From an uncultured virus (IMG/VR IMGVR_UViG_3300043449_002525) (Duplodnaviria; Heunggongvirae; Uroviricota; Caudoviricetes), in IMG/VR virus record IMGVR_UViG_3300043449_002525: a stretch of 60,561 bases of DNA. One strand, given 5' to 3'. The notes beneath the pieces were generated by a model. That model had not been told where the DNA came from. It ran no database searches and worked only from the letters and a program-made list of their open reading frames with translations. Positions 1 to 60,561 of the stretch are shown here, in pieces. The translations under genes were made by a program, and so were the position numbers. How positions within the stretch are numbered: the first letter of the stretch is position 1; each line of letters opens with the position of its first letter.

Positions 1-1
1 T

Positions 2-793
2 GACATCGACTGGGTGAAGTCGGTCGACATCCAGGCAGCAGCTCAGCGATGGATCGACCACAGCATCAGCAAGACCTGCAACCTTCCAAACTCTGCAACT
101 CGTGAGACAGTCAACGACGTCTACATGCGTGCATGGAAGGAGGGATGCAAGGGCTTTACAGTCTATCGTGATGGCTGCCGCACTGGTGTCCTCATCTCCA
201 CAGAGGAGAAGAAAGAGGCACCCAAGACAGCAGCAGACTTCCACCCAAAGCGCCCAAAGGAGCTCCCCTGCGACATTCACCGCGTCAACATCAAGGACGA
301 GAGCGGTAAGTCACAATCTTGGATGGTCCTCGTGGGTCTCAACGACGGTGTCCCATATGAAGTCTTCAGCGGCCTTGCTGACCACATCGAGGTCCCCAAG
401 AAGACCAAGAGTGGCGTCCTCATCCGTAACGGCAAGAAGGACGGTGTCGCTACCTACAACCTTCGTGTTCCAGTCGGTAATGACGACGAGATCCTCTTTA
501 AGGACGTGGTGAACCTGTTCGCCAACCCGACACAGGGTGCCTTCACGAGGACGATCTCTCTGGCACTCCGGCACGGCATTCCAGTCAACTTCGTGGTGGA
601 TCAGCTCCAGAAGGATAAGGAGTCAGACATGTTCACTTTCTCTCGTTGTGTCGCCCGTGTCCTCAAGGGCTACATCCCAGACGGTACAAAGTCCACGTCA
701 GAGAAGAAGTGCAAGGAGTGCGGTAGCGACCAGGTATTCTATATGGAAGGTTGCCTAACATGCAGCAGCTGCGGTGCCTCTAAGTGCTCTTGA
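2..793 (+). CDS. nrdJ: Ribonucleotide reductase, class II (B12-dependent) type, C-terminal part (5'-truncated by window)
   Basis: QRWIDHSISKTCNLP and KGFTVYRDGCR RNR motifs, followed by a TSCPD-like domain and a C-terminal Zn ribbon (CKECG...EGCLTCSSCGASKC). Confidence 0.9.
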   Translation, partial: DIDWVKSVDIQAAAQRWIDHSISKTCNLPNSATRETVNDVYMRAWKEGCKGFTVYRDGCRTGVLISTEEKKEAPKTAADFHPKRPKELPCDIHRVNIKDESGKSQSWMVLVGLNDGVPYEVFSGLADHIEVPKKTKSGVLIRNGKKDGVATYNLRVPVGNDDEILFKDVVNLFANPTQGAFTRTISLALRHGIPVNFVVDQLQKDKESDMFTFSRCVARVLKGYIPDGTKSTSEKKCKECGSDQVFYMEGCLTCSSCGASKCS

Positions 794-810
794 TCTAAGA
801 AGAGCGCATT

Positions 811-840
811 GAAAGGCTGCCTTCGGGCAGCCTTTCTTGT
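811..840 (+). terminator. Intrinsic terminator after RNR
   Basis: GAAAGGCTGCC-TTCG-GGCAGCCTTTC, a perfect 11-bp stem with UUCG loop, followed by TTGT. Confidence 0.85.
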
Positions 841-865
841 AAACAAACAATACGGGAGTTAAGAT
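837..865 (+). promoter_or_regulatory. Sigma70-type promoter, leaderless transcript for clpP
   Basis: TTGTAA-17bp-TAAGAT; ATG lies 6 nt after the -10; no SD. Confidence 0.65.
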
Positions 866-871
866 AACTAC

Positions 872-1474
872 ATGAACATCATCACACGCGTATCCCCCCT
901 CGTTAAGGAGTGCGAACTTCGCGCTCCGCCCATCATCATCCGCGTCAACAAGTTTGATGAGGATGCTGCCAAAGAGTTTAACCAGCACATGTCAATTGCC
1001 CAGTCATCTGGGCAGAGTGTTATTCCTGTCGTGATTGACAGTTACGGTGGTGAGGTATACTCACTCATGACTATGATCGACGCGATCAAGTCGTCACGTA
1101 TCCCAGTCGCAACCATCGTCGAGGGCAAGGCAATGTCCTGTGGTGCAGTCCTGCTCACTTGCGGTGCGCCCGGCATGCGCTATGCATCGCCCAATGCTAC
1201 CATCATGATCCACGAGGTTGCAAGCGGCAATCGTGGTAAGGTCGAGGAGATCAAGGCCGACGCTAAGGAGACAGATCGTCTCAACGAGAAGATCCTCAAG
1301 ATCATGGCACAGAACATCGGCAAGGATGAGGATTACTTCCTCGACGAGATCCACACCAAGAAGCACGCTGACTGGTACCTCGAGCCAGAAGAAGCAAAAG
1401 AGATCGGCCTTGTTAACCATGTCAAAGTACCAGAGATGATGTTAACAGTGGATGTGAAGTACAAGTTTGAGTAG
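872..1474 (+). CDS. clpP: ClpP-like protease proteolytic subunit
   Basis: IDSYGGEV, catalytic Ser in AMSCG, His in IMIHE, Asp in DWYL. Confidence 0.9.
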   Translation: MNIITRVSPLVKECELRAPPIIIRVNKFDEDAAKEFNQHMSIAQSSGQSVIPVVIDSYGGEVYSLMTMIDAIKSSRIPVATIVEGKAMSCGAVLLTCGAPGMRYASPNATIMIHEVASGNRGKVEEIKADAKETDRLNEKILKIMAQNIGKDEDYFLDEIHTKKHADWYLEPEEAKEIGLVNHVKVPEMMLTVDVKYKFE

Positions 1475-1826
1475 AAGAGCTGAGATCTTTATAAAGGTTA
1501 TTGCGTGGCGGATTATATCTGTCACGCTTAGCTTCTTTGTCATCTATCATTTTACAGGTAGCGTGGCGACAACGACCCACGCACTTGCAATCGGAACAAG
1601 CATAGGAATAGTGTCCCAGTGGCTATTTGAGATGACGTGGGACACGTTTATACGGAGCAGATTGAGACATGCCCTTTCAGGACAACAAGGTAGAATTGAT
1701 CGGTTACTACGGTGGAGACGAGGCACACGCGATGTCAGCGTGGACGAGCACGAGCCGAGATCTGACGGAAGAGAAGCGTGGAAGGATCCCAACGCTCCTG
1801 AAAATGCTGGCCGAGAATGGACATGA
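1467..1826 (+). CDS. Small membrane protein, DUF2061-like
   Basis: KVIAWRIIS...TGS...WLFEMTW with two hydrophobic helices; TTG start; 3' end overlaps thyX. Confidence 0.55.
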   Translation: MSRRAEIFIKVIAWRIISVTLSFFVIYHFTGSVATTTHALAIGTSIGIVSQWLFEMTWDTFIRSRLRHALSGQQGRIDRLLRWRRGTRDVSVDEHEPRSDGREAWKDPNAPENAGREWT

Positions 1827-2337
1827 GACACCCTTCGAGAAGTCAAGCCTGCACTTCCTGGTCACAGTCGATGCTGCAACTCACATCCATCTCCTGAAGC
1901 ATCGGATCGGCGTCTCGATCAACGGCGAGTCAGCGCGGTACAAGGAACTTCGAGATGACAAGTATTACCTCCCGAAGGATTGGTCACTCGAAGAGCAGGC
2001 GAAGTACATCGCCTTCATGGAGGATGCACTCATGCGCTACCACGATGCCCTTGAACGCTTCGTCGAGGACGGAATGAGCCGCAAGCGTGCCAAGGAGTCT
2101 GCTCGCTTCTACCTTCCCTACGGCAACCAGATCACGATGGACATCATGTTCAACTGGCGTTCATTTCACCACTTCCTCGAGCTTCGAATGAAGCCCGATG
2201 CCCAGCGTGAGGTTCGTGATCTCTCTGAGAGGATGCTCCAGCTTGTCCTTGACATTCCTGGCAACCCGTTCAAGCACACACTAGAAGCGTTTGGTTATGT
2301 TGTAAAATCTAAAGAAATATTCTACCATAGTTTGTGA
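1669..2337 (+). CDS. thyX: Flavin-dependent thymidylate synthase ThyX
   Basis: GHETPFE, KHRIGVSINGESARY, ARFYLP, NWRSFHHFLELR..AQREVR. Confidence 0.92.
   Translation: MPFQDNKVELIGYYGGDEAHAMSAWTSTSRDLTEEKRGRIPTLLKMLAENGHETPFEKSSLHFLVTVDAATHIHLLKHRIGVSINGESARYKELRDDKYYLPKDWSLEEQAKYIAFMEDALMRYHDALERFVEDGMSRKRAKESARFYLPYGNQITMDIMFNWRSFHHFLELRMKPDAQREVRDLSERMLQLVLDIPGNPFKHTLEAFGYVVKSKEIFYHSL
2300..2328 (+). promoter_or_regulatory. Sigma70-type promoter, leaderless
   Basis: TTGTAA-17bp-TACCAT; GTG start 5 nt downstream. Confidence 0.6.
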
Positions 2338-2765
2338 ACGCACCTAAGTCACCCTACAACCTGATCCAAGAGACAGTGCAGTACGATCCATGGCGTGTCC
2401 TGGTCGTCTGCATTTTCTGTAATCTAACGAAGAGAGTTGTCGCAGAGCCCTACATGTGGCAGTTCTTTGATCGATGGCCCACAGCAGAGGCAGCATCCCA
2501 TGCAGATCCTGCTGAGATCCGTGACATGATCGCTATTCTTGGGCTTGCAGATCGCAGAAGCAAGACGCTGGTCAAGCTGTCGCAGGCGTACGTGCGGTGG
2601 GACGGGGTTGATGTAAGATCTCTACCAGGCGTGGGTGAGTATGCTGCTGCGGCTTACGACATCTTCTGCCTGCACCGATGGGCACAGATCCCAGAGCCCA
2701 AGGACGGCGCGTTGAAGAACTACTGGAAGTGGATTAACGGAAAGGAGGAAAGTCAAGTTGCCTGA
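2334..2765 (+). CDS. HhH-GPD DNA glycosylase, MBD4-like
   Basis: SPYNLIQE..DPWRVLV, HhH motif LPGVGEY, YDIFC, PKDGALKNY; closely parallels the MBD4 catalytic domain. Confidence 0.85.
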   Translation: MNAPKSPYNLIQETVQYDPWRVLVVCIFCNLTKRVVAEPYMWQFFDRWPTAEAASHADPAEIRDMIAILGLADRRSKTLVKLSQAYVRWDGVDVRSLPGVGEYAAAAYDIFCLHRWAQIPEPKDGALKNYWKWINGKEESQVA

Positions 2766-3567
2766 AGGACCAGAAGTCAAGATCGTATCTGAGTCGCTTG
2801 GCCGTGCTCTGCAAGGTCGGTCAATCGTCGGTATCAACTATTTGGGTGGCCGCTACGCGAAGCATGGGCCTCCTGAGGGACACGCAGAAATTTCATCTGT
2901 GCTACCCCAGAATGTGTCTGTCACATCTTGTAAGGGCAAGTTTATATACCTAACACTCCAGAATAATTGGGTAATCTGGAACACACTGGGTATGACGGGT
3001 GGCTGGTCAAAGACGCAGCACAAGCACAGTCGGGCACAGTTTCTACTCGACGATGGGACATCTGTCTTCTTCAACGATCCACGCAACTTCGGCACGCTGA
3101 AGTACGTCCACGGGCTTGATGCGCTTCAAGAGAAGTTGGATGAGCTTGGGCCCGACATGCTGGCAGAGGATGTTTCGGACGACTTGTTCATCAGGCGGAT
3201 GCGGAAGAAGAACGGGCGTGTGATCACAGAGAACCTGATGGATCAGAAGGTGATCTGCGGTGTGGGTAACTACCTCAAATCTGAGAGCCTCTACTTCGCA
3301 GGCATCTCCCCTATGCGCCACGTCAACACCATGACAGATGAAGAACTGGCGCGGCTCAACCAGACGATCAAGGCAGTCATCCGTGCATCCTACCAGACAG
3401 GCGGCGCGACGATCTACACGTTCCAGGGCTTCGACGGTGAGAAAGGACAATACAGTCGTCGCTTCGCTGTTTATAATCAAGACAAGGATCCTAAAGGGTG
3501 GGATGTGAAATCCTTCACCTCACCCGAGGGCCGCACAACATTCTGGGTTCCAGAGGAGCAAACATGA
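2758..3567 (+). CDS. Fpg/Nei family DNA glycosylase/AP lyase (no Zn-finger cysteines)
   Basis: N-terminal PEGPEV, KGKF, LGMTG, DPRNFG, H2TH motif LMDQKVICGVGNYLKSESL. Confidence 0.92.
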   Translation: MPEGPEVKIVSESLGRALQGRSIVGINYLGGRYAKHGPPEGHAEISSVLPQNVSVTSCKGKFIYLTLQNNWVIWNTLGMTGGWSKTQHKHSRAQFLLDDGTSVFFNDPRNFGTLKYVHGLDALQEKLDELGPDMLAEDVSDDLFIRRMRKKNGRVITENLMDQKVICGVGNYLKSESLYFAGISPMRHVNTMTDEELARLNQTIKAVIRASYQTGGATIYTFQGFDGEKGQYSRRFAVYNQDKDPKGWDVKSFTSPEGRTTFWVPEEQT

Positions 3568-3791
3568 GTTACAGGCTATCAGATGAGACAATTGGGCAGA
3601 TCGCTAAGCTTCTACAGGTCGCGATCATCACGGGCACTGACATCGTTGACAACCTGCGCACAATCCGCCTGCGTGTAGGTGACGGTGAGCAGCTTGAGCC
3701 CACTGCAGATTACCTCGAGAACTTCGAGCGCAATCTCAACAGGATGATCGAGTCACTCGCAGAGCAGACGAACACTAACCAGAGTGAGTGA
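3564..3791 (+). CDS. Hypothetical protein (MSYRLSDETIGQ...)
   Basis: SD GAGGAG before ATG 3564; ATGA coupling to the upstream gene. Confidence 0.75.
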   Translation: MSYRLSDETIGQIAKLLQVAIITGTDIVDNLRTIRLRVGDGEQLEPTADYLENFERNLNRMIESLAEQTNTNQSE

Positions 3792-4168
3792 CAATGGATA
3801 AGCTCGACCAGATGTTCCAGATGCGTAAGGAGTTCATGGCAGCGCTGTCTGCTCATGTCCCTAATGCATACCCACAGCAACCGATCGATCTCAGCAGCAA
3901 GCAGTCGCAGCAGCACTTCAGAGATCTTGCTCTCCGAGGTGTTGAGGAGATCTTCGAGGCACTTCAGCACCTGAAGAACACGAAGCCGCATCGTGTGACT
4001 GACATCACAGATCCAGTCGATGTTGAGGCGTTCAAGGAAGAGATGGTCGATGCTTTCAACTTCTTCTTCACACTTCTAATCCTGATGGACGTCGAAGCTG
4101 ATGACCTCTACGAGGTGTTCAAGAAGAAGGATCAGATCATTCACGACCGCATCAAGAACAGGTACTAA
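3788..4168 (+). CDS. All-alpha NTP pyrophosphatase (dimeric dUTPase/MazG-like)
   Basis: EEIFEAL...KEEMVDAFNFF acidic metal-binding motifs; K..IIHDRIKNRY C-terminus. Confidence 0.75.
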   Translation: MTMDKLDQMFQMRKEFMAALSAHVPNAYPQQPIDLSSKQSQQHFRDLALRGVEEIFEALQHLKNTKPHRVTDITDPVDVEAFKEEMVDAFNFFFTLLILMDVEADDLYEVFKKKDQIIHDRIKNRY

Positions 4169-5118
4169 TGGACATCAAGAAGATACTGCAGCGTCAGAAG
4201 GAGTTCTCTGATCTCTTCTATGACTCGTCTCAGTTTGACGACGACAAGCGTGAGGAGATGACAAAGTCATTTGCACTGGCACTCCACGCTGAAGTGGCTG
4301 ACCTCGTCAGCTCGATCAACTTCAAGGATCACCACGCAAATCGACGGACACCGGATCGGGAGAAGATCCTGTACGAGTCAATTGATGTGATGCGGTACCT
4401 CCTAGCGATCATGAATGTGTGGGGGTATGAAGCTGATGAAGTTGAGACAGCTTTCAACGACAAGGACACCTTCCTGCACATGCGTCATCGAGTCGAAAAC
4501 GCAAAGTGGGATGGTCGTCCTGTACTAATTGTCGATGTCGATGACGTCATTGCACACTTCAGGAAGGATTACTTTGAGTGGCTTCGAGACAGTCATGACA
4601 TTGACATTCCTCTTGATTATCCTGAGTACTACGCGTCCTCTCCCTTGAAGGAACGCGGGATCAATCCAGAGGCGTCGTTCAAGGATTTCATCAGTGAGCG
4701 CAGGCTCCGTAAGATTGATCCGATCGAAGGCGTCCGTGCTGTGCTAAAAGCAGCCCAAGACATGGGTTTTTGGGTTCAGTTGCTGACTGCAAGGCCCGAT
4801 CAGAACTTGATCTGCCTCTACGACACATACCACTGGATCTCAGAGATGCGGGTTCCCTTCGACGGCCTTGCCTTCAGCGGCGAGAAGTACAGGTGGATCG
4901 TGCAGAGCCAGTTCTACGGTCACGTCGCAGCGTGCATCGACGACTCACCAAAGCACGCTGCAGAGTACGCAAATCACGGTTTGCTTGTACTCTCACCTGC
5001 GCTGTCTTATAATGCATCATTGGCTGGCACTTCTGGTGTCATTCGATACGAAGATCCCGATCAACTACTTGCACATTTAAATCAAATTCACGAGGAAATC
5101 AATGCCACAAGACACTAA
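4168..5118 (+). CDS. Fusion: all-alpha NTP pyrophosphatase-like domain + HAD 5'(3')-deoxyribonucleotidase-like domain
   Basis: N-terminal HAEVADL...YESIDVMRY; C-terminal HAD motifs VDVDDVI, LTARP, IDDSP. Confidence 0.75.
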   Translation: MDIKKILQRQKEFSDLFYDSSQFDDDKREEMTKSFALALHAEVADLVSSINFKDHHANRRTPDREKILYESIDVMRYLLAIMNVWGYEADEVETAFNDKDTFLHMRHRVENAKWDGRPVLIVDVDDVIAHFRKDYFEWLRDSHDIDIPLDYPEYYASSPLKERGINPEASFKDFISERRLRKIDPIEGVRAVLKAAQDMGFWVQLLTARPDQNLICLYDTYHWISEMRVPFDGLAFSGEKYRWIVQSQFYGHVAACIDDSPKHAAEYANHGLLVLSPALSYNASLAGTSGVIRYEDPDQLLAHLNQIHEEINATRH

Positions 5119-6052
5119 TCTCAAGCCTATTACCCTTCCTATGGCAATTCGTTTCGGCGAAGAGCCAACTACAGAGTTCGTCAATAGCCTCGATGCACTC
5201 AAGCTCGAGCTGGTCGATGCACCAGATCCTTACACCATTCGACAGGCTGTCTACTGCTTTGTCAAGTCGACCTGGGCTGACCAGCACGTTCCATTCCGCG
5301 ATGCGACTGATGCTGAGCTCTCGAAGACACTTGAGGATGTCTTCGCAGGTCGAGCTCTTCCGGCAGCAATGGAGCTGATCGGCCTCACCTTCCTCGTGGG
5401 TGGCATTGACACGCAGACGGTAACGCATCTCATCCGCCACCGTGCTGGATCCTTCGCCGCACAGTGCACCGGCGACCGCTGGCTCTCACACGAGCGCAGC
5501 CTTGTTCCTGGTTCCATCCAGAACAGCCCGGAGTTCTATGCCCGCTGGCAGGATCACGTCCAGGAGGCGAAGCAACTCTACACTGACATGGTCGACTCCA
5601 AGAAGATCAGCCTCATGGATGCACGTCACGTCCTTCCTAAGTGCCTCGAGACGTTCTACTACATGCGCATGAACATCCGCGATGCTTTCATGTTCATCAA
5701 GCAGCGCCAGGACAAGCAGATCCAGCCTGAGGAGGACAATATCCTCGCTGCTCTCATGGCCCGCGAGATCATCAAGATCTTCCCCGAGGCACACGTGGCG
5801 ATCAACCTCCGCGAGCCTGCTTGGCACTACATCAAGACGTTCCGGAATGGCACTGGTACCAACCTCTACTGGCCCGATGAGGATAGCGAGAAGCACCTCA
5901 CCTACCACCCGAACGACACGATCTATCAGGCAACTCGTGATGAGATGAATGGAACATCAGGTGGTGTTCCACACTTCCGCAAGGTTTGGAACGAGATCCT
6001 GTCAGAGATTGATATGCTCGTCACCAACTACAAGAACACGCGGGGCATTTAA
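5102..6052 (+). CDS. Divergent ThyX-like flavoprotein (second paralogue)
   Basis: HLIRHRAGSFAAQC (RHR-x7-C instead of RHR-x7-S), DARHVLP, NIRDAFMFIKQR. Confidence 0.75.
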   Translation: MPQDTNLKPITLPMAIRFGEEPTTEFVNSLDALKLELVDAPDPYTIRQAVYCFVKSTWADQHVPFRDATDAELSKTLEDVFAGRALPAAMELIGLTFLVGGIDTQTVTHLIRHRAGSFAAQCTGDRWLSHERSLVPGSIQNSPEFYARWQDHVQEAKQLYTDMVDSKKISLMDARHVLPKCLETFYYMRMNIRDAFMFIKQRQDKQIQPEEDNILAALMAREIIKIFPEAHVAINLREPAWHYIKTFRNGTGTNLYWPDEDSEKHLTYHPNDTIYQATRDEMNGTSGGVPHFRKVWNEILSEIDMLVTNYKNTRGI

Positions 6053-6093
6053 TACTTAGTTGGGCACTTTATATTAAAGAGAAGAGCCCAACT
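6051..6093 (+). promoter_or_regulatory. Late-type motif AATACTTA plus hairpin over the translation initiation region
   Basis: AATACTTA at 6051-6058; AGTTGGGC...GCCCAACT inverted repeat ending 2 nt before ATG 6096. Confidence 0.45.
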
Positions 6094-6095
6094 GA

Positions 6096-7181
6096 ATGTC
6101 TGCAGTTAGAGTAGTAGATGAACACCTCCTGGCCCCGGTACTTGTGTATTCGGGATCAGGAGGTGTTTTTGATAATGAGCTCCAGTTTGATACACAAGGC
6201 GGTATCTTAAGAGAGCAGATCGGCAGCTTGCTCGTCGTCAAGAACGACTTCGGCGTGGTTGCCGCACTAACAGGATCGGTCTTTACCGGTCCTGTCTCTT
6301 TTTTGTCTGGTGCAACAGGGTCAATCCAGACACTTCCCGATGGTTCGCCCTTCATTAGAGGCACCGACGGGATCAATGTTACGTCCGGGTCAGACGGTAG
6401 CATCACGATCGCAACGTCAGGATCCTTTCTAACACTTGACACACTGACATCAGCGTCATCTGTTACGTTCAACGGTGACGTGTACATTGAGGGGACACTT
6501 TACGGTGGGTCGCCTCTTGACATTGCAAGTGACATAAACGCGCTGGGTTCAGTTACAGCGCTTAGTGGCCTAACAGGGTCGCTAACACAGCTGGCAGACG
6601 GTTCTCCCTACCTCGTCGCTGGTGATGGGATCTCGATCGTAACGGGATCGTTAGGGCAGATAACGATCTCTGCGACAGGTGCAGGTGGCGGTGACAGATC
6701 ACAGAGCACTTCCCTAATCACAGAGCTTATCCTCAATGAAGCTCCTGTCGGTGCAATCGACGGAACAAATGCAACTTTCACGCTAGCTCACGCACCAACT
6801 TCTGCGTCATCTGTCATGCTGTGGCTGAACGGCCAGTTGCTCACGCAGGGTGTAAGCAATGACTTCACTGTCGCATCCCAGACGCTGACAATGAGCTTCC
6901 CACCTCAATCGGGCGACATCCTGCTGACGATGTACACAAAGTCATCACAGACGAAGCTCTTCGCGATGAACGAAGCTGCTACAAAGGTGGTCGCGGCGGG
7001 TGTCATCGGGTTTGAGCTGGCTAACACACCGTCCCCGTCAAGCTCCCTAATGCTCTTCTTGAACGGTCAACTGCTCACGCAGGGCAGTGACTACACACTG
7101 TCGACAAGAAGTGTGACAGTCACAAACGGCTTCATTCAAGACAGCGACGTGGTTCTTGCGACCTACTCTTATTTGAGCTGA
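6096..7181 (+). CDS. Virion structural protein (tail/fibre-like, TGS-rich, internally duplicated)
   Basis: Repeated TGS..L.DGSP segments and two C-terminal repeats NE...LA..P....MLxLNGQLLTQG..D(F/Y)T. Confidence 0.65.
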   Translation: MSAVRVVDEHLLAPVLVYSGSGGVFDNELQFDTQGGILREQIGSLLVVKNDFGVVAALTGSVFTGPVSFLSGATGSIQTLPDGSPFIRGTDGINVTSGSDGSITIATSGSFLTLDTLTSASSVTFNGDVYIEGTLYGGSPLDIASDINALGSVTALSGLTGSLTQLADGSPYLVAGDGISIVTGSLGQITISATGAGGGDRSQSTSLITELILNEAPVGAIDGTNATFTLAHAPTSASSVMLWLNGQLLTQGVSNDFTVASQTLTMSFPPQSGDILLTMYTKSSQTKLFAMNEAATKVVAAGVIGFELANTPSPSSSLMLFLNGQLLTQGSDYTLSTRSVTVTNGFIQDSDVVLATYSYLS

Positions 7182-7238
7182 GTACTTGTCAAGAGACAAG
7201 CTTCGTGATATTTAGCTTTGTAGTTTACGAGGCAGGAA

Positions 7239-7457
7239 GTGACGTACACAACATCAGAGCTGGCACTAGCTGCGTATCTAAAGATGCGTGGCGTGAGGTT
7301 GATCAGCGCGGGCAAGACACCCACAGGGAAATTTGAGTTCGTGTTCGACGATAAGACAGGGGTATGCTCAGGACACTTCGTTGACTTCCTCAACGGTGAG
7401 TTCAGCACATACGACTCGAACCTCAAGTCGTTGAAGAAAATGATCTACTCAAAGTGA
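7239..7457 (+). CDS. Small phage protein, DUF5659-like
   Basis: TTSELALAAYLKMRG...FEFVF pattern; SD GCAGGA; GATATTTA motif at 7207. Confidence 0.55.
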   Translation: MTYTTSELALAAYLKMRGVRLISAGKTPTGKFEFVFDDKTGVCSGHFVDFLNGEFSTYDSNLKSLKKMIYSK

Positions 7458-7496
7458 TTTTTTATTGAATGTTTTAGAATGTAAAGCATATATACA

Positions 7497-7605
7497 GACA
7501 GGCGCGTAACGCAGTTTTTGGTGATCAGAATAATCACCAGTTCAGTTTAAACAGTTAGCTGTTAGAGTTTGATCCCGTAAGTGGTGTTCACGTGCGGGAT
7601 TTTTT
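7497..7605 (+). promoter_or_regulatory. Structured 5' leader or small RNA ending in a terminator-like hairpin
   Basis: Hairpins TGGTGAT/ATCACCA (7519-7539), AACAG/CTGTT (7550-7563) and ATCCCGTA/TGCGGGAT (7572-7600) followed by a T-run. Confidence 0.45.
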
Positions 7606-7629
7606 CTTGAAGATAAAGGATAAAACATC

Positions 7630-9411
7630 ATGGCAACAAAGACATACAGCGGCGCCGCAGGCGTCGAAGCAGGTCGCCCAACAACAAAGATCCGCGCCGA
7701 GCAGGTCAGGTCTGAGGACGGCTTCAACTCACTCGCCGTTGACCTCGAGGCCCTCCGTGGCCAGGTCAAGGACATCATCGGCGCAGCTGACTACAAGGAA
7801 GAGATCACAGGCGAGTACTCCAAGGTTCAGATCGTTGACCTTGCCGACCACCTCGATGCATCACAGGGCGCATCAGCTCTCTCAGTCAAGAAGGACATCG
7901 CTGTCGTAGGCTCAGGCTCGATCGCAGGAACACTCGACGTCAACGGCCAGGCAACCTTCGCCTCCGCCAACGTCGAGGATCTCACAAGCGGTCGCATCGT
8001 CGTTGCAGGCGCATCTGGCGAGCTCGCAGATCACTCAGGCTTCACCTTCAGCACCGGCGAGTTCGTTGCACCTTCTGCAACAATCTCCGACCTCAGCTCC
8101 GGTCGCGTGGTCGTTGCAGGTACAGCTGGCGCGCTTGGTGACAGTGCAAACCTCACCTTCGACGGCACAGACCTCACCATGGCCTCAGCCAAGGTGTCTG
8201 ACCTCACCGCAACACGCGTTGTCTACGCAGGCACTGACGGCGCTCTCGTCGACAGCAGCGAGATGACATTCAACACCGCAACAGGCCTCCTCACCCTCGC
8301 CAAGGATCTCCAGGCACGCAGCGGTTCATTCAGCGGTGACCTGACTGTCGCAGGCAACCTCCTCGTCAGCGGCGACACTGTCACCGTGAACGTGGGCGAG
8401 CTCACAGTCGAGGACAAGAACATCCTCATCGCCAACGTTGCATCACCTTCTGATGCATTGGCAGACGGTGCAGGTATCACCATCAAGGGCACAACTGACA
8501 AGACCATCCTCTGGGTGGACGCATCAGACAGCTTCGAGTTCTCTGAGCCCGTTGTTGCACCTAGCGGCAGCTTCCTCAACCTCGCTTCACGCCTCGCCAA
8601 GTCCGACGCTCAGGGTAAGCTCGTTAACGCCGAGATCACTGACTTCGTACAGGGCACTGCCAACCAGGTCATCGTCGGAGCAGTCAATGCTTCTGGCATG
8701 TCAACACTCAGCCTCCCCCAGAGCATCGACACCAATGCAGACGTCGAGTTCGACACTCTCAAGCTGGGCGACCTCGCTCCCGACCACGTCGGCAAGGCAC
8801 TCAAGGTGGGCGCCGACGGCGCCGTGGTCCAGGCTGCTTGGGACGAGTTCGTTGCAATCGAGTCCAACGTCGGTCTCGAGCTCATCCAGAGCGGCTTCAA
8901 GGCAGAGATCGGTCTTGCTCAGGACATCCGCTCTTCCGCAACGATTCAGTTCGCTCGCGTTGAGCTCGATGGCACAGGCAACTACGTCGACTCCAGCGCA
9001 GACGGCCTCGTCCTCCACGCTGGCGCAGCTGGCGACTCCGTCGTCTTCGAGTACGACGCTGGCAAGACGATCTCCCTCGGCACTGCATCACTCGTCGGCT
9101 TCACAGCCACAGACATCATGGGTGCCCTCAATGAGCTCAAGGCAACAGCCACAAATGCATCAAAGAAGGCTGCCTACACCAACTCAGGCGCTTCAGAGAT
9201 TGCTGCTGGAACCGACATCGCAGCTCTGATCACATGGCCACCAAGTGGAAGCTGGGTGTCCGAGCTCACCGGACAGAACTCTCTCGTGTTCGTCAACGGC
9301 ATGCTCATGCAGGCCGGCGGTCTCGACTACACACTCAGCGCTGGCGCAGGCACGATCTCGTTCGCCTTCGCACTCCAGCCCGGTGACGTGGTCGTCATCC
9401 AGAAGGCCTGA
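7630..9411 (+). CDS. Tail fibre-like virion protein
   Basis: Gly/Ser/Thr/Ala-rich beta repeats (three DL(T/S)..R(I/V)V.AG units), LTVEDKNI..DGAGI motif, C-terminal VFVNG...DYT domain; strong codon bias. Confidence 0.7.
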   Translation: MATKTYSGAAGVEAGRPTTKIRAEQVRSEDGFNSLAVDLEALRGQVKDIIGAADYKEEITGEYSKVQIVDLADHLDASQGASALSVKKDIAVVGSGSIAGTLDVNGQATFASANVEDLTSGRIVVAGASGELADHSGFTFSTGEFVAPSATISDLSSGRVVVAGTAGALGDSANLTFDGTDLTMASAKVSDLTATRVVYAGTDGALVDSSEMTFNTATGLLTLAKDLQARSGSFSGDLTVAGNLLVSGDTVTVNVGELTVEDKNILIANVASPSDALADGAGITIKGTTDKTILWVDASDSFEFSEPVVAPSGSFLNLASRLAKSDAQGKLVNAEITDFVQGTANQVIVGAVNASGMSTLSLPQSIDTNADVEFDTLKLGDLAPDHVGKALKVGADGAVVQAAWDEFVAIESNVGLELIQSGFKAEIGLAQDIRSSATIQFARVELDGTGNYVDSSADGLVLHAGAAGDSVVFEYDAGKTISLGTASLVGFTATDIMGALNELKATATNASKKAAYTNSGASEIAAGTDIAALITWPPSGSWVSELTGQNSLVFVNGMLMQAGGLDYTLSAGAGTISFAFALQPGDVVVIQKA

Positions 9412-9449
9412 TAGAGCAAACGCTTCGGCAGATCTAATCTGCTAAAGCT

Positions 9450-9480
9450 GGGGCGGGATCTCTTGATCCCGCCCCTTTTT
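9450..9480 (+). terminator. Intrinsic terminator
   Basis: GGGGCGGGATC-TCTT-GATCCCGCCCC followed by TTTTT. Confidence 0.9.
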
Positions 9481-9505
9481 GCATTATTACTGCATGGCAC
9501 CGCTA

Positions 9506-9534
9506 TTTAACTCAATCTTGCACAAGAATATACT
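9506..9534 (+). promoter_or_regulatory. Sigma70-type promoter, leaderless
   Basis: TTTAAC-17bp-TATACT; ATG 6 nt downstream. Confidence 0.55.
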
Positions 9535-9540
9535 TCAACC

Positions 9541-10029
9541 ATGTCTGATGAGATAATCAAGAATATCTTTAGAACTGCTTCTGCAGATGTTCAAAATCGA
9601 ATTGTTAGTTTAGGAAATGATGCAAAAGAGAAGTTGGCTGGGCTTGTTGCACGTGATAAGCACTACGGCGAATTTACTCAATTTCTTAGAACGTCACTGG
9701 CAGACATCATAGCAAGGGGACGCCAGCAAGAGACAGTCAGCAGGGAGTTCTATGAAAAAGAGATGTCTGATCTCATGTTGAAGGTCAACAAGATCATTGC
9801 TGAGATCAAGGAAGAGGCGCTGAAGCAGCAGGGCGCTTCATATGCATATGAGATCGCTGCTGACCAGTTTCAAAGCTTACCTGCCACACTTGACGTCGAG
9901 CTCTCTAAAGCAAGAGATCTGCAGACACGCGCCGATGCAGGTGAGCTGGGAAAGCGTAGAAAGCCCGGTGAAAGGCCCGACAAGCTGAAGGACATCCGCA
10001 ACTACGTCGAGAAGCCCGAGGATAAGTAA
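9541..10029 (+). CDS. Hypothetical coiled-coil protein
   Basis: 162-aa helical ORF. Confidence 0.7.
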   Translation: MSDEIIKNIFRTASADVQNRIVSLGNDAKEKLAGLVARDKHYGEFTQFLRTSLADIIARGRQQETVSREFYEKEMSDLMLKVNKIIAEIKEEALKQQGASYAYEIAADQFQSLPATLDVELSKARDLQTRADAGELGKRRKPGERPDKLKDIRNYVEKPEDK

Positions 10030-10034
10030 GCTGC

Positions 10035-10520
10035 ATGCCCCTCACAGTCGTCAAGTCAGCAAACTTTGGTAAGACACGCGGCGGATTAGCAACTGTCGGT
10101 TACACTCTGTACAACGCAGCAGGCGCGGAAGTTGCAGCTCGCAGCACGGTGGGTGTCCACGAGGTGGGAACGGGCACAGGGATCTACGCCGCGTCAGTCA
10201 CATTTCCAGACAGTTTTGCAGGTTCCGTGCTCTGGGACACAGGCCAGGGTGGAGACACAGTTTACGCATCTGAGGATCAGAACTTTGCTGACTCAGCTGC
10301 CTCCTTGACCACCGACCTCACGTCGATTAAAACATCGATCGATGCAGATCTCACCTTCGTCAAGGATATGATCGGTGGGCGCTGGAAGATCGATCACGAG
10401 AACTTCCAGATGATCTTCTACAAGCACGACAACTCGACTGAGGTCGCGCGGTTTGACCTCCGCGACAAGAACGACGATCCCAGCTACTTGTCCGTGTTCC
10501 ATCGCAACAGAGTGACTTGA
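10035..10520 (+). CDS. Hypothetical, probable virion protein
   Basis: Ig-like beta N-terminus (GTGIYAASVTF) plus GGRWKID...QMIFY...DNSTEVARFDL tail. Confidence 0.6.
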   Translation: MPLTVVKSANFGKTRGGLATVGYTLYNAAGAEVAARSTVGVHEVGTGTGIYAASVTFPDSFAGSVLWDTGQGGDTVYASEDQNFADSAASLTTDLTSIKTSIDADLTFVKDMIGGRWKIDHENFQMIFYKHDNSTEVARFDLRDKNDDPSYLSVFHRNRVT

Positions 10521-10521
10521 T

Positions 10522-10899
10522 ATGTCACAGATGGTGCCGCTTGGCAACCCGCTCATTGTGACGATGGGCATGGGGCAAGAGGGCCTGACAGAACCTGCGA
10601 TGGCTGTCGCAGGAACTGTTGAGTACTTCATCATTGTCGAAGCTGTCAAGAAGGCACTTCGTGGTGACGGTGCTGATCCCCTCCTCGACGATGACATCAA
10701 CGTCTACAAGATCGTCGCGCTGCTCACTGAAGTCAATCGCCAACCGCTTGCTAACCCCCTATACAGCAAGATGACACGGCTGATCATCGAGAAGAAGGTG
10801 CAGATCGATGCCGAGCTTGTCGAGCAGAAAGCACGAAAGAGCGAACCGTACAGGATAGTTATAGGGGAGCACCGCATCATAAGAGAGACAGATGAGTGA
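10522..10899 (+). CDS. Hypothetical protein
   Basis: 125-aa ORF in operon. Confidence 0.65.
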   Translation: MSQMVPLGNPLIVTMGMGQEGLTEPAMAVAGTVEYFIIVEAVKKALRGDGADPLLDDDINVYKIVALLTEVNRQPLANPLYSKMTRLIIEKKVQIDAELVEQKARKSEPYRIVIGEHRIIRETDE

Positions 10900-11416
10900 T
10901 ATAGCACTTTACCTCGACCAGGACAATGAACTTCGTTTCAACGTGGCGATAGAGGGATCAAAGCCCGGCGCACCCAAGTACCGCCTCGTGTTCGAGGGCA
11001 AGAACTTCTCCTACACCTTCAGTGGCCAGCAGACGGCACCTGGTGAGGTGTCCTTCACGATCCCGACCATGAAGAACCTCATGAAGGAGGGCGCTTACCA
11101 CGCCGACCTCGAGGTGATGATCGATGACCGTTACTTTACACCCTTGTCGTTCGACGCGACGTTTGAGGAGTCAGTTAAAGTTAGAGCAGAGGCAGTGACC
11201 CGAACCGTGCAGAAGAAGCCGGCCGTCACAGCTTCTATTGTCACAGCACGTGCTCCTGAGACGGCACGCCCCGTGCTTGAGTCAGCAACCCGCCCCGCCG
11301 CTCCTCGTCCACAGCAGAAGGTCGCAGCTCGGGAGGATGACTTCATCGCCGAGGTTGATGGTCGCAAGATCACGGCTGATGACCTTCGTAGCTTGCTTAG
11401 ATCCACCAGGAGGTAA
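10892..11416 (+). CDS. Hypothetical, probable virion protein (Ig-like domain + low-complexity tail)
   Basis: GAYHADLEVMIDDRYFTP; C-terminal ITADDLRSLLR helix; GATAGTTA at 10854. Confidence 0.6.
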   Translation: MSDIALYLDQDNELRFNVAIEGSKPGAPKYRLVFEGKNFSYTFSGQQTAPGEVSFTIPTMKNLMKEGAYHADLEVMIDDRYFTPLSFDATFEESVKVRAEAVTRTVQKKPAVTASIVTARAPETARPVLESATRPAAPRPQQKVAAREDDFIAEVDGRKITADDLRSLLRSTRR

Positions 11417-11418
11417 AG

Positions 11419-11664
11419 ATGTTATCAGCATTATTCGCAGTCGTCGGTAGTTACGCTGCCGTCGCCGGTGTGCTCGTCGCCAAGCGTGCATTGAAGATCA
11501 CTGATCTGCACGAAGAGTACACATTCATCCGCTCACGTGAGCAGAAGTCACACATCAGAGCCCATGCGATTGTATTGAAGGGCGGCTTCAAGAGCGATCT
11601 GCTCTGGATCAAACACCTTCCCAGCAAGGTCAAGACAGCACTCGCCTGGTTGAAGCCAGAGTAG
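11419..11664 (+). CDS. Small membrane-anchored protein
   Basis: SD AGGAGG; N-terminal hydrophobic helix. Confidence 0.65.
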   Translation: MLSALFAVVGSYAAVAGVLVAKRALKITDLHEEYTFIRSREQKSHIRAHAIVLKGGFKSDLLWIKHLPSKVKTALAWLKPE

Positions 11665-11668
11665 CTCC

Positions 11669-12370
11669 ATGAGCCGCGAGCTTCAGCGCGCGACGCTCTT
11701 CTTTAAGTACATTAGAGAAGAGCACGCTCACCACATCGAGATGCTTGAGCGCGGAAAGCAGCAGCTACTTGAAGCCCTGAAGTACGTGAAGGTTGATCCA
11801 AATGCTCAGCCTCGCCAGCAAAATCAGCAACAGAGCGCACCGCCCCAGCAGCAGCCTGCTGAGCCAGAGAAACCTCCTGTGCCCGACGATGTTGCTGCAG
11901 ACGTCAAGAAGCTCTACAAGAAGATCGTCCAGGAGACACATCCTGATAAACTGGCACAATCAGATCACGGCCAGAAAGAGCGTGAGAAGCGTGTCAAGCT
12001 GTACATGGACGCCGTCAAGGCATTTCAAGCATCAGACAGGGACAACCTTGCGGAGATCGCGCTTGACCTCGAGCTCGACACAGGCCTCGAGGTTGAGAAG
12101 ATCGTTGCATCCCTTCTGACACGCAGCAAGGCACTCGAGCTCCAGATCCAACAGGTCAAGGGTTCAGTCGAGTGGCTGTGGATGCACTCTGACGAAGCAA
12201 AACGCGTCGAGGTGATCAAGGAACTGTGCAGGCGAAATGGCTGGCTCTACGTCACTGATGAGCAGATCGTCGAGAGCGTCAGGTACGCGTCTGGAATGCA
12301 TCCAGGCACTAGAGAAGATGTCCGTGCCCGAGCCCGCAAGATGATGCAGGAACGGCGCAGGATTACTTGA
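11669..12370 (+). CDS. J-domain (DnaJ-like) co-chaperone-type protein
   Basis: KKLYKKIVQETHPDK with HPD motif after a Q/P-rich linker. Confidence 0.7.
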   Translation: MSRELQRATLFFKYIREEHAHHIEMLERGKQQLLEALKYVKVDPNAQPRQQNQQQSAPPQQQPAEPEKPPVPDDVAADVKKLYKKIVQETHPDKLAQSDHGQKEREKRVKLYMDAVKAFQASDRDNLAEIALDLELDTGLEVEKIVASLLTRSKALELQIQQVKGSVEWLWMHSDEAKRVEVIKELCRRNGWLYVTDEQIVESVRYASGMHPGTREDVRARARKMMQERRRIT

Positions 12371-12412
12371 ACACCGCACTGGTCACATGTAGTATTGCTT
12401 AGAGGCAATAAC

Positions 12413-12856
12413 ATGAACAACGTCTATATCGCAAGTGGTTGGTTTTCTCCAGAGTGGCTCCAGGAAGTTGAGGACATCAAGGCTGTCCTTGAGGATCTCA
12501 AGCTTGATTACTTCTCTCCCAAGGATTACGCGATCGCTGAGGCGACTGCAAGTAACGACACGCAGAAGCAGATCTTTGACGGCAACGTCAAGCACCTTGA
12601 CATCTGCGACTGGATGATCTGCAACACCCGCAACAAGGACATGGGTTCGATCTGGGAGGCAGGATATTTCTACGCTCGCAACAAGCCCATCGTCTACTTC
12701 TGCGCTGGCCTTCCACCCGGTGCCAAGTTCAATCTCATGCTGTCTGCAAGCGGCGTCGCTGTCTGCACTTCACTCGATGACCTCCGTGAGTACCTTGCAC
12801 ACTGCAAGCGTGAAGGCAAGCTGATCACTCGCAATTACAGCGGTTTGATCGAGTAA
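12413..12856 (+). CDS. Nucleoside 2-deoxyribosyltransferase / nucleotide N-glycosidase family protein
   Basis: VYIASGWFS, FSP, DMGSIWEAGY, FNLML; SD AGAGG; promoter TTGAAC-17-TAGTAT at 12367-12395. Confidence 0.85.
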   Translation: MNNVYIASGWFSPEWLQEVEDIKAVLEDLKLDYFSPKDYAIAEATASNDTQKQIFDGNVKHLDICDWMICNTRNKDMGSIWEAGYFYARNKPIVYFCAGLPPGAKFNLMLSASGVAVCTSLDDLREYLAHCKREGKLITRNYSGLIE

Positions 12857-12870
12857 TGAGGATATTGTGC

Positions 12871-12900
12871 GCTCCTGGTGGATAGTTATCTGCTAGGAGC
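12871..12900 (+). promoter_or_regulatory. Late-type motif GATAGTTA inside an RBS-sequestering hairpin
   Basis: GCTCCTGGTGGA / TCTGCTAGGAGC pair as RNA (3 G-U pairs) and cover SD AGGAG. Confidence 0.6.
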
Positions 12901-12904
12901 GCAC

Positions 12905-13624
12905 ATGCGTATGAATAGATTAGCCCTGCGTAAGATGATCCTCAGAGAGATGCATGATCACATGCAAGATGAGGATATGCCAGAGATTGAAGCTGAGGTC
13001 ATCGACGATGAGGAAGATGAAGAGCACGAAGACGAAGATGTTCCAGAGGAAGATTACGACACTGAAGTAGATGAAGAGGGCAACTTCGACTACGAGGATT
13101 CGAACGTCTACGAAGAAACTGGGATGATCAAGTCAAACCTCTACATGCTGTCCAAGAAGGCACATGAGCTCCATGACGAGATCGGAGATCGTGATGATCT
13201 TCCTGAGTGGGTGCAGGAGAAGATTGCAGTCGCATCCTACATGATGGACACAGTTCACGACTACCTCATGTACGAGATGGTCAAGGATGACCTCCACGAG
13301 AAGAAAGATGGGCGCACCAAGAGCCGCAAGTACAAGGGCAAGGAGTACCGCGCGACACCTGCGATGGTAAGTGCAGTCAAGAAGGGTGCATCCTACAACC
13401 AGCTCGCAAAGCTCGCCAAGTGGGCTGATGAACCCGCTGCAGTCGTCCAGGCAGCAAAGATCGTGGCAAAGGGCAAGCCAATGTCCCGCGACGACGAGGA
13501 AGATGACCTCGACGAGAACGACAGCTGGGAACCACTGCGTCAGTCAACTGGCATCATGTTCTTCGAGGACGAAGAGGACACCGACTACCCAGCGCCTAAA
13601 GCGAAGGGTAAGAAGCGCGGTTGA
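12905..13624 (+). CDS. Acidic hypothetical protein, probably virion-associated
   Basis: N-terminal LALRKMILREM helix, D/E tract, DDLPEWVQEKIAVA domain. Confidence 0.7.
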   Translation: MRMNRLALRKMILREMHDHMQDEDMPEIEAEVIDDEEDEEHEDEDVPEEDYDTEVDEEGNFDYEDSNVYEETGMIKSNLYMLSKKAHELHDEIGDRDDLPEWVQEKIAVASYMMDTVHDYLMYEMVKDDLHEKKDGRTKSRKYKGKEYRATPAMVSAVKKGASYNQLAKLAKWADEPAAVVQAAKIVAKGKPMSRDDEEDDLDENDSWEPLRQSTGIMFFEDEEDTDYPAPKAKGKKRG

Positions 13625-13650
13625 GGTAGTTAGATAACCAGCGGTCGCTG

Positions 13651-13679
13651 GTGTAAATAGAGGCCTCGGTGATTATAAT
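13651..13679 (+). promoter_or_regulatory. Sigma70-type promoter, leaderless
   Basis: GTGTAA-17bp-TATAAT; ATG 6 nt downstream. Confidence 0.7.
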
Positions 13680-13685
13680 GAGTTC

Positions 13686-14666
13686 ATGAAGATACTCATT
13701 ACTGGTCACCGAGGTTTCATTGCATCCAACCTTCCACCTGCATTCGCAGATCTTGATCACGAAGTTGTCGATCCCAGCCAGCTCAGGCTGACACACAAGC
13801 TGCCGACAGGTGAGCACTGCGTCTATCGCAACAGTGAGGATGACTGGGCGCGCGAGATCAAGCGCCTCGGCGTCGATGTAGTTGTCCACAATGCAGCAGC
13901 AGTGGGTACTGATGTCGTCGCTCTCAATCCCAATGAGGCAACACTGTCCAACGTGACAGGAACCTACAACATCTGCCGCGCTGCTGAGAAAGCACGTGCT
14001 GCTGTCCTCTACCTCGGAACGACAGTCATCTATAACACAGATCTGTATCAGGGCTCCTGGATCGCTGAGCGCTCCTCGCACGGCCCACAGACGCTCTACG
14101 GTTCTCTGAAGCTGGCAGGTGAGTACATCGTCCGTGCACACAGCACGAAGTGGTCGATCGTCCGACCCCTCTTCTGCTACGGTGGTGTGGGTGACAACAA
14201 CTCCCTGATCGCGAAAGGGTTCTTCGGCGCTGCACACGGCAAGGAGAAGATCGACATGTTCCTCGATCCCAAGAAGATCAAGGATTACATGCGCGTCGAG
14301 GATTTCTGCGATGCGGTGGCAACCGTGGTCGATAAGGAGCTGTGGAACGACGATTGGAACGTCGCTGCGGAGACGCCAGAGAACACAGGCAGGATCGTCG
14401 AGATGATGAGCGAGATCTCGTGCAAGGATCTAAAGGGTGTGGTAAAATGGCACCCAGGAACCGACTACTTGGGTAACCATCGACTAAGCTCACAGAAGTT
14501 CAGGGATGCTTCTGGTTGGACACCAAAGTTCGACCTATATGGTGGCTTGGAAAAGTCGTGGAATGACATCCAGCGTAATCTGGGTTCCACGGATTATAAT
14601 CCTCTGCGATATCTGGAAGATGCCAAGAAGCGTGGCATCGACCTCACACAATTCTTCAACCGGTGA
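13686..14666 (+). CDS. NAD-dependent epimerase/dehydratase (extended SDR)
   Basis: ILITGHRGFIAS, HNAA, YGSLK (YxxxK), DYMRVED. Confidence 0.85.
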   Translation: MKILITGHRGFIASNLPPAFADLDHEVVDPSQLRLTHKLPTGEHCVYRNSEDDWAREIKRLGVDVVVHNAAAVGTDVVALNPNEATLSNVTGTYNICRAAEKARAAVLYLGTTVIYNTDLYQGSWIAERSSHGPQTLYGSLKLAGEYIVRAHSTKWSIVRPLFCYGGVGDNNSLIAKGFFGAAHGKEKIDMFLDPKKIKDYMRVEDFCDAVATVVDKELWNDDWNVAAETPENTGRIVEMMSEISCKDLKGVVKWHPGTDYLGNHRLSSQKFRDASGWTPKFDLYGGLEKSWNDIQRNLGSTDYNPLRYLEDAKKRGIDLTQFFNR

Positions 14667-14672
14667 AATAAC

Positions 14673-17600
14673 ATGAGTATCATTCGACCTCCGGATCGGT
14701 TTGTGGGCCTTCATGCCCACTCCGGTTTCTCGACCATGGACGGGCTCGGCTATCCTGCACAGCACATCGACTTCGTGCTGAAGAACGGCATGGATGCCTG
14801 GGCGCTGACTGACCACGGCAACGGCAGCGGCCTTGCCCACGCGCAGTCACATGCCAAGAAGATGAAGAAGGCAGGGCAGAAGTACCGCCAGCTGAACGGG
14901 GTCGAGTTCTACTTCGTTCCATCGCTGAAGAACTGGGCAGAGCAGTACCAGGATCACAAGGATGCAGTCGCTGCTGCCCGCTCTGAGAAGAAGTCGAAGG
15001 AGGCGACTGACATCGACGCCGACGATGAGGCAGGGGCAGGTCACATCATCGAGAACGAGGATGAGACAAAGGATGCATCATCACTCGAAGTGAAGGATGA
15101 CGAGTGGAAGCGTCGCTACCACCTCGTTGTGATTGCTAAGGACAAGCGTGGCCTGTCCAACCTCTTCACGCTGGTCAAGCGGTCATTCAAGGAGGGGTAC
15201 TACCGCTTCCCTCGGATTGACTTCGACATGCTCAAGCAGCACGGTGAAGGGCTTGTCGTCAGCACAGCCTGCATCGGTGGCATCATGGCGAACCGCGTCC
15301 TCCGCGGACAGGCGATGCACAAGTCAGATGCTGAGATCCAGCACGAGCTCAAGAACTTGACGGATCGGTTTGTGGACGCCGTCGGCCTCGAGAACTTCAA
15401 CCTCGAGATCCAGTTCAACAAGCTGCAGGCACAGCATGATGTCAACCGCCATCTGATCGACCTGCACAAGAGCACAGGCGTCCCGCTGGTGGCGACCTGC
15501 GATAGTCACTATCCTACACCTGACAAGTGGAAGACGCGCGAGCTCTATAAGAAGCTGGCGTGGATGAACGCAAAGGAGGAACCCAAGCCCCTCCCAGCAT
15601 TCGATGAGCTGAAGTGCGAGCTCTACCCAAAGAACGCCGAGCAGATGTGGGAGGAGTTCAACCGACACACTGATGCCTACACATTCTATCAAGGCAACGA
15701 GGAGCTGGTTCGAGATGCGATCGAGCGGACGCACGACATCGCATGGCAGCAGTGTGAGGACATCTGGGTCGATACAGGCGCCAAGCTTCCAGTTTTCGCC
15801 ACGCCTGAGAAGACAGAGTTCCAGCAGCTGGTGGATCTCGTCAAGGAGCGGATGGGTGAGATGGGGCTGCATGAAAAGCCCGAGTACATGGCCCGTGTGA
15901 AGGAGGAACTCGCAGACATCAAGCACCTGGGACACACTTCTTACTTCCTTACGATGTACAAGATCTTCCACCGTGCCAAGGAGCGGACGCTCCTCGGGCC
16001 AGGACGTGGATCTGCACCAGGTTCTCTTGTCAACTACATCCTCGGGATTACACAGATCGATCCGCTTCCGTTCGGCCTCCTCTGGAACCGCTTCCTTGGT
16101 CGGCATCGTGTGTCTTGGCCCGATATCGACTCCGATGCTGGTGATCGTGACGTTCTTATTGACGCGGCACGTGAGCTCTTCGGTGACGATGCTGTCATTC
16201 CCGTCTCCAACTTCAACACTCTGAAGTTGAAGTCGCTGGTGAAGGACGTCGCGAAGTTCTTCAACGTCCCGTTCGATGAGGTCAATGCAGTGACAGGACC
16301 GCTGCAGGACGAGGTCATGCCCCACGCAAAGGATGATGACCAGGAGAAGTCAGTCTTCGTTCTCAAGCACGACGACTGCATGAAGTACTCACCTGCTTAC
16401 AATGCATTCATGACGAAGTATCCAGAAGTGGAGGAGCACGTTAACGCCCTCTTCATGGAGAACCGTTCGATCGGTCGTCATGCGGGCGGCGTCCTCGTTG
16501 CAGAACCCAAGGCGTTGGCTGAAGGCATGCCCATCATCGGTGTTCGCGGTGAATTGCAGACGCCGTGGACAGAAGGTATGAACTTCCGCAACCTGGAGGA
16601 CAACGGCTTCCTCAAGTTCGACTTCCTCGGCCTAACACTGCTCAAGGACGTGGAGAACTGCATCAAGCGGATCCTGATCAAGCAGGGTGTTAAGAACCCG
16701 ACATTCAGCCAGATCAAGGATTTCTTCGATGAGCATCTCAACTGCCGAACGGTCAAGCAGGATGATCAGCAGGTTTGGAAGCATGTCTATCACGAGGGTC
16801 GGTTCGTCGGTGTCTTCCAGTTCACAGCTGACGGTGCACGTAAGTTCTGCCTCGATGCGAAGCCCACAAACATCGGTGAGCTGGCAGCACTGACAGCAAT
16901 CTACCGACCAGGCCCACTTAAGGCAAACGTCCACAAGCTGTACGTCCAAGCGAAGAAGGATGCCTCGAAGATCAAGTACGATCACCCAGTCATCCAGGAA
17001 GTTCTAGGGCCCACTTTCGGTTACGTCGTCTTCCAAGAGCAGTTCATGATGCTGGCTCAAAAGCTGGCAGGGTTCTCTCCTGGTGAGGCTGACCAGCTTC
17101 GTAAGACGCTAGTCAAGAAGTCACTGGACACGCTGGGCAAGAAGTCATCTGAGAAGGAGGCAGCGAGGAAGCAGTTCATCGACGGTGCGCAAGCTCTTCA
17201 CGGTGTACCTGAGAAGGTGACAGGTCCGCTCTGGGACACAATCGAGGCGTTCTCGGTGTACGGCTTCAACAAGTCACACTCCGTGTCCTACGCGATCGAC
17301 TCATACTACGCAGGCTGGCTACACACCCACTACGAGAAGGAGTGGCTGGCAACGATCCTGCAGTCTGAGACAGGCAATCCCAAGGGGCTGGCAAAGGCTA
17401 TTGCCGAGATCAAGGCAATCGGTTATAAGTTCTCGCAGGTCGATATCAACTACTCAGGTACCGAGTGGACGTACTCTGATGAGATCCAGGCATTCGTTCC
17501 ACCGCTGACATCTGTCAAGGGCTTGGGCGACTCAGCAGTGAGTGAGATCATGGAGAACAGGCCCTACCGTGCACTGGATGACCTCCTGTTCGATGCAGAA

Positions 17601-18236
17601 GGTGAGTGGCGCCACTCCAAGCTGAACAAGAGCTGCCTTGAGTCGCTGATCCTCACTGAGAGCCTGGGTTCACTGCAGGAGTTCAAGGACGAGCGTCTCA
17701 ACAATCACAATCAGCTCCACAAGATGATCATCGAGAACTATGACACGCTCCGCAAGGGTCGCACAGGAATGACCAAGACGGCCACCAAGAAGTGGGTAAA
17801 GGAGCACGGCAAGGAGCCCGTGATCATCGACCAGCTGATCGAGGCAACAGCGGATGTCCAAGATTGGAACCGCTACGAGAAGATCAAGAACTTCGTGGAG
17901 ATCTTGACCACGGCGTCTGAAGAACTACTATTCCCACCCACCGTGATGGCAAAGATTGATCGTTCTAACGTCCCGTCTGCAATGCAGATCTCACCAGGAT
18001 CGAAGGCAGTTGTCTGGTTCTGTGCGCAGGACTGGGTCAAGAAACAGACAAAGAACGGCAAGACATTCTACACAGCATTCGCTGTTGACAATAATAGTGA
18101 CACTGCAAGGATCCGTGTGTGGGGCACATTTAAAGAAGAGCCTGAGCGATACACTATGTGGCTCGCTGAGGTAGAATATGATGCTAACTGGGGTATGTCG
18201 ACCTCAGCGATGAAAATGCGAAAGATCGAGGTGTAA
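14673..18236 (+). CDS. dnaE: DNA polymerase III alpha subunit (family C)
   Basis: PHP motifs LHAHSGFS, ALTDHG and DSHY; GPGRGSA, PDIDSD, HAGGV, KFDFLGL, YGFNKSH. Confidence 0.96.
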   Translation: MSIIRPPDRFVGLHAHSGFSTMDGLGYPAQHIDFVLKNGMDAWALTDHGNGSGLAHAQSHAKKMKKAGQKYRQLNGVEFYFVPSLKNWAEQYQDHKDAVAAARSEKKSKEATDIDADDEAGAGHIIENEDETKDASSLEVKDDEWKRRYHLVVIAKDKRGLSNLFTLVKRSFKEGYYRFPRIDFDMLKQHGEGLVVSTACIGGIMANRVLRGQAMHKSDAEIQHELKNLTDRFVDAVGLENFNLEIQFNKLQAQHDVNRHLIDLHKSTGVPLVATCDSHYPTPDKWKTRELYKKLAWMNAKEEPKPLPAFDELKCELYPKNAEQMWEEFNRHTDAYTFYQGNEELVRDAIERTHDIAWQQCEDIWVDTGAKLPVFATPEKTEFQQLVDLVKERMGEMGLHEKPEYMARVKEELADIKHLGHTSYFLTMYKIFHRAKERTLLGPGRGSAPGSLVNYILGITQIDPLPFGLLWNRFLGRHRVSWPDIDSDAGDRDVLIDAARELFGDDAVIPVSNFNTLKLKSLVKDVAKFFNVPFDEVNAVTGPLQDEVMPHAKDDDQEKSVFVLKHDDCMKYSPAYNAFMTKYPEVEEHVNALFMENRSIGRHAGGVLVAEPKALAEGMPIIGVRGELQTPWTEGMNFRNLEDNGFLKFDFLGLTLLKDVENCIKRILIKQGVKNPTFSQIKDFFDEHLNCRTVKQDDQQVWKHVYHEGRFVGVFQFTADGARKFCLDAKPTNIGELAALTAIYRPGPLKANVHKLYVQAKKDASKIKYDHPVIQEVLGPTFGYVVFQEQFMMLAQKLAGFSPGEADQLRKTLVKKSLDTLGKKSSEKEAARKQFIDGAQALHGVPEKVTGPLWDTIEAFSVYGFNKSHSVSYAIDSYYAGWLHTHYEKEWLATILQSETGNPKGLAKAIAEIKAIGYKFSQVDINYSGTEWTYSDEIQAFVPPLTSVKGLGDSAVSEIMENRPYRALDDLLFDAEGEWRHSKLNKSCLESLILTESLGSLQEFKDERLNNHNQLHKMIIENYDTLRKGRTGMTKTATKKWVKEHGKEPVIIDQLIEATADVQDWNRYEKIKNFVEILTTASEELLFPPTVMAKIDRSNVPSAMQISPGSKAVVWFCAQDWVKKQTKNGKTFYTAFAVDNNSDTARIRVWGTFKEEPERYTMWLAEVEYDANWGMSTSAMKMRKIEV

Positions 18237-18237
18237 T

Positions 18238-19146
18238 TTGAAGTTTAATCTAAAGACAGTTGTGTTAGAAGGTGTGGATTGCAGCGGTAAGACAACACTG
18301 TTTAGGAGCTTACATCGTGCAACAGGTTTCAAGTGGAACATCCACGATCGAAGCGCGCTCTCGATGCTCTGCTATGCAGTCATGTACGGAAGAGATGTTG
18401 ATCACTGGCGGCAGCTCCTCTTGGAAGAGATCAGTGATCTGAACAATGTGATCGTTGTGCTCATGCCCCCACTGACCACCATCAAGGATCGCCTTGCAGA
18501 AAGAGGCGACGAGTTTCAAGATCAAGTGACGATTGAGAAGTTGTACACCATCTTTGAGGATGAGGTGTCACGTCTCAGCGCGTACCCTAACGTCTTAGTT
18601 TGCGCGCAATCAAAAGCTTCCAGTGATGACATTGCACGGTGGGTACTAAACTACGAACGTCAGACATACAGTCGACTTGCAGAGATGACGCACGATCATG
18701 CGAGGATCAAACTGTCTGGTGAGGCGCCTTTCCTAAAGATGACGTGGGAAGACACTGACTTCAAGACACTCAGCACAAAGGCTCTCTTCTACGAACCTGA
18801 GCTTGAGTACTACGAAGCAACACGCAAGAAGCTTATTGAAAAGATCCAAGCAGAGCTGGCTGGCCAGAATGAGTACGAGATGAAGCAGGATCTCAAGTCG
18901 CGACGGTTTGTCATGACACAGGATAGTTGCATCTCCTATGCCCACTTCATGTATCGTGGCGGTGTGCTTCACGCCAACATCGTGTGCAGATCTTCTGAGG
19001 TGTCGCGTATCTTCCCAAATGACATCCACTTCATCGGTCACATGGGTCAGACAGCCCGACGTGAGCTCGGCCTCACCGTTGAGACACCCGTGAGGTTTAA
19101 TCTCTCTCTCGACTCAGCGCATGTAATCTTTCAACCTACGCATTAA
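18238..19146 (+). CDS. Fusion: dNMP kinase-like P-loop domain + thymidylate synthase/dCMP hydroxymethylase-like domain
   Basis: LEGVDCSGKTT and DRS in the N-half; SRR, SCISYAHF, CRSSEVSRIFPNDI and SAH in the C-half. Confidence 0.75.
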   Translation: MKFNLKTVVLEGVDCSGKTTLFRSLHRATGFKWNIHDRSALSMLCYAVMYGRDVDHWRQLLLEEISDLNNVIVVLMPPLTTIKDRLAERGDEFQDQVTIEKLYTIFEDEVSRLSAYPNVLVCAQSKASSDDIARWVLNYERQTYSRLAEMTHDHARIKLSGEAPFLKMTWEDTDFKTLSTKALFYEPELEYYEATRKKLIEKIQAELAGQNEYEMKQDLKSRRFVMTQDSCISYAHFMYRGGVLHANIVCRSSEVSRIFPNDIHFIGHMGQTARRELGLTVETPVRFNLSLDSAHVIFQPTH

Positions 19147-19163
19147 AGTACTTAGAGGCATAA

Positions 19164-20156
19164 ATGAAGAGAGCATTAGTAACGGGCGGCGCCGGCTTCA
19201 TTGGGTCAAATCTGACGCACGCGCTTGTCGATGATGGCTGGACAGTTGACGTAGTAGACGACATGTCGAACGGTCATCTCAACCTTCTTGATGGTTTGAA
19301 CTATCGAGTTTTTCTGCCGGGCATGGCAGAAATCTATGAGGCACAGAAGCAGAGAACTTCGAAAGAAGTTTACGTGCATGAGTGCGACTTTGCACATCCA
19401 GTCATCTTAGACAGAATTTCTCGGAAGCAATACGACATTGTCTTCCACCAGGCTGCTGTTCCTCGCGTGTCATATTCCGTTGAGGAGCCAGTGCACACAA
19501 CTGACGTTAACTTGCTCCGGAGTGTGCATCTTCTTCACTCATGTGTGGGCAACGTCCAGAAAGTTGTCGTTGCATCGTCGTCGTCTGTATACGGCGGTGC
19601 AGATGTGTTACCCACATCTGAAGCTGAACCTCGAAATCCAAAGTCGCCCTACGCTCTGCAAAAGAGTGCACTTGAAGATTATTGCAGGTTATTTGGAAAC
19701 CTTTATGATCTTGATACTGTTTGTCTTCGCTATTTCAATGTCTTCGGCCCGGGTCAATACGGTGACTCGCCTTACTCAACCGCCGTGTCTGCCTGGTGCG
19801 ACGCCATCAAGACAGGCAAGGCTTTGAGATCCGACGGAGACGGAACACAGACACGAGACATGTGCTATGTTGACAACGTTGTAAGTGCCAATATTCTTGC
19901 TGCCAAGACGCTGAACCGCCTCATGGGCAGAGGGTATAACATCTGCTGTGGTGAGAGGACGACAAACATCGAGATCCTCCAGCACCTCACAGGAGCATTT
20001 CCAACAGTTGAAGTTCGTAACGCCCCCTGGCGTCCAGGCGATGTCATGCACACACTGGGTGACTGGACAGCAGCAAATCGCGACTTCGGATACCAACCAC
20101 TAGTTAAGTTCTGGGATGGGCTTGAGAAGACGCTTGCTTGGTGGGGGCTCAAGTAA
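19164..20156 (+). CDS. NAD-dependent NDP-sugar epimerase (WbpP/GalE-like)
   Basis: VTGGAGFIGS, FHQAA, ASSSSVYG, SPYALQK, LRYFNVFGP, GDGTQTRD. Confidence 0.9.
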   Translation: MKRALVTGGAGFIGSNLTHALVDDGWTVDVVDDMSNGHLNLLDGLNYRVFLPGMAEIYEAQKQRTSKEVYVHECDFAHPVILDRISRKQYDIVFHQAAVPRVSYSVEEPVHTTDVNLLRSVHLLHSCVGNVQKVVVASSSSVYGGADVLPTSEAEPRNPKSPYALQKSALEDYCRLFGNLYDLDTVCLRYFNVFGPGQYGDSPYSTAVSAWCDAIKTGKALRSDGDGTQTRDMCYVDNVVSANILAAKTLNRLMGRGYNICCGERTTNIEILQHLTGAFPTVEVRNAPWRPGDVMHTLGDWTAANRDFGYQPLVKFWDGLEKTLAWWGLK

Positions 20157-20710
20157 TGCGTATCCCACCAACATTCACTGTCTTCTGCGGGCCTATGATG
20201 TCGTCTAAGACGACACGACTGATCGGTGCAGTTGACCGTTTTCGTTACCAAAACCAGCGTGTCCTTGCATTTAAACCAAAGATGGATAGAAGGTATGCAA
20301 AAGAAGAGATTACTACTCACAACGGTGGAAAACTTGAAGCTCTCATTGTTAGCACTGGTGATGAGATACTACGCCACGTTGACGTATATGAACCAGACGT
20401 TGTAGCAGTTGATGAAGCTTTCATGATTGACGGCTCTGCAGACGCACTCATTCAGATCTACCGTAGAGGAGTGTCTGTCGTCGTGTCGTCAATTGAGATG
20501 TCTGCCAGCTGCAACTCTTTCCCAGAGATTGAGAAGATCCTTCCCTGGGCGACAAAGGTTGAGAAGTGCACTGCCGTCTGTGTTGTATGCGGCGAGGATG
20601 CACCGTACACACAGAAGAAGATCAATGACATCGCAGAGATCACAGTTGGGGGTTCTGAGCTCTATGAGCCTCGATGCTGGTCACATCATGCGACCGCGCG
20701 CGAAGCGTGA
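20156..20710 (+). CDS. tdk: Thymidine kinase
   Basis: GPMMSSKTT, VDEAF, AVCVVCG, VGGSELYEPRC. Confidence 0.9.
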   Translation: MRIPPTFTVFCGPMMSSKTTRLIGAVDRFRYQNQRVLAFKPKMDRRYAKEEITTHNGGKLEALIVSTGDEILRHVDVYEPDVVAVDEAFMIDGSADALIQIYRRGVSVVVSSIEMSASCNSFPEIEKILPWATKVEKCTAVCVVCGEDAPYTQKKINDIAEITVGGSELYEPRCWSHHATAREA

Positions 20711-20730
20711 TACATTAGTATCGAGGTAGC

Positions 20731-21567
20731 ATGCTAGATCCTAACAGCATCAATCTGGTCATTTATCATGCGAGTTGCACAGATGGATTTGGCGCAGCTT
20801 GGGCAGCGTGGAAGTTACTTGGCGACCGTGCCGAATACTACGCTGCAAAGTACGGAGAAGCACCTCCAGATGTGACGGGAAAGAACGTCATTGTCGTAGA
20901 TTTCTCGTATGACAATGCTACTACCAAGCGCTTGATGAAGGAGGCAAAGGGGTTTTTCGTCCTTGACCACCACAAGTCGGCGATGGTAGAGCTCCACGAT
21001 GTGTCCTGCACACACTTCGACATGAACCACAGCGGTGCAATGCTGGCCTGGAAGTTCTTCCATCCCGGTAAGGAAGCACCTCGGATGATCAAGCACATCG
21101 AGGATCGTGACCTCTGGAAGTGGGAGATCCCTTACTCGAAGGAGTTCTCAGCAGCATTTGACATGGTACCCTTCGACTTCGAGGAATTTGATAAGTACCT
21201 CGACGACTCAGCAGTTGACGATGCTCAGGAGCGTGGTGCCTACATCCTCGCATATTCTAAGACAGTGATCTCCAAGATCTCCAAGCACGCAGCACCACGC
21301 AAGCTGAACGGCAAGGATGTCCTGGTGGTGAACTCACCCCACTGGATGTCCGAGATCGGAAATGCGTTGTCACCTAAGTGTGACTTCGCGGTGATCTGGT
21401 ACTACGACCACGACACACACCAGGTGAAGGTCAGCCTCCGTGCGCACCATGATGATGCTGATGTGAGTGAGGTCGCCAAGAAGTACGGCGGAGGAGGACA
21501 TCGCAAAGCTGCAGGTTTCGCTCTTGCGCCCAACGTTAGTATTGAGACAATCTTCGACAAGGAGTAA
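20731..21567 (+). CDS. DHH/DHHA1 family phosphoesterase
   Basis: YHASCTDG, VDFS, LDHH, DRDLW, GGGGH. Confidence 0.88.
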   Translation: MLDPNSINLVIYHASCTDGFGAAWAAWKLLGDRAEYYAAKYGEAPPDVTGKNVIVVDFSYDNATTKRLMKEAKGFFVLDHHKSAMVELHDVSCTHFDMNHSGAMLAWKFFHPGKEAPRMIKHIEDRDLWKWEIPYSKEFSAAFDMVPFDFEEFDKYLDDSAVDDAQERGAYILAYSKTVISKISKHAAPRKLNGKDVLVVNSPHWMSEIGNALSPKCDFAVIWYYDHDTHQVKVSLRAHHDDADVSEVAKKYGGGGHRKAAGFALAPNVSIETIFDKE

Positions 21568-21569
21568 GG

Positions 21570-21980
21570 ATGCGTCCGAACTGGGATGAAGTGTGGATGA
21601 ACATCGCACGCGAAGTATCACGCAGGTCAGCAGACGACAAGTACAAGGTCGGAACTGTGATAGTCACAGGTGACAACACGCAAGTGCTGTCGCTAGGATA
21701 CAACGGTGACCACGCAGGTGGCCCAAATTGCAGAGAGTCGAGCGACCCCGGCGAGTCAGGTTTTATCCATGCCGAGATGAACGCACTGATCAAGCTTGAC
21801 TACAATAACCTAAAGCGACGTGTTATGTACGTGACGTTGTCGCCCTGTAAGATGTGCGCTAAAGCAATCATCAATGCAGGTATCAACGAGCTCGTGTACG
21901 GCGAAGATTATAGAGATCTCAGCGGTATTGACATTCTCACGGGCGCTGGGATAAAAGTTAGAAAAATAACTCAAACTTAG
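21570..21980 (+). CDS. dCMP deaminase
   Basis: GYNG, HAEMNAL, PCKMC. Confidence 0.9.
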   Translation: MRPNWDEVWMNIAREVSRRSADDKYKVGTVIVTGDNTQVLSLGYNGDHAGGPNCRESSDPGESGFIHAEMNALIKLDYNNLKRRVMYVTLSPCKMCAKAIINAGINELVYGEDYRDLSGIDILTGAGIKVRKITQT

Positions 21981-21993
21981 CGGATAGATATAG

Positions 21994-22293
21994 ATGATGA
22001 AAAAGTTAACTCCACAAGATGTAAACAAACTGATCAGACGATCTCTGACCAAGGTTGTGCTTGAAAAGCTAACAGTGAAAGTGGGCAAAGAGGTCGTCGT
22101 CTCACCTGAGCTTAAGATCCGTCACGTTGGAAACAATAAAATTGAGGGCTCTAAGTATCTTTACACAATCACTGGGATTGACAACGTCGACGGTGTTCTC
22201 CAGTTGAAGATGAAGTACTACGACGACGACACCCCTGAGCCCCTTGAGACGATCGTGGCGCAAGATGAATTTGACCAATACGAGCTGGCATAA
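21994..22293 (+). CDS. Hypothetical protein (virion-type N-terminal helix)
   Basis: KLTPQDVNKLIRRSL...LE; GATAGATA motif at 21983 just upstream. Confidence 0.7.
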   Translation: MMKKLTPQDVNKLIRRSLTKVVLEKLTVKVGKEVVVSPELKIRHVGNNKIEGSKYLYTITGIDNVDGVLQLKMKYYDDDTPEPLETIVAQDEFDQYELA

Positions 22294-22994
22294 TGAGTAA
22301 AGACATCACACAAATTGTCCGTCAGACACTTGGCTTAAGCGGTGAGACAGCCAAGAGCTCAAAGCGGCTCGACGAGGCGCTTGTTGCCGACCCTAAGCCC
22401 TTCAATCTTCCCACAGAGTTCCAGAGTGCTGGCACAAAACGTGCTCACTTTGAGCTGTATGAAAACTACATCAAGGCCTTCAACCGCATCAGCGCAGAAC
22501 TAGACAGCGCTGATAGGACAGAAGTTAATTCCAACAACAGTCAGTTTCGCTCGTTGAAGATCGATGAAACGTACAACATGAACGCGATCTTCCTCCACGA
22601 GCTCTACTTTGCCAACATCAGTGATCTGCACAGCAAGATCACAATGGACTCGCTCACTTACATGCGTCTCCAGCGTGACTTTGGCACGTTCGACAAGTGG
22701 CAGGAGGATTTCCTCGCCTGCTGTCAGGCATCCCGCTGCGGTTGGGCAGTCACATACTACAACCTCTTCACACAGACATACATGAATGCTGTCGTCGATC
22801 TACACAGCATTGAGATCCCGGTTGGGTGCTTTCCAGTGATTGTGATGGACGTGTGGCAGCACGCTTACTACAAGGATTATCTCCGGGATGTGAAGACATA
22901 CAGCATCGCGATGATGAAGGAGCTCAACTGGCGAGTCATCGAGGATCGCTTCAAGCAATCTGAGCGCGTCGCACAAGCAATGAGGTCACTATGA
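22293..22994 (+). CDS. Fe/Mn superoxide dismutase-like protein with N-terminal extension
   Basis: AHFELY, LHELYF, DFGTFDKW, GWA, DVWQHAYYKDY. Confidence 0.85.
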   Translation: MSKDITQIVRQTLGLSGETAKSSKRLDEALVADPKPFNLPTEFQSAGTKRAHFELYENYIKAFNRISAELDSADRTEVNSNNSQFRSLKIDETYNMNAIFLHELYFANISDLHSKITMDSLTYMRLQRDFGTFDKWQEDFLACCQASRCGWAVTYYNLFTQTYMNAVVDLHSIEIPVGCFPVIVMDVWQHAYYKDYLRDVKTYSIAMMKELNWRVIEDRFKQSERVAQAMRSL

Positions 22995-23614
22995 GATCAA
23001 GGCAGACAAGCAGGCGTCGCAGGCTCTACGAGGAAAGCGACGTAGAAAGTGTGTCAGTTGTTGATAAGATGACAGGCAGCACCCGCCTTTCACTCGACTC
23101 AGTCGACGACCAGATCGACTCATACATCATTAAGTTCGAGGCAGAAGCTGCCGAAGCTGCTGAGTCAGAAGAGGAAATGATCTTTGAGGCGCTCAAGCGC
23201 AGGTCGCTTTTAGGTTTGCTCTATGAGCAGGACGAGGCACCCACCGACTTGTTCACGGGAGATCCTGCTGCTCCCGCTCCAGATGATGAGGCTCCTGAGC
23301 CCGAAGACAGCTCAGAGATGAAAGATGATCTGAAGCCTGCGCCTCTCGTTAAGTCAGCGATAGACATCGACCTCTTCACAAAGAAGCTGGCTCGCTTAGT
23401 GATGAATAATAAGCGGCTGCTTGACGTCGAGTCGGTCATCATCAACCGCGCGATGCTCTTCCTCAAGAAGAACTACAGCCAAGAGTACGTGGATCGCATG
23501 AAGGAAGTGCTGGATACGCAGTTTGACTTTAATATGGACGATCAAGATTTCCTGTACGCACCTGACGCACCCGGCTCAGAAGGCAAGCCCACAGGCGGTA
23601 CTGGCGGCGCATGA
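22991..23614 (+). CDS. Acidic hypothetical protein
   Basis: 207-aa ORF; LYEE/LYEQ motifs; P/D/E-rich linker. Confidence 0.7.
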   Translation: MRSRQTSRRRRLYEESDVESVSVVDKMTGSTRLSLDSVDDQIDSYIIKFEAEAAEAAESEEEMIFEALKRRSLLGLLYEQDEAPTDLFTGDPAAPAPDDEAPEPEDSSEMKDDLKPAPLVKSAIDIDLFTKKLARLVMNNKRLLDVESVIINRAMLFLKKNYSQEYVDRMKEVLDTQFDFNMDDQDFLYAPDAPGSEGKPTGGTGGA

Positions 23615-23913
23615 AGAAGCAGATCGACACGCAGCGTCTGATCAGTTTTGAGACAAAGAAGTCGGTTCACATCAACATCCCCAGAGAGACACACGGATTA
23701 GTTAGAGCACAGTGCTTCAAGTACAGCCTGACAATGCAGGACGTATTTGAGGAGCTCGCGCAGATGATTGCTGCTGAAGATCCCGATGCGCTGGAGATGA
23801 TGTCGAACTTGGCGATGAAAAAGAGAGATGCATCAATAAAACGCCTTTCAGCGTCAGATGCAGAATCTATATTCAATATTATAGAAGATAACAATCCACT
23901 CTCAGACGGATGA
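23611..23913 (+). CDS. Putative ribbon-helix-helix DNA-binding protein
   Basis: KSVHINIPRETH...LTMQDVFEEL pattern. Confidence 0.5.
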   Translation: MKKQIDTQRLISFETKKSVHINIPRETHGLVRAQCFKYSLTMQDVFEELAQMIAAEDPDALEMMSNLAMKKRDASIKRLSASDAESIFNIIEDNNPLSDG

Positions 23914-24206
23914 TGACATTGTTCAACAAACTAAGATCTCTCTTCATCGTTGATGAGGTCAAAGATAAGACAGAAGCACTAGAGAACCAGCTGAAAGAAG
24001 CATGTGATAGAATTTACCTGCTTGAGAGGAAGCTAGTTGATCAAGATGCCATCTTAATCGACCACCACAAGACGATCGCTGCACTTGCGATGATACAGAC
24101 AAATCTGCTGGCTGAGATGGAACGTGCAGCTAAGAACGCGAGCTTGAAGCGCACCAAGATGACTTCTCACACAACGTCATCAAAAGGTGACGATTTCATT
24201 AACTAG
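23910..24206 (+). CDS. Hypothetical coiled-coil protein
   Basis: 98-aa ORF with ATGA coupling. Confidence 0.65.
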   Translation: MMTLFNKLRSLFIVDEVKDKTEALENQLKEACDRIYLLERKLVDQDAILIDHHKTIAALAMIQTNLLAEMERAAKNASLKRTKMTSHTTSSKGDDFIN

Positions 24207-24247
24207 CTTTACGATCTGCGCGATATATTTATCTGCAGAGGTTTTAG

Positions 24248-26506
24248 ATGCAGATTGTCGTCAAGAAGAAAGTTCTTGAGGAGATGATTGACCAAGTTGT
24301 TCGCGAGGTCAGCTCTTTTCACAGCGTAAGAATAGATGAGATCCCAGCCAAGCTCGATGACGAGGACGTCGTCAAGCCCACTGAGGAGATGGCCACACAG
24401 CTCTCGACGCAGAAGCCTAACGTTGACGATGACGCCTATAAGCCCGTCAATACGTCAGAGCTTACAAAGGCTGCGTCAGCTGTCGCAGAGAAGGTGCCCC
24501 AGGACAAGGTGCAGAAGTTCTACAAGCAGCTTAAGGATCTTGCACAACAGACAGTTGACGGAAAAGAAACAGACGACAGCATGTTGAGTGAGAGAAAGAT
24601 GTCCAGCATCCTCGCATTCCTTCTCGATCGTCCTGTGCATCTCCGTGAAGCCCGCAAAGGTGACATCGACCCACGGTCACCTGAGGGGATTGCGATTGAC
24701 GCACAGATTAAAGCTGCTGATGCTAATGTCGATACATTTATGGCAAATATTGAGAGACAAGATAGACGGCAGCCTGGCGTAGCAAGCTTGGGTCGCATTC
24801 CTTCTCTAACAATGAGTGTTGTCTACTCACTGCTTGCTGCGATTGCCAAGAAAGCTGGCGAGCAGTTCAAGCGCCCACAAGATCTTGCAGACATCAAGGC
24901 AGAGCTTCTTCAACCTGGTGCAATAACACTGTCTGATGACAAACGGAAGATGAAGCTGCGCGCTCGTGGAACCACAGCAGAAGTGGGCGGCTTTGGAACG
25001 GCCCTGCACAATGTCTCAAAAGAGCAGATGATTGCTGCAGCAGAGAAGGCAATAAACGACCACTTCGATGAGCTTGTTGAGTTCATCACGACAGGTCACC
25101 TGATGGGTGACCCATCCAGCGGCATCAAGCGCGAACGTGAAGGATCGCTTAGAACTGAAGCGGGCGACCTTGCTAAAGAGATTTTAATCCAACTTGGTGA
25201 ACAGCTCCCAATCAGTGCAAGTGTACCAGATGACACACTTAGAAGTTTTGGTACTGAATTGGGTGAATTTATTAAGAATACACTCAGCCCAGAGAATAAT
25301 CAGTTTTCCTACACATTTGCTGATCTTGTTATCAAGGTGAAAAAGGGCAAGAAGGGTCAAGAGGCAGCCGAAGAAGAGGAAGAAGATGCTGATGAAGTAA
25401 GCACAGTCAAGCAGGTCATCATTGACTTGTCTAAAGTTGCCGATGACATACAGCAACTTCCTGCAGAAGCTGGTGCCTATTCACGCGGTGACATGACAGC
25501 AATAGGACAGATGCAAATCGGTCGTGTCAACACAGCTGAATTCTTCAAGAATGAACTTGCTCAATCCATCATGACAAACATTGAAGATCTGTTGGAAAAA
25601 TTTGTCAAGGTCAAGCGTGACAAGTTCGCAGCAGGCATAGAAGGCCGCAACTTAGCATCTGACATACTTCGACGCATGGGTGGATCAAGAGCAGACATAC
25701 CTGCTGAGAAAGTTAATTTGCTCATGAGAGACATCAGTCAGTCGGGTGAGGAGGAGGGACAGACGCCTGAGGAGATCGAGCGCCGGCAGTTTGATGCACT
25801 CTTTGCGTCAGACGTCCTTAGCAGAGAGCGCTTTGACATGAGGGTAGGCCTCTATCAGGCTTTTATTGAAGAATTCATGGGGCCTGTAATCTTCCTTGCT
25901 TCTAAGTCATTTGAGGATAGCACCAGAGTAAGTAGGGAATTCCAGAATGCCGCATTGAAGCCACTCAACCAGATTGCAGACAAAGATCCCGTCTTCAGCA
26001 TGTACACAGACGTCTTGAAGATGTTCGGAAGTAGCAGAAAGATGCAGGTGTCAAAGTTCTTTAGAACCTATGAAAAGATCCTGCAAGATCCTGGATTTAA
26101 GGCGTTCGTTGAAAATCAGACAGGTGCAACAGGAGTGTCAGATCTTAGTCGTGCATCAACAGCCTTCTTTGATAAAGACATCACACTCGTCTTCATCGTC
26201 AATATGGCAGCTGCATATGCTAAGACAAAGCTTCGTGAGCCTACCATGGTGCACTCGCTTGTTGGAAAGACACAAGATGATGAATTTAATATTGTCAAAT
26301 CTTTCAAAAATTACCTGGAGAAAGACGTCATCGATGGCATCAAGGATGGCGACCCAGAGCCTCTCAAGTTACTCAAGAAAGTCGAGGACATGATCGAGGA
26401 CAGCGGGATGGGTTTCGTCAAGAAGCAGCCTGAGAAGAAGAAAAAGGGTGAACCCGTGAGTGAAGCTGCCATCCTGCGCAGTATAATCAGGCGTGCAATC
26501 CGCTGA
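24248..26506 (+). CDS. Large hypothetical protein, probable internal virion protein
   Basis: 752 aa; terminal helices VLEEMIDQVVREV and EAAILRSIIRRAIR; TATATTTA motif and hairpin upstream (24215-24239). Confidence 0.7.
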   Translation: MQIVVKKKVLEEMIDQVVREVSSFHSVRIDEIPAKLDDEDVVKPTEEMATQLSTQKPNVDDDAYKPVNTSELTKAASAVAEKVPQDKVQKFYKQLKDLAQQTVDGKETDDSMLSERKMSSILAFLLDRPVHLREARKGDIDPRSPEGIAIDAQIKAADANVDTFMANIERQDRRQPGVASLGRIPSLTMSVVYSLLAAIAKKAGEQFKRPQDLADIKAELLQPGAITLSDDKRKMKLRARGTTAEVGGFGTALHNVSKEQMIAAAEKAINDHFDELVEFITTGHLMGDPSSGIKREREGSLRTEAGDLAKEILIQLGEQLPISASVPDDTLRSFGTELGEFIKNTLSPENNQFSYTFADLVIKVKKGKKGQEAAEEEEEDADEVSTVKQVIIDLSKVADDIQQLPAEAGAYSRGDMTAIGQMQIGRVNTAEFFKNELAQSIMTNIEDLLEKFVKVKRDKFAAGIEGRNLASDILRRMGGSRADIPAEKVNLLMRDISQSGEEEGQTPEEIERRQFDALFASDVLSRERFDMRVGLYQAFIEEFMGPVIFLASKSFEDSTRVSREFQNAALKPLNQIADKDPVFSMYTDVLKMFGSSRKMQVSKFFRTYEKILQDPGFKAFVENQTGATGVSDLSRASTAFFDKDITLVFIVNMAAAYAKTKLREPTMVHSLVGKTQDDEFNIVKSFKNYLEKDVIDGIKDGDPEPLKLLKKVEDMIEDSGMGFVKKQPEKKKKGEPVSEAAILRSIIRRAIR

Positions 26507-26518
26507 TTAGGAGGCGCT

Positions 26519-26854
26519 GTGAGCTTTGGATTTAAACTTCCCTTCCGCGAGGAGGGGCTTCCCGTCAAGGTCGACCAGAGCACATGGGCGCACTTCGACG
26601 ATGGCAGAAAGCTGAGGAAGACATACGAGTTTGTCAAGTTCAGAGCTTTCCACTCCTTTGTCTCAGAGTTGCTCGTCAAGGCACGACAGATGCACCACGA
26701 GCCGCACATCGAGCTCGAGGGGCTGAAGGTCACGATCACGCTGCAGACCCGTGTGATCGACGATGTGTCAGAGCAAGATCTCGTCCTGTCACGGTTCTGT
26801 GACGACCTCTACAACGACGTCCGTTACTACTACGGCACTGATAAGGTCGCCTGA
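26519..26854 (+). CDS. Pterin-4-alpha-carbinolamine dehydratase-like protein
   Basis: LRKTYEF...HHEPHI...VTITLQT...VSEQDL; SD AGGAGG. Confidence 0.8.
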   Translation: MSFGFKLPFREEGLPVKVDQSTWAHFDDGRKLRKTYEFVKFRAFHSFVSELLVKARQMHHEPHIELEGLKVTITLQTRVIDDVSEQDLVLSRFCDDLYNDVRYYYGTDKVA

Positions 26855-27219
26855 TGCTACTAATGAGTGACGATCTGACAGATCGAATAATTTTGGCACA
26901 CGACGAAGATGATGACGGTCAAGTCGACACCATCACGTCTGTTGACGTCACATTCCACCTCGACGGTTCACAAATCACCATTCCGCTCAAGAAGATGAGT
27001 TTCTCGACCGATGAGATCACATTGTCCTTCACAGCAGTACCTGCTCTACCCGTCATGATGCACCAGCATGTGGGTGCCGTGAAGTGCGTCGTCACTGCAG
27101 GTCACCACAAGTTAGATTTTGACCTGAAAAACTGTGCAGTCACGTGGGATAATACGGAAGGAAAGCAACTTTGCACGATAGTTAATAGATTAGAGCAGCA
27201 TGCTAGGAGATCTGAATGA
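26854..27219 (+). CDS. Hypothetical protein
   Basis: 121-aa ORF with TGATG coupling. Confidence 0.65.
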   Translation: MLLMSDDLTDRIILAHDEDDDGQVDTITSVDVTFHLDGSQITIPLKKMSFSTDEITLSFTAVPALPVMMHQHVGAVKCVVTAGHHKLDFDLKNCAVTWDNTEGKQLCTIVNRLEQHARRSE

Positions 27220-27389
27220 GCCAAGAGTTCGACTTCAGTAAGTTTATGGAAGACATCGTTGAGCGCGAGGAGCACCAAGCCGAGCGCGTCGTTGAGTGGC
27301 AGCGCGACCAGGATCAACATCCTGCCCGCATCTACAACAAGCTCTACCGAGAGCTTCCCCAGAACCGCACAAAGTGGGGCGGACGATGA
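27216..27389 (+). CDS. Small hypothetical protein (57 aa, MSQEFDFSKFMEDIVERE...), not in ORF track
   Basis: SD AGGAGA, ATGA overlaps on both sides, GATAGTTA at 27177. Confidence 0.7.
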   Translation: MSQEFDFSKFMEDIVEREEHQAERVVEWQRDQDQHPARIYNKLYRELPQNRTKWGGR

Positions 27390-28114
27390 GCACGATCAAG
27401 ATCAAGAACGCCAGCCAGTTGGCGCAGTTTCTGAAGGTGCTCGCTGAGGAGAGCGTCACCACGGCGCAGGTCGACATCGACGATGAGCGTCGCCGGCAGA
27501 AGAGCGCTGCAAGCGCCGCCAAACGTGATCTGGGACGCTTCATGCAGGAAGAGGACGCGCCCGGAGCAGCACCCGCTGCGGCACCCACCCCTGAGCCGCC
27601 CGCCGACCTCGCTGCTGATCCCACCATGGCTGCTCCACCCAAGGAGAAGGCGGCACCCGCACCAGCACCCACCCCTGGTGAGGAGGATCCACTTGAGCCC
27701 TCCTTCGACGCGATGACACGCGCGATCCTCGACCTCCGCAGCGGCAAGTCAGTGCGGGACAGTGCGATCGAGACGGAGCTTGAGGCCTACTACGACCGCC
27801 TCCAGGACGCTGAACGTTACGCGATGATCATCTTCCTCCGTGCCCTGTCTGGCATCGTCACAGGCAAGATGACAGGTGCCCAGGCAGCTGAGCCCGGTGA
27901 TGAGCCCCACGGCATCACCATCAGCCGTGCAGGTGAGGAAGAGGCTGCACCCGAGGCACCACCCGCTGAGGAGCCTGCAGCAGGTGCGGCACCCCCAGCA
28001 GCACCCGCAGCTCCCGAGGAGCCACCGGCACCAGCCGGCCCAATCCAGGTGGGCAGCCCAGTCACCGAAGCATTCCGTGAGCGGATCAGGCAGCTGATCA
28101 GAGCCAACAAGTAA
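27386..28114 (+). CDS. Ala/Pro/Glu-rich hypothetical protein
   Basis: Likely start MSTIKIKN at 27386; C-terminal TEAFRERIRQLIR helix. Confidence 0.7.
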   Translation: MSTIKIKNASQLAQFLKVLAEESVTTAQVDIDDERRRQKSAASAAKRDLGRFMQEEDAPGAAPAAAPTPEPPADLAADPTMAAPPKEKAAPAPAPTPGEEDPLEPSFDAMTRAILDLRSGKSVRDSAIETELEAYYDRLQDAERYAMIIFLRALSGIVTGKMTGAQAAEPGDEPHGITISRAGEEEAAPEAPPAEEPAAGAAPPAAPAAPEEPPAPAGPIQVGSPVTEAFRERIRQLIRANK

Positions 28115-28118
28115 GCTC

Positions 28119-28334
28119 ATGCCCCGGCGCCCCGAGCACTACGGTTCGATCCAGTACCTCGAGGAGATGGATAAGATCCTCAGGACGCTGGATGAGCTGC
28201 GTCACTGCATGGGACGGGATGAGCGTAAAGAGAGGTATACAGTGTCGAGAGCGATGGACAGCATCAGGCACCTGCGTGGGAAGGCGAAGCGCCACGGCGT
28301 GCGGTTGGGCTTGATCGCTGAGGAGGATGTGTGA
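28119..28334 (+). CDS. Hypothetical protein
   Basis: 71-aa ORF. Confidence 0.6.
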   Translation: MPRRPEHYGSIQYLEEMDKILRTLDELRHCMGRDERKERYTVSRAMDSIRHLRGKAKRHGVRLGLIAEEDV

Positions 28335-29125
28335 GAAGAGCATTGACAGAGCAAGCAGTCCTCAGAGCAGTCATCCGAGAGATCATCAGTGAAGCACCCT
28401 ACCAGAGTTCCCAGCGTGTGCAGCTTGGGCAGGTGCGTTTCAAGGGGCCCTCCCTTAAAGGGCTCCTCATTGCCACCGGGGTCGTAGGCTTGATCGGCCT
28501 CTACGACTGGATGGAGGACGCTTTCAACTGTGGTCAGGACAACAAGCGGTTCCCACTCGTCGACACACCCAAGCTGTTCGATGAAGCTAAACGTGCTGGC
28601 ACGTGGAGCGGAGCTACTCAGGACGCTTACAAGACGCAGTTCGATCTAAACACACCCGACGCCGACGGCAAACCCGCTGCTGACATCACTCGAGCCTTCG
28701 AGCTCTACTCGTCTGTCGTCGACGCTGGGGGTGCAGTGGCGGCGTGGCCCAGCAGCACTAAGGAATATGCCGGGCTCACCGCGGACGGAGCCAAGAAAAA
28801 GGTCGCCGACGCGCTTGTGAAGACGCTGAGCATCTACTCCAACTGCCCGGAAGATATTCTAAGGGTGAAGCTCTACGGGGCAGATTACGCGACCACCGAC
28901 TATGCTAAACCGCCCGTTGAACTACAGACACGAGACGGTTACATCAAACTTCTCCGCGACGTCGTCGATAACACACACGACACCTGGGTCGAGGGTATCA
29001 CGGAGCAGAGAGACGCACTCTCAATAAGATTTGGCAGTGAAAGTAAAACAGTGAAAGATGATTTTGATAGGGCGCTGAAGACAGAGGACGCTCAATACAA
29101 GCAAGTTGTACCGAAAATCAAGTAG
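28331..29125 (+). CDS. Hypothetical protein with virion-type leader and one hydrophobic helix
   Basis: LTEQAVLRAVIREIISEA; GLLIATGVVGLIGLY; SD GAGGAGG. Confidence 0.7.
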   Translation: MRRALTEQAVLRAVIREIISEAPYQSSQRVQLGQVRFKGPSLKGLLIATGVVGLIGLYDWMEDAFNCGQDNKRFPLVDTPKLFDEAKRAGTWSGATQDAYKTQFDLNTPDADGKPAADITRAFELYSSVVDAGGAVAAWPSSTKEYAGLTADGAKKKVADALVKTLSIYSNCPEDILRVKLYGADYATTDYAKPPVELQTRDGYIKLLRDVVDNTHDTWVEGITEQRDALSIRFGSESKTVKDDFDRALKTEDAQYKQVVPKIK

Positions 29126-29194
29126 CATAATGATGATGGTGAAGTTTAATCTTCTGCGTGCATGTGTAGATTTGTCTACATAAGAGGTTTAAAT

Positions 29195-29560
29195 ATGTCA
29201 TCAAGCAGCAAGAACTGGCTACCAGAGATCGTCTACGAGGAGATGGAGGGCGGTGGCTCCTCCAAGATCCCATTCATCCACGTCCCTGACGACGTCGAGG
29301 ACCCACCCCTCCTCTTCATCTTCCTGACACGAAAGACAGGCGAGGTGGAGCCCGGTCCCGAGGGTGAGGAAGTGCCCGTCGTCGACATGACCCTTCACCA
29401 GTTCGTCGACATGCAGCGTCTTCAGGAGCGATTGACACCTGACATCTTTGATCAGGTGCGTGCTGCTGTGGGCCTTGAGCCAAGGGCTGACGCTGCAAGG
29501 AAGGGCAAGGGCATCACGTCAAATATCAGAGCACGTGTGGAAAGTTCCCAAGCTGAGTGA
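29195..29560 (+). CDS. Hypothetical protein
   Basis: SD AGAGG before ATG 29195 (MSSSSKNWLPEI). Confidence 0.7.
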   Translation: MSSSSKNWLPEIVYEEMEGGGSSKIPFIHVPDDVEDPPLLFIFLTRKTGEVEPGPEGEEVPVVDMTLHQFVDMQRLQERLTPDIFDQVRAAVGLEPRADAARKGKGITSNIRARVESSQAE

Positions 29561-29579
29561 TAGATAATCTCAGAGGATA

Positions 29580-29939
29580 ATGACCATGTTCGATATCAAC
29601 CGCATCTGCCAGCTCGCCGGTCTTGAGGCACCTGCTGGTTCCAACGTCATCCGCGAGGGACGCGCCGCCGCCGCACGTAAGCCACTTCGTGAGTCAGCTG
29701 ACAAGCAGCTCGACGTCGTCTACGAGATCGACGACCGTGAGCTCATGGCTGAGGCAAAGCGCGCCGAGAAGAACCTCGTCGAGCACGACTTCCGCATGGC
29801 AGTCCGTGAGGAGATCGGCCAGATCCTGAACGGCCTCGAGCACGGCAGCCGCTGGATCTACGGCACGAAGGAGAACCAGCCCCGCAACAGCAAGATGGGC
29901 CAGATCACCCGCGGCGGCCTCGGCATCGGCTTCAAGTAA
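29580..29939 (+). CDS. Hypothetical, probable virion protein
   Basis: INRICQLAGL, IREG, LRES, FRMAVREEI; GATAGATA motif at 29559; strong codon bias. Confidence 0.7.
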   Translation: MTMFDINRICQLAGLEAPAGSNVIREGRAAAARKPLRESADKQLDVVYEIDDRELMAEAKRAEKNLVEHDFRMAVREEIGQILNGLEHGSRWIYGTKENQPRNSKMGQITRGGLGIGFK

Positions 29940-29951
29940 GATCATTCTTCT

Positions 29952-29980
29952 TTGAACAAATTTGACCGACTTCGTATTAT
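29952..29980 (+). promoter_or_regulatory. Sigma70-type promoter, leaderless
   Basis: TTGAAC-17bp-TATTAT; ATG 6 nt downstream. Confidence 0.65.
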
Positions 29981-29986
29981 GCGTTT

Positions 29987-30301
29987 ATGCAGAACTACGA
30001 AGTCGGTCAAATTGTCTATCTACTCGTCAAGGGCGAGATGAAGGTCATTCCCACTCGGGTGGTCGAGGCGATCACCCGGAAGACACTTGAGGGAGTGGCA
30101 ACTACCTACATGGTCCAGCTGCCGGACAAGGACAGGTCAGTCATGGATCTAACAGAGCTTGACGCTGAGCCCTACAACGACCTGAACAGGGTGCGTGAGG
30201 TAATGTTGGAGCGAGTCACTGCGTCCATTGAGGGAACAATCAAGCGCTCAGAAGCCCTGGCTCGTGCTCTGATGGGCAACACGCAGAGCGACGCCGCCTG
30301 A
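29987..30301 (+). CDS. Hypothetical protein (SH3-like N-terminus YEVGQIVY)
   Basis: 104-aa ORF. Confidence 0.7.
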   Translation: MQNYEVGQIVYLLVKGEMKVIPTRVVEAITRKTLEGVATTYMVQLPDKDRSVMDLTELDAEPYNDLNRVREVMLERVTASIEGTIKRSEALARALMGNTQSDAA

Positions 30302-30332
30302 CCCGTGCGCGCTCACACAACTGTGGTATGAT
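30302..30332 (+). promoter_or_regulatory. CCCGTG-type promoter with extended -10
   Basis: CCCGTGCGC...TGTGG-TATGAT. Confidence 0.6.
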
Positions 30333-30348
30333 GGCTGCAGGAGATACG

Positions 30349-31164
30349 ATGCGACACCTTCTTCTCGACGGCTACAACCTCATGCACCGTGCACGCTTCG
30401 GCATGCGTAACGGTGACCACTACGTCATCTTCAACTTCTTCCGGTCGCTTCGCCCACTGGTCGAGCAGTTTGCACCCTGCAAGGTGACGCTCTTCCTGGA
30501 GGGTGTCCCACAGCACCGGATCAACTTGGACGGCGAGTACAAGGCAAACCGCATCGCCGAGCCAGGCACGAAGCAGCACGCTGAGTTGGCCGAGTTCCGT
30601 AAGCAGAAGCGGGTGATCCTGGAGCTCCTCCAGCACCTGCCTGTGGATCTTGTCAAGCACGACCACCTCGAGTGCGACGACGCGATCGGCAGTTGGGTGC
30701 AGGCCCACCGTGACACGGATGAGTGCGTCGTTGTCTCAACTGACACTGACTTCATCCAGCTGCTGGGGCACCCGAACGTCAAGCTCTACAACCCAGTGCG
30801 TAAGGCCTTCGTCGATCCGGCTCCCCACGACTACGTCCTCTGGAAGGCACTTCGTGGCGACAAGACCGATAACATCCCGGCGCTTCCTGGCATCACGGAC
30901 GGCAAGGCGACCAAGATCTGTGCCGACGAGCGCCTCCTAAAAAATCTACGGGATGACCCAGAGATGGCGCCGTTGCTCGAGCGCAACCTTACCTTGGTTG
31001 CCTTCAAGTACACACCCCTCGATGATCCTGGTTACAACAGGGTGTCACCGACGGTGGATTACGATGCGCTCAAGCAGGCTTTCACCGATCTTGGCTTCTA
31101 CTCCATCGTCAACACGACCTCGTGGCCCAAGTACTGCAAGACGTTCGACTCCGTATACAAATAG
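30349..31164 (+). CDS. 5'-3' exonuclease / flap endonuclease (Pol I 5'-exo, T4 RNase H-like)
   Basis: LLDGYNL, YKANR, ECDDAI, STDTDFIQL, LRGDKTDNIP. Confidence 0.9.
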   Translation: MRHLLLDGYNLMHRARFGMRNGDHYVIFNFFRSLRPLVEQFAPCKVTLFLEGVPQHRINLDGEYKANRIAEPGTKQHAELAEFRKQKRVILELLQHLPVDLVKHDHLECDDAIGSWVQAHRDTDECVVVSTDTDFIQLLGHPNVKLYNPVRKAFVDPAPHDYVLWKALRGDKTDNIPALPGITDGKATKICADERLLKNLRDDPEMAPLLERNLTLVAFKYTPLDDPGYNRVSPTVDYDALKQAFTDLGFYSIVNTTSWPKYCKTFDSVYK

Positions 31165-31187
31165 CATACGGTGATTACTTTTAGGGT

Positions 31188-31376
31188 ATGAATGCACTAC
31201 CCGACGATAAGCAGAAGTTACTGAGAGAGAACGGCCTAATGAGGGAAAACGAGGTTGCGTATGCAGCCGGTGACCTCTTAGTCGTTGAGAATGTCATCAC
31301 CCGCGAGCGCCGGACACTGCAAGTTGCGACCGTCCAGCCCCTCTTCGAGAGCTCCAAGCGCCTGTTGAGAGGTTGA
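31188..31376 (+). CDS. Small hypothetical protein
   Basis: 62-aa ORF ending ESSKRLLRG. Confidence 0.65.
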   Translation: MNALPDDKQKLLRENGLMRENEVAYAAGDLLVVENVITRERRTLQVATVQPLFESSKRLLRG

Positions 31377-31377
31377 G

Positions 31378-32973
31378 ATGGAAGAGACAGACAAGTTAGT
31401 CGTCTTTGATGCAGCTGCTCGTGAGAAGCTCCTCGCGGGTGTCAATACTTTGGCTGATGCTGTTCGTGTGACGATGGGCCCTCGAGGTCGCAACGTCCTG
31501 ATCGAGCAGCGCGGTCAACACCCGATCGTCACCAAGGACGGTGTCACTGTCGCGAAGTCGATCAATCTCCGCGACAAGCTGCAGAACTTGGGCGCGCAGA
31601 TGATCAAGGAGGCAGCGTCCCGTTCAGCTGACGAAGCAGGGGACGGCACAACCACGGCAACTGTCCTCACGCAGGCGATCTTCAGCGAAGGCCTAAAGCT
31701 CGTTCTAGCAGGCTACCCATCGACTGACATCAAGGCGGGTATCGACCAAGCAGTCGAGCAGATCATCAGTAAGATTGACCAGATCGCTGTGCCTGCGGGA
31801 TCACCAGAGGTACTGCGTCGTGTTGCAGTCATCTCAGCCAACGGCGAAGAGAGCCTGGGCGAGCTGATTGAGAATGCCATCAGGACAGTGGGTGAGGACG
31901 GTGTCGTCACAGTCGAGGAAGCAAAGGGCTACAACAGCAGCTTGACAGTTGTTGACGGTACCCGCATAGACCGCGGATACACATCACCCTACTTCGTCAC
32001 TGATCAAGATCGGATGGTGTGTGAGATGGAGAAGCCTGCTGTGCTCCTCCTGAATAGACGGATTGAGACGATCAAGGACATTGTGGGCCTCCTCGAGAAG
32101 AGCCTGGCCAACAAGCGCCCACTCCTCATCATCGCAGACGACATCGACGGCGAAGCAATGCAGACACTCGTCCTTAACAGAGTGCGTGGTGCATTGAGCG
32201 TTTGTGCCATCAGAGCTCCTGGAGCTGGCGCAGGTCGATATGATCAGATGCAGGATCTTGCTGTCCTGCTCGGCACTCGTGTCTTCTCTGCTGCTGATGC
32301 TGAGGATCTGTCAAAGGTGCAGCTCACAGAGTTGGGCACATGCAACAAGGCGCTGATCGGTCGCACCGAGACAGTTCTAGTAGGCGCCAATGCTGACAGA
32401 GATCGGGTAGGTGAACGCCTCGACGAGATCCGGAAGCAGTATGCAGAGGCGATCGATGAGGGTGAGCGGCTGCAGACAAAGCAGCGTCTTGCCCGCCTAT
32501 CAGGTGGCGTTGCCATCCTCCGTGTTGGCGGTGCCACCGAGGCGGAGCTTAAGGAACGTAAGGATCGCGCCGATGATGCTCTGCACGCTGTGCAAGCTGC
32601 CATGAAGGAGGGCGTGGTTCCCGGTGGTGGAACAACACTCGTCAGAGCAGCCAACGATGTCCCGCTTCCTGCTGGTGACTTCACACCTGTTCAGGCGGGC
32701 TTTCAGGTTGTCAAGACAGCATGCCGTGCACCGTTCAGGCAGATCGTCACAAATAGCGGGGGAACACCCGAGATTGTGCTCAACCACTTGAACACGTTAA
32801 GCAGCACACACGTCTACGATGCCTTCCACGGCACTTACGGAGAGATGCTCGAGCTTGGGATTGTTGATCCCGCGCGGGTCGTCAAGTGCGCTCTGAGAAA
32901 TGCCGCCTCAGCAGCGGGAATGATGCTCACTGTAGGGTGCGCTCTCGTTGAGGATGAAGCGCCTGCAACGTGA
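31378..32973 (+). CDS. groEL: Chaperonin GroEL (phage-type, divergent)
   Basis: TMGPRGRNV, TKDGVTVAK, AGDGTTTAT, GVVPGGG, GIVDP; no C-terminal GGM tail. Confidence 0.95.
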   Translation: MEETDKLVVFDAAAREKLLAGVNTLADAVRVTMGPRGRNVLIEQRGQHPIVTKDGVTVAKSINLRDKLQNLGAQMIKEAASRSADEAGDGTTTATVLTQAIFSEGLKLVLAGYPSTDIKAGIDQAVEQIISKIDQIAVPAGSPEVLRRVAVISANGEESLGELIENAIRTVGEDGVVTVEEAKGYNSSLTVVDGTRIDRGYTSPYFVTDQDRMVCEMEKPAVLLLNRRIETIKDIVGLLEKSLANKRPLLIIADDIDGEAMQTLVLNRVRGALSVCAIRAPGAGAGRYDQMQDLAVLLGTRVFSAADAEDLSKVQLTELGTCNKALIGRTETVLVGANADRDRVGERLDEIRKQYAEAIDEGERLQTKQRLARLSGGVAILRVGGATEAELKERKDRADDALHAVQAAMKEGVVPGGGTTLVRAANDVPLPAGDFTPVQAGFQVVKTACRAPFRQIVTNSGGTPEIVLNHLNTLSSTHVYDAFHGTYGEMLELGIVDPARVVKCALRNAASAAGMMLTVGCALVEDEAPAT

Positions 32974-32997
32974 TAAGTATTCAAGCGGAGTCGTAGT

Positions 32998-33342
32998 ATG
33001 CGCTTGCTGAATGAGGAGAATAAGCATCTCACGTCCAAGATGATCAAGGTCACCTTGTCTGTGAAGATGAACCAGGACGCTCACGTTCCTGACACTATGA
33101 CACGTATCCGCGTCCTTCCGACAGTTGCCGTTGTGGGTCAATCGGATCGTGTTGAGCGCTCCTCAGCGGGTGGAACGGTCATGGACATCTACGTCAAGTT
33201 CCTGCCTAATCCAGGCAGCCTCTTCTACAATCTGATGACGCTCTGCAAGCTGATCAAGTCACTGCCTGGCGTCCGCGTCGTCCGCGTCGCTGCCGTTGGA
33301 AACCGCCCCGTGATCTTCAAGGGACGCCCGATCGTTGTATGA
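32998..33342 (+). CDS. Hypothetical protein
   Basis: 114-aa ORF; GATAAGTA motif at 32972. Confidence 0.7.
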   Translation: MRLLNEENKHLTSKMIKVTLSVKMNQDAHVPDTMTRIRVLPTVAVVGQSDRVERSSAGGTVMDIYVKFLPNPGSLFYNLMTLCKLIKSLPGVRVVRVAAVGNRPVIFKGRPIVV

Positions 33343-33545
33343 TGAACATCGTCGCAGGATATCAGACTGATCTGGAGATGGCTTTAAATTGGCTGCGTCT
33401 CAAGAAAGCACTGCAAGATGTCAGTGAGCAGAGAAAGGAAGGCAACTTGTACATTGCCACCATACGCACTAAGATGAATAGGTCAGAAGTGCAAAAACTC
33501 CTCACGGATCGCTTCGGGCACTACGTCAAAGTCGCACCTCGTTAG
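33339..33545 (+). CDS. Hypothetical protein
   Basis: 68-aa ORF with ATGA coupling. Confidence 0.6.
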   Translation: MMNIVAGYQTDLEMALNWLRLKKALQDVSEQRKEGNLYIATIRTKMNRSEVQKLLTDRFGHYVKVAPR

Positions 33546-33588
33546 GTGCATATCATCAACAACAAGCTAGTATCAAGAGTAGTTAGAA

Positions 33589-33810
33589 ATGAACATCGGA
33601 ACAAGTGACGATCTCGCACGCATGGAGACGTCTGACCTCGAGCGACTTCAGAACATCCTGAAGGATCGTATCAACCAAGCACGTCGTCGTCGCGATGACA
33701 GCATTCCACTTGAGATTGATCTCACATATGTCCAGCGCGAGCTTACTGACAGGCAGCGCCGATCCGAGTGGGTGGCTCGCAACATTGTTGCAAAAAGTGA
33801 GCAAGAGTAG
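33589..33810 (+). CDS. Hypothetical protein
   Basis: 73-aa helical ORF. Confidence 0.65.
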   Translation: MNIGTSDDLARMETSDLERLQNILKDRINQARRRRDDSIPLEIDLTYVQRELTDRQRRSEWVARNIVAKSEQE

Positions 33811-33854
33811 TTTTCACCGGCAAAACGGTGTTTAAATCAAGCTCAGGAGGAAAC

Positions 33855-34217
33855 ATGGCATACACATTCTACAAGTACGACTACAACACACCCCACCCTG
33901 ACACGGCGCGTGCAAACATCCTAAGCAACGACAAGGGCATGACGATCGAACTTGAAGCACCAGGCTTCAGCCGTAGCGACATCACTGTCGAGACGAAGGG
34001 GTCAACACTGACAGTGACAGCAAAGCGCACTGACGCTCCCGAAGAGAAGTATCGCATTCAGGAGTTTAACGCACACCACTTGACACGGTCGTGGACACTT
34101 CCCAAGTCGATCGACGTTGACAAGATCGTTGCAGCGTACGATGCAGGCATCCTCACGTTGACGATGCCCTACCGCAGCGACTCCGTCTTCGAGACACGTC
34201 GCATCGAGATCGCCTGA
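33855..34217 (+). CDS. Small heat-shock protein (Hsp20/IbpA family)
   Basis: ELEAPGFSRSDI, RSWTLP, AAYDAGILTLTMP; SD AGGAGG. Confidence 0.9.
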   Translation: MAYTFYKYDYNTPHPDTARANILSNDKGMTIELEAPGFSRSDITVETKGSTLTVTAKRTDAPEEKYRIQEFNAHHLTRSWTLPKSIDVDKIVAAYDAGILTLTMPYRSDSVFETRRIEIA

Positions 34218-34226
34218 TCTCACTCT

Positions 34227-34255
34227 AAGGGCGCCCTTCTATGGGCGCCCTTTTT
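34227..34255 (+). terminator. Intrinsic terminator
   Basis: AAGGGCGCCC-TTCTAT-GGGCGCCCTT followed by TTT. Confidence 0.9.
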
Positions 34256-34258
34256 GTG

Positions 34259-34289
34259 CCCGTGCGGGCCCAGCGCAACATGGTATAAT
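34259..34289 (+). promoter_or_regulatory. CCCGTG-type promoter for the sigma gene
   Basis: CCCGTGCGG...TGG-TATAAT. Confidence 0.65.
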
Positions 34290-34314
34290 AAAGACAGGAG
34301 GCAAGGAAGCAAGA

Positions 34315-35049
34315 ATGAACGACTCACTCGACCAATACTTCAAGCAGATCGCAACTGGTAAGCTTCTCACACACGCAGAGGAGATCGAGCTCTCGCAACG
34401 GATTGAGGCAGGTGACAATGAGGCACGTCGGATCATGATCCAGTCGAACCTTCGTCTGGCGATCTCAATCGCCAAGAAGTACCAGCGGAGCGGCTGCAAC
34501 CTGGAGGATCTCATCCAGGAGTCGAACGTGGGCCTGATCAAGGCAGTAGATCGGTTCGACTGGCGTCGGGGTTTCAAGTTCAGCACCTACGCATCCTGGT
34601 GGATCAAGCAGGCCGTCCGTCGGCACGTGACTGACTCGATGTCTGACGTTCGGATGCCTTCTCACGCCGTGTCGCTGGCCTACAAGATCAGCAATTTCAT
34701 CCGCGACTACGAGAACGAGTTCAACAACAGGCCCACGAACACTGAAATCGCTGAGATGCTGGGTGTCTCTGAGGAGACGGTCAAGGAGTCGCTGTACAAC
34801 ACTGGGCTCACTTCGACGATCTCTCTTGACACTCCCGTAGGTGACGAGTCGGATCGCACACTGATGGAGACGATCGTCGACGACCGCGGGACGCACATCG
34901 ATGAGCTGCTCGATCGAGCTCGTGTCTTTGATGTGGTCAAGCAGTGCATGCATCTTCTCACTCCCCGCGAGGAGCAGGTACTTCGTCTTCGGTTCGGCAT
35001 CACTGATATCTCTGACATCGACGCACTTCCCAACACTCTTCAGGTTTGA
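34315..35049 (+). CDS. Sigma-70 family factor (regions 1.2-4.1), lacking the region 4.2 HTH
   Basis: DSLDQYFKQI, NLRLAISIAKKY, DLIQE, GFKFSTYASWWIKQA, ISLDTP, LTPREEQVLRLRFG, then a stop. Confidence 0.92.
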   Translation: MNDSLDQYFKQIATGKLLTHAEEIELSQRIEAGDNEARRIMIQSNLRLAISIAKKYQRSGCNLEDLIQESNVGLIKAVDRFDWRRGFKFSTYASWWIKQAVRRHVTDSMSDVRMPSHAVSLAYKISNFIRDYENEFNNRPTNTEIAEMLGVSEETVKESLYNTGLTSTISLDTPVGDESDRTLMETIVDDRGTHIDELLDRARVFDVVKQCMHLLTPREEQVLRLRFGITDISDIDALPNTLQV

Positions 35050-35066
35050 TAAGGAGCAGAAATAAA

Positions 35067-35342
35067 ATGGCTATGCCTATGGGTCACAAGTCCGAGAATG
35101 GTTACTCCACTGTCGCCGAGATCGACAACGGCCTGGGTTATCGTGAGATCGCGGAGGCAATGTCTTCTCGAGGTCACAAGATGAACCACTCGACCGCCCG
35201 CAATGTGCTCGTCTCGGCACTATCTAAGCTGGCGACCGGTGTCTGCAAGGCGTACGGCTCAGAGCCGTCGGAGGCCGAGATCAAGCGTGTCGCGTCAGAT
35301 CCGCGCTTCCAGGCAGGCCTCTATGAGATCCTGTATAAGTAA
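35067..35342 (+). CDS. Stand-alone HTH protein resembling sigma region 4.2
   Basis: LGYREIAEAM...MNHSTARNVLVSALSKL; own SD AAGGAG. Confidence 0.6.
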   Translation: MAMPMGHKSENGYSTVAEIDNGLGYREIAEAMSSRGHKMNHSTARNVLVSALSKLATGVCKAYGSEPSEAEIKRVASDPRFQAGLYEILYK

Positions 35343-35663
35343 ATGCCGGGAGAAGACATGGCAATTTCACTCAAGTTCTTTATGATCAAGCGTGGATTAA
35401 GTTTTGACAAGCTTGTAGAAAAGTCGGGTGCAAAGTCAGCCGAAGAGCTTGTCAAGTACGTGAGCGCACTCTCAGTGGGCGTTACAGCAAACGATGAAGC
35501 TGACGTGCGCAATTACTTTGCATCAATTAAAACCGCACCACCCGATCCGCCCGCATCCGCTGTAGAGCAGGTTGAGGCTGCACCAGACGACCTGGACACA
35601 GTCGCACAAGATGACAAACCCAAGCGCCGACGCTCAAAGAAGTCAGGCGGCTCTGATGTTTAG
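35343..35663 (+). CDS. Hypothetical protein
   Basis: 106-aa ORF (alternative start at 35358). Confidence 0.6.
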   Translation: MPGEDMAISLKFFMIKRGLSFDKLVEKSGAKSAEELVKYVSALSVGVTANDEADVRNYFASIKTAPPDPPASAVEQVEAAPDDLDTVAQDDKPKRRRSKKSGGSDV

Positions 35664-35883
35664 CGGCTGGTACGACGACGAGCAAAAGACAGCTTACATC
35701 CAGGTGGGTCGCACTGTCTTCATGGTGACAGCTGAGGAATTCATGGATTTCTTCGATCTAATCGGAGAATTGCAGCAGGACATGCTGGAGGATCCAGAGC
35801 TTGAATTGGGAACAGTCACCGACGAAGATGGCAATGAGTACCAAGAATTTGTAATTAAGAAGAAAGACGAAGAATATAGCTAA
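35656..35883 (+). CDS. Acidic hypothetical protein
   Basis: Likely start MFSGWYDD at 35656. Confidence 0.65.
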   Translation: MFSGWYDDEQKTAYIQVGRTVFMVTAEEFMDFFDLIGELQQDMLEDPELELGTVTDEDGNEYQEFVIKKKDEEYS

Positions 35884-35896
35884 AGGAGAAACACAC

Positions 35897-36112
35897 ATGA
35901 CCAAAGAAATCGTTCAAGAGCTCATCGAGAAGATCACAACCATCGACAACGAGATCAAGCTTCTTCAGGAAGATCGCAAGACGCTTCTTGAGGATTACAA
36001 GGACAAGCTCGACATCAAGGCATTCAAGGCAGCAGTTCGCATCATCAAGCTGCGTGAGAATGTCGACAACGGTGAGCTTGATAACATCCTCGGAGTTCTG
36101 GACAACAACTAA
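35897..36112 (+). CDS. GapR/DUF2312- or T4 DsbA-like small DNA-binding protein
   Basis: ELIEKITTIDNEIKLLQEDRK...DIKAFKAAVRIIK; SD AAGGAG. Confidence 0.6.
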   Translation: MTKEIVQELIEKITTIDNEIKLLQEDRKTLLEDYKDKLDIKAFKAAVRIIKLRENVDNGELDNILGVLDNN

Positions 36113-36615
36113 TGGACAACACTATCTCTGTGACACAGACAGGCTACAATCGCGTTAGCAAGCAGATCAACGATCTGAAGCGCGAACACACACAGCTCAA
36201 TGCAGACATTGCTGCTGCACTTGAGGGCAAGAGCTCTGAGGAGAATGATGAGTTCCTGCTTGCGAAGCAGCGCCAGCACCAGATCGAGACAAGCATCACA
36301 AAGCTGAGTGCGCTGCTGGAGAACTTTGAAGTCGTCGAGACGATCGACTTCACAGGGCGGGCAGATTTTGGCACAGTTGTGACAGTGCGCAATCTCGACA
36401 CTGACGTTGAGAAGACATACACGCTCCTCAGTGAGTATGACTCGAACGCAAAGGCAGGCATCATTTCAACTGCCTCCCCGATCGGTGCAGGACTGCTTGG
36501 TCGTCGCGCAGGCGACTCAGTTGAGATCGAGATGCCTAACGGATCTGTCATCCCATTCGAGGTGCTCAGTGTCGGTGTCAGCAGCTTTGTCACTCGTTCG
36601 CAGCCAGACGCGTAG
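36112..36615 (+). CDS. greA: GreA/GreB-family transcription elongation factor
   Basis: TQTGY coiled coil, EENDEF tip, FGTVV, ISTASPIGAGLLG, EMPNG. Confidence 0.85.
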   Translation: MDNTISVTQTGYNRVSKQINDLKREHTQLNADIAAALEGKSSEENDEFLLAKQRQHQIETSITKLSALLENFEVVETIDFTGRADFGTVVTVRNLDTDVEKTYTLLSEYDSNAKAGIISTASPIGAGLLGRRAGDSVEIEMPNGSVIPFEVLSVGVSSFVTRSQPDA

Positions 36616-37138
36616 GCAGAGATACGACCAGAAGAAGGAGACGGCGCAGCGGAGCAACATCTCTGTCTGCGCCGTTAACTTTGGATGTGATGAAAATTTA
36701 GGTTATCTGATCAGAGCAGCAGCGTGCTTCGGTGTTGACACAGTTCACGTGATTGGAAATGTTCCAGAGCGCAAGCATCTCGTGCCGGTGTCAGGTAGCC
36801 TGATAGATTACGTCACAATCGTGCAGCACAGTAACCCCCACAACTTTCTCGAGATGATGCGACAGCAAAATGTGTCTGTCGTCTCAGCAGAATTAACTGA
36901 CATTGCTGTCTCTGTTCACGACTACGAGTTTGACGCAGAGCGTGCTGTCTGCATCGCTGTGGGCAATGAGCACAGCGGTGTTCCCTCTGAGATCCTGCAC
37001 AACAGCGACGTCGTCTACATTCCAATGCCCGGTGTTGGGTTCTGCTTGAACACTGCACAGACCGCCAATATAATGCTCTTCGAGTTCAACCGCCAACAAA
37101 ATGTGAGGAAGGCAAGTGAACATCTTTGTGCTGGATAA
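36587..37138 (+). CDS. SpoU/TrmH family RNA 2'-O-methyltransferase (start approximate)
   Basis: NLGYLIRAAACFG, VGNEHSGV, IPMPG..CLNTA SPOUT motifs. Confidence 0.85.
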   Translation: MSLVRSQTRRQRYDQKKETAQRSNISVCAVNFGCDENLGYLIRAAACFGVDTVHVIGNVPERKHLVPVSGSLIDYVTIVQHSNPHNFLEMMRQQNVSVVSAELTDIAVSVHDYEFDAERAVCIAVGNEHSGVPSEILHNSDVVYIPMPGVGFCLNTAQTANIMLFEFNRQQNVRKASEHLCAG

Positions 37139-37694
37139 GGATCCCCGGCATGCCGCTGAGTATCACTGCGACAAGCATGCAGTAAAGATGATACTAGAGA
37201 GTGCGCAAATGCTGTGCACAGCGCACTGGCTCGGATGGGCCCGCATGCTTAAGGCACCACCCATGAAGAAGAAAGATCTCCAGCAGTGGCTCTACAAGAA
37301 CGTACCCAAGGATCTTCAGCCACCCTGGAAGATGACGCATGTCAATCACCCCTGCACTCAGTGGACACAGTATGTGTGGGGCAACTACTTCTGGCACAGT
37401 CGTCTGGGCCTGGCACTCTGTGATGTCTACACTGAGCGCTATGGAAAGGTGCACAAGTCACATGAAGTGCACCGCTGGCTGAATCGACACATCCCGCCCA
37501 CATTCGAGGCAACTGTAGAGAACCCGGTCGGTACGACGCAGTTTGCTGTCTGCATGCCCGATGAGTGTAAAGTGCCTGACGACCCTGTTGAATCGTACCG
37601 CAGCTACTATCGCATGCACAAGGTAAAAATGGCTCGATGGGCCCACAGCGAAAAACCCGTCTGGTTTAACCAGATTAAGCAGGAGACACTTTGA
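37116..37694 (+). CDS. Pyrimidine-dimer DNA glycosylase (DenV-like) family protein
   Basis: MNIFVLD, HCDKH.VKMILESAQML, HVNHP, AVCMPD, YRSYY. Confidence 0.75.
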   Translation: MNIFVLDKDPRHAAEYHCDKHAVKMILESAQMLCTAHWLGWARMLKAPPMKKKDLQQWLYKNVPKDLQPPWKMTHVNHPCTQWTQYVWGNYFWHSRLGLALCDVYTERYGKVHKSHEVHRWLNRHIPPTFEATVENPVGTTQFAVCMPDECKVPDDPVESYRSYYRMHKVKMARWAHSEKPVWFNQIKQETL

Positions 37695-39328
37695 GCACAA
37701 TTAATGTAGATACATGGGTCGAGTACTTCCCGTTCAAGGCGCCTCGCGCAGAGCAGGTCGACGCGATTAATTTCATCCTCCGATCATTTCTCGAGGACGG
37801 AAAGCGCTTTGTCATTGCGGATCTAGGCACCGGTGTGGGTAAGTCGGCGATCGCGGTGACAGTCGCGAGATACCTGAATGCTCATTCACCACCATCTTCA
37901 CCGGACGAAGCAGCTCCCGGCGCGTGGTTCATGACGACCCAGAAGATCCTCCAGGAGCAGTACTGCGAGGATTTCGGCGCCCCATTGGGTGCCATGCGGT
38001 CAATCCGCTCTGCAACCAACTACACCTGCGACTTCCTCAAGAAGCATAACTGCAGTGAGGGCCAGCAGATGCTCCGCGGTGCAGACAAGAGCTCAAAGTT
38101 CTGGAAGGCGTGCATGTTCACCTGCCGCTACAAGCAGGAGCGAAAGGCCTTCCTTGAAGCACCCGAGTCGGTGACCAACTTCTCCTACGCACTGACAGCA
38201 GCGAATTACGGCGACAAGATCCTAAAGCGGAACTTGCTCGTCCTCGACGAGTGTCACAACACAGAGACAGAGCTGGCAAAGTTCATTGAGATCTCAATCT
38301 CTGAGAAGGCAGCGAGTGCCGTAGGGCTTGACTGGCCCGACTTGAGCACATACTTACAGACTGTGAAGTGGATCCGTGACACGTATGTTCCCACTTCACG
38401 CGGTGTCCTTCGAGACATGGAAGCCGATCTTGAGCAGTTCAAGGAGCTCGAGGGGCAGTCGAAGGAGTACGCTGACATGGCACGGCGCTACGAGATCCTC
38501 AACGGTCACATCCAGAAGGTGGAGACGTTCCTCCAGCTGCAAGATCCCGACAACTGGGTGTTTGAGAACCTCCCGTCAGTCGGCAAGAACACTGCTAAGA
38601 TCACCTTCAAGCCGATCGACATCTCACCCTTTGCTGAGCAGTATCTCTTCAGGCTGGGTAAGCGTGTCCTCCTGATGTCCGCGACTGTGATCAACTGTGA
38701 CATCTACGCTGAGTCGCTGGGGTTACCCAAGGATCAGTACACTGCGATCTCGAAGCCCACACCCTTTCCAGTCGAGAACCGACCCATCTACTTCTCACCC
38801 GTCGGGCTGATGAGCGCTGATCACATTGACGCATCGCTACCCAAGCTCGCGGAGGCTGTGAAGGAGATCCTGAAGGAGCACAAGGGACAGAAGGGCATCA
38901 TCCACTCCCACAGCTACAAGATCACCAACTTCCTCCGCAAGAACATCCGTGATAAGCGCCTCATCTTCCACGACGCTGATGACCGCGAGGAAGCACTCCG
39001 GAAGCACATGTCGTCGACCACAGCAACGGTCCTCGTCTCACCCAGTATGGCTGAGGGCGTCGACCTACGCGATGACCTATCACGCTTCCAGATCATCATG
39101 AAGGTACCCTACCCATCGCTAGGTGACAAGCTGGTGAAGAAGCGGATGCACCGCTGGTCGTGGTGGTACCCGATGCAGACGATCAAGACGATCGTGCAGG
39201 CCGTGGGACGCTCAATTAGAAATGAAAAGGATCAGGCGGTCACGTATATTTTAGATGCTGACTGGCAGCGCTTCTACAACAAGAACAGCAACATCTTTCC
39301 AGATAGCTTCAAGCAAGCTCTCAAGTGA
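37691..39328 (+). CDS. DinG/XPD-like SF2 helicase
   Basis: GTGVGKS, LDECH, MSAT, EGVDL, QAVGRSIR; Cys cluster. Confidence 0.9.
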   Translation: MSTINVDTWVEYFPFKAPRAEQVDAINFILRSFLEDGKRFVIADLGTGVGKSAIAVTVARYLNAHSPPSSPDEAAPGAWFMTTQKILQEQYCEDFGAPLGAMRSIRSATNYTCDFLKKHNCSEGQQMLRGADKSSKFWKACMFTCRYKQERKAFLEAPESVTNFSYALTAANYGDKILKRNLLVLDECHNTETELAKFIEISISEKAASAVGLDWPDLSTYLQTVKWIRDTYVPTSRGVLRDMEADLEQFKELEGQSKEYADMARRYEILNGHIQKVETFLQLQDPDNWVFENLPSVGKNTAKITFKPIDISPFAEQYLFRLGKRVLLMSATVINCDIYAESLGLPKDQYTAISKPTPFPVENRPIYFSPVGLMSADHIDASLPKLAEAVKEILKEHKGQKGIIHSHSYKITNFLRKNIRDKRLIFHDADDREEALRKHMSSTTATVLVSPSMAEGVDLRDDLSRFQIIMKVPYPSLGDKLVKKRMHRWSWWYPMQTIKTIVQAVGRSIRNEKDQAVTYILDADWQRFYNKNSNIFPDSFKQALK

Positions 39329-39334
39329 CATCCA

Positions 39335-39508
39335 ATGTTTGCACCTGTATTTCACGCAATTTTAGCAGCTTTGAACGTCTTTCTTGTAATCTTCAACTAT
39401 CGTTCAGAAGATTATCTTGACGCAGGAGTGCACGTCTTGTTCGTGATCAACTTCTTCATCATGTTCTTAATAACGATAGGAGAGGCCAGAGATGGATCTG
39501 CAGATTGA
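39335..39508 (+). CDS. Small two-helix membrane protein (57 aa), not in ORF track
   Basis: MFAPVFHAILAALNVFLVIF...VHVLFVINFFIMFLITIG; fills the gap between neighbours. Confidence 0.5.
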   Translation: MFAPVFHAILAALNVFLVIFNYRSEDYLDAGVHVLFVINFFIMFLITIGEARDGSAD

Positions 39509-39998
39509 CAGCTGGTGCAGCGGTAGCGGTACAACCTCCGACTGGTTGGGTGTGCTCGATGACGTGAAGCAGTCGATCCTGCAGGGCTGTAGGATCTTTG
39601 TGGGTGCAGACAGCGTCAAGGAGCAGAAAGATTGCACGTTTGTAGTGACTGTCTGCATATACAATCCCGGCGCAGGAGGTAGATATTACTTCAAGCGCTT
39701 TAAGCAGCCTACCAAGATCTTCCCGTCGCTTCGTGCGCGGATATTTCAAGAAGCTGCTGAGGCGATTGAGGTCACTCTGAAGTTGCTGCAAGAGATACCA
39801 GATGCGCCTGTTGAGATCCACCTCGACGTCAACCGGGACAAGAGGCATGAGACAGGCACTTTCAGTGAGCAGGTGGTCGGCTACGCAAAGTCGATCGGCG
39901 TCGACTGTAAGATCAAACCCGACTCCTGGGCCTCATCTGACATTGCAGATAAACACACCCGCCACAGATATAATAAGAGACAAACAGAGAAAAGGTGA
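39492..39998 (+). CDS. RNase H-like YkuK (DUF458) family protein
   Basis: IFVGADS, GGRY, RIFQEA, EIHLDVN, IKPDSWASS.IAD. Confidence 0.8.
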   Translation: MDLQIDSWCSGSGTTSDWLGVLDDVKQSILQGCRIFVGADSVKEQKDCTFVVTVCIYNPGAGGRYYFKRFKQPTKIFPSLRARIFQEAAEAIEVTLKLLQEIPDAPVEIHLDVNRDKRHETGTFSEQVVGYAKSIGVDCKIKPDSWASSDIADKHTRHRYNKRQTEKR

Positions 39999-40002
39999 CA
40001 CA

Positions 40003-40197
40003 ATGATGAACAAGTATGACATGGCCGACATCATCCTAAGTGAGCCCCTTCTTGGGGGAAAGAAGATGGATCCTAAAGCTGTCCTGCTCGACATGATCGA
40101 AGCACTCGACGATCGTGCGGCCGAGAGAGCACTCCGATCAGTTGCGAAGACGTGGGGCATCTCTCTCTCAGCCGAGCGCGACCGCAATGACGACTGA
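40003..40197 (+). CDS. Small hypothetical protein
   Basis: SD AAGGTG before ATG 40003. Confidence 0.6.
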   Translation: MMNKYDMADIILSEPLLGGKKMDPKAVLLDMIEALDDRAAERALRSVAKTWGISLSAERDRNDD

Positions 40198-40459
40198 AGC
40201 GCCCCCAAAGACGAAGATCTTCCGCAAGAAGAAGGGCAGCGACGAGGATGTCATTGCCAAGATGACCAAACACCTGCAGAAGAAGTTTCCCAAGCGGGAG
40301 ATCGAGGTGAAGATCACGTCAGACGACGGTGGACGGCTCATCGAGGTTCACATCAATGAAGCCAAACTCTCAAGGTCAGTGCGTGAATTTCTGCCCCTCA
40401 ACTGGGAAGGTTGGCGCACGGTAGTGATAAATAGATATGCAGCATCAGGTGCAGAATGA
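40187..40459 (+). CDS. Hypothetical protein
   Basis: Likely start MTTEAPP at 40187. Confidence 0.6.
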   Translation: MTTEAPPKTKIFRKKKGSDEDVIAKMTKHLQKKFPKREIEVKITSDDGGRLIEVHINEAKLSRSVREFLPLNWEGWRTVVINRYAASGAE

Positions 40460-40653
40460 TTAAGAGCGGTGATAGAGTATACCCATACTACAACATGGGC
40501 CAGAAGGGACGCGTCGTTCGCGTCCAGCGGTCAAACGTGACAGCGAACGCAGTGGGTGGTACACTCGCTGCTGAGTTTCTTGCTGAGATCCTCCTCGATG
40601 ATGGGCAGACAGTCGTCGTCCACCGAGTGCAGGACCTGATGAGGGAGGAGTGA
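40456..40653 (+). CDS. Small SH3/KOW-like protein
   Basis: IKSGDRV...GRVV...DLM. Confidence 0.6.
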   Translation: MIKSGDRVYPYYNMGQKGRVVRVQRSNVTANAVGGTLAAEFLAEILLDDGQTVVVHRVQDLMREE

Positions 40654-40654
40654 G

Positions 40655-43600
40655 ATGAAGACGAAAGTTACGTTGTCTGAGCAGGAACTTCGACGCCTAA
40701 TCCGCGCATCTCTGCTCGAGCAAGATGGAGATGCGCCTGCAGAGATTAACATTTTTAGTGTAATCGACGCCGACGCCGTGATAGGCGGCGATGCTGTTGC
40801 AAAAGCTCTGAAAGAGCTAAATGAGCAGTTAGGCGGGCTCGAGGTGGGCGAAGCAAAATACACGGGAAGGCAGTATGCAGACTTTATCTCGAAAGCAGCC
40901 CGCACTTTAGGCGTCGTCTCGGGCGTCGGAGATTGGAATGATAGTGATCCCGCTCAATCCCAGTTTGAGCTCGTCAGTGCATACTACAAGCTTGCGTTGA
41001 TCCTCCTTCTAGAGAGAGAAGATCTCACGGTCGGGCCGCTGGCTGTTGAAGGTTCAAAGAGCCTTGAGTTTGTTCCATACATCAAGGTGGACAGCGACCC
41101 TAGCTTCTACGTCTCTGAGGAAAATGTAGAGAAAGATCCGAAGCTAGTTGATTTAATCAATTTCATTCGGACTGAGCTGTTCAGCGGCGCGCCCCCCGTC
41201 ACCTATAAATCTAAAGAATTCTTTAACAAACTATCAGATCCTACGTTTTTGCAACAAATTAAGGAAGCGAAGTTTTCAACGTCTAAACAGCACCCTGATG
41301 TAGCCTTTAAATCTTTCTTGGGTGATAAACAGGCAGAAATTTTATCGGAGCGGATGGTGGCCAATTTAAATAGCGGCCTTGCTCCCCTCAAGGAGACGTG
41401 GGCAAAGTTGAATACGGGAACGTATGAAAACTTCTTTGCCATCCCAGTCAACATGCCAAATATCTGGTACGCCATCCGGGAACCGGCTAGCCCGCTCTAC
41501 ACTCCCTGGCGTGAAGCCTGGGTTGTGTGTAACATGATCAATAAGGGGCTTGCCCTTCCTCAAGGACCTGCAGCGCTAGCTGCGATGCTCTACAAGACAT
41601 ACAATAGTGGGTTGTCTGCACAGAGCGGTTTTTATCGCCCTGAAGAGGCAGCATCCACAGCACTGAGCACGCAGGCGCTCAACGAGTCAAGGCGCATACT
41701 GGTCACGCACAAAGAGCTCCGCCGCATCATCACTGCTGCGTTACATGAGTATGCTACTCGGCCGCAGCAGGCAATCAGTGAAGGTGCGCTAGATGTGATG
41801 AGCACTGCCTGGAAGGGCTTCAAGGGGATCTTCTCGGGACGTGACGAGGCTAAGGTCGCGATGCAGGGCGCTTATGATCTGTTGAAAGTTACAGGTCAAG
41901 AAAATGCCCTGCAAGTTGCGTTGAAAGCGCTTGATGACGTGGCCAGGACATTTAACCCAGACGACTTGCAAGCAATCAGAGCAATGCTCGATGGGGGAAT
42001 AGCGGCAGGTAAAAAAATCCTCGACGACGCATCAACTTACGCCCCCAATGCACTCACAGAGCCTGGTACCATTGATCAAATCAAAGCTCGCCCGTGCATT
42101 GCTGACCTTGTCGGCCTCGCACCGAATACTGATCCTCGGTCTGCTGAAGTTGCAAGACAGCTCTTGAATGACGGGGCGAGGCTGGCTCTCGCGCAGAGCG
42201 TGGGTGATGTGAATAAAGTTGCAAATATTGCAAAGAAGATGTCTGACCTCTTTATGAAGCTAGACGATACGCAGAAAGGCATTGTGAGAACTCTGATCGG
42301 TCAAGCAACACCCAAGACAGGATTTTTCAAGTTGCCTGCTGAATTTGAGCCATTTGTGGTAAGACGTCTCAGTGATGATATAGATGAAGCCTCTGCGAAG
42401 GCGAAGTGGAAAGAAATTGAGCCTAAAATTGTGGATGGGTTCAATGCGTTGGGGTCGAGTGTTGCAGTTAACTCAGTGCAAATCGCAGGTGAATTTGCAA
42501 AAAATCCACTCATTGCCAAGAGAGCTGCTTCTGAGGGCGCACAAGCTCTTACAGGCAGACGTGTCTTGGATGTTCTCGGTGGTAAATACCGACCTGAACA
42601 GTCGAAACTTGCCGGCAAAATATCACACTTGCTTTACGGCGCTGATCGCTATGTCGTGTCTATGCCGTCAAGACTTGCCGCGAACAAGATGGCTGATCTA
42701 TTCCAGAGTTCACCTCGAATTGCAGGCGCCTTTGAGTGGCTAGCATCGAACAATGTGGTGAGAGCAATCCTTGTTAAACAGCTTGTAGCTCTGGGGCTCG
42801 GGGCTGCGGTTGCGAATGTGGGTGCCACGGGCATCAGCTGGGAGGACAACACAGCGCTATTTCTTGTAGAGCGACTATCTGATAATAATCCACTCTCGGC
42901 ATCGCTTGCTGAAGTGCTCCTTGCAGCAGCAAGCGAAGCTATTCCTGATACTTCACCCGAATTTCTCGATGAAGAATTTACTAACGCGCTAATGCAAGAT
43001 CCACAGGTTATTGCAGACATTCTAGAGGGTGCTGTAGAACATCTTGAGAGTGGAATTAATATAGCACCTGGATCATTCCCAGAGCTGCAAGAGGGCGCAA
43101 AAGCTATCGACGTTGATGCTTTAGGAACGCTTTCATCTCTAACAAAGTACTTCAACTACAGTGGTGAGAGGCGTCGCCAGGCAGCACTTGATGCACTGCA
43201 AAAGGCGGAACAATTAACTAGTGCCGTTGAGGCATCAAAAGCTGTCGACACAACACCTAGCCAGAGATTAGATGCACTTAGCGCTAAGTTGAAGGGTACA
43301 ACAGAAGCAACTAAGCAAAATGTGAAGTTAGCTGTTCAATCTGTTCAAGGATCATACGCTTATAGCGCACCGCCTAATGCAGCTGATCTGACGAAAGATT
43401 ACGTCAAAAATCTACCGCAAAATTCTTTCAGCGGCATAGGATTATTTGCAGCTGCTCGTGGTGCTGATGAGCTCAAGATGCTCAACATCTTATTAGACGA
43501 AGAGCTTACACTTTTACCCGATGCTCAGCTGTTTGCATCAATTGCTGCAGTTGAAGTCGCACAGACAGGTAAAACTACGCCTCCTCCAGCACCCACAGCT

Positions 43601-43720
43601 GATGATATTAAGATGGTGCAAGCACTTAAGCGCTTGAGTGCCGCAATAAGCGATCAAAGCAAACCTAACAGAGTTGAAGATGCATCTGCGCCAGACGACA
43701 CGGCAGCATCTACTCCCTAG
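40655..43720 (+). CDS. Very large hypothetical protein, probable internal virion/ejection protein
   Basis: 1021 aa; two LRR(L/I)I motifs; hydrophobic segment near residue 710. Confidence 0.65.
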   Translation: MKTKVTLSEQELRRLIRASLLEQDGDAPAEINIFSVIDADAVIGGDAVAKALKELNEQLGGLEVGEAKYTGRQYADFISKAARTLGVVSGVGDWNDSDPAQSQFELVSAYYKLALILLLEREDLTVGPLAVEGSKSLEFVPYIKVDSDPSFYVSEENVEKDPKLVDLINFIRTELFSGAPPVTYKSKEFFNKLSDPTFLQQIKEAKFSTSKQHPDVAFKSFLGDKQAEILSERMVANLNSGLAPLKETWAKLNTGTYENFFAIPVNMPNIWYAIREPASPLYTPWREAWVVCNMINKGLALPQGPAALAAMLYKTYNSGLSAQSGFYRPEEAASTALSTQALNESRRILVTHKELRRIITAALHEYATRPQQAISEGALDVMSTAWKGFKGIFSGRDEAKVAMQGAYDLLKVTGQENALQVALKALDDVARTFNPDDLQAIRAMLDGGIAAGKKILDDASTYAPNALTEPGTIDQIKARPCIADLVGLAPNTDPRSAEVARQLLNDGARLALAQSVGDVNKVANIAKKMSDLFMKLDDTQKGIVRTLIGQATPKTGFFKLPAEFEPFVVRRLSDDIDEASAKAKWKEIEPKIVDGFNALGSSVAVNSVQIAGEFAKNPLIAKRAASEGAQALTGRRVLDVLGGKYRPEQSKLAGKISHLLYGADRYVVSMPSRLAANKMADLFQSSPRIAGAFEWLASNNVVRAILVKQLVALGLGAAVANVGATGISWEDNTALFLVERLSDNNPLSASLAEVLLAAASEAIPDTSPEFLDEEFTNALMQDPQVIADILEGAVEHLESGINIAPGSFPELQEGAKAIDVDALGTLSSLTKYFNYSGERRRQAALDALQKAEQLTSAVEASKAVDTTPSQRLDALSAKLKGTTEATKQNVKLAVQSVQGSYAYSAPPNAADLTKDYVKNLPQNSFSGIGLFAAARGADELKMLNILLDEELTLLPDAQLFASIAAVEVAQTGKTTPPPAPTADDIKMVQALKRLSAAISDQSKPNRVEDASAPDDTAASTP

Positions 43721-43989
43721 TGTTGTCCTACCACGTCTACATCATAACCTGCGCTGATGGTTCGCTCTACACCGGCATCACAACCGATGTAGAGCGACGT
43801 CTCCATGAGCACAATTGCACATCCCGAGGTGCAAAATACACTCGATCTCGTCGCCCTGTGACGCTCGCCGCGTCATGGCCTGCAACCGATCGATCGTCTG
43901 CTCTCCGTGAAGAGGCAAGGATCAAGCGCTTGACAAGAAAAGAGAAGCTGCACTTGATAGATACATTTGTCAGAGAGAAGCAGAGTTGA
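43720..43989 (+). CDS. GIY-YIG nuclease (UPF0213/YhbQ-like)
   Basis: VYI..CADGSLYTGIT..RRLHEHN..GAKYTR..E.RIK. Confidence 0.9.
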   Translation: MLSYHVYIITCADGSLYTGITTDVERRLHEHNCTSRGAKYTRSRRPVTLAASWPATDRSSALREEARIKRLTRKEKLHLIDTFVREKQS

Positions 43990-44309
43990 AAAAAGTTTAC
44001 GATGGGCCCACGCTGCCCCTGTGGACGCGGGTCGATGTTGAAACCTACAGCGGTGTGAAAGTGCGCTGCGAGATTGTGGAAGTTCGCAGGCTAGGATCTT
44101 GCGCAGCATACACTGTCAAGCCGAAGGAAGACAGAGAAGCCGAGCTGCGTCGTGCAGGTGTGCCAAGAGGCGACTGGACATCAACTTTCACCGCATTCGA
44201 CTGGCAGGTGAAGGCCGTCCAACCCACTGTGAATATTGAGCAGCCAACACAATCATCGAACAATGTGACTAGAAAACCGCGCAAAGATGGGAGATACGTA
44301 TCTACATGA
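43986..44309 (+). CDS. Hypothetical protein
   Basis: 107-aa ORF with TTGA coupling. Confidence 0.55.
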   Translation: MKKVYDGPTLPLWTRVDVETYSGVKVRCEIVEVRRLGSCAAYTVKPKEDREAELRRAGVPRGDWTSTFTAFDWQVKAVQPTVNIEQPTQSSNNVTRKPRKDGRYVST

Positions 44310-44845
44310 TGCACGACACACCACGTATGACAGGTCAGGGCTTCGTCGTCATGGACATCTACGGTCCAGAGACAGACGGCAAGCTCTACAACTACATGTT
44401 CTCGCAGATCTGCTACATGAGAGCGATCCACCTCTGGTTCCATGGGGCACACCACGTCACCCGCGGCTCTTCCTTCTCAGGTGATCACTCCTTCCTCTAT
44501 GACAAGATCTACACAGGTGTGGATGAAGCGATCGACGGCGTGATCGAGAAGGCTATTGGCCTTTGCGGAGCAGACATCGCATGCCCCAGTCACATTGCGA
44601 CTGGGGCAGCGCAGGTGATCTGCGCTTACCCATCTCCCAACAAGCTGAACTCTGCTGGCATCGCCGCTGCAGGGATGGCGATCATCAAGGATTTCATCGA
44701 GTTCCTCGAGTGCATGAAGAGTGAGCTTGATGAGTGTGGCTCAATGACACTGGGCCTTGAGGATCAGATCGGGGGCATCGCCAACGACCACGAGGGATAC
44801 TACTATCTGCTCAAGCAGCGGGCTTGTGACGACCTCGCTGGTTGA
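44306..44845 (+). CDS. Dps/ferritin-like protein
   Basis: HGAHHVTRGSSFSGDH.FLYDKIY...IDGVIEK; C-terminal HE.YYYLL. Confidence 0.75.
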   Translation: MMHDTPRMTGQGFVVMDIYGPETDGKLYNYMFSQICYMRAIHLWFHGAHHVTRGSSFSGDHSFLYDKIYTGVDEAIDGVIEKAIGLCGADIACPSHIATGAAQVICAYPSPNKLNSAGIAAAGMAIIKDFIEFLECMKSELDECGSMTLGLEDQIGGIANDHEGYYYLLKQRACDDLAG

Positions 44846-44880
44846 TGTAAACATAGATGGGTGCTTTGTATGATGCTTCT

Positions 44881-45357
44881 ATGAAGCACATCTATAAAGA
44901 TCCCTATGATCTTATCAAGCACCACGATGTAAAGGGCTGTGTGGTCACTAGCGGTGGATTTGATCCGATGCATGTTGGTCACCTTCGCTGCCTGCAGGAG
45001 AGCGCAATCATCGCATCAGCTCACAGCCTTCCTCTCGTCGTGATCGTTAACGGTGACGGTTTCCTCCAGCGCAAGAAGGGTTTTGCGTTCATGCCACATG
45101 AGGAGCGGATGGAGATCATCGCTGGTGTCCGTGGCGTCGACTACGTTGTCGGCTGGGATGACGGCAGTCAGACAGTGACCGGTGCCCTGGGCGTCCTCCA
45201 CCCACTGATCTTCACCAAGGGCGGTGATCGAGACAGCGCACAGAACGTGCCTGAGTTCATCCTGTGTCAGGAGATCGGCTGTCACGTCTACTTCGGCATC
45301 GGCGGCGGTAAGATCCAGTCGTCATCTGATCTAGTCAAAGCTGTGAGGGGAGGCTGA
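44881..45357 (+). CDS. Cytidylyltransferase-like nucleotidyltransferase (TagD/RfaE type)
   Basis: SGGFDPMHVGH (HxGH), ERMEII, KGGDR, KIQSSS; leaderless start 6 nt after TATGAT (44869-44874). Confidence 0.85.
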   Translation: MKHIYKDPYDLIKHHDVKGCVVTSGGFDPMHVGHLRCLQESAIIASAHSLPLVVIVNGDGFLQRKKGFAFMPHEERMEIIAGVRGVDYVVGWDDGSQTVTGALGVLHPLIFTKGGDRDSAQNVPEFILCQEIGCHVYFGIGGGKIQSSSDLVKAVRGG

Positions 45358-45358
45358 G

Positions 45359-45700
45359 ATGCGCCTTGTGAAGAAGCCCTGGGGTCACGAGGAGATCTGG
45401 GCGGAGACAGACAAGTACTGTGGCAAGGTTCTATACATCCAGGCAGGACACAGGCTAAGCCTGCAGTACCACGAGAAGAAGATGGAGACGATTCGTGTCA
45501 TGCAGGGGACGCTGCATCTCACGCTCCAGGAGAAGAACGGCATCATCTTTGACAAGAAGCTGCAAGCTGGTGAGTCGTTTCACGTTGCTCCGCTGACTGT
45601 CCATCGTTTCGGTGCAGGTGAGCACGACGTTGTGATCGTTGAGGTATCCACAACAGAACTTGATGATGTCGTCAGGCTCCAAGATGACTACGCACGGTGA
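45359..45700 (+). CDS. Cupin (mannose-6-phosphate isomerase type II C-terminal-like)
   Basis: KPWG.E, LSLQYHEKKME, HRF, EVST..DDVVRLQDDY. Confidence 0.85.
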   Translation: MRLVKKPWGHEEIWAETDKYCGKVLYIQAGHRLSLQYHEKKMETIRVMQGTLHLTLQEKNGIIFDKKLQAGESFHVAPLTVHRFGAGEHDVVIVEVSTTELDDVVRLQDDYAR

Positions 45701-45749
45701 TACTTTCTTAGCATAGCACGTATGATGCTAACATGAAGGAAGGTATCTC

Positions 45750-46328
45750 ATGGCTAAGAAGAGTAGAGTGCAGGCTGCACCGGAGGTGTCAGCAGGCGTA
45801 GTCATCTTACGTAACGATGATAAGAAGGGTTGGTGCTTCTTGGCATTGAAGGTGTACGGCAGATTTGATGTCTGCAAGGGGCACGTTGACATGCAGGATG
45901 CAGATGTTGACAGCCCAGCAGGATCGATTGGTCAGATCATGAACACAGCTGTTCGTGAAGCACGTGAGGAGTGTGGTTATACACTCGCTTTTGATCCAGG
46001 GGCACCGCTATCGTCAGATGAGCGCATTGCTAGAATGTCCTGGGGAAATGAGCACTATGTCTGCAGGAACTTCAACAAGGACGGATCTCCAAAGAAGGAC
46101 GTCTTCCTTTTTGCTGCCGAGACACAGTGCTCCAACTTTAAGATCGGTGTCAATGACAAGGGAATTCGTGAGCACGACGACGGCGTCTGGGTTCCCATCA
46201 GTGACATCGATCGCGTTCCACTGCACAACTACTTGAAGCCCGGTGTCAGGTGGGCGGTGGAGACGATGCAGATTGGCCTAAAATCGCAAGCTTTGCTAGA
46301 GCGTCTGCAGGAGCTCTCGGAGGATTAA
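45750..46328 (+). CDS. Nudix hydrolase
   Basis: SAGVV, KGHVD...AVREAREECG (Nudix box with insertion), EH..W. Confidence 0.8.
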   Translation: MAKKSRVQAAPEVSAGVVILRNDDKKGWCFLALKVYGRFDVCKGHVDMQDADVDSPAGSIGQIMNTAVREAREECGYTLAFDPGAPLSSDERIARMSWGNEHYVCRNFNKDGSPKKDVFLFAAETQCSNFKIGVNDKGIREHDDGVWVPISDIDRVPLHNYLKPGVRWAVETMQIGLKSQALLERLQELSED

Positions 46329-47099
46329 TTGGCCCGTGGCAAGTACAGATCCCTGGTCAGACGTGTGTCCAGGGACATCATGCACACTATCCTTGACAAT
46401 GCAGATACGAGACGGTTTAAGACAACTCTGCCGGCACCAGGTTACTACTACCTTTGGGATGCTCGGTGTTACAACAGCACCCGCGTTAAGACAGCAGTCG
46501 GTTTCGACGTCTCGCTGAAAGTAGTGAGAACACGCGGACGTCGCTATGATGTCTTCGCATCTGTCCACTCGGATGACAACGGTAACAGTCACATCGAAGT
46601 TGCAATCCACCACGATCCCACACGGAAGGCGCATCTATCTGATCTCTATCCAGAGTTGTGTGGGAGCATCAGGCATGAGCTGGAGCACATAGCTGACGAG
46701 GGCGGGCTCGCGGGTCGGGCGCCTAAGCAGAGAGCGTTCGTTCCCCACACGCCGAGCAGCGGTAAGATCGTCCACACGATCAACAAGCGGGCCAAGTTGT
46801 TCAGCTGCGACTATAGATCTCTGGATGAGTGGGGTCGTGAGGAAGCAGATCGGCTTGCGAGGTCGATCAATGGAGATCTATTCAGCTATCTGACATGCTA
46901 TGAAGAGGTGGGCCCAATCACGCAGGGCATCTTCTACGAGGCGAAGAAGCGTCGCTGCACTGTCGATGAAGTGCTCATCCGCTACCTCGACCGACTGCAG
47001 GCTGCTGACATGATCTCAGACGATGAGTATGACGCAGCGTACGACCACCTGATCGCATGGACAAAGTTGACCTTGCCGGCCGCGCTCACACTCGATTGA
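46329..47099 (+). CDS. Hypothetical protein with HExxH zinc-metallopeptidase motif
   Basis: IRHELEH plus downstream YL...EE. Confidence 0.6.
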   Translation: MARGKYRSLVRRVSRDIMHTILDNADTRRFKTTLPAPGYYYLWDARCYNSTRVKTAVGFDVSLKVVRTRGRRYDVFASVHSDDNGNSHIEVAIHHDPTRKAHLSDLYPELCGSIRHELEHIADEGGLAGRAPKQRAFVPHTPSSGKIVHTINKRAKLFSCDYRSLDEWGREEADRLARSINGDLFSYLTCYEEVGPITQGIFYEAKKRRCTVDEVLIRYLDRLQAADMISDDEYDAAYDHLIAWTKLTLPAALTLD

Positions 47100-47123
47100 C
47101 CTACTTATAGACAGGAGGTGTGC

Positions 47124-47408
47124 ATGCTTTTTAGTTCAGTCAAGATGCGGCAATTTGTCTTTGGTGTCCTGTGTGACACGCTGAACCACCAGCTTGACAC
47201 GCACGCTTCTGCTTGCGTGGCATCATGATGCAAGTGCAGCATGGAAAAGAGCACACTACAGGAGCGTCAATCGCTCTGGGCGTCTGTCTTCGCTGAGAAC
47301 GTACTGATCAGCTACGCGACCTACATCTTCTGCTGCGACTTTGTCACCACACGTCGAGTCACACGCGGTGACTATGAAAAGCTCGGCGATCTAAGCATCG
47401 ATGAGTGA
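47124..47408 (+). other. 94-codon reading frame interrupted by one in-frame TGA (47226-47228): recoded gene, pseudogene or two mini-ORFs
   Basis: Strong SD CAGGAGGTG; frame reads ...HASACVAS*CKCSMEK... and stays open to 47408. Confidence 0.45.
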
Positions 47409-47440
47409 CCCGTGCACCGCAGTGCAGGTCATGTTATAAT
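47409..47440 (+). promoter_or_regulatory. CCCGTG-type promoter
   Basis: CCCGTGCAC-17bp-TATAAT with TG extension. Confidence 0.65.
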
Positions 47441-47455
47441 GTATTTGAGGTGACG

Positions 47456-47686
47456 ATGAGCTGGAAGCATGAAGGTAGTTTCGCAAGTGGTATCACGATC
47501 TGGACGCTCGAGGAGCAGACGGACAAGTACAGCGAGGTGTCGATCCACACGTTTGGCGGCAATGAGGGATACACGCTGACACTCGGAATGCACCAGGCGT
47601 CCCGCTTCAAGACGCTGGAGGATGCGCAAGCTTGCGCATCCGCGATCCTCAATGCTCAACCCAAGACGAGAAAGAAGAATGGCTGA
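47456..47686 (+). CDS. Hypothetical protein
   Basis: SD GAGGTG before ATG 47456. Confidence 0.65.
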   Translation: MSWKHEGSFASGITIWTLEEQTDKYSEVSIHTFGGNEGYTLTLGMHQASRFKTLEDAQACASAILNAQPKTRKKNG

Positions 47687-48206
47687 GACATGGCTCACAT
47701 CTGACCTGCACCTGTTCCACAGGAACATCATCGTCTACTGCGGGCGCCCACATGCTAACGAGTACGAGATGAACGACGACATCGTCCGTGCATGGAACAG
47801 TGTGGTCGCTGATGATGATCGCGTGATCATGGTCGGTGATCTATCAGCAGGTGTGATGGGACGCTACGACGAGCTACGTGCCCTGATCAGTCAACTCCGC
47901 GGTCGCAAGACGCTGATCCGCGGCAACCACGACCACCAGACAGACGCGTGGTATAAGTCAGCAGGTTTTGCTGAGGTGCACGATTGGCTCATCATTGGTG
48001 ACAAGCTGTTCATCCACAAGCCCGCGACGAGTATGAGCCCTGACGTGATCAGCCTCATCGAGCAAGTGCGCCCACAGCTGGTCGTGCACGGTCACATCCA
48101 TGACGACCGGCCCAACATCCCGGGCCACTTCAACGTCGCCTGGGATCGTCACAAGCGCCTCATCAAGATGTCAGAGATTGATACACTGGGTGCACACGTT
48201 GTATAG
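47679..48206 (+). CDS. Calcineurin-like metallophosphoesterase
   Basis: SDLH, GD, GNHD, HGHIH. Confidence 0.88.
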   Translation: MAETWLTSDLHLFHRNIIVYCGRPHANEYEMNDDIVRAWNSVVADDDRVIMVGDLSAGVMGRYDELRALISQLRGRKTLIRGNHDHQTDAWYKSAGFAEVHDWLIIGDKLFIHKPATSMSPDVISLIEQVRPQLVVHGHIHDDRPNIPGHFNVAWDRHKRLIKMSEIDTLGAHVV

Positions 48207-48212
48207 TTTGTT

Positions 48213-48443
48213 GTGACAGGGAAGAAGAAGAGCACAGGTCGACGACGACTTGCTGTGGGAGATCTTGTTGAACACATCAATAAGCAGCATCCAGATCATG
48301 GTAAGATCGGCATGGTTACCCGAGTCACTGACCAGACACAGATGATGAGAATAGCTTTTGTGATGGTTGAGGGCACAGAGCGTGTCTGGTTCATGGGTGA
48401 CTTTGTGAAATTAAAGGGAGTCGAAGATGATGAAGCCGTCTGA
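48213..48443 (+). CDS. Small SH3/KOW-like protein
   Basis: LAVGDLVEH...GKIGMV; leaderless promoter TTGATA-18-TATAGT (48178-48207). Confidence 0.6.
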   Translation: MTGKKKSTGRRRLAVGDLVEHINKQHPDHGKIGMVTRVTDQTQMMRIAFVMVEGTERVWFMGDFVKLKGVEDDEAV

Positions 48444-48945
48444 GATGGAAGAGAAGTTCTTTGAGTTCACTACACCACGTCTTGTCCTGGCGATCAAAGA
48501 TCACGGCTATGCGCCTCGTTTCACATTCAAATCAGGTCGAGAGTGGCACCGGATCCTGCACCAGACAGGCGGTATAGGGTGTCACCATGCACGGATGTGG
48601 TGCACTTTCTTGACACCCAAGCCCAACGTCATTCCAGTACTCAGTGAGATCAATGAAACCTGGCTTGACTCAAATGCAGGTGTCTTAAACGTTCGTCTCG
48701 ACGAGGTGATCAAGTATCGCACCCTAATCAATGAGAAGTTGGGCGCTGACTGCAATGTGAGCTACCCTGACTTTGAAGAAGCGATCTATCCGCTTGACTG
48801 CACCGTGGAGACGATCCGCGCACTGTGTGAGGATGATCTACCTGACGACCTTAACGATCTACTACACTTTGATAATAATTTCAGCATCGTGTTAGGATTA
48901 GCTAATCGATGGAACTTGTACATTCTTGGAGAGAATTGTGACTAA
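48430..48945 (+). CDS. Hypothetical protein
   Basis: HQTGGIGC motif; 14-nt overlap with the upstream gene. Confidence 0.7.
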   Translation: MKPSEMEEKFFEFTTPRLVLAIKDHGYAPRFTFKSGREWHRILHQTGGIGCHHARMWCTFLTPKPNVIPVLSEINETWLDSNAGVLNVRLDEVIKYRTLINEKLGADCNVSYPDFEEAIYPLDCTVETIRALCEDDLPDDLNDLLHFDNNFSIVLGLANRWNLYILGENCD

Positions 48946-49459
48946 GAGAATTGAAGATCAGCCTGCACCCACGGGTGATGGAACACCTGTCTGGGATCTT
49001 GTCGTCTCCGATATGAAGGAGAGAGATAACTTGGGTAGGCAACGCTATGGTACACCTCTCCGCACCTGGAACGGGCGGGATGCGCTGGTCGATGCCTACC
49101 AGGAGATCCTCGACCTTGCTGTCTACGTCCGACAGGAGATTGAGGAGCGGCGGTCGATCCAGCAGATCTGCGAGCACGTGGCTCTCATTCCAGGCGCTGA
49201 AGATTGCACATCCCAGAACGTCCTAGAGACGCTGGGAGAGATTGAAGAACGTGTCCACATGCTTGAAGCATCCAACAAGGATCTGCGGAAGCGCTTGACA
49301 GCACTGCAGAATGAGTCGTCCTACGACGCAGGATTTAGGCGTGGATGCCAGGCGACGCTGGAGCTAGTGGAGCGAGTGCAAGGAAAGCACGTCAGCAACG
49401 AGCTACTTGAGAGTGCGATGAACCTACGGAGCAACCACAGTGGACGCTCGGAAGGATGA
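48938..49459 (+). CDS. Phage protein, possible all-alpha NTP pyrophosphatase-like N-terminus
   Basis: R..LGRQRYGTPL..NGRDALVDAYQEILDLAVY; coiled-coil C-terminus. Confidence 0.55.
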   Translation: MTKRIEDQPAPTGDGTPVWDLVVSDMKERDNLGRQRYGTPLRTWNGRDALVDAYQEILDLAVYVRQEIEERRSIQQICEHVALIPGAEDCTSQNVLETLGEIEERVHMLEASNKDLRKRLTALQNESSYDAGFRRGCQATLELVERVQGKHVSNELLESAMNLRSNHSGRSEG

Positions 49460-49634
49460 GATCCGCGAGGGTGATCTTGTCCGCGTCTGGGAGACGCGAG
49501 AGGGTGTCGTTGTGGGCCGTTATGGCGACGGATACTACGAGGTTCTCGTAAAGCTGCCCCAGGGAAGGTCACTCGTTAGGGCATGTCGGGAGCAGGATCT
49601 CTCTCTTGTGCAGCATCCTGCTGTAAATGAGTGA
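49440..49634 (+). CDS. Small SH3/KOW-like protein
   Basis: IREGDLVRV...GVVV...YEVLV...DLSLV. Confidence 0.6.
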   Translation: MDARKDEIREGDLVRVWETREGVVVGRYGDGYYEVLVKLPQGRSLVRACREQDLSLVQHPAVNE

Positions 49635-49645
49635 TAGTTATCTGC

Positions 49646-50095
49646 ATGCTACGTAGATACATCATCAATGAGATTAGAAAGGTCATCCTCAGCGAGAAAG
49701 TGAAGGAAGACAAGAAGAGCGGTGACACCTGCCCACAAGCAACGCAGGACCCTGTCCTCAACACAAAGAACCGCAACAAGGCGATCAAGAAGCTAGGCTA
49801 CGGTCCTGCCAACCCTGCAAAGCCTGGTGACTTCTGGGAAGAGAAAGCAGAGATGTGGGAGGGTATTCCTGTCTCTACGGCGAAGAACATGCTGTGCGGG
49901 AACTGCGCTGCCTTCGACATCTCACCCAAGATGCTTAACTGCATCGAGAAGGGGCTTGAGAGCGGTGACACCAACGTGAAGGGTTGGGACACGATCAAGG
50001 CAGGCAAGCTTGGGTACTGCAAGATGCACCACTTCAAGTGTGCTGCCAAGAGGACGTGTGACACATGGGTCACGGGCGGCCCGATCAAGAAGTGA
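49646..50095 (+). CDS. Cys-rich phage protein with virion-type leader
   Basis: LRRYIINEIRKVILSE; CGNC...YC...C...CDTW; GATAGTTA at 49633, 5 nt before ATG. Confidence 0.7.
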   Translation: MLRRYIINEIRKVILSEKVKEDKKSGDTCPQATQDPVLNTKNRNKAIKKLGYGPANPAKPGDFWEEKAEMWEGIPVSTAKNMLCGNCAAFDISPKMLNCIEKGLESGDTNVKGWDTIKAGKLGYCKMHHFKCAAKRTCDTWVTGGPIKK

Positions 50096-50122
50096 CCTGA
50101 TACTTAGCGTCAGGAGGCACAC

Positions 50123-50824
50123 ATGCCAGTAAGCGACAGCCAGAAGAAAGTGATCGATTCAGTCCTGACGATCTTTGAGACAGGTAGATTACCTACACCC
50201 GGTGCATATGCAACATGCGCAATCTTGTCAGACGGAGCCGGTATTTCCTACGGTAAGCACCAGTCAACAGATAGGTCAGGAACCCTAGATAAGATCGTTG
50301 ACTTGTACATTGCGAAGGGTGGCAAGCAGGCTGACGAGCTCAAGCAGTTCGTGCCTAAACTTGCGCTGAACGAGACGGCGAAGCTGGATCCCAAGAACAT
50401 TCCATCCTGGGCGAAGTACCTGATGGGCGTGCTGAAGACAGCGGGTGCTGACCCCATCATGCAAGCAGCGCAGGATGAAGTGTTTGATGCCAACTACTGG
50501 GTGCCTGCGATGGGCCACGTCCAGCGGATCGGATTACAGACAGGGCTAGGTGCGCTCGTCGTCTACGACACCTGCATCCACAGCGGCAGCGGCGGTGTGG
50601 CAATCATCCGAGCCCGTTTCCCAGAAGCTGCTCCCTGCAACGGCGGCGATGAGAAGGCTTGGGTGTTGGCCTACATCAAGGCACGCAGAGAGTGGCTTGC
50701 AGCTAATAAGAACCCAATCGTCCAGAGGACGGTGTATCGCATGGATGCCTTCAACGAGATCGCACGGTCAGGCAACTGGGAGTTGGCGACACCTCTCACT
50801 GTCCGCGGCGTGAAGATCGTGTGA
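50123..50824 (+). CDS. Chitosanase/lysozyme-fold glycoside hydrolase, probable endolysin
   Basis: IFETG, DGAGISYG..Q, AQD...YW.PA, YDT.IHSG (GH46-like pattern); GATACTTA motif at 50099. Confidence 0.75.
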   Translation: MPVSDSQKKVIDSVLTIFETGRLPTPGAYATCAILSDGAGISYGKHQSTDRSGTLDKIVDLYIAKGGKQADELKQFVPKLALNETAKLDPKNIPSWAKYLMGVLKTAGADPIMQAAQDEVFDANYWVPAMGHVQRIGLQTGLGALVVYDTCIHSGSGGVAIIRARFPEAAPCNGGDEKAWVLAYIKARREWLAANKNPIVQRTVYRMDAFNEIARSGNWELATPLTVRGVKIV

Positions 50825-50848
50825 GATAGATATACTTGGGAGGCAGAC

Positions 50849-51034
50849 ATGGCACTATCACCAGACGAACTGATCGACATCGCACCCGAGGCGATCGATC
50901 TTGTAAAGGCAATCTCTGAGGCACTCAAGAAGGACGCGGACGGCAAGGTCCGCGTGACCCGCGAGGAAGCCCGTGAGATCCGCACCAAGGTGTTCAAGCT
51001 CGCAGTCGAAGTCGCACAGCACGCTATCGACTAA
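50849..51034 (+). CDS. Small hypothetical protein
   Basis: SD GGGAGG; GATAGATA at 50825. Confidence 0.7.
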   Translation: MALSPDELIDIAPEAIDLVKAISEALKKDADGKVRVTREEAREIRTKVFKLAVEVAQHAID

Positions 51035-51056
51035 AGCACAATAACACGTGCGTCAC

Positions 51057-51094
51057 TGTCGCCACGATCTATAATGATCGTGGCGACACTTTTT
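51057..51094 (+). terminator. 13-bp perfect hairpin (terminator) whose loop is TATAAT (promoter -10)
   Basis: TGTCGCCACGATC-TATAAT-GATCGTGGCGACA-CTTTTT; GTGCGT 16 bp upstream of the loop. Confidence 0.75.
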
Positions 51095-51104
51095 AGGAGG
51101 CGTC

Positions 51105-51197
51105 ATGAGGTTCACGGTCGACACGACAATCAAGGTGGTGTTCATCCTCTTCTTCTACTTGCTCTTCTCGGCAATTCGCATCCAGCTAGGTTACTAG
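51105..51197 (+). CDS. 30-aa single-TM peptide, not in ORF track
   Basis: SD AGGAGG; MRFTVDTTIKVVFILFFYLLFSAIRIQLGY. Confidence 0.6.
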   Translation: MRFTVDTTIKVVFILFFYLLFSAIRIQLGY

Positions 51198-51215
51198 CAG
51201 AGCACACATGACTTA

Positions 51216-51443
51216 ATGCAGGCGATCAAGAACCGCTACACACCCGGTGATCTGTACGAAGTGATCGACCAGTTCGGATCTTCAAAGGGTCGCTGCATCT
51301 TCGTGGAGCTCATCGAGCCTGGCACACTCGATCTGGTTCAGGTCGTCCGACCGATGCACTGGCACTTTAAAGTTCTACACAAGAGCAAGATCGAGCTCTA
51401 CGACACGTCGCTGTGGTCGCTTATAGAAGTGTATAGCGACTAA
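51216..51443 (+). CDS. Small SH3/KOW-like protein
   Basis: YTPGDLYEV...KVL...LIEV. Confidence 0.6.
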   Translation: MQAIKNRYTPGDLYEVIDQFGSSKGRCIFVELIEPGTLDLVQVVRPMHWHFKVLHKSKIELYDTSLWSLIEVYSD

Positions 51444-51447
51444 TTTG

Positions 51448-52992
51448 TCACTGGTCCTCGAACCACGTGAGAGCGCAGGCGACGACGTCTGCCGCAGTGG
51501 CGTCTCCTGATTGCGCAGTCACCGTCAATGACTCTCCCACCGACAGGAAGAAGTTATCACCCTTCAGGTCAATGTTGATCGAATTTTGGAATGCAATAAC
51601 GTATGTCGCTACCAGTGTGTTCTGGTTCGAAGTGAAACCTGTTGCACCTGTATCGTAAGCCGCTGCGGATTGCACCTCATTCACATAAGTCCAGTTGACT
51701 GGTCCACTCAGCCGCAGGTTCTTGTAGACCTTGATCGTCATGTACTTGGACCCGGCTGATGAGCTGTCCACGACGCTGACTGACAGCGTGCTGAGGTCTA
51801 TCTCAGAGTATCCGGCGTCATTGTTGAAAACTCTGTTAGACCTGACAGATAGTATCGGAAGCTCAGACGCGTTACTTACGATGGTCTTCACCCCGGCAGC
51901 CGAGAATGCGGGACCGATGTTCCTGGCAACCTCGCCCTCACAGAAGATAGCTCCCGATGTCCCGGTCATGTGGGTCCCTATCGTCGACCCCGCATTTGCC
52001 ACCGCCCATATCCCGGAGACATGTGGGTCCTTGAGAACAGGCGTGAGGCGAGCATTCGCGTTCTCAATCATGTGGCATGCCTGGAACTGCCCGGTCTGCG
52101 GGTCCTCGATCGCGAATCGCGCGTTGCCGAATCCGAGGTACTGGAATCCGATCTGGTAGACATTGCCTTTTGCTGTATTGAGGGAGAACCGGCTCGGCCC
52201 ATTACCGTCCATCGTGTCGATGTTCCACGCAGACTGTGTGACGAAGGTCGCGTTTGCAACCGCACCTGCTTTGAACTGCGTGAATGATGTCACACCGAGC
52301 CCTGTGCCCGCCGCGCTGTAGGCCCCCGATCTCGATCCCGTTCGAAGGGCGATGAAGTAGATTATACCATCATACGCCTCCGCGACCCATCCGCCACCGA
52401 CGTTTGACCAGTCCTGCTGTGAGATCTCCCACGACGTCTGGTTGGTGTTTGAACCACCTGAGATCGTGTAGGCCTTCGCTTGACCGTTCAGCGTGATTGT
52501 GACGCTTGTTCCGTTCGCTACTCCTGTCGACAGAACGAGCTTCCACACCTCCCTTTGACCGTCAGGGAAGTGATGGATCCCAAAGCTCGTCCCCTGGTAC
52601 CCAAAGTGATAACCGCACTCGACGTTACCGAACCCCAGCAGCTGGTAGGTGTCCGCGACCGGAGGGCCGAAGATTGCCGTCCCCCTGAAGAGAGAGCCCT
52701 GTCCTGCACGATAGGAGAGGCCTCTCCTCATCTGGACCGAGGCTGACCCCGTGGTCGCAGTTCCTGACTTGACAAAGGCGTTCCCGCCGGAGGCTGTCAC
52801 TGTGGCTCCGTCACCGATCGAGCGGCTCAGGAATGTGGTGGGGTTCAGCCCTTTGACAAATGTAGCCTGGGATGCTGGAGTGAGCTGGGCGACGAGAGAC
52901 TCACCGAACTGCGAGGTCTGCGAGGCGTTCGCGGTGTTAGTTCCGCCTGCTCCTTGACCGCCATTCTTAGCGATAGATGCAAATCCCGACAT
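51448..52992 (-). CDS. Probable virion structural protein (beta-rich, lectin-like); only minus-strand gene
   Basis: Gly/Ser/Thr-rich; FGE, YRAGQG, WNIDTMDG, IGFQYLGFG, W.E C-terminus; SD GGAG. Confidence 0.7.
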   Translation of the reverse strand: MSGFASIAKNGGQGAGGTNTANASQTSQFGESLVAQLTPASQATFVKGLNPTTFLSRSIGDGATVTASGGNAFVKSGTATTGSASVQMRRGLSYRAGQGSLFRGTAIFGPPVADTYQLLGFGNVECGYHFGYQGTSFGIHHFPDGQREVWKLVLSTGVANGTSVTITLNGQAKAYTISGGSNTNQTSWEISQQDWSNVGGGWVAEAYDGIIYFIALRTGSRSGAYSAAGTGLGVTSFTQFKAGAVANATFVTQSAWNIDTMDGNGPSRFSLNTAKGNVYQIGFQYLGFGNARFAIEDPQTGQFQACHMIENANARLTPVLKDPHVSGIWAVANAGSTIGTHMTGTSGAIFCEGEVARNIGPAFSAAGVKTIVSNASELPILSVRSNRVFNNDAGYSEIDLSTLSVSVVDSSSAGSKYMTIKVYKNLRLSGPVNWTYVNEVQSAAAYDTGATGFTSNQNTLVATYVIAFQNSINIDLKGDNFFLSVGESLTVTAQSGDATAADVVACALTWFEDQ

Positions 52993-53035
52993 AAACAAAC
53001 TCCATTTATAAGATAAGTATATCTAAGAGGTACGA
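52993..53035. promoter_or_regulatory. Divergent late-type promoter region
   Basis: GATAAGTA (+, 53012-53019) overlapping TATACTTA (-, 53021-53014). Confidence 0.5.
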
Positions 53036-53434
53036 ATGGGTCTCAGTTATCCTATTATCAACGAAGGCTATGTGCCCGCATACCAAGCGTCAGCAGTACC
53101 CTACATTACCTCCTCGCTGATCTCTGTTGGTCAGGTGCACACTATCACATTCCCACAGGTCACACGCTTTTTTAACGTCCAGAATGTGGGTACAGTGACG
53201 ACAGATGAGGTTGCAGTTGCAGTGACACAAAACGGTCTATCTTCGACGGCAGGCAACTACTTCACGCTAAGTCAGGGTGTCTCATTCAGAGACGAGCTTC
53301 GAACCGTCAAGCTCTTCATCTCGTGTTCATCGGGCACAGATGTTCGATACCAGGTCATTGCAGGCCTGACGAACATTCCCTACAGTCAGTTCCTTCTCAT
53401 AACAGGCTCAAATGGTCACTCAGGGGTTGGCTAA
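53036..53434 (+). CDS. Probable virion structural protein
   Basis: VPAYQASAVPYITSS, FPQVTR, AGLTNI, TGS..SGVG; beta-rich. Confidence 0.65.
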   Translation: MGLSYPIINEGYVPAYQASAVPYITSSLISVGQVHTITFPQVTRFFNVQNVGTVTTDEVAVAVTQNGLSSTAGNYFTLSQGVSFRDELRTVKLFISCSSGTDVRYQVIAGLTNIPYSQFLLITGSNGHSGVG

Positions 53435-53437
53435 GCC

Positions 53438-53466
53438 TTGTAAATAAGGCGCTCCTAGCATATTAT
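53438..53466 (+). promoter_or_regulatory. Sigma70-type promoter
   Basis: TTGTAA-17bp-TATTAT; CTCCT (53452) complementary to SD AGGAG (53473). Confidence 0.65.
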
Positions 53467-53482
53467 TACGCCAGGAGATTAA

Positions 53483-54598
53483 ATGAAGTTCCTTAAGCAT
53501 GGTAATGCCTGGTCACTCACCCCCAACGCTCGGATGGATGTTCGAGACACATTGCCCGCAGGCAACTACACCGTCTGTAAGAACCCACTTACAGGCGAGT
53601 ACTTCCTGGAGGAGAGTGAGCGTTTCACTCTACCCCGAAAGCTCTACGGCAAGACTGAGCGGCACGGTGAGCGCATTCTCAGCTCCTTCAAGGGGCGCCA
53701 GCCCGGATCGCAGGTAGGTGTCTTTCTCAGCGGTACCAAGGGATCCGGTAAGACACTCCTCGCGAAGTATGTCGCGATCCAGTCGGGCCTCCCGGTAATT
53801 ATTGTCAATACACCCTACACGGACGAGCGCTTCATGCGCACCATCCAGGGCATCGAGCAGCCGGCTGTCGTCCTGTTTGATGAGTTCGAGAAGCTCTACA
53901 ACCAGGAAGATCAGGAGTCGATCCTCACCCTGTTCGATGGCGTTTACACGGCACAGAACAAGATCATGATCATCACCTGCAACGACAAGTGGGCAGTCCG
54001 TGAGTTCTTCCACAACCGCCCGTCTCGCCTCCGCTACTCGATCAACTTCGAGGGTCTCACAGCGGAGTTTGTGGAGGAGTACTGTGATGACCAGCTGCAG
54101 GACCGCAAGTACCTAAAGAGCATCCTCACCCTGCTCGGAACCACCGATGAGTTCAACTTCGACATGCTTCAGACACTGGTCGATGAGCTCAACCGTTGGG
54201 GTGGAGACTTCGAGGAGACGCTTGAGATCCTCAACGTGAAGCCTATCACCACCGCCCGGTCCAAGTGGACACTCAGCGTTGCGACACCCGACGAACCCAG
54301 TGCAAAGTGGAAAATCAGCTACGGAGAAACAGTGAGCCGCAGCCCGCTCATGTACATGCAGGTCGGTAAGCATGGCCACGGGTGCCTCGAGGTGGGTGTC
54401 AAGCGGATCGGTGATGACGATGATGACGACCTCGAGGAGATCGATCTTGGACTCCGCAGTGAGCACCTCTACAAGGTCGATCCCACGAGTGGAACGATGG
54501 TCCTCAAGATGTCGCAGCGAGGCCACAACTTCGTGGTCACCATTAAGGAGGAGAAGCTAGGCAATGGATGGAGCTTCTTCGACCGGGATGCATTCTGA
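53483..54598 (+). CDS. AAA+ ATPase
   Basis: Walker A GTKGSGKT, Walker B LFDEFEK, TCN, NRPSR. Confidence 0.88.
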   Translation: MKFLKHGNAWSLTPNARMDVRDTLPAGNYTVCKNPLTGEYFLEESERFTLPRKLYGKTERHGERILSSFKGRQPGSQVGVFLSGTKGSGKTLLAKYVAIQSGLPVIIVNTPYTDERFMRTIQGIEQPAVVLFDEFEKLYNQEDQESILTLFDGVYTAQNKIMIITCNDKWAVREFFHNRPSRLRYSINFEGLTAEFVEEYCDDQLQDRKYLKSILTLLGTTDEFNFDMLQTLVDELNRWGGDFEETLEILNVKPITTARSKWTLSVATPDEPSAKWKISYGETVSRSPLMYMQVGKHGHGCLEVGVKRIGDDDDDDLEEIDLGLRSEHLYKVDPTSGTMVLKMSQRGHNFVVTIKEEKLGNGWSFFDRDAF

Positions 54599-54789
54599 TG
54601 GGCAAGATGGTGACACACGCGATCACCGTCAAAGGGATCGTCTACGGCACGATGCACGTCACATGCTCAGAGGATGAGCACCGTCCTGAGAAGCTGGGTG
54701 ACGAGGTCGAGTGGGATTGGGATAACGTCGAGATGGTCGAAGTCGTCGATAGTGAGATCATTGACGGGTGGGAAGAAGATCCTGAATAG
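54598..54789 (+). CDS. Small acidic hypothetical protein
   Basis: TGATG coupling at 54598. Confidence 0.6.
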   Translation: MGKMVTHAITVKGIVYGTMHVTCSEDEHRPEKLGDEVEWDWDNVEMVEVVDSEIIDGWEEDPE

Positions 54790-54800
54790 GAGAGCCTGAC

Positions 54801-55043
54801 ATGAAGGCAGGCGACATCGTCAAGCTGAACAGCTGGTTTCATCAAACTGTCTCAGTATTCCCAGAGCCCAATCCACAGACAACGATTGGTGACATTGAGT
54901 ATCCAAGAGGGACGATTGCACTAATTCTCGAGGTTCTCGACAGTCACGAAGATGACGGCCCAAGCATGAACACGTACATGCGTGTTCTTGTCGGAGGAAA
55001 GGTGGGTTATGTCCGTGCATATTCCTGTGAGGAGATCAAGTGA
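54801..55043 (+). CDS. Small SH3/KOW-like protein (MKAGDIV)
   Basis: SD AGGAGAG; GDIV...ALILEV...RVLVGGKVGYV. Confidence 0.75.
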   Translation: MKAGDIVKLNSWFHQTVSVFPEPNPQTTIGDIEYPRGTIALILEVLDSHEDDGPSMNTYMRVLVGGKVGYVRAYSCEEIK

Positions 55044-55255
55044 ACGTGGGTGACCTGGTCAAGTTCTGGACACCTGCGGTCCCAAAGGGCCTGCAACACA
55101 ATGGGATCATCATAGGCGTCACTCACGAGAATGTGGGTGGCCTGAAGATGGGTAGCATGTATCATGTTCTCACATCCCGTGGGCACATTGTGACAATGAC
55201 TGTGGGTGGCCTGGAGCTCGTGTCACCCGTGCAAGACGACTCGACTGTGGTATGA
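55040..55255 (+). CDS. Small SH3/KOW-like protein (MNVGDLV)
   Basis: GDLV...GIIIGV...YHVL...LELV. Confidence 0.75.
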   Translation: MNVGDLVKFWTPAVPKGLQHNGIIIGVTHENVGGLKMGSMYHVLTSRGHIVTMTVGGLELVSPVQDDSTVV

Positions 55256-55256
55256 T
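55226..55256 (+). promoter_or_regulatory. CCCGTG-type promoter with extended -10
   Basis: CCCGTGCAA...TGTGG-TATGAT. Confidence 0.65.
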
Positions 55257-55275
55257 GTAGCTGTGAGGAGAGGCA

Positions 55276-55476
55276 ATGAAGCCCGGTGACCTTGTGCAAT
55301 ACACTCTACGACGACGAGGTTCGACTGCGCCCTACCCAATCGGGATCCTGCTTGAGATCCGGCCTAAGTCGCATCCACTCATTCGGGAACGCGAGCACGA
55401 CTACATCGTCCTGATCGGTGGCGAGACACGAACTACGACACGACGATATCTAAAACCGATCGAAGAGGCACAATGA
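55276..55476 (+). CDS. Small SH3/KOW-like protein (MKPGDLV)
   Basis: SD GAGGAGAGG; GDLV...GILLEI...YIVLIGG...LKPI. Confidence 0.75.
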   Translation: MKPGDLVQYTLRRRGSTAPYPIGILLEIRPKSHPLIREREHDYIVLIGGETRTTTRRYLKPIEEAQ

Positions 55477-56147
55477 AGATCTGGCATTTGAGCGACACTC
55501 ACATGAACCACGACCAGCTCGTCATTCCCGATGGTATCGACATGGTGATCCACAGCGGAGACGCCTCGAACTGGCGTGACCCGTACCGTAACGAGTCAGA
55601 ACTTCGTGCCTTCATCGACTGGTTTGCTACCCTGTCGATTCCCCACAAGATCTTCGTCCCAGGCAATCACGACACGTCCCTCGAGAAGGGTCTCATCACC
55701 CGCGATCTGATCGAGCACCGTGGGATCCATCTCCTCATCAGCGAGGAGAAGACGATCGAGGGGCTGCGGATCTGGGGAAGCCCATTCACGCCACGCTACG
55801 GTGACTGGTCATACATGCGGGACCGTGGGACGATCAACCGGCTCTGGGATGAGATTCCGGAAGGCCTCGACATCCTCATCACGCACGGCCCGCCCTACGG
55901 CGTCCTCGACGCAACCTACACCCAACACAACAAGGTGGAGCTCGTGGGTTGCAGTGCGCTTCGGAAGCGTGTCGCCAAGGTCCCACCCCGGTTCATGCTC
56001 TTCGGGCACGTCCACTCAACGGATGACATCCGCAATGCGGGAACCCGAACGGTGAGCGAACTTCCTACGATCTTCAGCAACGGGTCCTGTTGCGACGACG
56101 GTCGAATGGGTGTGGTGACGAGCCACGGGAATGTAATGGAGATCTGA
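55473..56147 (+). CDS. Calcineurin-like metallophosphoesterase (MPPED/239FB-like)
   Basis: SDTH, HSGD, GNHD, THGPP, FGHVH. Confidence 0.9.
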   Translation: MKIWHLSDTHMNHDQLVIPDGIDMVIHSGDASNWRDPYRNESELRAFIDWFATLSIPHKIFVPGNHDTSLEKGLITRDLIEHRGIHLLISEEKTIEGLRIWGSPFTPRYGDWSYMRDRGTINRLWDEIPEGLDILITHGPPYGVLDATYTQHNKVELVGCSALRKRVAKVPPRFMLFGHVHSTDDIRNAGTRTVSELPTIFSNGSCCDDGRMGVVTSHGNVMEI

Positions 56148-56156
56148 GTGGTTAAA

Positions 56157-56188
56157 CCCGTGCAACCCGACTCGCCATAGGGTACAAT
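56157..56188 (+). promoter_or_regulatory. CCCGTG-type promoter heading the small-gene array (leaderless)
   Basis: CCCGTGCAA-17bp-TACAAT; ATG 6 nt downstream. Confidence 0.65.
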
Positions 56189-56194
56189 TCTACC

Positions 56195-56581
56195 ATGGTC
56201 AAGAAAGGCTACACTGCGATTCCCAGGTTCACCCGCGCTATTGCATGGAAGGGCCGACGTTGTAACAAGAACAGGGTGCGCATCTTCCCTGGGACCGCGG
56301 GCATTGTAGTAGGTGTGAGCTACTCTCGGGGTTACAACTGGCCCAGAGCTGACATTGAGGGTGTGATCCACACGCTTCATCCCTGGGACTGGGAATTCAC
56401 GTCTATCCGGGTGGGCGAGCTCCGACGCTGGAAGGACACCTACGCGAAGTATGCGTTACCGTTTCTTGTCACCAGGATTGTGAGTCTCGTGACATGTGAA
56501 TGTCTCGGCGATGGGAATGTGTTTGGAACATCCTGCAAGTTTCTTGAGGACAACTCGGAGGTGATCAGTGAAACCGGGTGA
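56195..56581 (+). CDS. Hypothetical protein, two SH3-like halves; first gene of the array operon
   Basis: Internal IRVGEL; ends EVISETG* at the first junction. Confidence 0.6.
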   Translation: MVKKGYTAIPRFTRAIAWKGRRCNKNRVRIFPGTAGIVVGVSYSRGYNWPRADIEGVIHTLHPWDWEFTSIRVGELRRWKDTYAKYALPFLVTRIVSLVTCECLGDGNVFGTSCKFLEDNSEVISETG

Positions 56582-56786
56582 CCTCGTCAAACTCAGAGAT
56601 TGCATCCGCTACACGGGCATCGACACGGCTGACGGTCGATTCTTCGATGTCCCGGGCGGTGCAGTCGGCGTCTACATGGGAATTGACACAGATCGAGAGT
56701 ACAACATCTATGACCTGGTCCTCACTAAGGGCAGGTTGGTGAAATGCGCCCGGAGCGTCTGGAGTGTCCTCGATGAAACCCGGTGA
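56568..56786 (+). CDS. Array cassette 1, SH3/KOW-like (MKPGDLVKL)
   Basis: GTG start in junction; ends VLDETR*. Confidence 0.75.
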   Translation: MKPGDLVKLRDCIRYTGIDTADGRFFDVPGGAVGVYMGIDTDREYNIYDLVLTKGRLVKCARSVWSVLDETR

Positions 56787-56970
56787 CCTTGCCCGTCTCA
56801 AGGATATCGGCATCCACAGCGGAGAGATTGTGATGATAGTCAAGGTGCATCCCTGGCGTGATACTCCAAATGCCTTCGGTTCGTGGGCGACAGTTGACTT
56901 CATGTTCGACGGTCAAGTCGTTGAAGAATGTGACTCGAGCTTCCTGGAGGTGATCGATGAACCTGGGTGA
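56773..56970 (+). CDS. Array cassette 2 (MKPGDLARL)
   Basis: Ends EVIDEPG*. Confidence 0.75.
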   Translation: MKPGDLARLKDIGIHSGEIVMIVKVHPWRDTPNAFGSWATVDFMFDGQVVEECDSSFLEVIDEPG

Positions 56971-57184
56971 TCTTGTCAAGCTCGATATTCCCGGCCAGCG
57001 TGCTCACGGAAAGATCGGCATGGTCGTGGGCAAGGAGCTAAAAGCCACCTACGATTGGATGCGGGACCACATGGGTCAACCTGTCAAGTCTTTCAGCTAC
57101 GAGGTCATGGTTGGAACCGAAGTCTGGCGAGTGGGTTATAATGAACTCCTAGAGGAAACGGAGTGGGACGATGAAGCGCGGTGA
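56957..57184 (+). CDS. Array cassette 3 (MNLGDLVKL)
   Basis: Ends WDDEAR*. Confidence 0.75.
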   Translation: MNLGDLVKLDIPGQRAHGKIGMVVGKELKATYDWMRDHMGQPVKSFSYEVMVGTEVWRVGYNELLEETEWDDEAR

Positions 57185-57419
57185 TCTCGTTATCCTGACA
57201 AACTGTAACACTAGGTTCGAGGGTTCGTACGGTTACGAATTCGGTTGTAATCCCAAAGGTGACTTAACGCTAAAAGACGAAGTCTGGGTTCCAAACGGAA
57301 CTATCGGAATGTACTGTGAGGATCCCAAGGACGACGGAGGAAAGTTCGGTGTCCTCGTCCACGGCCGCCTCCTCTGGTTCGACCAGATCGATTCGAGGGT
57401 CATCGATGAAACCGGGTGA
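57171..57419 (+). CDS. Array cassette 4 (MKRGDLVIL)
   Basis: Ends RVIDETG*. Confidence 0.75.
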   Translation: MKRGDLVILTNCNTRFEGSYGYEFGCNPKGDLTLKDEVWVPNGTIGMYCEDPKDDGGKFGVLVHGRLLWFDQIDSRVIDETG

Positions 57420-57597
57420 TCTCGTCAGAATTAGAAGCGTTCTCAAGAACTCCTGGCACCTCTACGATAATGTCGGTATACTGGTCGAGATCAAGGAAGA
57501 GGGGCTTCTTGCGAACCCGAACGTCGTCCTCATTCACGGCCAGTTGCTTCAGTTCAATACATACGATCTTGAGCTTGTAAATGATGGTGATCGATGA
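57406..57597 (+). CDS. Array cassette 5 (MKPGDLVRI)
   Basis: Ends LELVNDGDR*. Confidence 0.75.
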   Translation: MKPGDLVRIRSVLKNSWHLYDNVGILVEIKEEGLLANPNVVLIHGQLLQFNTYDLELVNDGDR

Positions 57598-57788
57598 AAC
57601 CCGGTGACATCGTCCGTTTCAAGAGCGGCACGCCCATCTTCAAGCGTCAGGGTGAGACACTCGCGCTCATCACTCGGGTCGTTCCCCTGGATGAAGGAAG
57701 AACAACTTACCTCTTTCTTCTCATGCCTACCGGCGAAGTGAAGGCGAGAAGGATCGAGGATGTCGAGGTGGTCATTGAAGCCGGGTGA
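57594..57788 (+). CDS. Array cassette 6 (MKPGDIVRF)
   Basis: Ends EVVIEAG*. Confidence 0.75.
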   Translation: MKPGDIVRFKSGTPIFKRQGETLALITRVVPLDEGRTTYLFLLMPTGEVKARRIEDVEVVIEAG

Positions 57789-58008
57789 TCTGGTCATCGC
57801 GAAGGCAGCCAAGGCCAAGCGACGGGATCCACCTCCTGCAATCATGCTCTACAACTGGAGGACGAATGTCTACCACCCGTGGAAGAACGGAAATCTGGGA
57901 ATGATCATCGATCTCGACCCGAAGACGGAAGGTGTGATCGTCATGGCTGACGGGAACGTGGGCTGGGTGTCACAGGTGATCATCGAGGTGACTGATGAAA
58001 CCGGGTGA
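57775..58008 (+). CDS. Array cassette 7 (TTG start, MKPGDLVIA)
   Basis: SD GAGGTGG; ends EVTDETG*. Confidence 0.75.
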   Translation: MKPGDLVIAKAAKAKRRDPPPAIMLYNWRTNVYHPWKNGNLGMIIDLDPKTEGVIVMADGNVGWVSQVIIEVTDETG

Positions 58009-58243
58009 TCTTGTCACAATCCGCAGGATGAACCTCTCCAATACAGCTCGCATCGCCTACATCGAAGTCTACGATAGGTACGACCACATCGCAGTCCCCC
58101 ACAAAAAGAAGTGGGAACACGGTGAGATCGGCGTTCTCCTTGAGGGGCGGGACGACAAGCGGGAGATGGTCCAAGTCCTCCACTGCGGTCAGGTAGGGTG
58201 GGTCGACGAAGAGATGCTGCGGGTGATCGATGAAACCGGGTGA
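57995..58243 (+). CDS. Array cassette 8 (MKPGDLVTI)
   Basis: Ends RVIDETG*. Confidence 0.75.
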   Translation: MKPGDLVTIRRMNLSNTARIAYIEVYDRYDHIAVPHKKKWEHGEIGVLLEGRDDKREMVQVLHCGQVGWVDEEMLRVIDETG

Positions 58244-58421
58244 TCTCTGCATGATCGTGCATCCTGCCAGGCGTGAGTGGAGCGACTCTGGCGTCTGCAT
58301 GATCCTCAGGCCCGTCAGTCATGAGGACGGCATCGACATCTACTCACACTGCGACTGGTGGGTCATGTGGGACGGGCGTGAGACGGCCTGGGCAAAGACG
58401 GACCTGGAGCCGATCGAATGA
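58230..58421 (+). CDS. Array cassette 9 (MKPGDLCMI)
   Basis: Ends DLEPIE*. Confidence 0.75.
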   Translation: MKPGDLCMIVHPARREWSDSGVCMILRPVSHEDGIDIYSHCDWWVMWDGRETAWAKTDLEPIE

Positions 58422-58708
58422 ACTTCTTTCACAGGGTCTATCGCTGGCTCTACGTCTTCATCAAAGGTCACCTGCCGCTAGGCACACTCGTCCAGTTCAA
58501 GCCGAGAATCGGATTTGACGGGAAGATCTTCTGGCGGTCCTCAGGCGTCCCGAGGCGCAACTCAATCGGGATGGTGATCGATGGGTGGCGCAAGAACGTG
58601 CATCCGATGCCGCCAGGTGTGATCAACAAGGGAAGCGTCGTGCTCTTCGACGGTGCGCGATACGAGATGTTTCATTGGGAACTTGAGCCCATCGATGAAC
58701 CCGTGTAA
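58418..58708 (+). CDS. SH3/KOW-like protein with N-terminal extension, last gene of the array operon
   Basis: LGTLVQF...IGMVID...VLFDG...ELEPIDE. Confidence 0.65.
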   Translation: MNFFHRVYRWLYVFIKGHLPLGTLVQFKPRIGFDGKIFWRSSGVPRRNSIGMVIDGWRKNVHPMPPGVINKGSVVLFDGARYEMFHWELEPIDEPV

Positions 58709-58731
58709 ATGGGCGCGACCTGTGGTACAAT
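58700..58731 (+). promoter_or_regulatory. CCCGTG-type promoter with extended -10
   Basis: CCCGTGTAA-17bp-TACAAT preceded by TGTGG. Confidence 0.7.
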
Positions 58732-58750
58732 TGTCTCATAAGGAGGCGAC

Positions 58751-59179
58751 CTGGGCACGAACTACTACAGTGTGAAGCGCGGATTCGACTACGAGTCCAT
58801 CGACTCCTTCTGGGATGTCCGGGGCACTGAGGACTGCATCCACATCGGGAAGAGCTCCGGCGGCTGGTGCTTCAGCCTCCACGTTGTGCCCGAGATGGGT
58901 ATCAACACCTACGAGGACTGGGTCCGCATGTTCATCGATCCCGACCGGATCATCATGGATGAGTACGGTGAAGTGGTCCCGTTCACTGCAATGATCTCGA
59001 AGATCACAGCCCGGCGAGGCAACATCAACAAGCCTCCCACCCCCGAGTTCTTGGAGAACAACCACGCTGAACCGGGGCCCAACGGGCTCGTCCGTCACAG
59101 GATCGAGTTCTTTGAGGACGGGGGCTGTGTGGGTCATGGCGAGGGCACGTATGATTACATTTCAGGCGATTTCAGCTGA
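58751..59179 (+). CDS. Phage hypothetical protein (MGTNYY...HIGKSSGGW type), probable CTG start
   Basis: AAGGAGG 4 nt before an in-frame CTG-GGC-ACG-AAC-TAC-TAC. Confidence 0.7.
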   Translation: MGTNYYSVKRGFDYESIDSFWDVRGTEDCIHIGKSSGGWCFSLHVVPEMGINTYEDWVRMFIDPDRIIMDEYGEVVPFTAMISKITARRGNINKPPTPEFLENNHAEPGPNGLVRHRIEFFEDGGCVGHGEGTYDYISGDFS

Positions 59180-59188
59180 GGAGTAGGA

Positions 59189-59422
59189 ATGAAGATCACA
59201 CGAAAGACAAACAAATCTACCACACCGTGGGATTACGTTGGAGTCGGTCAGACATTCGTAGAAAGGCCCGGTGGGACCGTCTTCCTCAAGACCTCCGAGT
59301 TCTTTGAGCAGCAAATGGGCGATCACTACAACTCGGTCAACCTCGAGACGGGTGAGCTTGTGGGCTTCATGACGGATTGTTATGTCCTCATCGTCAAGTC
59401 TGAACTTATGGTCGAGGAGTGA
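59189..59422 (+). CDS. Hypothetical protein
   Basis: SD GAGGAG; 77 aa. Confidence 0.7.
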   Translation: MKITRKTNKSTTPWDYVGVGQTFVERPGGTVFLKTSEFFEQQMGDHYNSVNLETGELVGFMTDCYVLIVKSELMVEE

Positions 59423-59718
59423 ACATGATCGATAATGAATATCCGCTCAATGATCCGCGCTTTGCTCCCCCGCGTGAAGACGACTTCAACGCCCTGGTCG
59501 CTGAGGTGGAGAAGCTGCGCGCCGAGCGTGACCACTTCCGTGAAGCGTGGGCAGCGGCACAGGCGCGGTTGGACTGCGGTGTGGATGCTGCGAACGCTGT
59601 TCGAGAGGATCGTGCCGCTCTCATCCGGTGGCTGGGCCTCCCTCCGCAAACGTACCTCGACGGCTACCTGCTCGTCGGTTCCATCGAACGCGGCGAGCAC
59701 CGCAAGGAGACTAAGTGA
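59419..59718 (+). CDS. Hypothetical protein
   Basis: SD GAGGAG; ALVAEVEKLRAE coiled coil. Confidence 0.65.
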   Translation: MNMIDNEYPLNDPRFAPPREDDFNALVAEVEKLRAERDHFREAWAAAQARLDCGVDAANAVREDRAALIRWLGLPPQTYLDGYLLVGSIERGEHRKETK

Positions 59719-60014
59719 AAATCGAGATTGGCAAGACTGATGTGTCTCCATTCCTCTGGCTCCAGAACGAGGTCGAACGGGTCCTCATCGCCGAGACCCT
59801 ACGTCGAGCAATCGAGAAGGGCGACCTTGAGAAGGGATCAGAGTTTCTATATCGGGAAGCAGTTGATGCGGAATACGGCGGGATCACCGTAACGCATACG
59901 ATAGTGCAGCCAGGAGCTGGTGTATGGCGCTACGATGACGTGAGACACGAGACCTACACGTTGGCGGAAGCCTTGAGACTCTGCATGAATGAGAACATCA
60001 AGGAGAACACATGA
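59715..60014 (+). CDS. Hypothetical protein
   Basis: SD AAGGAG; GTGA coupling. Confidence 0.65.
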   Translation: MKIEIGKTDVSPFLWLQNEVERVLIAETLRRAIEKGDLEKGSEFLYREAVDAEYGGITVTHTIVQPGAGVWRYDDVRHETYTLAEALRLCMNENIKENT

Positions 60015-60223
60015 GAAACTGGGGACAGATCGACCTGAATGACGTTCGTGATGAGGACATCCAGGATCGTGACAAGGCGATCATCGAGCTCTGGGATGTT
60101 CTCGAACGGTATTACACGATGGTGAACGCGACACGATACCCAGGTACCAGAGATGAATCACATCCTGTGCTCGACAAGTATCGTCGGTTTGTAAATGAGA
60201 ATAGAGCCAATTATGGTTTGTAG
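60011..60223 (+). CDS. Hypothetical protein
   Basis: SD AAGGAG; ATGA coupling. Confidence 0.65.
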   Translation: MRNWGQIDLNDVRDEDIQDRDKAIIELWDVLERYYTMVNATRYPGTRDESHPVLDKYRRFVNENRANYGL

Positions 60224-60235
60224 GAAGGAGAACCC

Positions 60236-60561
60236 ATGAGCCAGGACATTGAGATCGATCCCGATTCCCGGACAATCAAGTATTATGATAATCGGACCGA
60301 GCAGTCTATTCGAGAACATGTCGATTCCGGCGGACGAGTGCTCAGCTGTGAGCAGGTGCGTGTTCTCCTTTATGAGATCGATCGTCTTCGAATGCTTGTC
60401 CCACCTGAGTCCGAGCGTGGTCCCGGTGTCATTGGACAGGGGAGTTGGTCAGTCTTTGCGGAGAAGGTGGTGGAGGAGCGCGATGCTGCCCGAGAGGGTA
60501 TGAAGCAACTTCTCGCGGAGAAGATTGAACTTAGGGATGAACTGAATGGTCTATGTGAGGA
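60236..60561 (+). CDS. Hypothetical protein, 3'-truncated by window (MSQDIEIDPDSRT...)
   Basis: SD AAGGAG; frame open to the window end. Confidence 0.65.
   Translation, partial: MSQDIEIDPDSRTIKYYDNRTEQSIREHVDSGGRVLSCEQVRVLLYEIDRLRMLVPPESERGPGVIGQGSWSVFAEKVVEERDAAREGMKQLLAEKIELRDELNGLCE

Follow-up and report, generated by a model that had tools for sequence, protein, structure and literature searches.

The closest known system to the gene array described here is the modular shuffling of promoter-early stem-loops (PeSLs) in the hyperplastic regions of T4-type phages (PMC2839356; PMC4122927). In excerpts of these two reports, PeSLs are intergenic units of a promoter and a terminator, with ~100 bp conserved, that flank unrelated ORFans, and PeSL mini-circles have been demonstrated (PMC2839356; PMC4122927). 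For pairs of overlapping phage genes, an excerpt of a preprint on the trx-cve pair of cyanophage Syn5 presents experimental proof of coupling (bioRxiv 10.1101/2025.10.05.680603). Small phage genes of unassigned function constitute a large part of phage "dark matter", and their turnover is poorly documented outside T4-type phages.

Here, we analyzed a window of 60,561 nucleotides (the whole stretch of DNA under study) from an uncultured large freshwater phage, in which a row of small overlapping genes lies in the hyperplastic, accessory part of the genome. We read this locus as an operon-like chain of diverged SH3-like paralogs, which probably behaves as a passive, homology-driven cassette array with no dedicated system behind it. 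Since a single fold and a single junction recur across dozens of relatives with known sequence, it offers an unusually clear setting in which short repeated translational signals would permit whole-gene swaps while leaving expression unbroken.

Genome context

The phage has a DnaE-type polymerase and is not T4-like. When the DnaE gene was compared with the GenBank phage collection, only relatives of <30% identity were found; the same collection contained no DNA match for 54700-59200 and no protein match for a 1021-aa ORF. The first-pass annotation had proposed that the array is integrase-free, and a Pfam scan of ~80 ORFs of the window, covering 60 kb of a genome of probably around 266 kb, agrees in detecting no integrase or recombinase. 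Rfam gave no match at E<=0.1 in 53000-60561.

A chain of overlapping mini-genes

The chain (56568-58421) consists of nine consecutive ORFs of 63-82 aa, which start at 56568 (GTG), 56773, 56957, 57171, 57406, 57594, 57775 (TTG), 57995, and 58230. The N-terminus M-K/N-x-G-D-L/I, claimed for these nine ORFs by the first-pass annotation, is present in all of them (9/9). A family profile search found 14 members in the window and 16 in G001, the nearest record to the window, which served as the reference relative. Members beyond the original nine are three genes upstream of the chain (54801-55476, starting at 54801, 55040, and 55276), a divergent last gene (58418-58708), and a stray gene (48255-48443). 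The genes and gene remnants, all on the plus strand, are as follows:

48255..48443 (+): stray family member outside the arrays; profile match E ~1e-5, groups with a G001 ortholog
54801..55043 (+): family gene A, 80 aa, beginning MKAGDIV; profile match
55040..55255 (+): family gene B, 71 aa, GTG start; profile match
55276..55476 (+): family gene C, 66 aa; profile match, ATGA overlap with the phosphoesterase gene
55473..56147 (+): metallophosphoesterase, context gene; Pfam Metallophos E=1.1e-11, phrog_1649
56148..56180 (+): 10-codon cassette remnant (start, K-P, PVQPDSP-stop), recognized by comparison with L042, L044, and L111
56195..56581 (+): head ORF D, 128 aa, not clearly of the family; its C-terminal ...EVISETG falls in the first 14-nt junction
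56568..56786 (+): cassette E, 72 aa, GTG start; profile match, absent from L022
56773..56970 (+): cassette F, 65 aa; profile match
56957..57184 (+): cassette G, 75 aa, beginning MNLGDLV; profile match
57171..57419 (+): cassette H, 82 aa; profile match, 28-codon remnant in L022
57406..57597 (+): cassette I, 63 aa; absent from all close relatives examined, with an unrelated cassette in its place in G001
57594..57788 (+): cassette J, 64 aa; profile match
57775..58008 (+): cassette K, 77 aa from TTG; the L014 ortholog has GTG at the same position
57995..58243 (+): cassette L, 82 aa, the member modelled with AF2; SH3-like matches
58230..58421 (+): cassette M, 63 aa; profile match
58418..58708 (+): last gene N, 96 aa, N-terminal extension plus family domain; profile match

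Head ORF D shows little likeness to the family: only its last 32 residues match in hhalign, with a probability of 31%, and its AF2 model is poor (pLDDT 57). The place of the remnant at 56148-56180 is taken in L042, L044, and L111 by a 59-aa cassette ending ...PVQPD(P/S)(S/P). The tail of gene N, IDEPV-stop, is junction-like and fused to the -35 of the next promoter (copy of repeat family D2, 58682-58706). Both cassette remnants (56148-56180 and the gene N tail) are start-to-tail deletions through AACCCG, which is common to the junction and the -35 element.

The family is diverged, selected, and predicted to be SH3-like

As the first-pass annotation had noted, the interiors of the cassettes share only a protein-level pattern. 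The paralogs have diverged to 15-42% protein identity (15-33% against the first sequence), yet a single profile recovers every one. Between orthologous cassettes, identity is 84-99%, with a pooled pN/pS of 0.19 over 11 cassette pairs between the window and its nearest relative G001, and gene A differs from its G001 ortholog (97% nucleotide identity) by zero nonsynonymous changes. The mini-genes are thus shown to be real and under purifying selection.

These same values (pN/pS 0.19, orthologs 84-99% identical) contradict the earlier description of the genes as hypervariable in the mutational sense, and on their basis targeted hypermutation (DGR-like) was rejected; no reverse transcriptase was detected among the ORFs scanned against Pfam. 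Recent tandem amplification (a genomic accordion) was rejected as well, given paralogs only 15-42% identical in protein. Two cassette types are duplicated in relatives, and since the copies are only 75% and 65% identical in DNA, recent duplication in situ was likewise dismissed.

The family protein is predicted to be a small cytoplasmic SH3-like beta-barrel. The AF2 model of cassette L is all-beta, with a pLDDT of 84.3 and a pTM of 0.74, and its best Foldseek matches are SH3 domains (E 0.04-0.1). VIA matched the model to the SH3b domains of a phage endolysin, NlpC/P60, and LytB (Z 8.4-7.6) and to the NusG KOW domain (Z 6.0, rmsd 1.6 over 50 residues), where the fold scores are middling and Z values of at most 8 may reflect only a common arrangement. 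At the level of the fold, these models bear out the SH3/KOW-like barrel that had been suggested from the sequence pattern; the G-D-x-V start and the G-x-I-G strand are reminiscent of KOW motifs.

None of the 13 cassettes searched reached the Pfam cut-off, the best match being SH3_2 (14.8 bits vs 21.8), no PHROG family matched at E<=0.001, and NCBIfam contained no family common to the cassettes. The GenBank phage collection yielded no protein match for cassettes M and I. About 720 representatives of metagenomic clusters matched the family at E<=0.001. In the ESM Atlas, scores of at least 0.9 were reached only by viral clusters without a name, while named cyanobacterial SH3-like families scored 0.85-0.87, which we regard as a lead only. 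Our literature search found no description of the protein family or of the junction. The family thus comprises about 720 clusters with no name in the libraries searched, from abundant freshwater phages. Judging from sequence, its members are probably dispensable binding modules for host interaction, and we would guess at a role in host takeover or counter-defence. Should members turn out to be such effectors, the arrays would offer a ready collection of natural binders built on a single scaffold.

One junction recurs at the gene boundaries

A 14-nt overlap with the preceding gene (ATGAAACCGGGTGA-like) had been proposed for eight of the nine chain starts, and it was found at 8/9; at the exception, 57594, the genes share a 4-nt ATGA overlap, as do the 58230 and 58418 genes. 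In the 14-nt form, the downstream start and codons 2-4 (K-P-G) constitute the upstream tail in another frame, and the upstream TGA stop is supplied by the invariant Gly4-Asp5 codons (GGT GAY). The RBS (GGAGGTGATC-like) lies within the last codons of the upstream gene. Two further details of the first-pass annotation were recovered: RBS letters GAG-GTG that double as upstream E-V stand ahead of the start at four junctions, and a doubled GGTGATC is found at two of these four.

The pattern ATGAAACCNGGTGA, with at most one mismatch, has 7 matches in the window against an expectation of 0.08, a number reached in 0/100 shuffles, and all 7 lie at family gene starts. A repeat search returned a 43-nt unit in 9 copies spaced 181-235 nt apart. 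Among the 179 unique abutting contexts of all loci, the overlap measures 14 nt in 119 and 4 nt in 35. Start codons are ATG in 68, GTG in 17, and TTG in 3 of 89 genes (plus one mis-called).

A stop/start overlap with an upstream RBS is the layout of translational coupling, and we infer that the junction may serve such coupling from one promoter. A different use of the same letters can be conceived. Each gene is offset by +1 from the one before it. If a programmed +1 shift took place at every junction, from GGG-TGA to GGT-GAY, ...ETG would run on into D-L-V and the chain would be read as a polyprotein of SH3-like domains; in L015, a cassette is indeed fused in frame to the head ORF (202 aa). We nevertheless consider a polyprotein extremely improbable. 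The first codon is always ATG, GTG, or TTG, with an RBS at initiation spacing, and the 4-nt form at 35/179 junctions offers no such shift. Our family search found no longer fused relatives, which is weak evidence; the sole long match from the metagenomic clusters, P0071, was rejected as a fused relative, being an unrelated repeat protein.

The first-pass annotation had regarded the junction as a special DNA device and had suggested checking whether its synonymous sites are conserved beyond protein constraint. The idea of a device was not supported. Among orthologs, third positions differ as often in junction codons 2-7 as in the interiors (14.6% vs 15.3%, p=0.46), and the upstream tail variants ETG, ETR, EAG, and EAR track synonymous K/P codon changes of the downstream gene. 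Exact identity between pairs of junctions extends to 22 nt at most, with most pairs at <=13 nt, and non-family genes use other repeats. The folds of RNA at the junctions are unremarkable (z -1.35 to +0.79). RBS pairing is slightly raised (0.62 vs 0.51, p=0.008), with an energy equal to that of shuffles. No attC-like inverted repeat was seen at a boundary: in each of the 7 inverted pairs of 56100-58800, the two arms are separated by 356 nt or more.

What remains is a skew in codon choice near the start, counted with one gene per cassette type: AAA encodes K2 in 33/57 (14% genome-wide), GGT encodes G4 in 19/27 even where no overlapping stop needs it (35% genome-wide), and GAT encodes D5 in 45/60 (45% genome-wide). 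Together with a very large and diverse cassette pool, this skew beyond amino-acid need would fit a selected, dedicated cassette system, in which DNA-level upkeep of the junction promotes exchange and provides an evolvable binder repertoire. A skew of this kind has translational explanations, however, in the form of an A-rich second codon and of the base that follows the stop. A control on second codons of non-family genes was too small (1 AAA vs 4 AAG). A dedicated system is very unlikely in our view: ortholog junctions change at third positions as fast as interiors, neither a recombinase nor a structured site was seen in the window, and the genes next to the chain turn over at a rate that is not clearly lower. 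The junction looks like an ordinary product of start, stop, RBS, and N-terminal constraints.

Promoter-like motifs at the chain ends

The first-pass annotation had placed a single head promoter at 56157-56188. It was missed by a sigma-70 consensus scan, in which promoter-like sites were not above shuffles; what survives is a recurring bipartite motif at this place, conserved in two relatives. The form CGTGYR-N16-18-TANAAT has 6 matches, all on the plus strand, against 0.16 expected. Only this bipartite form is above chance, unlike its single halves (GGTACAATT alone, 9 vs 5.4 expected; CCGTGCAA alone, 52 vs 49 expected). The motifs near the array are:

55227..55256 (+): promoter-like motif CCGTGCAA-N16-TATGAT, within the last part of gene B, upstream of gene C; 3 matches vs 0.01 expected
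56159..56188 (+): promoter-like motif CGTGCAA-N17-TACAAT, at the head of the operon; conserved in both G001 and L022
58701..58731 (+): promoter-like motif CCGTGTAA-N17-TACAAT, closing the operon and heading the next gene; conserved in G001 and L014

The tail of gene B, ...SPVQDDSTVV, encodes the -35 part of the first of these, and the -10 of the second ends 6 nt upstream of the head ORF's ATG. A scan of the chain found no promoter- or terminator-like sites at junctions. One promoter-like match (57453-57482) and two minus-strand sites (57282-57296 and 57502-57518) lie within cassette bodies and are not above shuffles. With respect to the chain, bipartite motifs occur only at its ends, a placement that suggests a single transcription unit.

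Relatives differ by whole genes

Relatives were fetched with the phosphoesterase gene as anchor, and 13 close ones (phosphoesterase at least 90% identical) with at least 3 array genes were compared. Loci were searched with the junction DNA pattern, as the family alignment has no conserved stretch. Array content is not common to relatives, in keeping with the proposed turnover: the 13 close relatives show 10 different architectures, the four complete arrays contain 11, 14, 17, and 20 genes, and cassette H has 8 different right neighbours. Homologs of cassette I are distant only, in L032 and L098. Gene order is mostly collinear among close relatives; the only cases of reordering are L015, which is more distant, and two back-joints.

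The window and G001 are collinear over 1-51.4 kb apart from 3 diverged segments, and 9 breakpoints fall in 51.4-60.5 kb. Within the chain, they are set apart by two indels, one of two cassettes and the other of a single cassette, and by one replacement, with all crossovers inside ATGAAACCNGGTGA. L022 lacks cassette E, the loss falling exactly at the junction, and carries a 334-aa gene in place of H and I, leaving a 28-codon remnant of H. All mapped gene-level (family-to-family) differences (5/5) cross over inside the junction core without a scar. In the cassette region, 21/24 ends of 12 contig joints (from four runs) lie <=22 nt from a family start, where ~3 are expected; the joints were matched at 85% likeness, are mostly recorded as "between: not known", and may come from other organisms.

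The proposal that whole genes are swapped at the junction is supported by the five mapped crossovers; one mosaic boundary, which lies inside cassette E near 56700 in the comparison with G001, speaks against it. In the same 9-kb region, non-family genes are gained or lost at a 20-nt repeat and at GAGGAG microhomology. Events number 3-4 in 2.5 kb of chain and 5-6 in 6.6 kb of neighbours, which is not clearly higher in the chain. Genes in this region can therefore turn over without the junction.

Each boundary between genes of the array coincides with a junction, so breakpoints would appear at junctions even if breaks fell anywhere and only products with intact genes survived. Such illegitimate recombination followed by selection, for which the junction is no help, would account for non-family genes that also come and go at gene boundaries, for identical tracts of <=22 nt, and for junction synonymous sites that drift freely. 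We think it unlikely. The 5/5 family-to-family events lie within shared junction-core letters and left no scar, one foreign-gene insertion did truncate a cassette, and 154/179 abutting contexts keep one of two exact overlap forms. Even the non-family indels fall at short direct repeats, and therefore point to homology-guided events in general.

We thus favor the passive, homology-driven array. The 13-22 nt found again at each boundary between genes would be a substrate for homologous or microhomology recombination, and whole-gene exchange could proceed by ordinary recombination. Within one genome or between co-infecting relatives, this would delete, insert, or replace whole genes, and exchange at the junction would leave start, stop, and RBS intact. 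Cassette behaviour would then be a by-product of a repeated translational junction and not of a dedicated recombination system. Of the original cassette idea, the part that whole-gene differences cross over in the junction core is retained, and the junction as a dedicated DNA device is not.

A broader version is doubtful at present: junction and SH3-like scaffold together might form a population-level shared library, with hundreds of binder cassettes exchanged even across unrelated backbones. If true, each phage would bear a distinct set of small effectors that serve in takeover or counter host defences, and the AAA/GGT/GAT skew would be a trace of selection or gene conversion keeping cassettes exchangeable. 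A scan of genome contigs with the junction pattern returned 36 stretches in unrelated taxa, nearly all single (one MAG contig has two), which we read as mostly chance and which pointed to no host.

Comparison with known systems

The predicted family fold matches SH3b and NusG KOW domains, whereas the family members are stand-alone proteins of 60-96 aa and not domains of larger enzymes. The array resembles an integron in that small genes, most of them lacking a promoter of their own, follow a single promoter and are not the same set from one relative to the next. It differs in that its cassettes are overlapping paralogs, with no integrase found in the window and no attC-like inverted repeats at the array boundaries.

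Set beside the excerpts on PeSLs, the likeness is closer: in both systems, small non-essential genes of a hyperplastic region are bounded by a short conserved motif, and between close relatives the genes so bounded have been inserted, deleted, or replaced. In both, expression signals survive exchange at the motif, and there is no dedicated recombinase. The motif of the array, in contrast, is 14-27 nt of coding sequence in two frames (RBS, start, and stop) and contains neither promoter nor terminator; all of the genes that it flanks are paralogs with the same fold. The array is moreover known from assembled contigs, of a phage with a DnaE-type polymerase that is not T4-like.

With the Syn5 trx-cve pair, as covered by the preprint excerpt, the array shares the stop/start overlap and the RBS inside the upstream gene. 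Coupled overlaps of the ATGA type measure 1-4 nt and not 14 nt as in the array, where coupling is inferred, and the array junction is repeated up to ~20 times in a row and is common to hundreds of cassette types.

A tandem array of small SH3-like genes

The first-pass annotation described nine consecutive ORFs of 63-82 aa, all beginning M-K/N-x-G-D-L/I, and the array was recovered as proposed. The shared overlap was also found: 8 of the 9 starts sit 14 nt ahead of the preceding gene's stop, with an ATGA overlap instead at the ninth start (57594) and at the following junction (58418). Earlier inspection had missed three members upstream, a divergent last gene and a stray copy. A minus-strand ORF at 34223 matching the start pattern as a regular expression was taken as chance. 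The genes are arranged as follows:

48255: stray family copy
54801, 55040 and 55276: starts of three upstream family genes
55473-56147: phosphoesterase gene
56195-56581: head ORF, first gene of the chain
56568-58421: nine-gene array, cassettes E to M
58418-58708: divergent last family gene, N

Allowing at most one mismatch, 7 copies of the 14-mer ATGAAACCNGGTGA are present where 0.08 would be expected, and a 43-nt repeat unit is present in 9 copies spaced 181-235 nt.

The cassettes had been called hypervariable. Paralogs indeed share just 15-42% identity with one another, and pooled pN/pS over the 11 cassettes common to the window and its nearest relative (G001, 93-98% identical across most of the window) is 0.19, which marks them as conserved and rules out a hypermutation system. 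An AF2 model from a 31-sequence alignment is all-beta (pLDDT 84.3, pTM 0.74). Its Foldseek matches were SH3 domains (best E 0.037, none <=0.001), and a Foldseek-independent structure search was topped by bacterial SH3b domains of phage endolysin (Z 8.4), NlpC1 (7.8) and LytB (7.6), with the NusG KOW at 6.0, all in the middling range by the tool's own grading. The cassettes are real genes, and by this model they share one predicted fold. No Pfam, PHROG or NCBIfam model matched them significantly. When 1.84 billion representatives were searched with a profile, 720 clusters scored E<=0.001; almost all are 55-100 aa long and none is named beyond "hypothetical protein". The family was not described in any paper found in the literature searched. 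Given how small the proteins are, their fold, their turnover and their position among accessory genes, we would guess at a binding or host-interaction role.

The junction is coding in two frames

The junction consensus is GGAGGTGATCG-ATG-AAA-CCG-GGT-GAT-CTC. Its first ten letters, the exact complement of the bacterial 16S rRNA 3' end, stand at initiation distance from the ATG. Read in the upstream frame, the junction encodes E-V-I-D-E-T-G-stop, the TGA being supplied by the downstream Gly4-Asp5 codons. Variants of this upstream tail (ETG, ETR, EAG, EAR, EPG) track synonymous changes of the downstream K and P codons exactly, and the tail is therefore passive. Independent initiation is favoured, since 88 of 89 members start with ATG, GTG or TTG, the remaining one having a mis-called start. 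Among 179 unique abutting contexts from all loci, the overlap was 14 nt in 119 and 4 nt in 35. Each full junction carries two GATC; the tetramer occurs 30 times inside the chain (~10 expected) and 640 times in the whole window, against ~232 expected from base composition.

Codon choice at the junction, counted with one gene per cassette type, is skewed: K2 is AAA in 33/57 types (14% genome-wide), G4 is GGT in 19/27 even without an overlapping stop (35%), and D5 is GAT in 45/60 (45%). The idea that synonymous sites here are more conserved than coding requires did not hold, as third positions of codons 2-7 differed in 14.6% of comparisons across 320 orthologous pairs, versus 15.3% in the interiors (p=0.46). 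RNA folding at the junctions gave no significant structure, and the longest identity between any junction pair is 22 nt. The skew is probably a weak, translational preference rather than a protected DNA site.

Cassette content turns over at junctions

Using the phosphoesterase gene as anchor, 80 metagenome loci were fetched; together with those fetched earlier, they yielded 387 family members, falling into 66 multi-member types and 54 singletons. The expected variation in array content was evident: 10 architectures were found in 13 loci, namely those with at least 3 array genes among the 23 whose phosphoesterase is >=90% identical to that of the window (L047, the same DNA as G001, not being treated as independent). 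Although many of these loci are cut off where their contig stops, six states are seen for the position right after the head ORF alone. The four complete arrays hold 11, 14, 17 and 20 genes.

Compared with the window, G001 carries two additional cassettes behind the head ORF, one more between F and G, and an unrelated cassette in the place of I; at each gain or replacement, the switch of partner falls inside ATGAAACCNGGTGA. In another relative, L022, E is absent, with the boundary exactly at the junction. In place of the window's H and I, L022 carries a 334-aa gene, inserted 27 nt into H, that comes with a promoter-motif copy of its own. Close relatives mostly keep a collinear order; true reordering was found in L015, a more distant locus in which M precedes F, and in two contig back-joints. 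Recent amplification is ruled out: J in L042 and H in L111 seem duplicated, but the copies are old alleles with 75% and 65% identity, respectively.

Contig joints from four runs gather at gene starts. Among the 15 joints listed of 41, 12 lie in the cassette region, and 21 of the 24 ends of these 12 are <=22 nt from a family start, against ~3 expected by chance, as such windows cover ~13% of the stretch. Three caveats apply: the majority of the joints carry the label "between: not known", they were accepted at a likeness of 85%, and each run contains several relatives together. The other three ends fall at the phosphoesterase gene end, beside junction-like sequence inside N, and in N's junction-like tail.

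Turnover beyond the family junction

The entire region between 51.4 and 60.5 kb is hyperplastic: there are nine breakpoints in it relative to G001, while 1-51.4 kb is collinear except for three diverged segments. A non-family insert of 552 bp in G001 (154-aa ORF; window 54757-54776 / G001 locus L011 7485-8100) lies between imperfect copies of a 20-nt direct repeat, which encodes the same IIDGWEE tail in both adjoining genes; here gene turnover at a short repeat takes place outside the family. A 203-bp insert lies at a GAGGAG microhomology. The mapped cassette-to-cassette switches cross over inside the junction, but one mosaic boundary lies within cassette E. Given the inserts at other repeats, a junction identity of <=22 nt and the boundary inside E, short-homology recombination would be general in this phage, the family junction being merely its most often repeated substrate.

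Two remnants agree with this reading. A 10-codon mini-ORF (56148-56180) occupies a site where relatives have a full cassette, and N ends in an IDEPV-stop tail at a point where one more cassette follows in L015. Each resembles the product of a start-to-tail deletion via AACCCG, which is common to the junction and the -35 element.

Larger differences from G001 were also observed:

51412-53482: 2-kb segment with 66 bp in its place in G001; it contains a 132-aa ORF and the one minus-strand gene of notable length, which spans 51448-52998, encodes 516 aa and matches phrog_1645 ("virion structural protein") at E=4.5e-27
L011 9486-11878: 2.4-kb G001 insert between phosphoesterase gene and head ORF, encoding a Laminin_G_3 protein, a 232-aa ORF without family and a D12-class adenine methyltransferase; it may be a restriction-modification-like module
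40687-43729: region of a 1021-aa ORF (40655-43720) that fails to align with G001, flanks 95-98% identical

The 1021-aa ORF had no Pfam or PHROG match; this large gene either has been replaced or evolves very fast.

Promoter-like motifs and gene boundaries

Where 0.16 matches would be expected, the bipartite motif CGTGYR-N16-18-TANAAT has 6, none of them on the minus strand; a stricter form marks 55227, 56158 and 58701 (3 versus 0.01 expected).

14419, 34261, 47411, 51047, 56159, 58702 (also 55227), +: motif matches in the window
55227-55255; 58701-58708; L014, L015, L042, L070, others: P-V-Q-encoding tails of promoter-preceding cassettes

The head promoter suggested previously corresponds to the copy at 56159-56188, which G001 and L022 also have, and from which the chain 56195-58708 looks like one transcription unit. 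Its -10 ends 6 nt upstream of the head ORF ATG (56195), a spacing kept in both relatives. No ribosome-binding site was found between them (56183-56197), and the first gene is possibly leaderless. The -35, CCCGTGCAA, is unusual, and the sigma-70 family factor that the phage itself encodes (34315-35049) might recognise it. This -35 part also encodes P-V-Q: a PVQ or PV-stop C-terminus is present in 31 of 387 family members, with the full motif in 28 of these. A -35 inside a cassette tail is a second type of gene boundary with dual coding. Downstream, at 58751-58772, orthologs of a 135-aa gene in L014 and L015 begin MGTNYYS at an ATG that is CTG in the window and G001; the gene may start there or at the GTG at 58772.

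Genomic context and comparison with known systems

The window is a piece of a large phage genome (GC 53%) with nearly all genes on the + strand. It encodes a DnaE-type polymerase, a GroEL-type chaperonin, ClpP, two ThyX homologs (1669-2337 and 5102-6052) and a sigma-70 family factor, along with host-like GreA and Hsp20, a superoxide-dismutase domain, a SpoU methylase, and a dUTPase-like domain fused to a 5'-nucleotidase in a single ORF (4168-5118). This complement is unusually cell-like for a phage. The polymerase is <30% identical to that of every cultured phage, and the GenBank phage collection held nothing similar to the DNA of 54700-59200 or the 1021-aa protein. Near-identical pieces are present in contigs of four metagenome runs, whose labels are freshwater, drinking water and subsurface.

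Integrons possess an integrase and attC sites. No integrase was found among the scanned window ORFs and no attC at the cassette boundaries, so that the array is not an integron and, within those ORFs, is integrase-free as proposed. Among described systems, the closest is the PeSL-mediated shuffling of T4-type phages (PMC2839356; PMC4122927), which follows the same logic. As described there, however, the PeSL motif is a promoter-terminator unit flanking unrelated ORFans, whereas the motif here is coding, two-frame and translational, and its cargo consists of paralogs of one predicted fold.

Follow-up and report, generated by a model that had tools for sequence, protein, structure and literature searches.

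An eight-codon frame at the junction of two genes of a shuffled phage mini-gene array is probably an accident of overlapping reading frames

The window, the whole stretch of 60,561 nucleotides analysed here, makes up the final 60.6 kb of a virus record that is 122,561 bp long and has a completeness estimate of 39%. The genome codes for terminase, portal, major head protein, tail sheath, DNA polymerase, GroEL, and a sigma factor, as well as a UvsX/RecA-like recombinase (RecA PF00154, E 4.8e-61). The source phage is a large freshwater myovirus: the structural and replication gene set (terminase, portal, tail sheath, and others) indicates a large myovirus, and the 20 runs listed with the stretch are mostly freshwater or drinking-water metagenomes. 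Toward the end of the window lies an array of small genes, here called cassettes, with a repeat of roughly 30 nt at the joints between them.

54801..55476, + strand: upstream satellite group of three paralogous cassettes
56568..58708, + strand: the cassette array, ten small genes that overlap one another, of which nine begin with an MKPGD-type motif
56957..56974, + strand: junction of cassettes 2 and 3, scarless, where loci L021 and L027 hold one extra cassette
57406..57597, + strand: cassette 5, 63 aa, ending ELVNDGDR*, with a 4-nt ATGA overlap with the next gene
57594..57788, + strand: cassette 6, 64 aa
57594..57611, + strand: start motif of 18 nt (MKPGD-L/I codons) common to the cassettes, within which exchanges between them cross over, according to alignments and junction-pair identity profiles (35 + 31 pairs)

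The junctions between 56195 and 58708 fall into two classes, with an overlap of 14 nt in 8 of 10 and of 4 nt at cassettes 5/6 and 9/10. The 5/6 junction, which the earlier note took to be the only irregular one, is alone only in a narrower sense, as the sole 4-nt overlap among the nine junctions that lead into an MKPGD-type start. In the satellite group, the first two cassettes likewise overlap by 4 nt and have a mini-frame at their junction.

The database matches of the cassette proteins are weak. Neither Pfam nor PHROGs gave a family above cut-off for any cassette, and a PDB sequence search returned nothing significant. Pfam SH3_2 and KOW matches on nearby paralogues are weak and sub-threshold, PsaE matches are weak (E about 1), and the ESM Atlas gave viral clusters without names plus one DUF4314 lead at 0.90. 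From sequence, an SH3/KOW-like fold may be suggested for the cassettes as a lead only.

Two further features lie across the 5/6 junction.

57581..57607, + strand: frame MMVIDETR*, an incidental +1 reading of the cassette 5 tail and the cassette 6 start
57581..57593, + strand: 13 extra nt of cassette 5 tail (Asn-Asp-Gly-Asp-Arg codons) with a Shine-Dalgarno-like half junction

The stretch 57581–57607 does translate to MMVIDETR*, and, as the earlier note had it, this frame overlaps cassette 6 by 14 nt, ending 14 nt past its start at 57594. The note saw here the scar of an emptied slot. There is no empty slot: cassette 5 is open throughout 57406–57597 and reaches cassette 6 directly through its 4-nt overlap. 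The sequence of the mini-frame is real and not an assembly error, because contigs from two runs cross the site without gaps (57532–57785 in run X1, possibly the source sample, with 0 differences, 57362–58016 in run X6 with 11 differences). A contig from run X3 spans 57370–57623 and reaches 30 nt beyond the 13 nt, where the bridging threshold was 31 nt. The comparison covered assembled contigs from 4 of the 20 runs. Contig joints at 57422 to 57591 (run X2) and 57428 to 57590 (run X1), with sides of 30–36 nt, are compatible with alternative contents of slot 5, as is a different cassette end before 57594 in run X6; none of these was counted as evidence. Depth over cassette 5 is low in runs X2 and X3 and was given no weight.

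Each part of the mini-frame has a source in the flanking genes. The Asn-Asp codons of cassette 5 supply its two ATGs, the Shine-Dalgarno half of the junction supplies VID, and the Gly-Asp codons in the MKPGD of cassette 6 supply its stop. The start codon had been described as fused to a standard cassette C terminus, but such a fusion does not exceed chance: the codon use of the genome gives a probability of 0.72 that Asn-Asp-Gly contains one ATG or more in this frame, and 8 of 34 upstream families with 4-nt overlaps carry a similar mini-frame.

The general anatomy of the junctions accounts for such frames. The start is preceded in 112 standard junctions by the consensus GAGGTGATC-R, which reads EVI in the 14-nt frame and resembles the complement of the 16S rRNA 3' end. 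A junction consists of a Shine-Dalgarno-like half (GAGGTGATCR) belonging to the upstream cassette and a start motif (MKPGD-L) belonging to the downstream cassette. Most upstream cassettes read through the junction as VIDET[RG]*, giving a 14-nt overlap whose stop is supplied by the downstream Gly-Asp codons, and about one-quarter, cassette 5 included, stop at the start codon, giving a 4-nt overlap. In a survey of 94 loci in which cassettes were chosen by a start-motif regular expression, and divergent ones were missed, 42 of 179 distinct junctions have 4-nt overlaps. The 34 upstream families with such overlaps comprise 8 with an ATG within 45 nt (two of these being homologues of each other), 16 with none, and 10 in which the stop is absent. 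A loose regular expression for stacked junctions returned mostly normal tails and was uninformative. Because an upstream gene that stops at the ATGA leaves the 14-nt frame empty, any ATG upstream creates a mini-ORF that ends in ET[RG]* or similar; the apparent mini-ORF is a by-product of junction geometry. The GDQ ending at a 4-nt overlap is found also in two unrelated families (L055:727-1038 and L074:882-1091), which are independent cases of the ribosome-site half being read in the other frame. The 4-nt junctions of these arrays thus generate false mini-ORFs, and the flagged scar is itself ordinary. We consider it probable that MMVIDETR* is neither a gene nor a recent scar but an accident of overlapping reading frames.

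If the frame were instead a gene, ribosomes ending cassette 5 would restart at 57581 or 57584, make an octapeptide, and pass to cassette 6 at the 14-nt overlap. The frame is retained in the window and in loci L023 and L024, but these three copies are close kin, and in L025 the frame is broken. Pairing was calculated with a generic anti-Shine-Dalgarno motif. With a 9-nt version of this generic motif, which may not be the host's, the mini ATGs pair at −1.9 kcal/mol compared with −3.1 to −10.8 for the ten cassette starts; with 13 nt of the same generic motif, which again may differ from that of the host, the values are −4.5 and −6.8 to −14.9. By this generic measure the pairing of the mini-ORF is the weakest of the starts tested, and a ribosome-binding site of its own was not found. 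Restarting at gene overlaps is itself known, reinitiation and translational coupling at ATGA overlaps being described by Huber et al. (2019, PMC6728339). Like the cases given there, the 5/6 junction is a simple ATGA overlap whose Shine-Dalgarno-like motif lies within the upstream gene; it differs from them in that the motif here also marks an exchange point and that most junctions of the array overlap by 14 nt. Cassette 6 is already coupled to cassette 5 by this direct overlap and is probably made by termination–reinitiation at the ATGA, and we regard a relay through an octapeptide as very unlikely.

The relatives of cassette 5 place the tail with the cassette rather than with the junction. 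Besides the window's own copy we have 21 homologues at about 73–94% identity, which end in N-x-GD[RQ] (14), NDDQ (4), NDG (1), or long tails (2); none of the 21 has the standard 14-nt reading. In viral_contigs, queries with cassette 5, with its alignment, and with the outgroup reached nothing closer than distant paralogues (29–46% identity). DNA context, taken from metagenome contigs, is available for the homologues in L023, L024, L025, and L026 and partially in L027. Cassette 5 stands before cassette 2 in L023, where its 13-nt tail has one change, and before a cassette-4-like gene in L024, where the 13-nt tail is identical. In L025 a 1-nt insertion converts the mini-frame to MMVDR*, and the L026 homologue (61%), which ends ELVNDA*, lacks an ATG at this place and is followed by no cassette, so that the mini-frame is kept in two of these loci, broken in one, and absent from one. 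Of eight proteins fetched for the outgroup (63%), six end in NDA and two in NEA. Among families seen with at least two neighbours, 17 of 19 upstream families keep a single class of overlap, as do 13 of 18 downstream families; the two inconstant upstream families include cassette 5, owing to L025. Sequence comparison shows the tail to be inherited with cassette 5 and carried to whichever cassette follows. We propose that cassette 5 gained the tail once, long ago; the outgroup ends ELVN[DE]A* and is cassette-less behind in the one locus seen. In L025 another cassette (L025:3190-3387) ends ELEVLEVIDETG, with an in-frame 9-nt doubling just before its junction, a hint that such junctions undergo small off-register duplications.

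These comparisons bear directly on the proposal of the earlier note that, in this lineage, a cassette was recently deleted between cassettes 5 and 6 through the GGTGATC microhomology. Its appeal is a resemblance of sequence, and relatives do carry other cassettes upstream of cassette 6: four different genes precede it across the window, L021, L022, and L023. The tail, however, is unchanged before other cassettes, and a remnant specific to the 5/6 join is not what we see, the same tail standing before cassette 2 and the cassette-4-like gene. None of the four loci with a complete cassette 5 homologue holds a full cassette between cassettes 5 and 6, no homologue retains a standard end, no indel falls at 57581–57593 among 12 of the 22 contig indels listed, and real deletions in this array are scarless. 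The microhomology itself makes a testable prediction. GGTGATC occurs in two copies per junction, 17 nt apart, and a crossover between the second copy at one junction and the first copy at the following junction predicts 17 extra nt reading MKPGD[RQ]*, whereas the window has 13. This product had 0 matches in viral_contigs (as an exact degenerate pattern, which misses diverged forms) and 0 in 83 loci. The proposed deletion is unsupported; a recent loss between cassettes 5 and 6 is largely refuted and, in our estimate, extremely improbable.

An older event is harder to dismiss. Off-register recombination that predated diversification of the cassette 5 family could have removed nearly all of a following cassette and left an ancient, fixed scar, a history that we think unlikely. 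In that history, the first four bases of the lost cassette would have joined the next Shine-Dalgarno half, and the remnant would have become the cassette 5 tail. The first ATG of the mini-frame stands at the canonical register of a next gene, LELVND of cassette 5 aligning with LEVIDE of the 14-nt junctions, and the NEA and NDA tails of the outgroup resemble a decayed standard junction; taken together, these features make the tail look like two stacked half-junctions. Off-register pairing is made possible by the paired GGTGATC copies, and we infer that the loss of 4 more nt and a single synonymous change could turn the 17-nt product into the 13 nt observed. Against such a history, the direct product has no match in viral_contigs or the 83 loci, extra mutations are needed, and no intermediate was seen; an ancient scar would also be silent on the present dynamics of the 5/6 junction. 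It differs from a by-product of junction geometry only in how the tail first arose.

The claim that the array is dynamic is borne out, by changes of cassette content among relatives and not by the mini-frame junction. L021, which has 89–97% nucleotide identity to the window over most array blocks, carries another cassette in slot 5, two extra cassettes before cassette 1, and one extra between cassettes 2 and 3. L027 has one extra cassette before cassette 1 and another between cassettes 2 and 3. The order in L023 is c5-c2-c4-X-Y-c6-c7-Z-c9. L022 is without cassette 1, and an unrelated 334-codon gene replaces most of cassette 4 together with cassette 5. At the MKPGD start motif, close relatives thus exchange, gain, lose, and rearrange cassettes, and they do so scarlessly, as the alignment at the window's 2/3 junction exemplifies.

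Side features of two of these loci may be mentioned. The replacing gene (L022:2846-4000) looks AT-rich and has a weak DUF3761 match (E 0.0009, below cut-off); the 28-codon cassette 4 start left beside it is a true disrupted cassette, unlike the flagged frame. In L021, about 200 nt (L021:5590-5790) are inserted between the homologues of window positions 59179 and 59189, and contigs from run X3 have a loose end there.

The point of exchange can be placed from identity profiles. In 35 junction pairs that share an upstream family, identity stays at 0.81–0.97 as far as +17, counted from the downstream start, then is about 0.5 between +18 and +29 and 0.24–0.36 further on. In 31 pairs that share a downstream family, it is 0.31–0.47 up to −13, 0.56–0.58 at −12 to −1, and 0.84–0.97 from the start onward. 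These profiles indicate that the ribosome-site half moves together with its upstream cassette and that exchange takes place within the start motif; finer mapping is impossible because this motif is conserved in all cassettes. The crossover therefore lies within the shared junction of about 18–30 nt, the position shown by these profiles, and would most likely be ordinary homologous or microhomology recombination by the phage RecA/UvsX-like system. Since a crossover at the junction keeps the stop, ribosome site, and start intact, no scar is left.

The closest described system is that of the promoter early stem-loop (PeSL) elements, which bring about a shuffling of modules in T4-type phages (Arbiol et al. 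2010, PMC2839356). According to that article, phage recombination needs only small (<50 bp) homology, and small non-essential myovirus genes in variable regions are inserted, deleted, and replaced through short conserved linkers, as here; a dedicated integrase was found in neither system, five partial records having been searched here. Gain, loss, and replacement at a conserved linker are all seen in the present array. PeSLs, however, are described there as non-coding promoter and stem-loop elements between genes, whereas the linker here is the coding overlap (ribosome site, start, and stop) between paralogous mini-genes, and individual cassettes have no promoter of their own. A promoter and stem-loop between genes is absent from this array, whose 4- or 14-nt overlaps leave no intergenic element. 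Because its linker is a coding overlap, the array works like PeSL shuffling yet is not a PeSL system.

In integron arrays too, cassettes lack promoters, share one orientation, and are gained, lost, and rearranged, and the phage array shares these properties. It differs in that there are no attC-like non-coding sites, the genes overlap and the junctions are coding, and the cargo is a single paralogous family. Tyrosine integrase (PF00589) and serine recombinase (PF00239) were each found in 0 of 5 records (15–76% complete). Integron cassette arrays are also discussed in PMC2839356. No published description of this type of array was found in the literature searched, whose scope excluded most subscription journals and supplements.

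One could go further and suppose that these large freshwater phages have an integrase-less cassette system in which exchange takes place at the cassette's own first six codons together with the preceding gene's ribosome site, a dedicated activity, beyond generic recombination, targets the motif, and the doubled half-junction of cassette 5 is the fossil of a rare off-register crossover. Such a system would let any cassette be inserted, lost, or moved while still being translated; we hold the proposal to be doubtful, if worth keeping in mind. Regardless, the array represents linker-mediated gene shuffling with a coding linker, scarless exchange, and a gene order that differs between close relatives, and it lets modular phage evolution be put to the test at the scale of single genes.

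Single small genes with a GDL-type motif lie outside the array at 48213–48443 (KOW match, E 0.054), 49440–49634, and 51216–51443, and these scattered genes probably belong to the cassette family. Similar promoter-like stretches, recognized by eye only, are present at 53436–53470, 55229–55256, 56160–56190, and 58704–58732, before the AAA ATPase, the third satellite cassette (a3), the gene preceding the array, and the gene following it, and they may be phage early promoters that bound the variable block.
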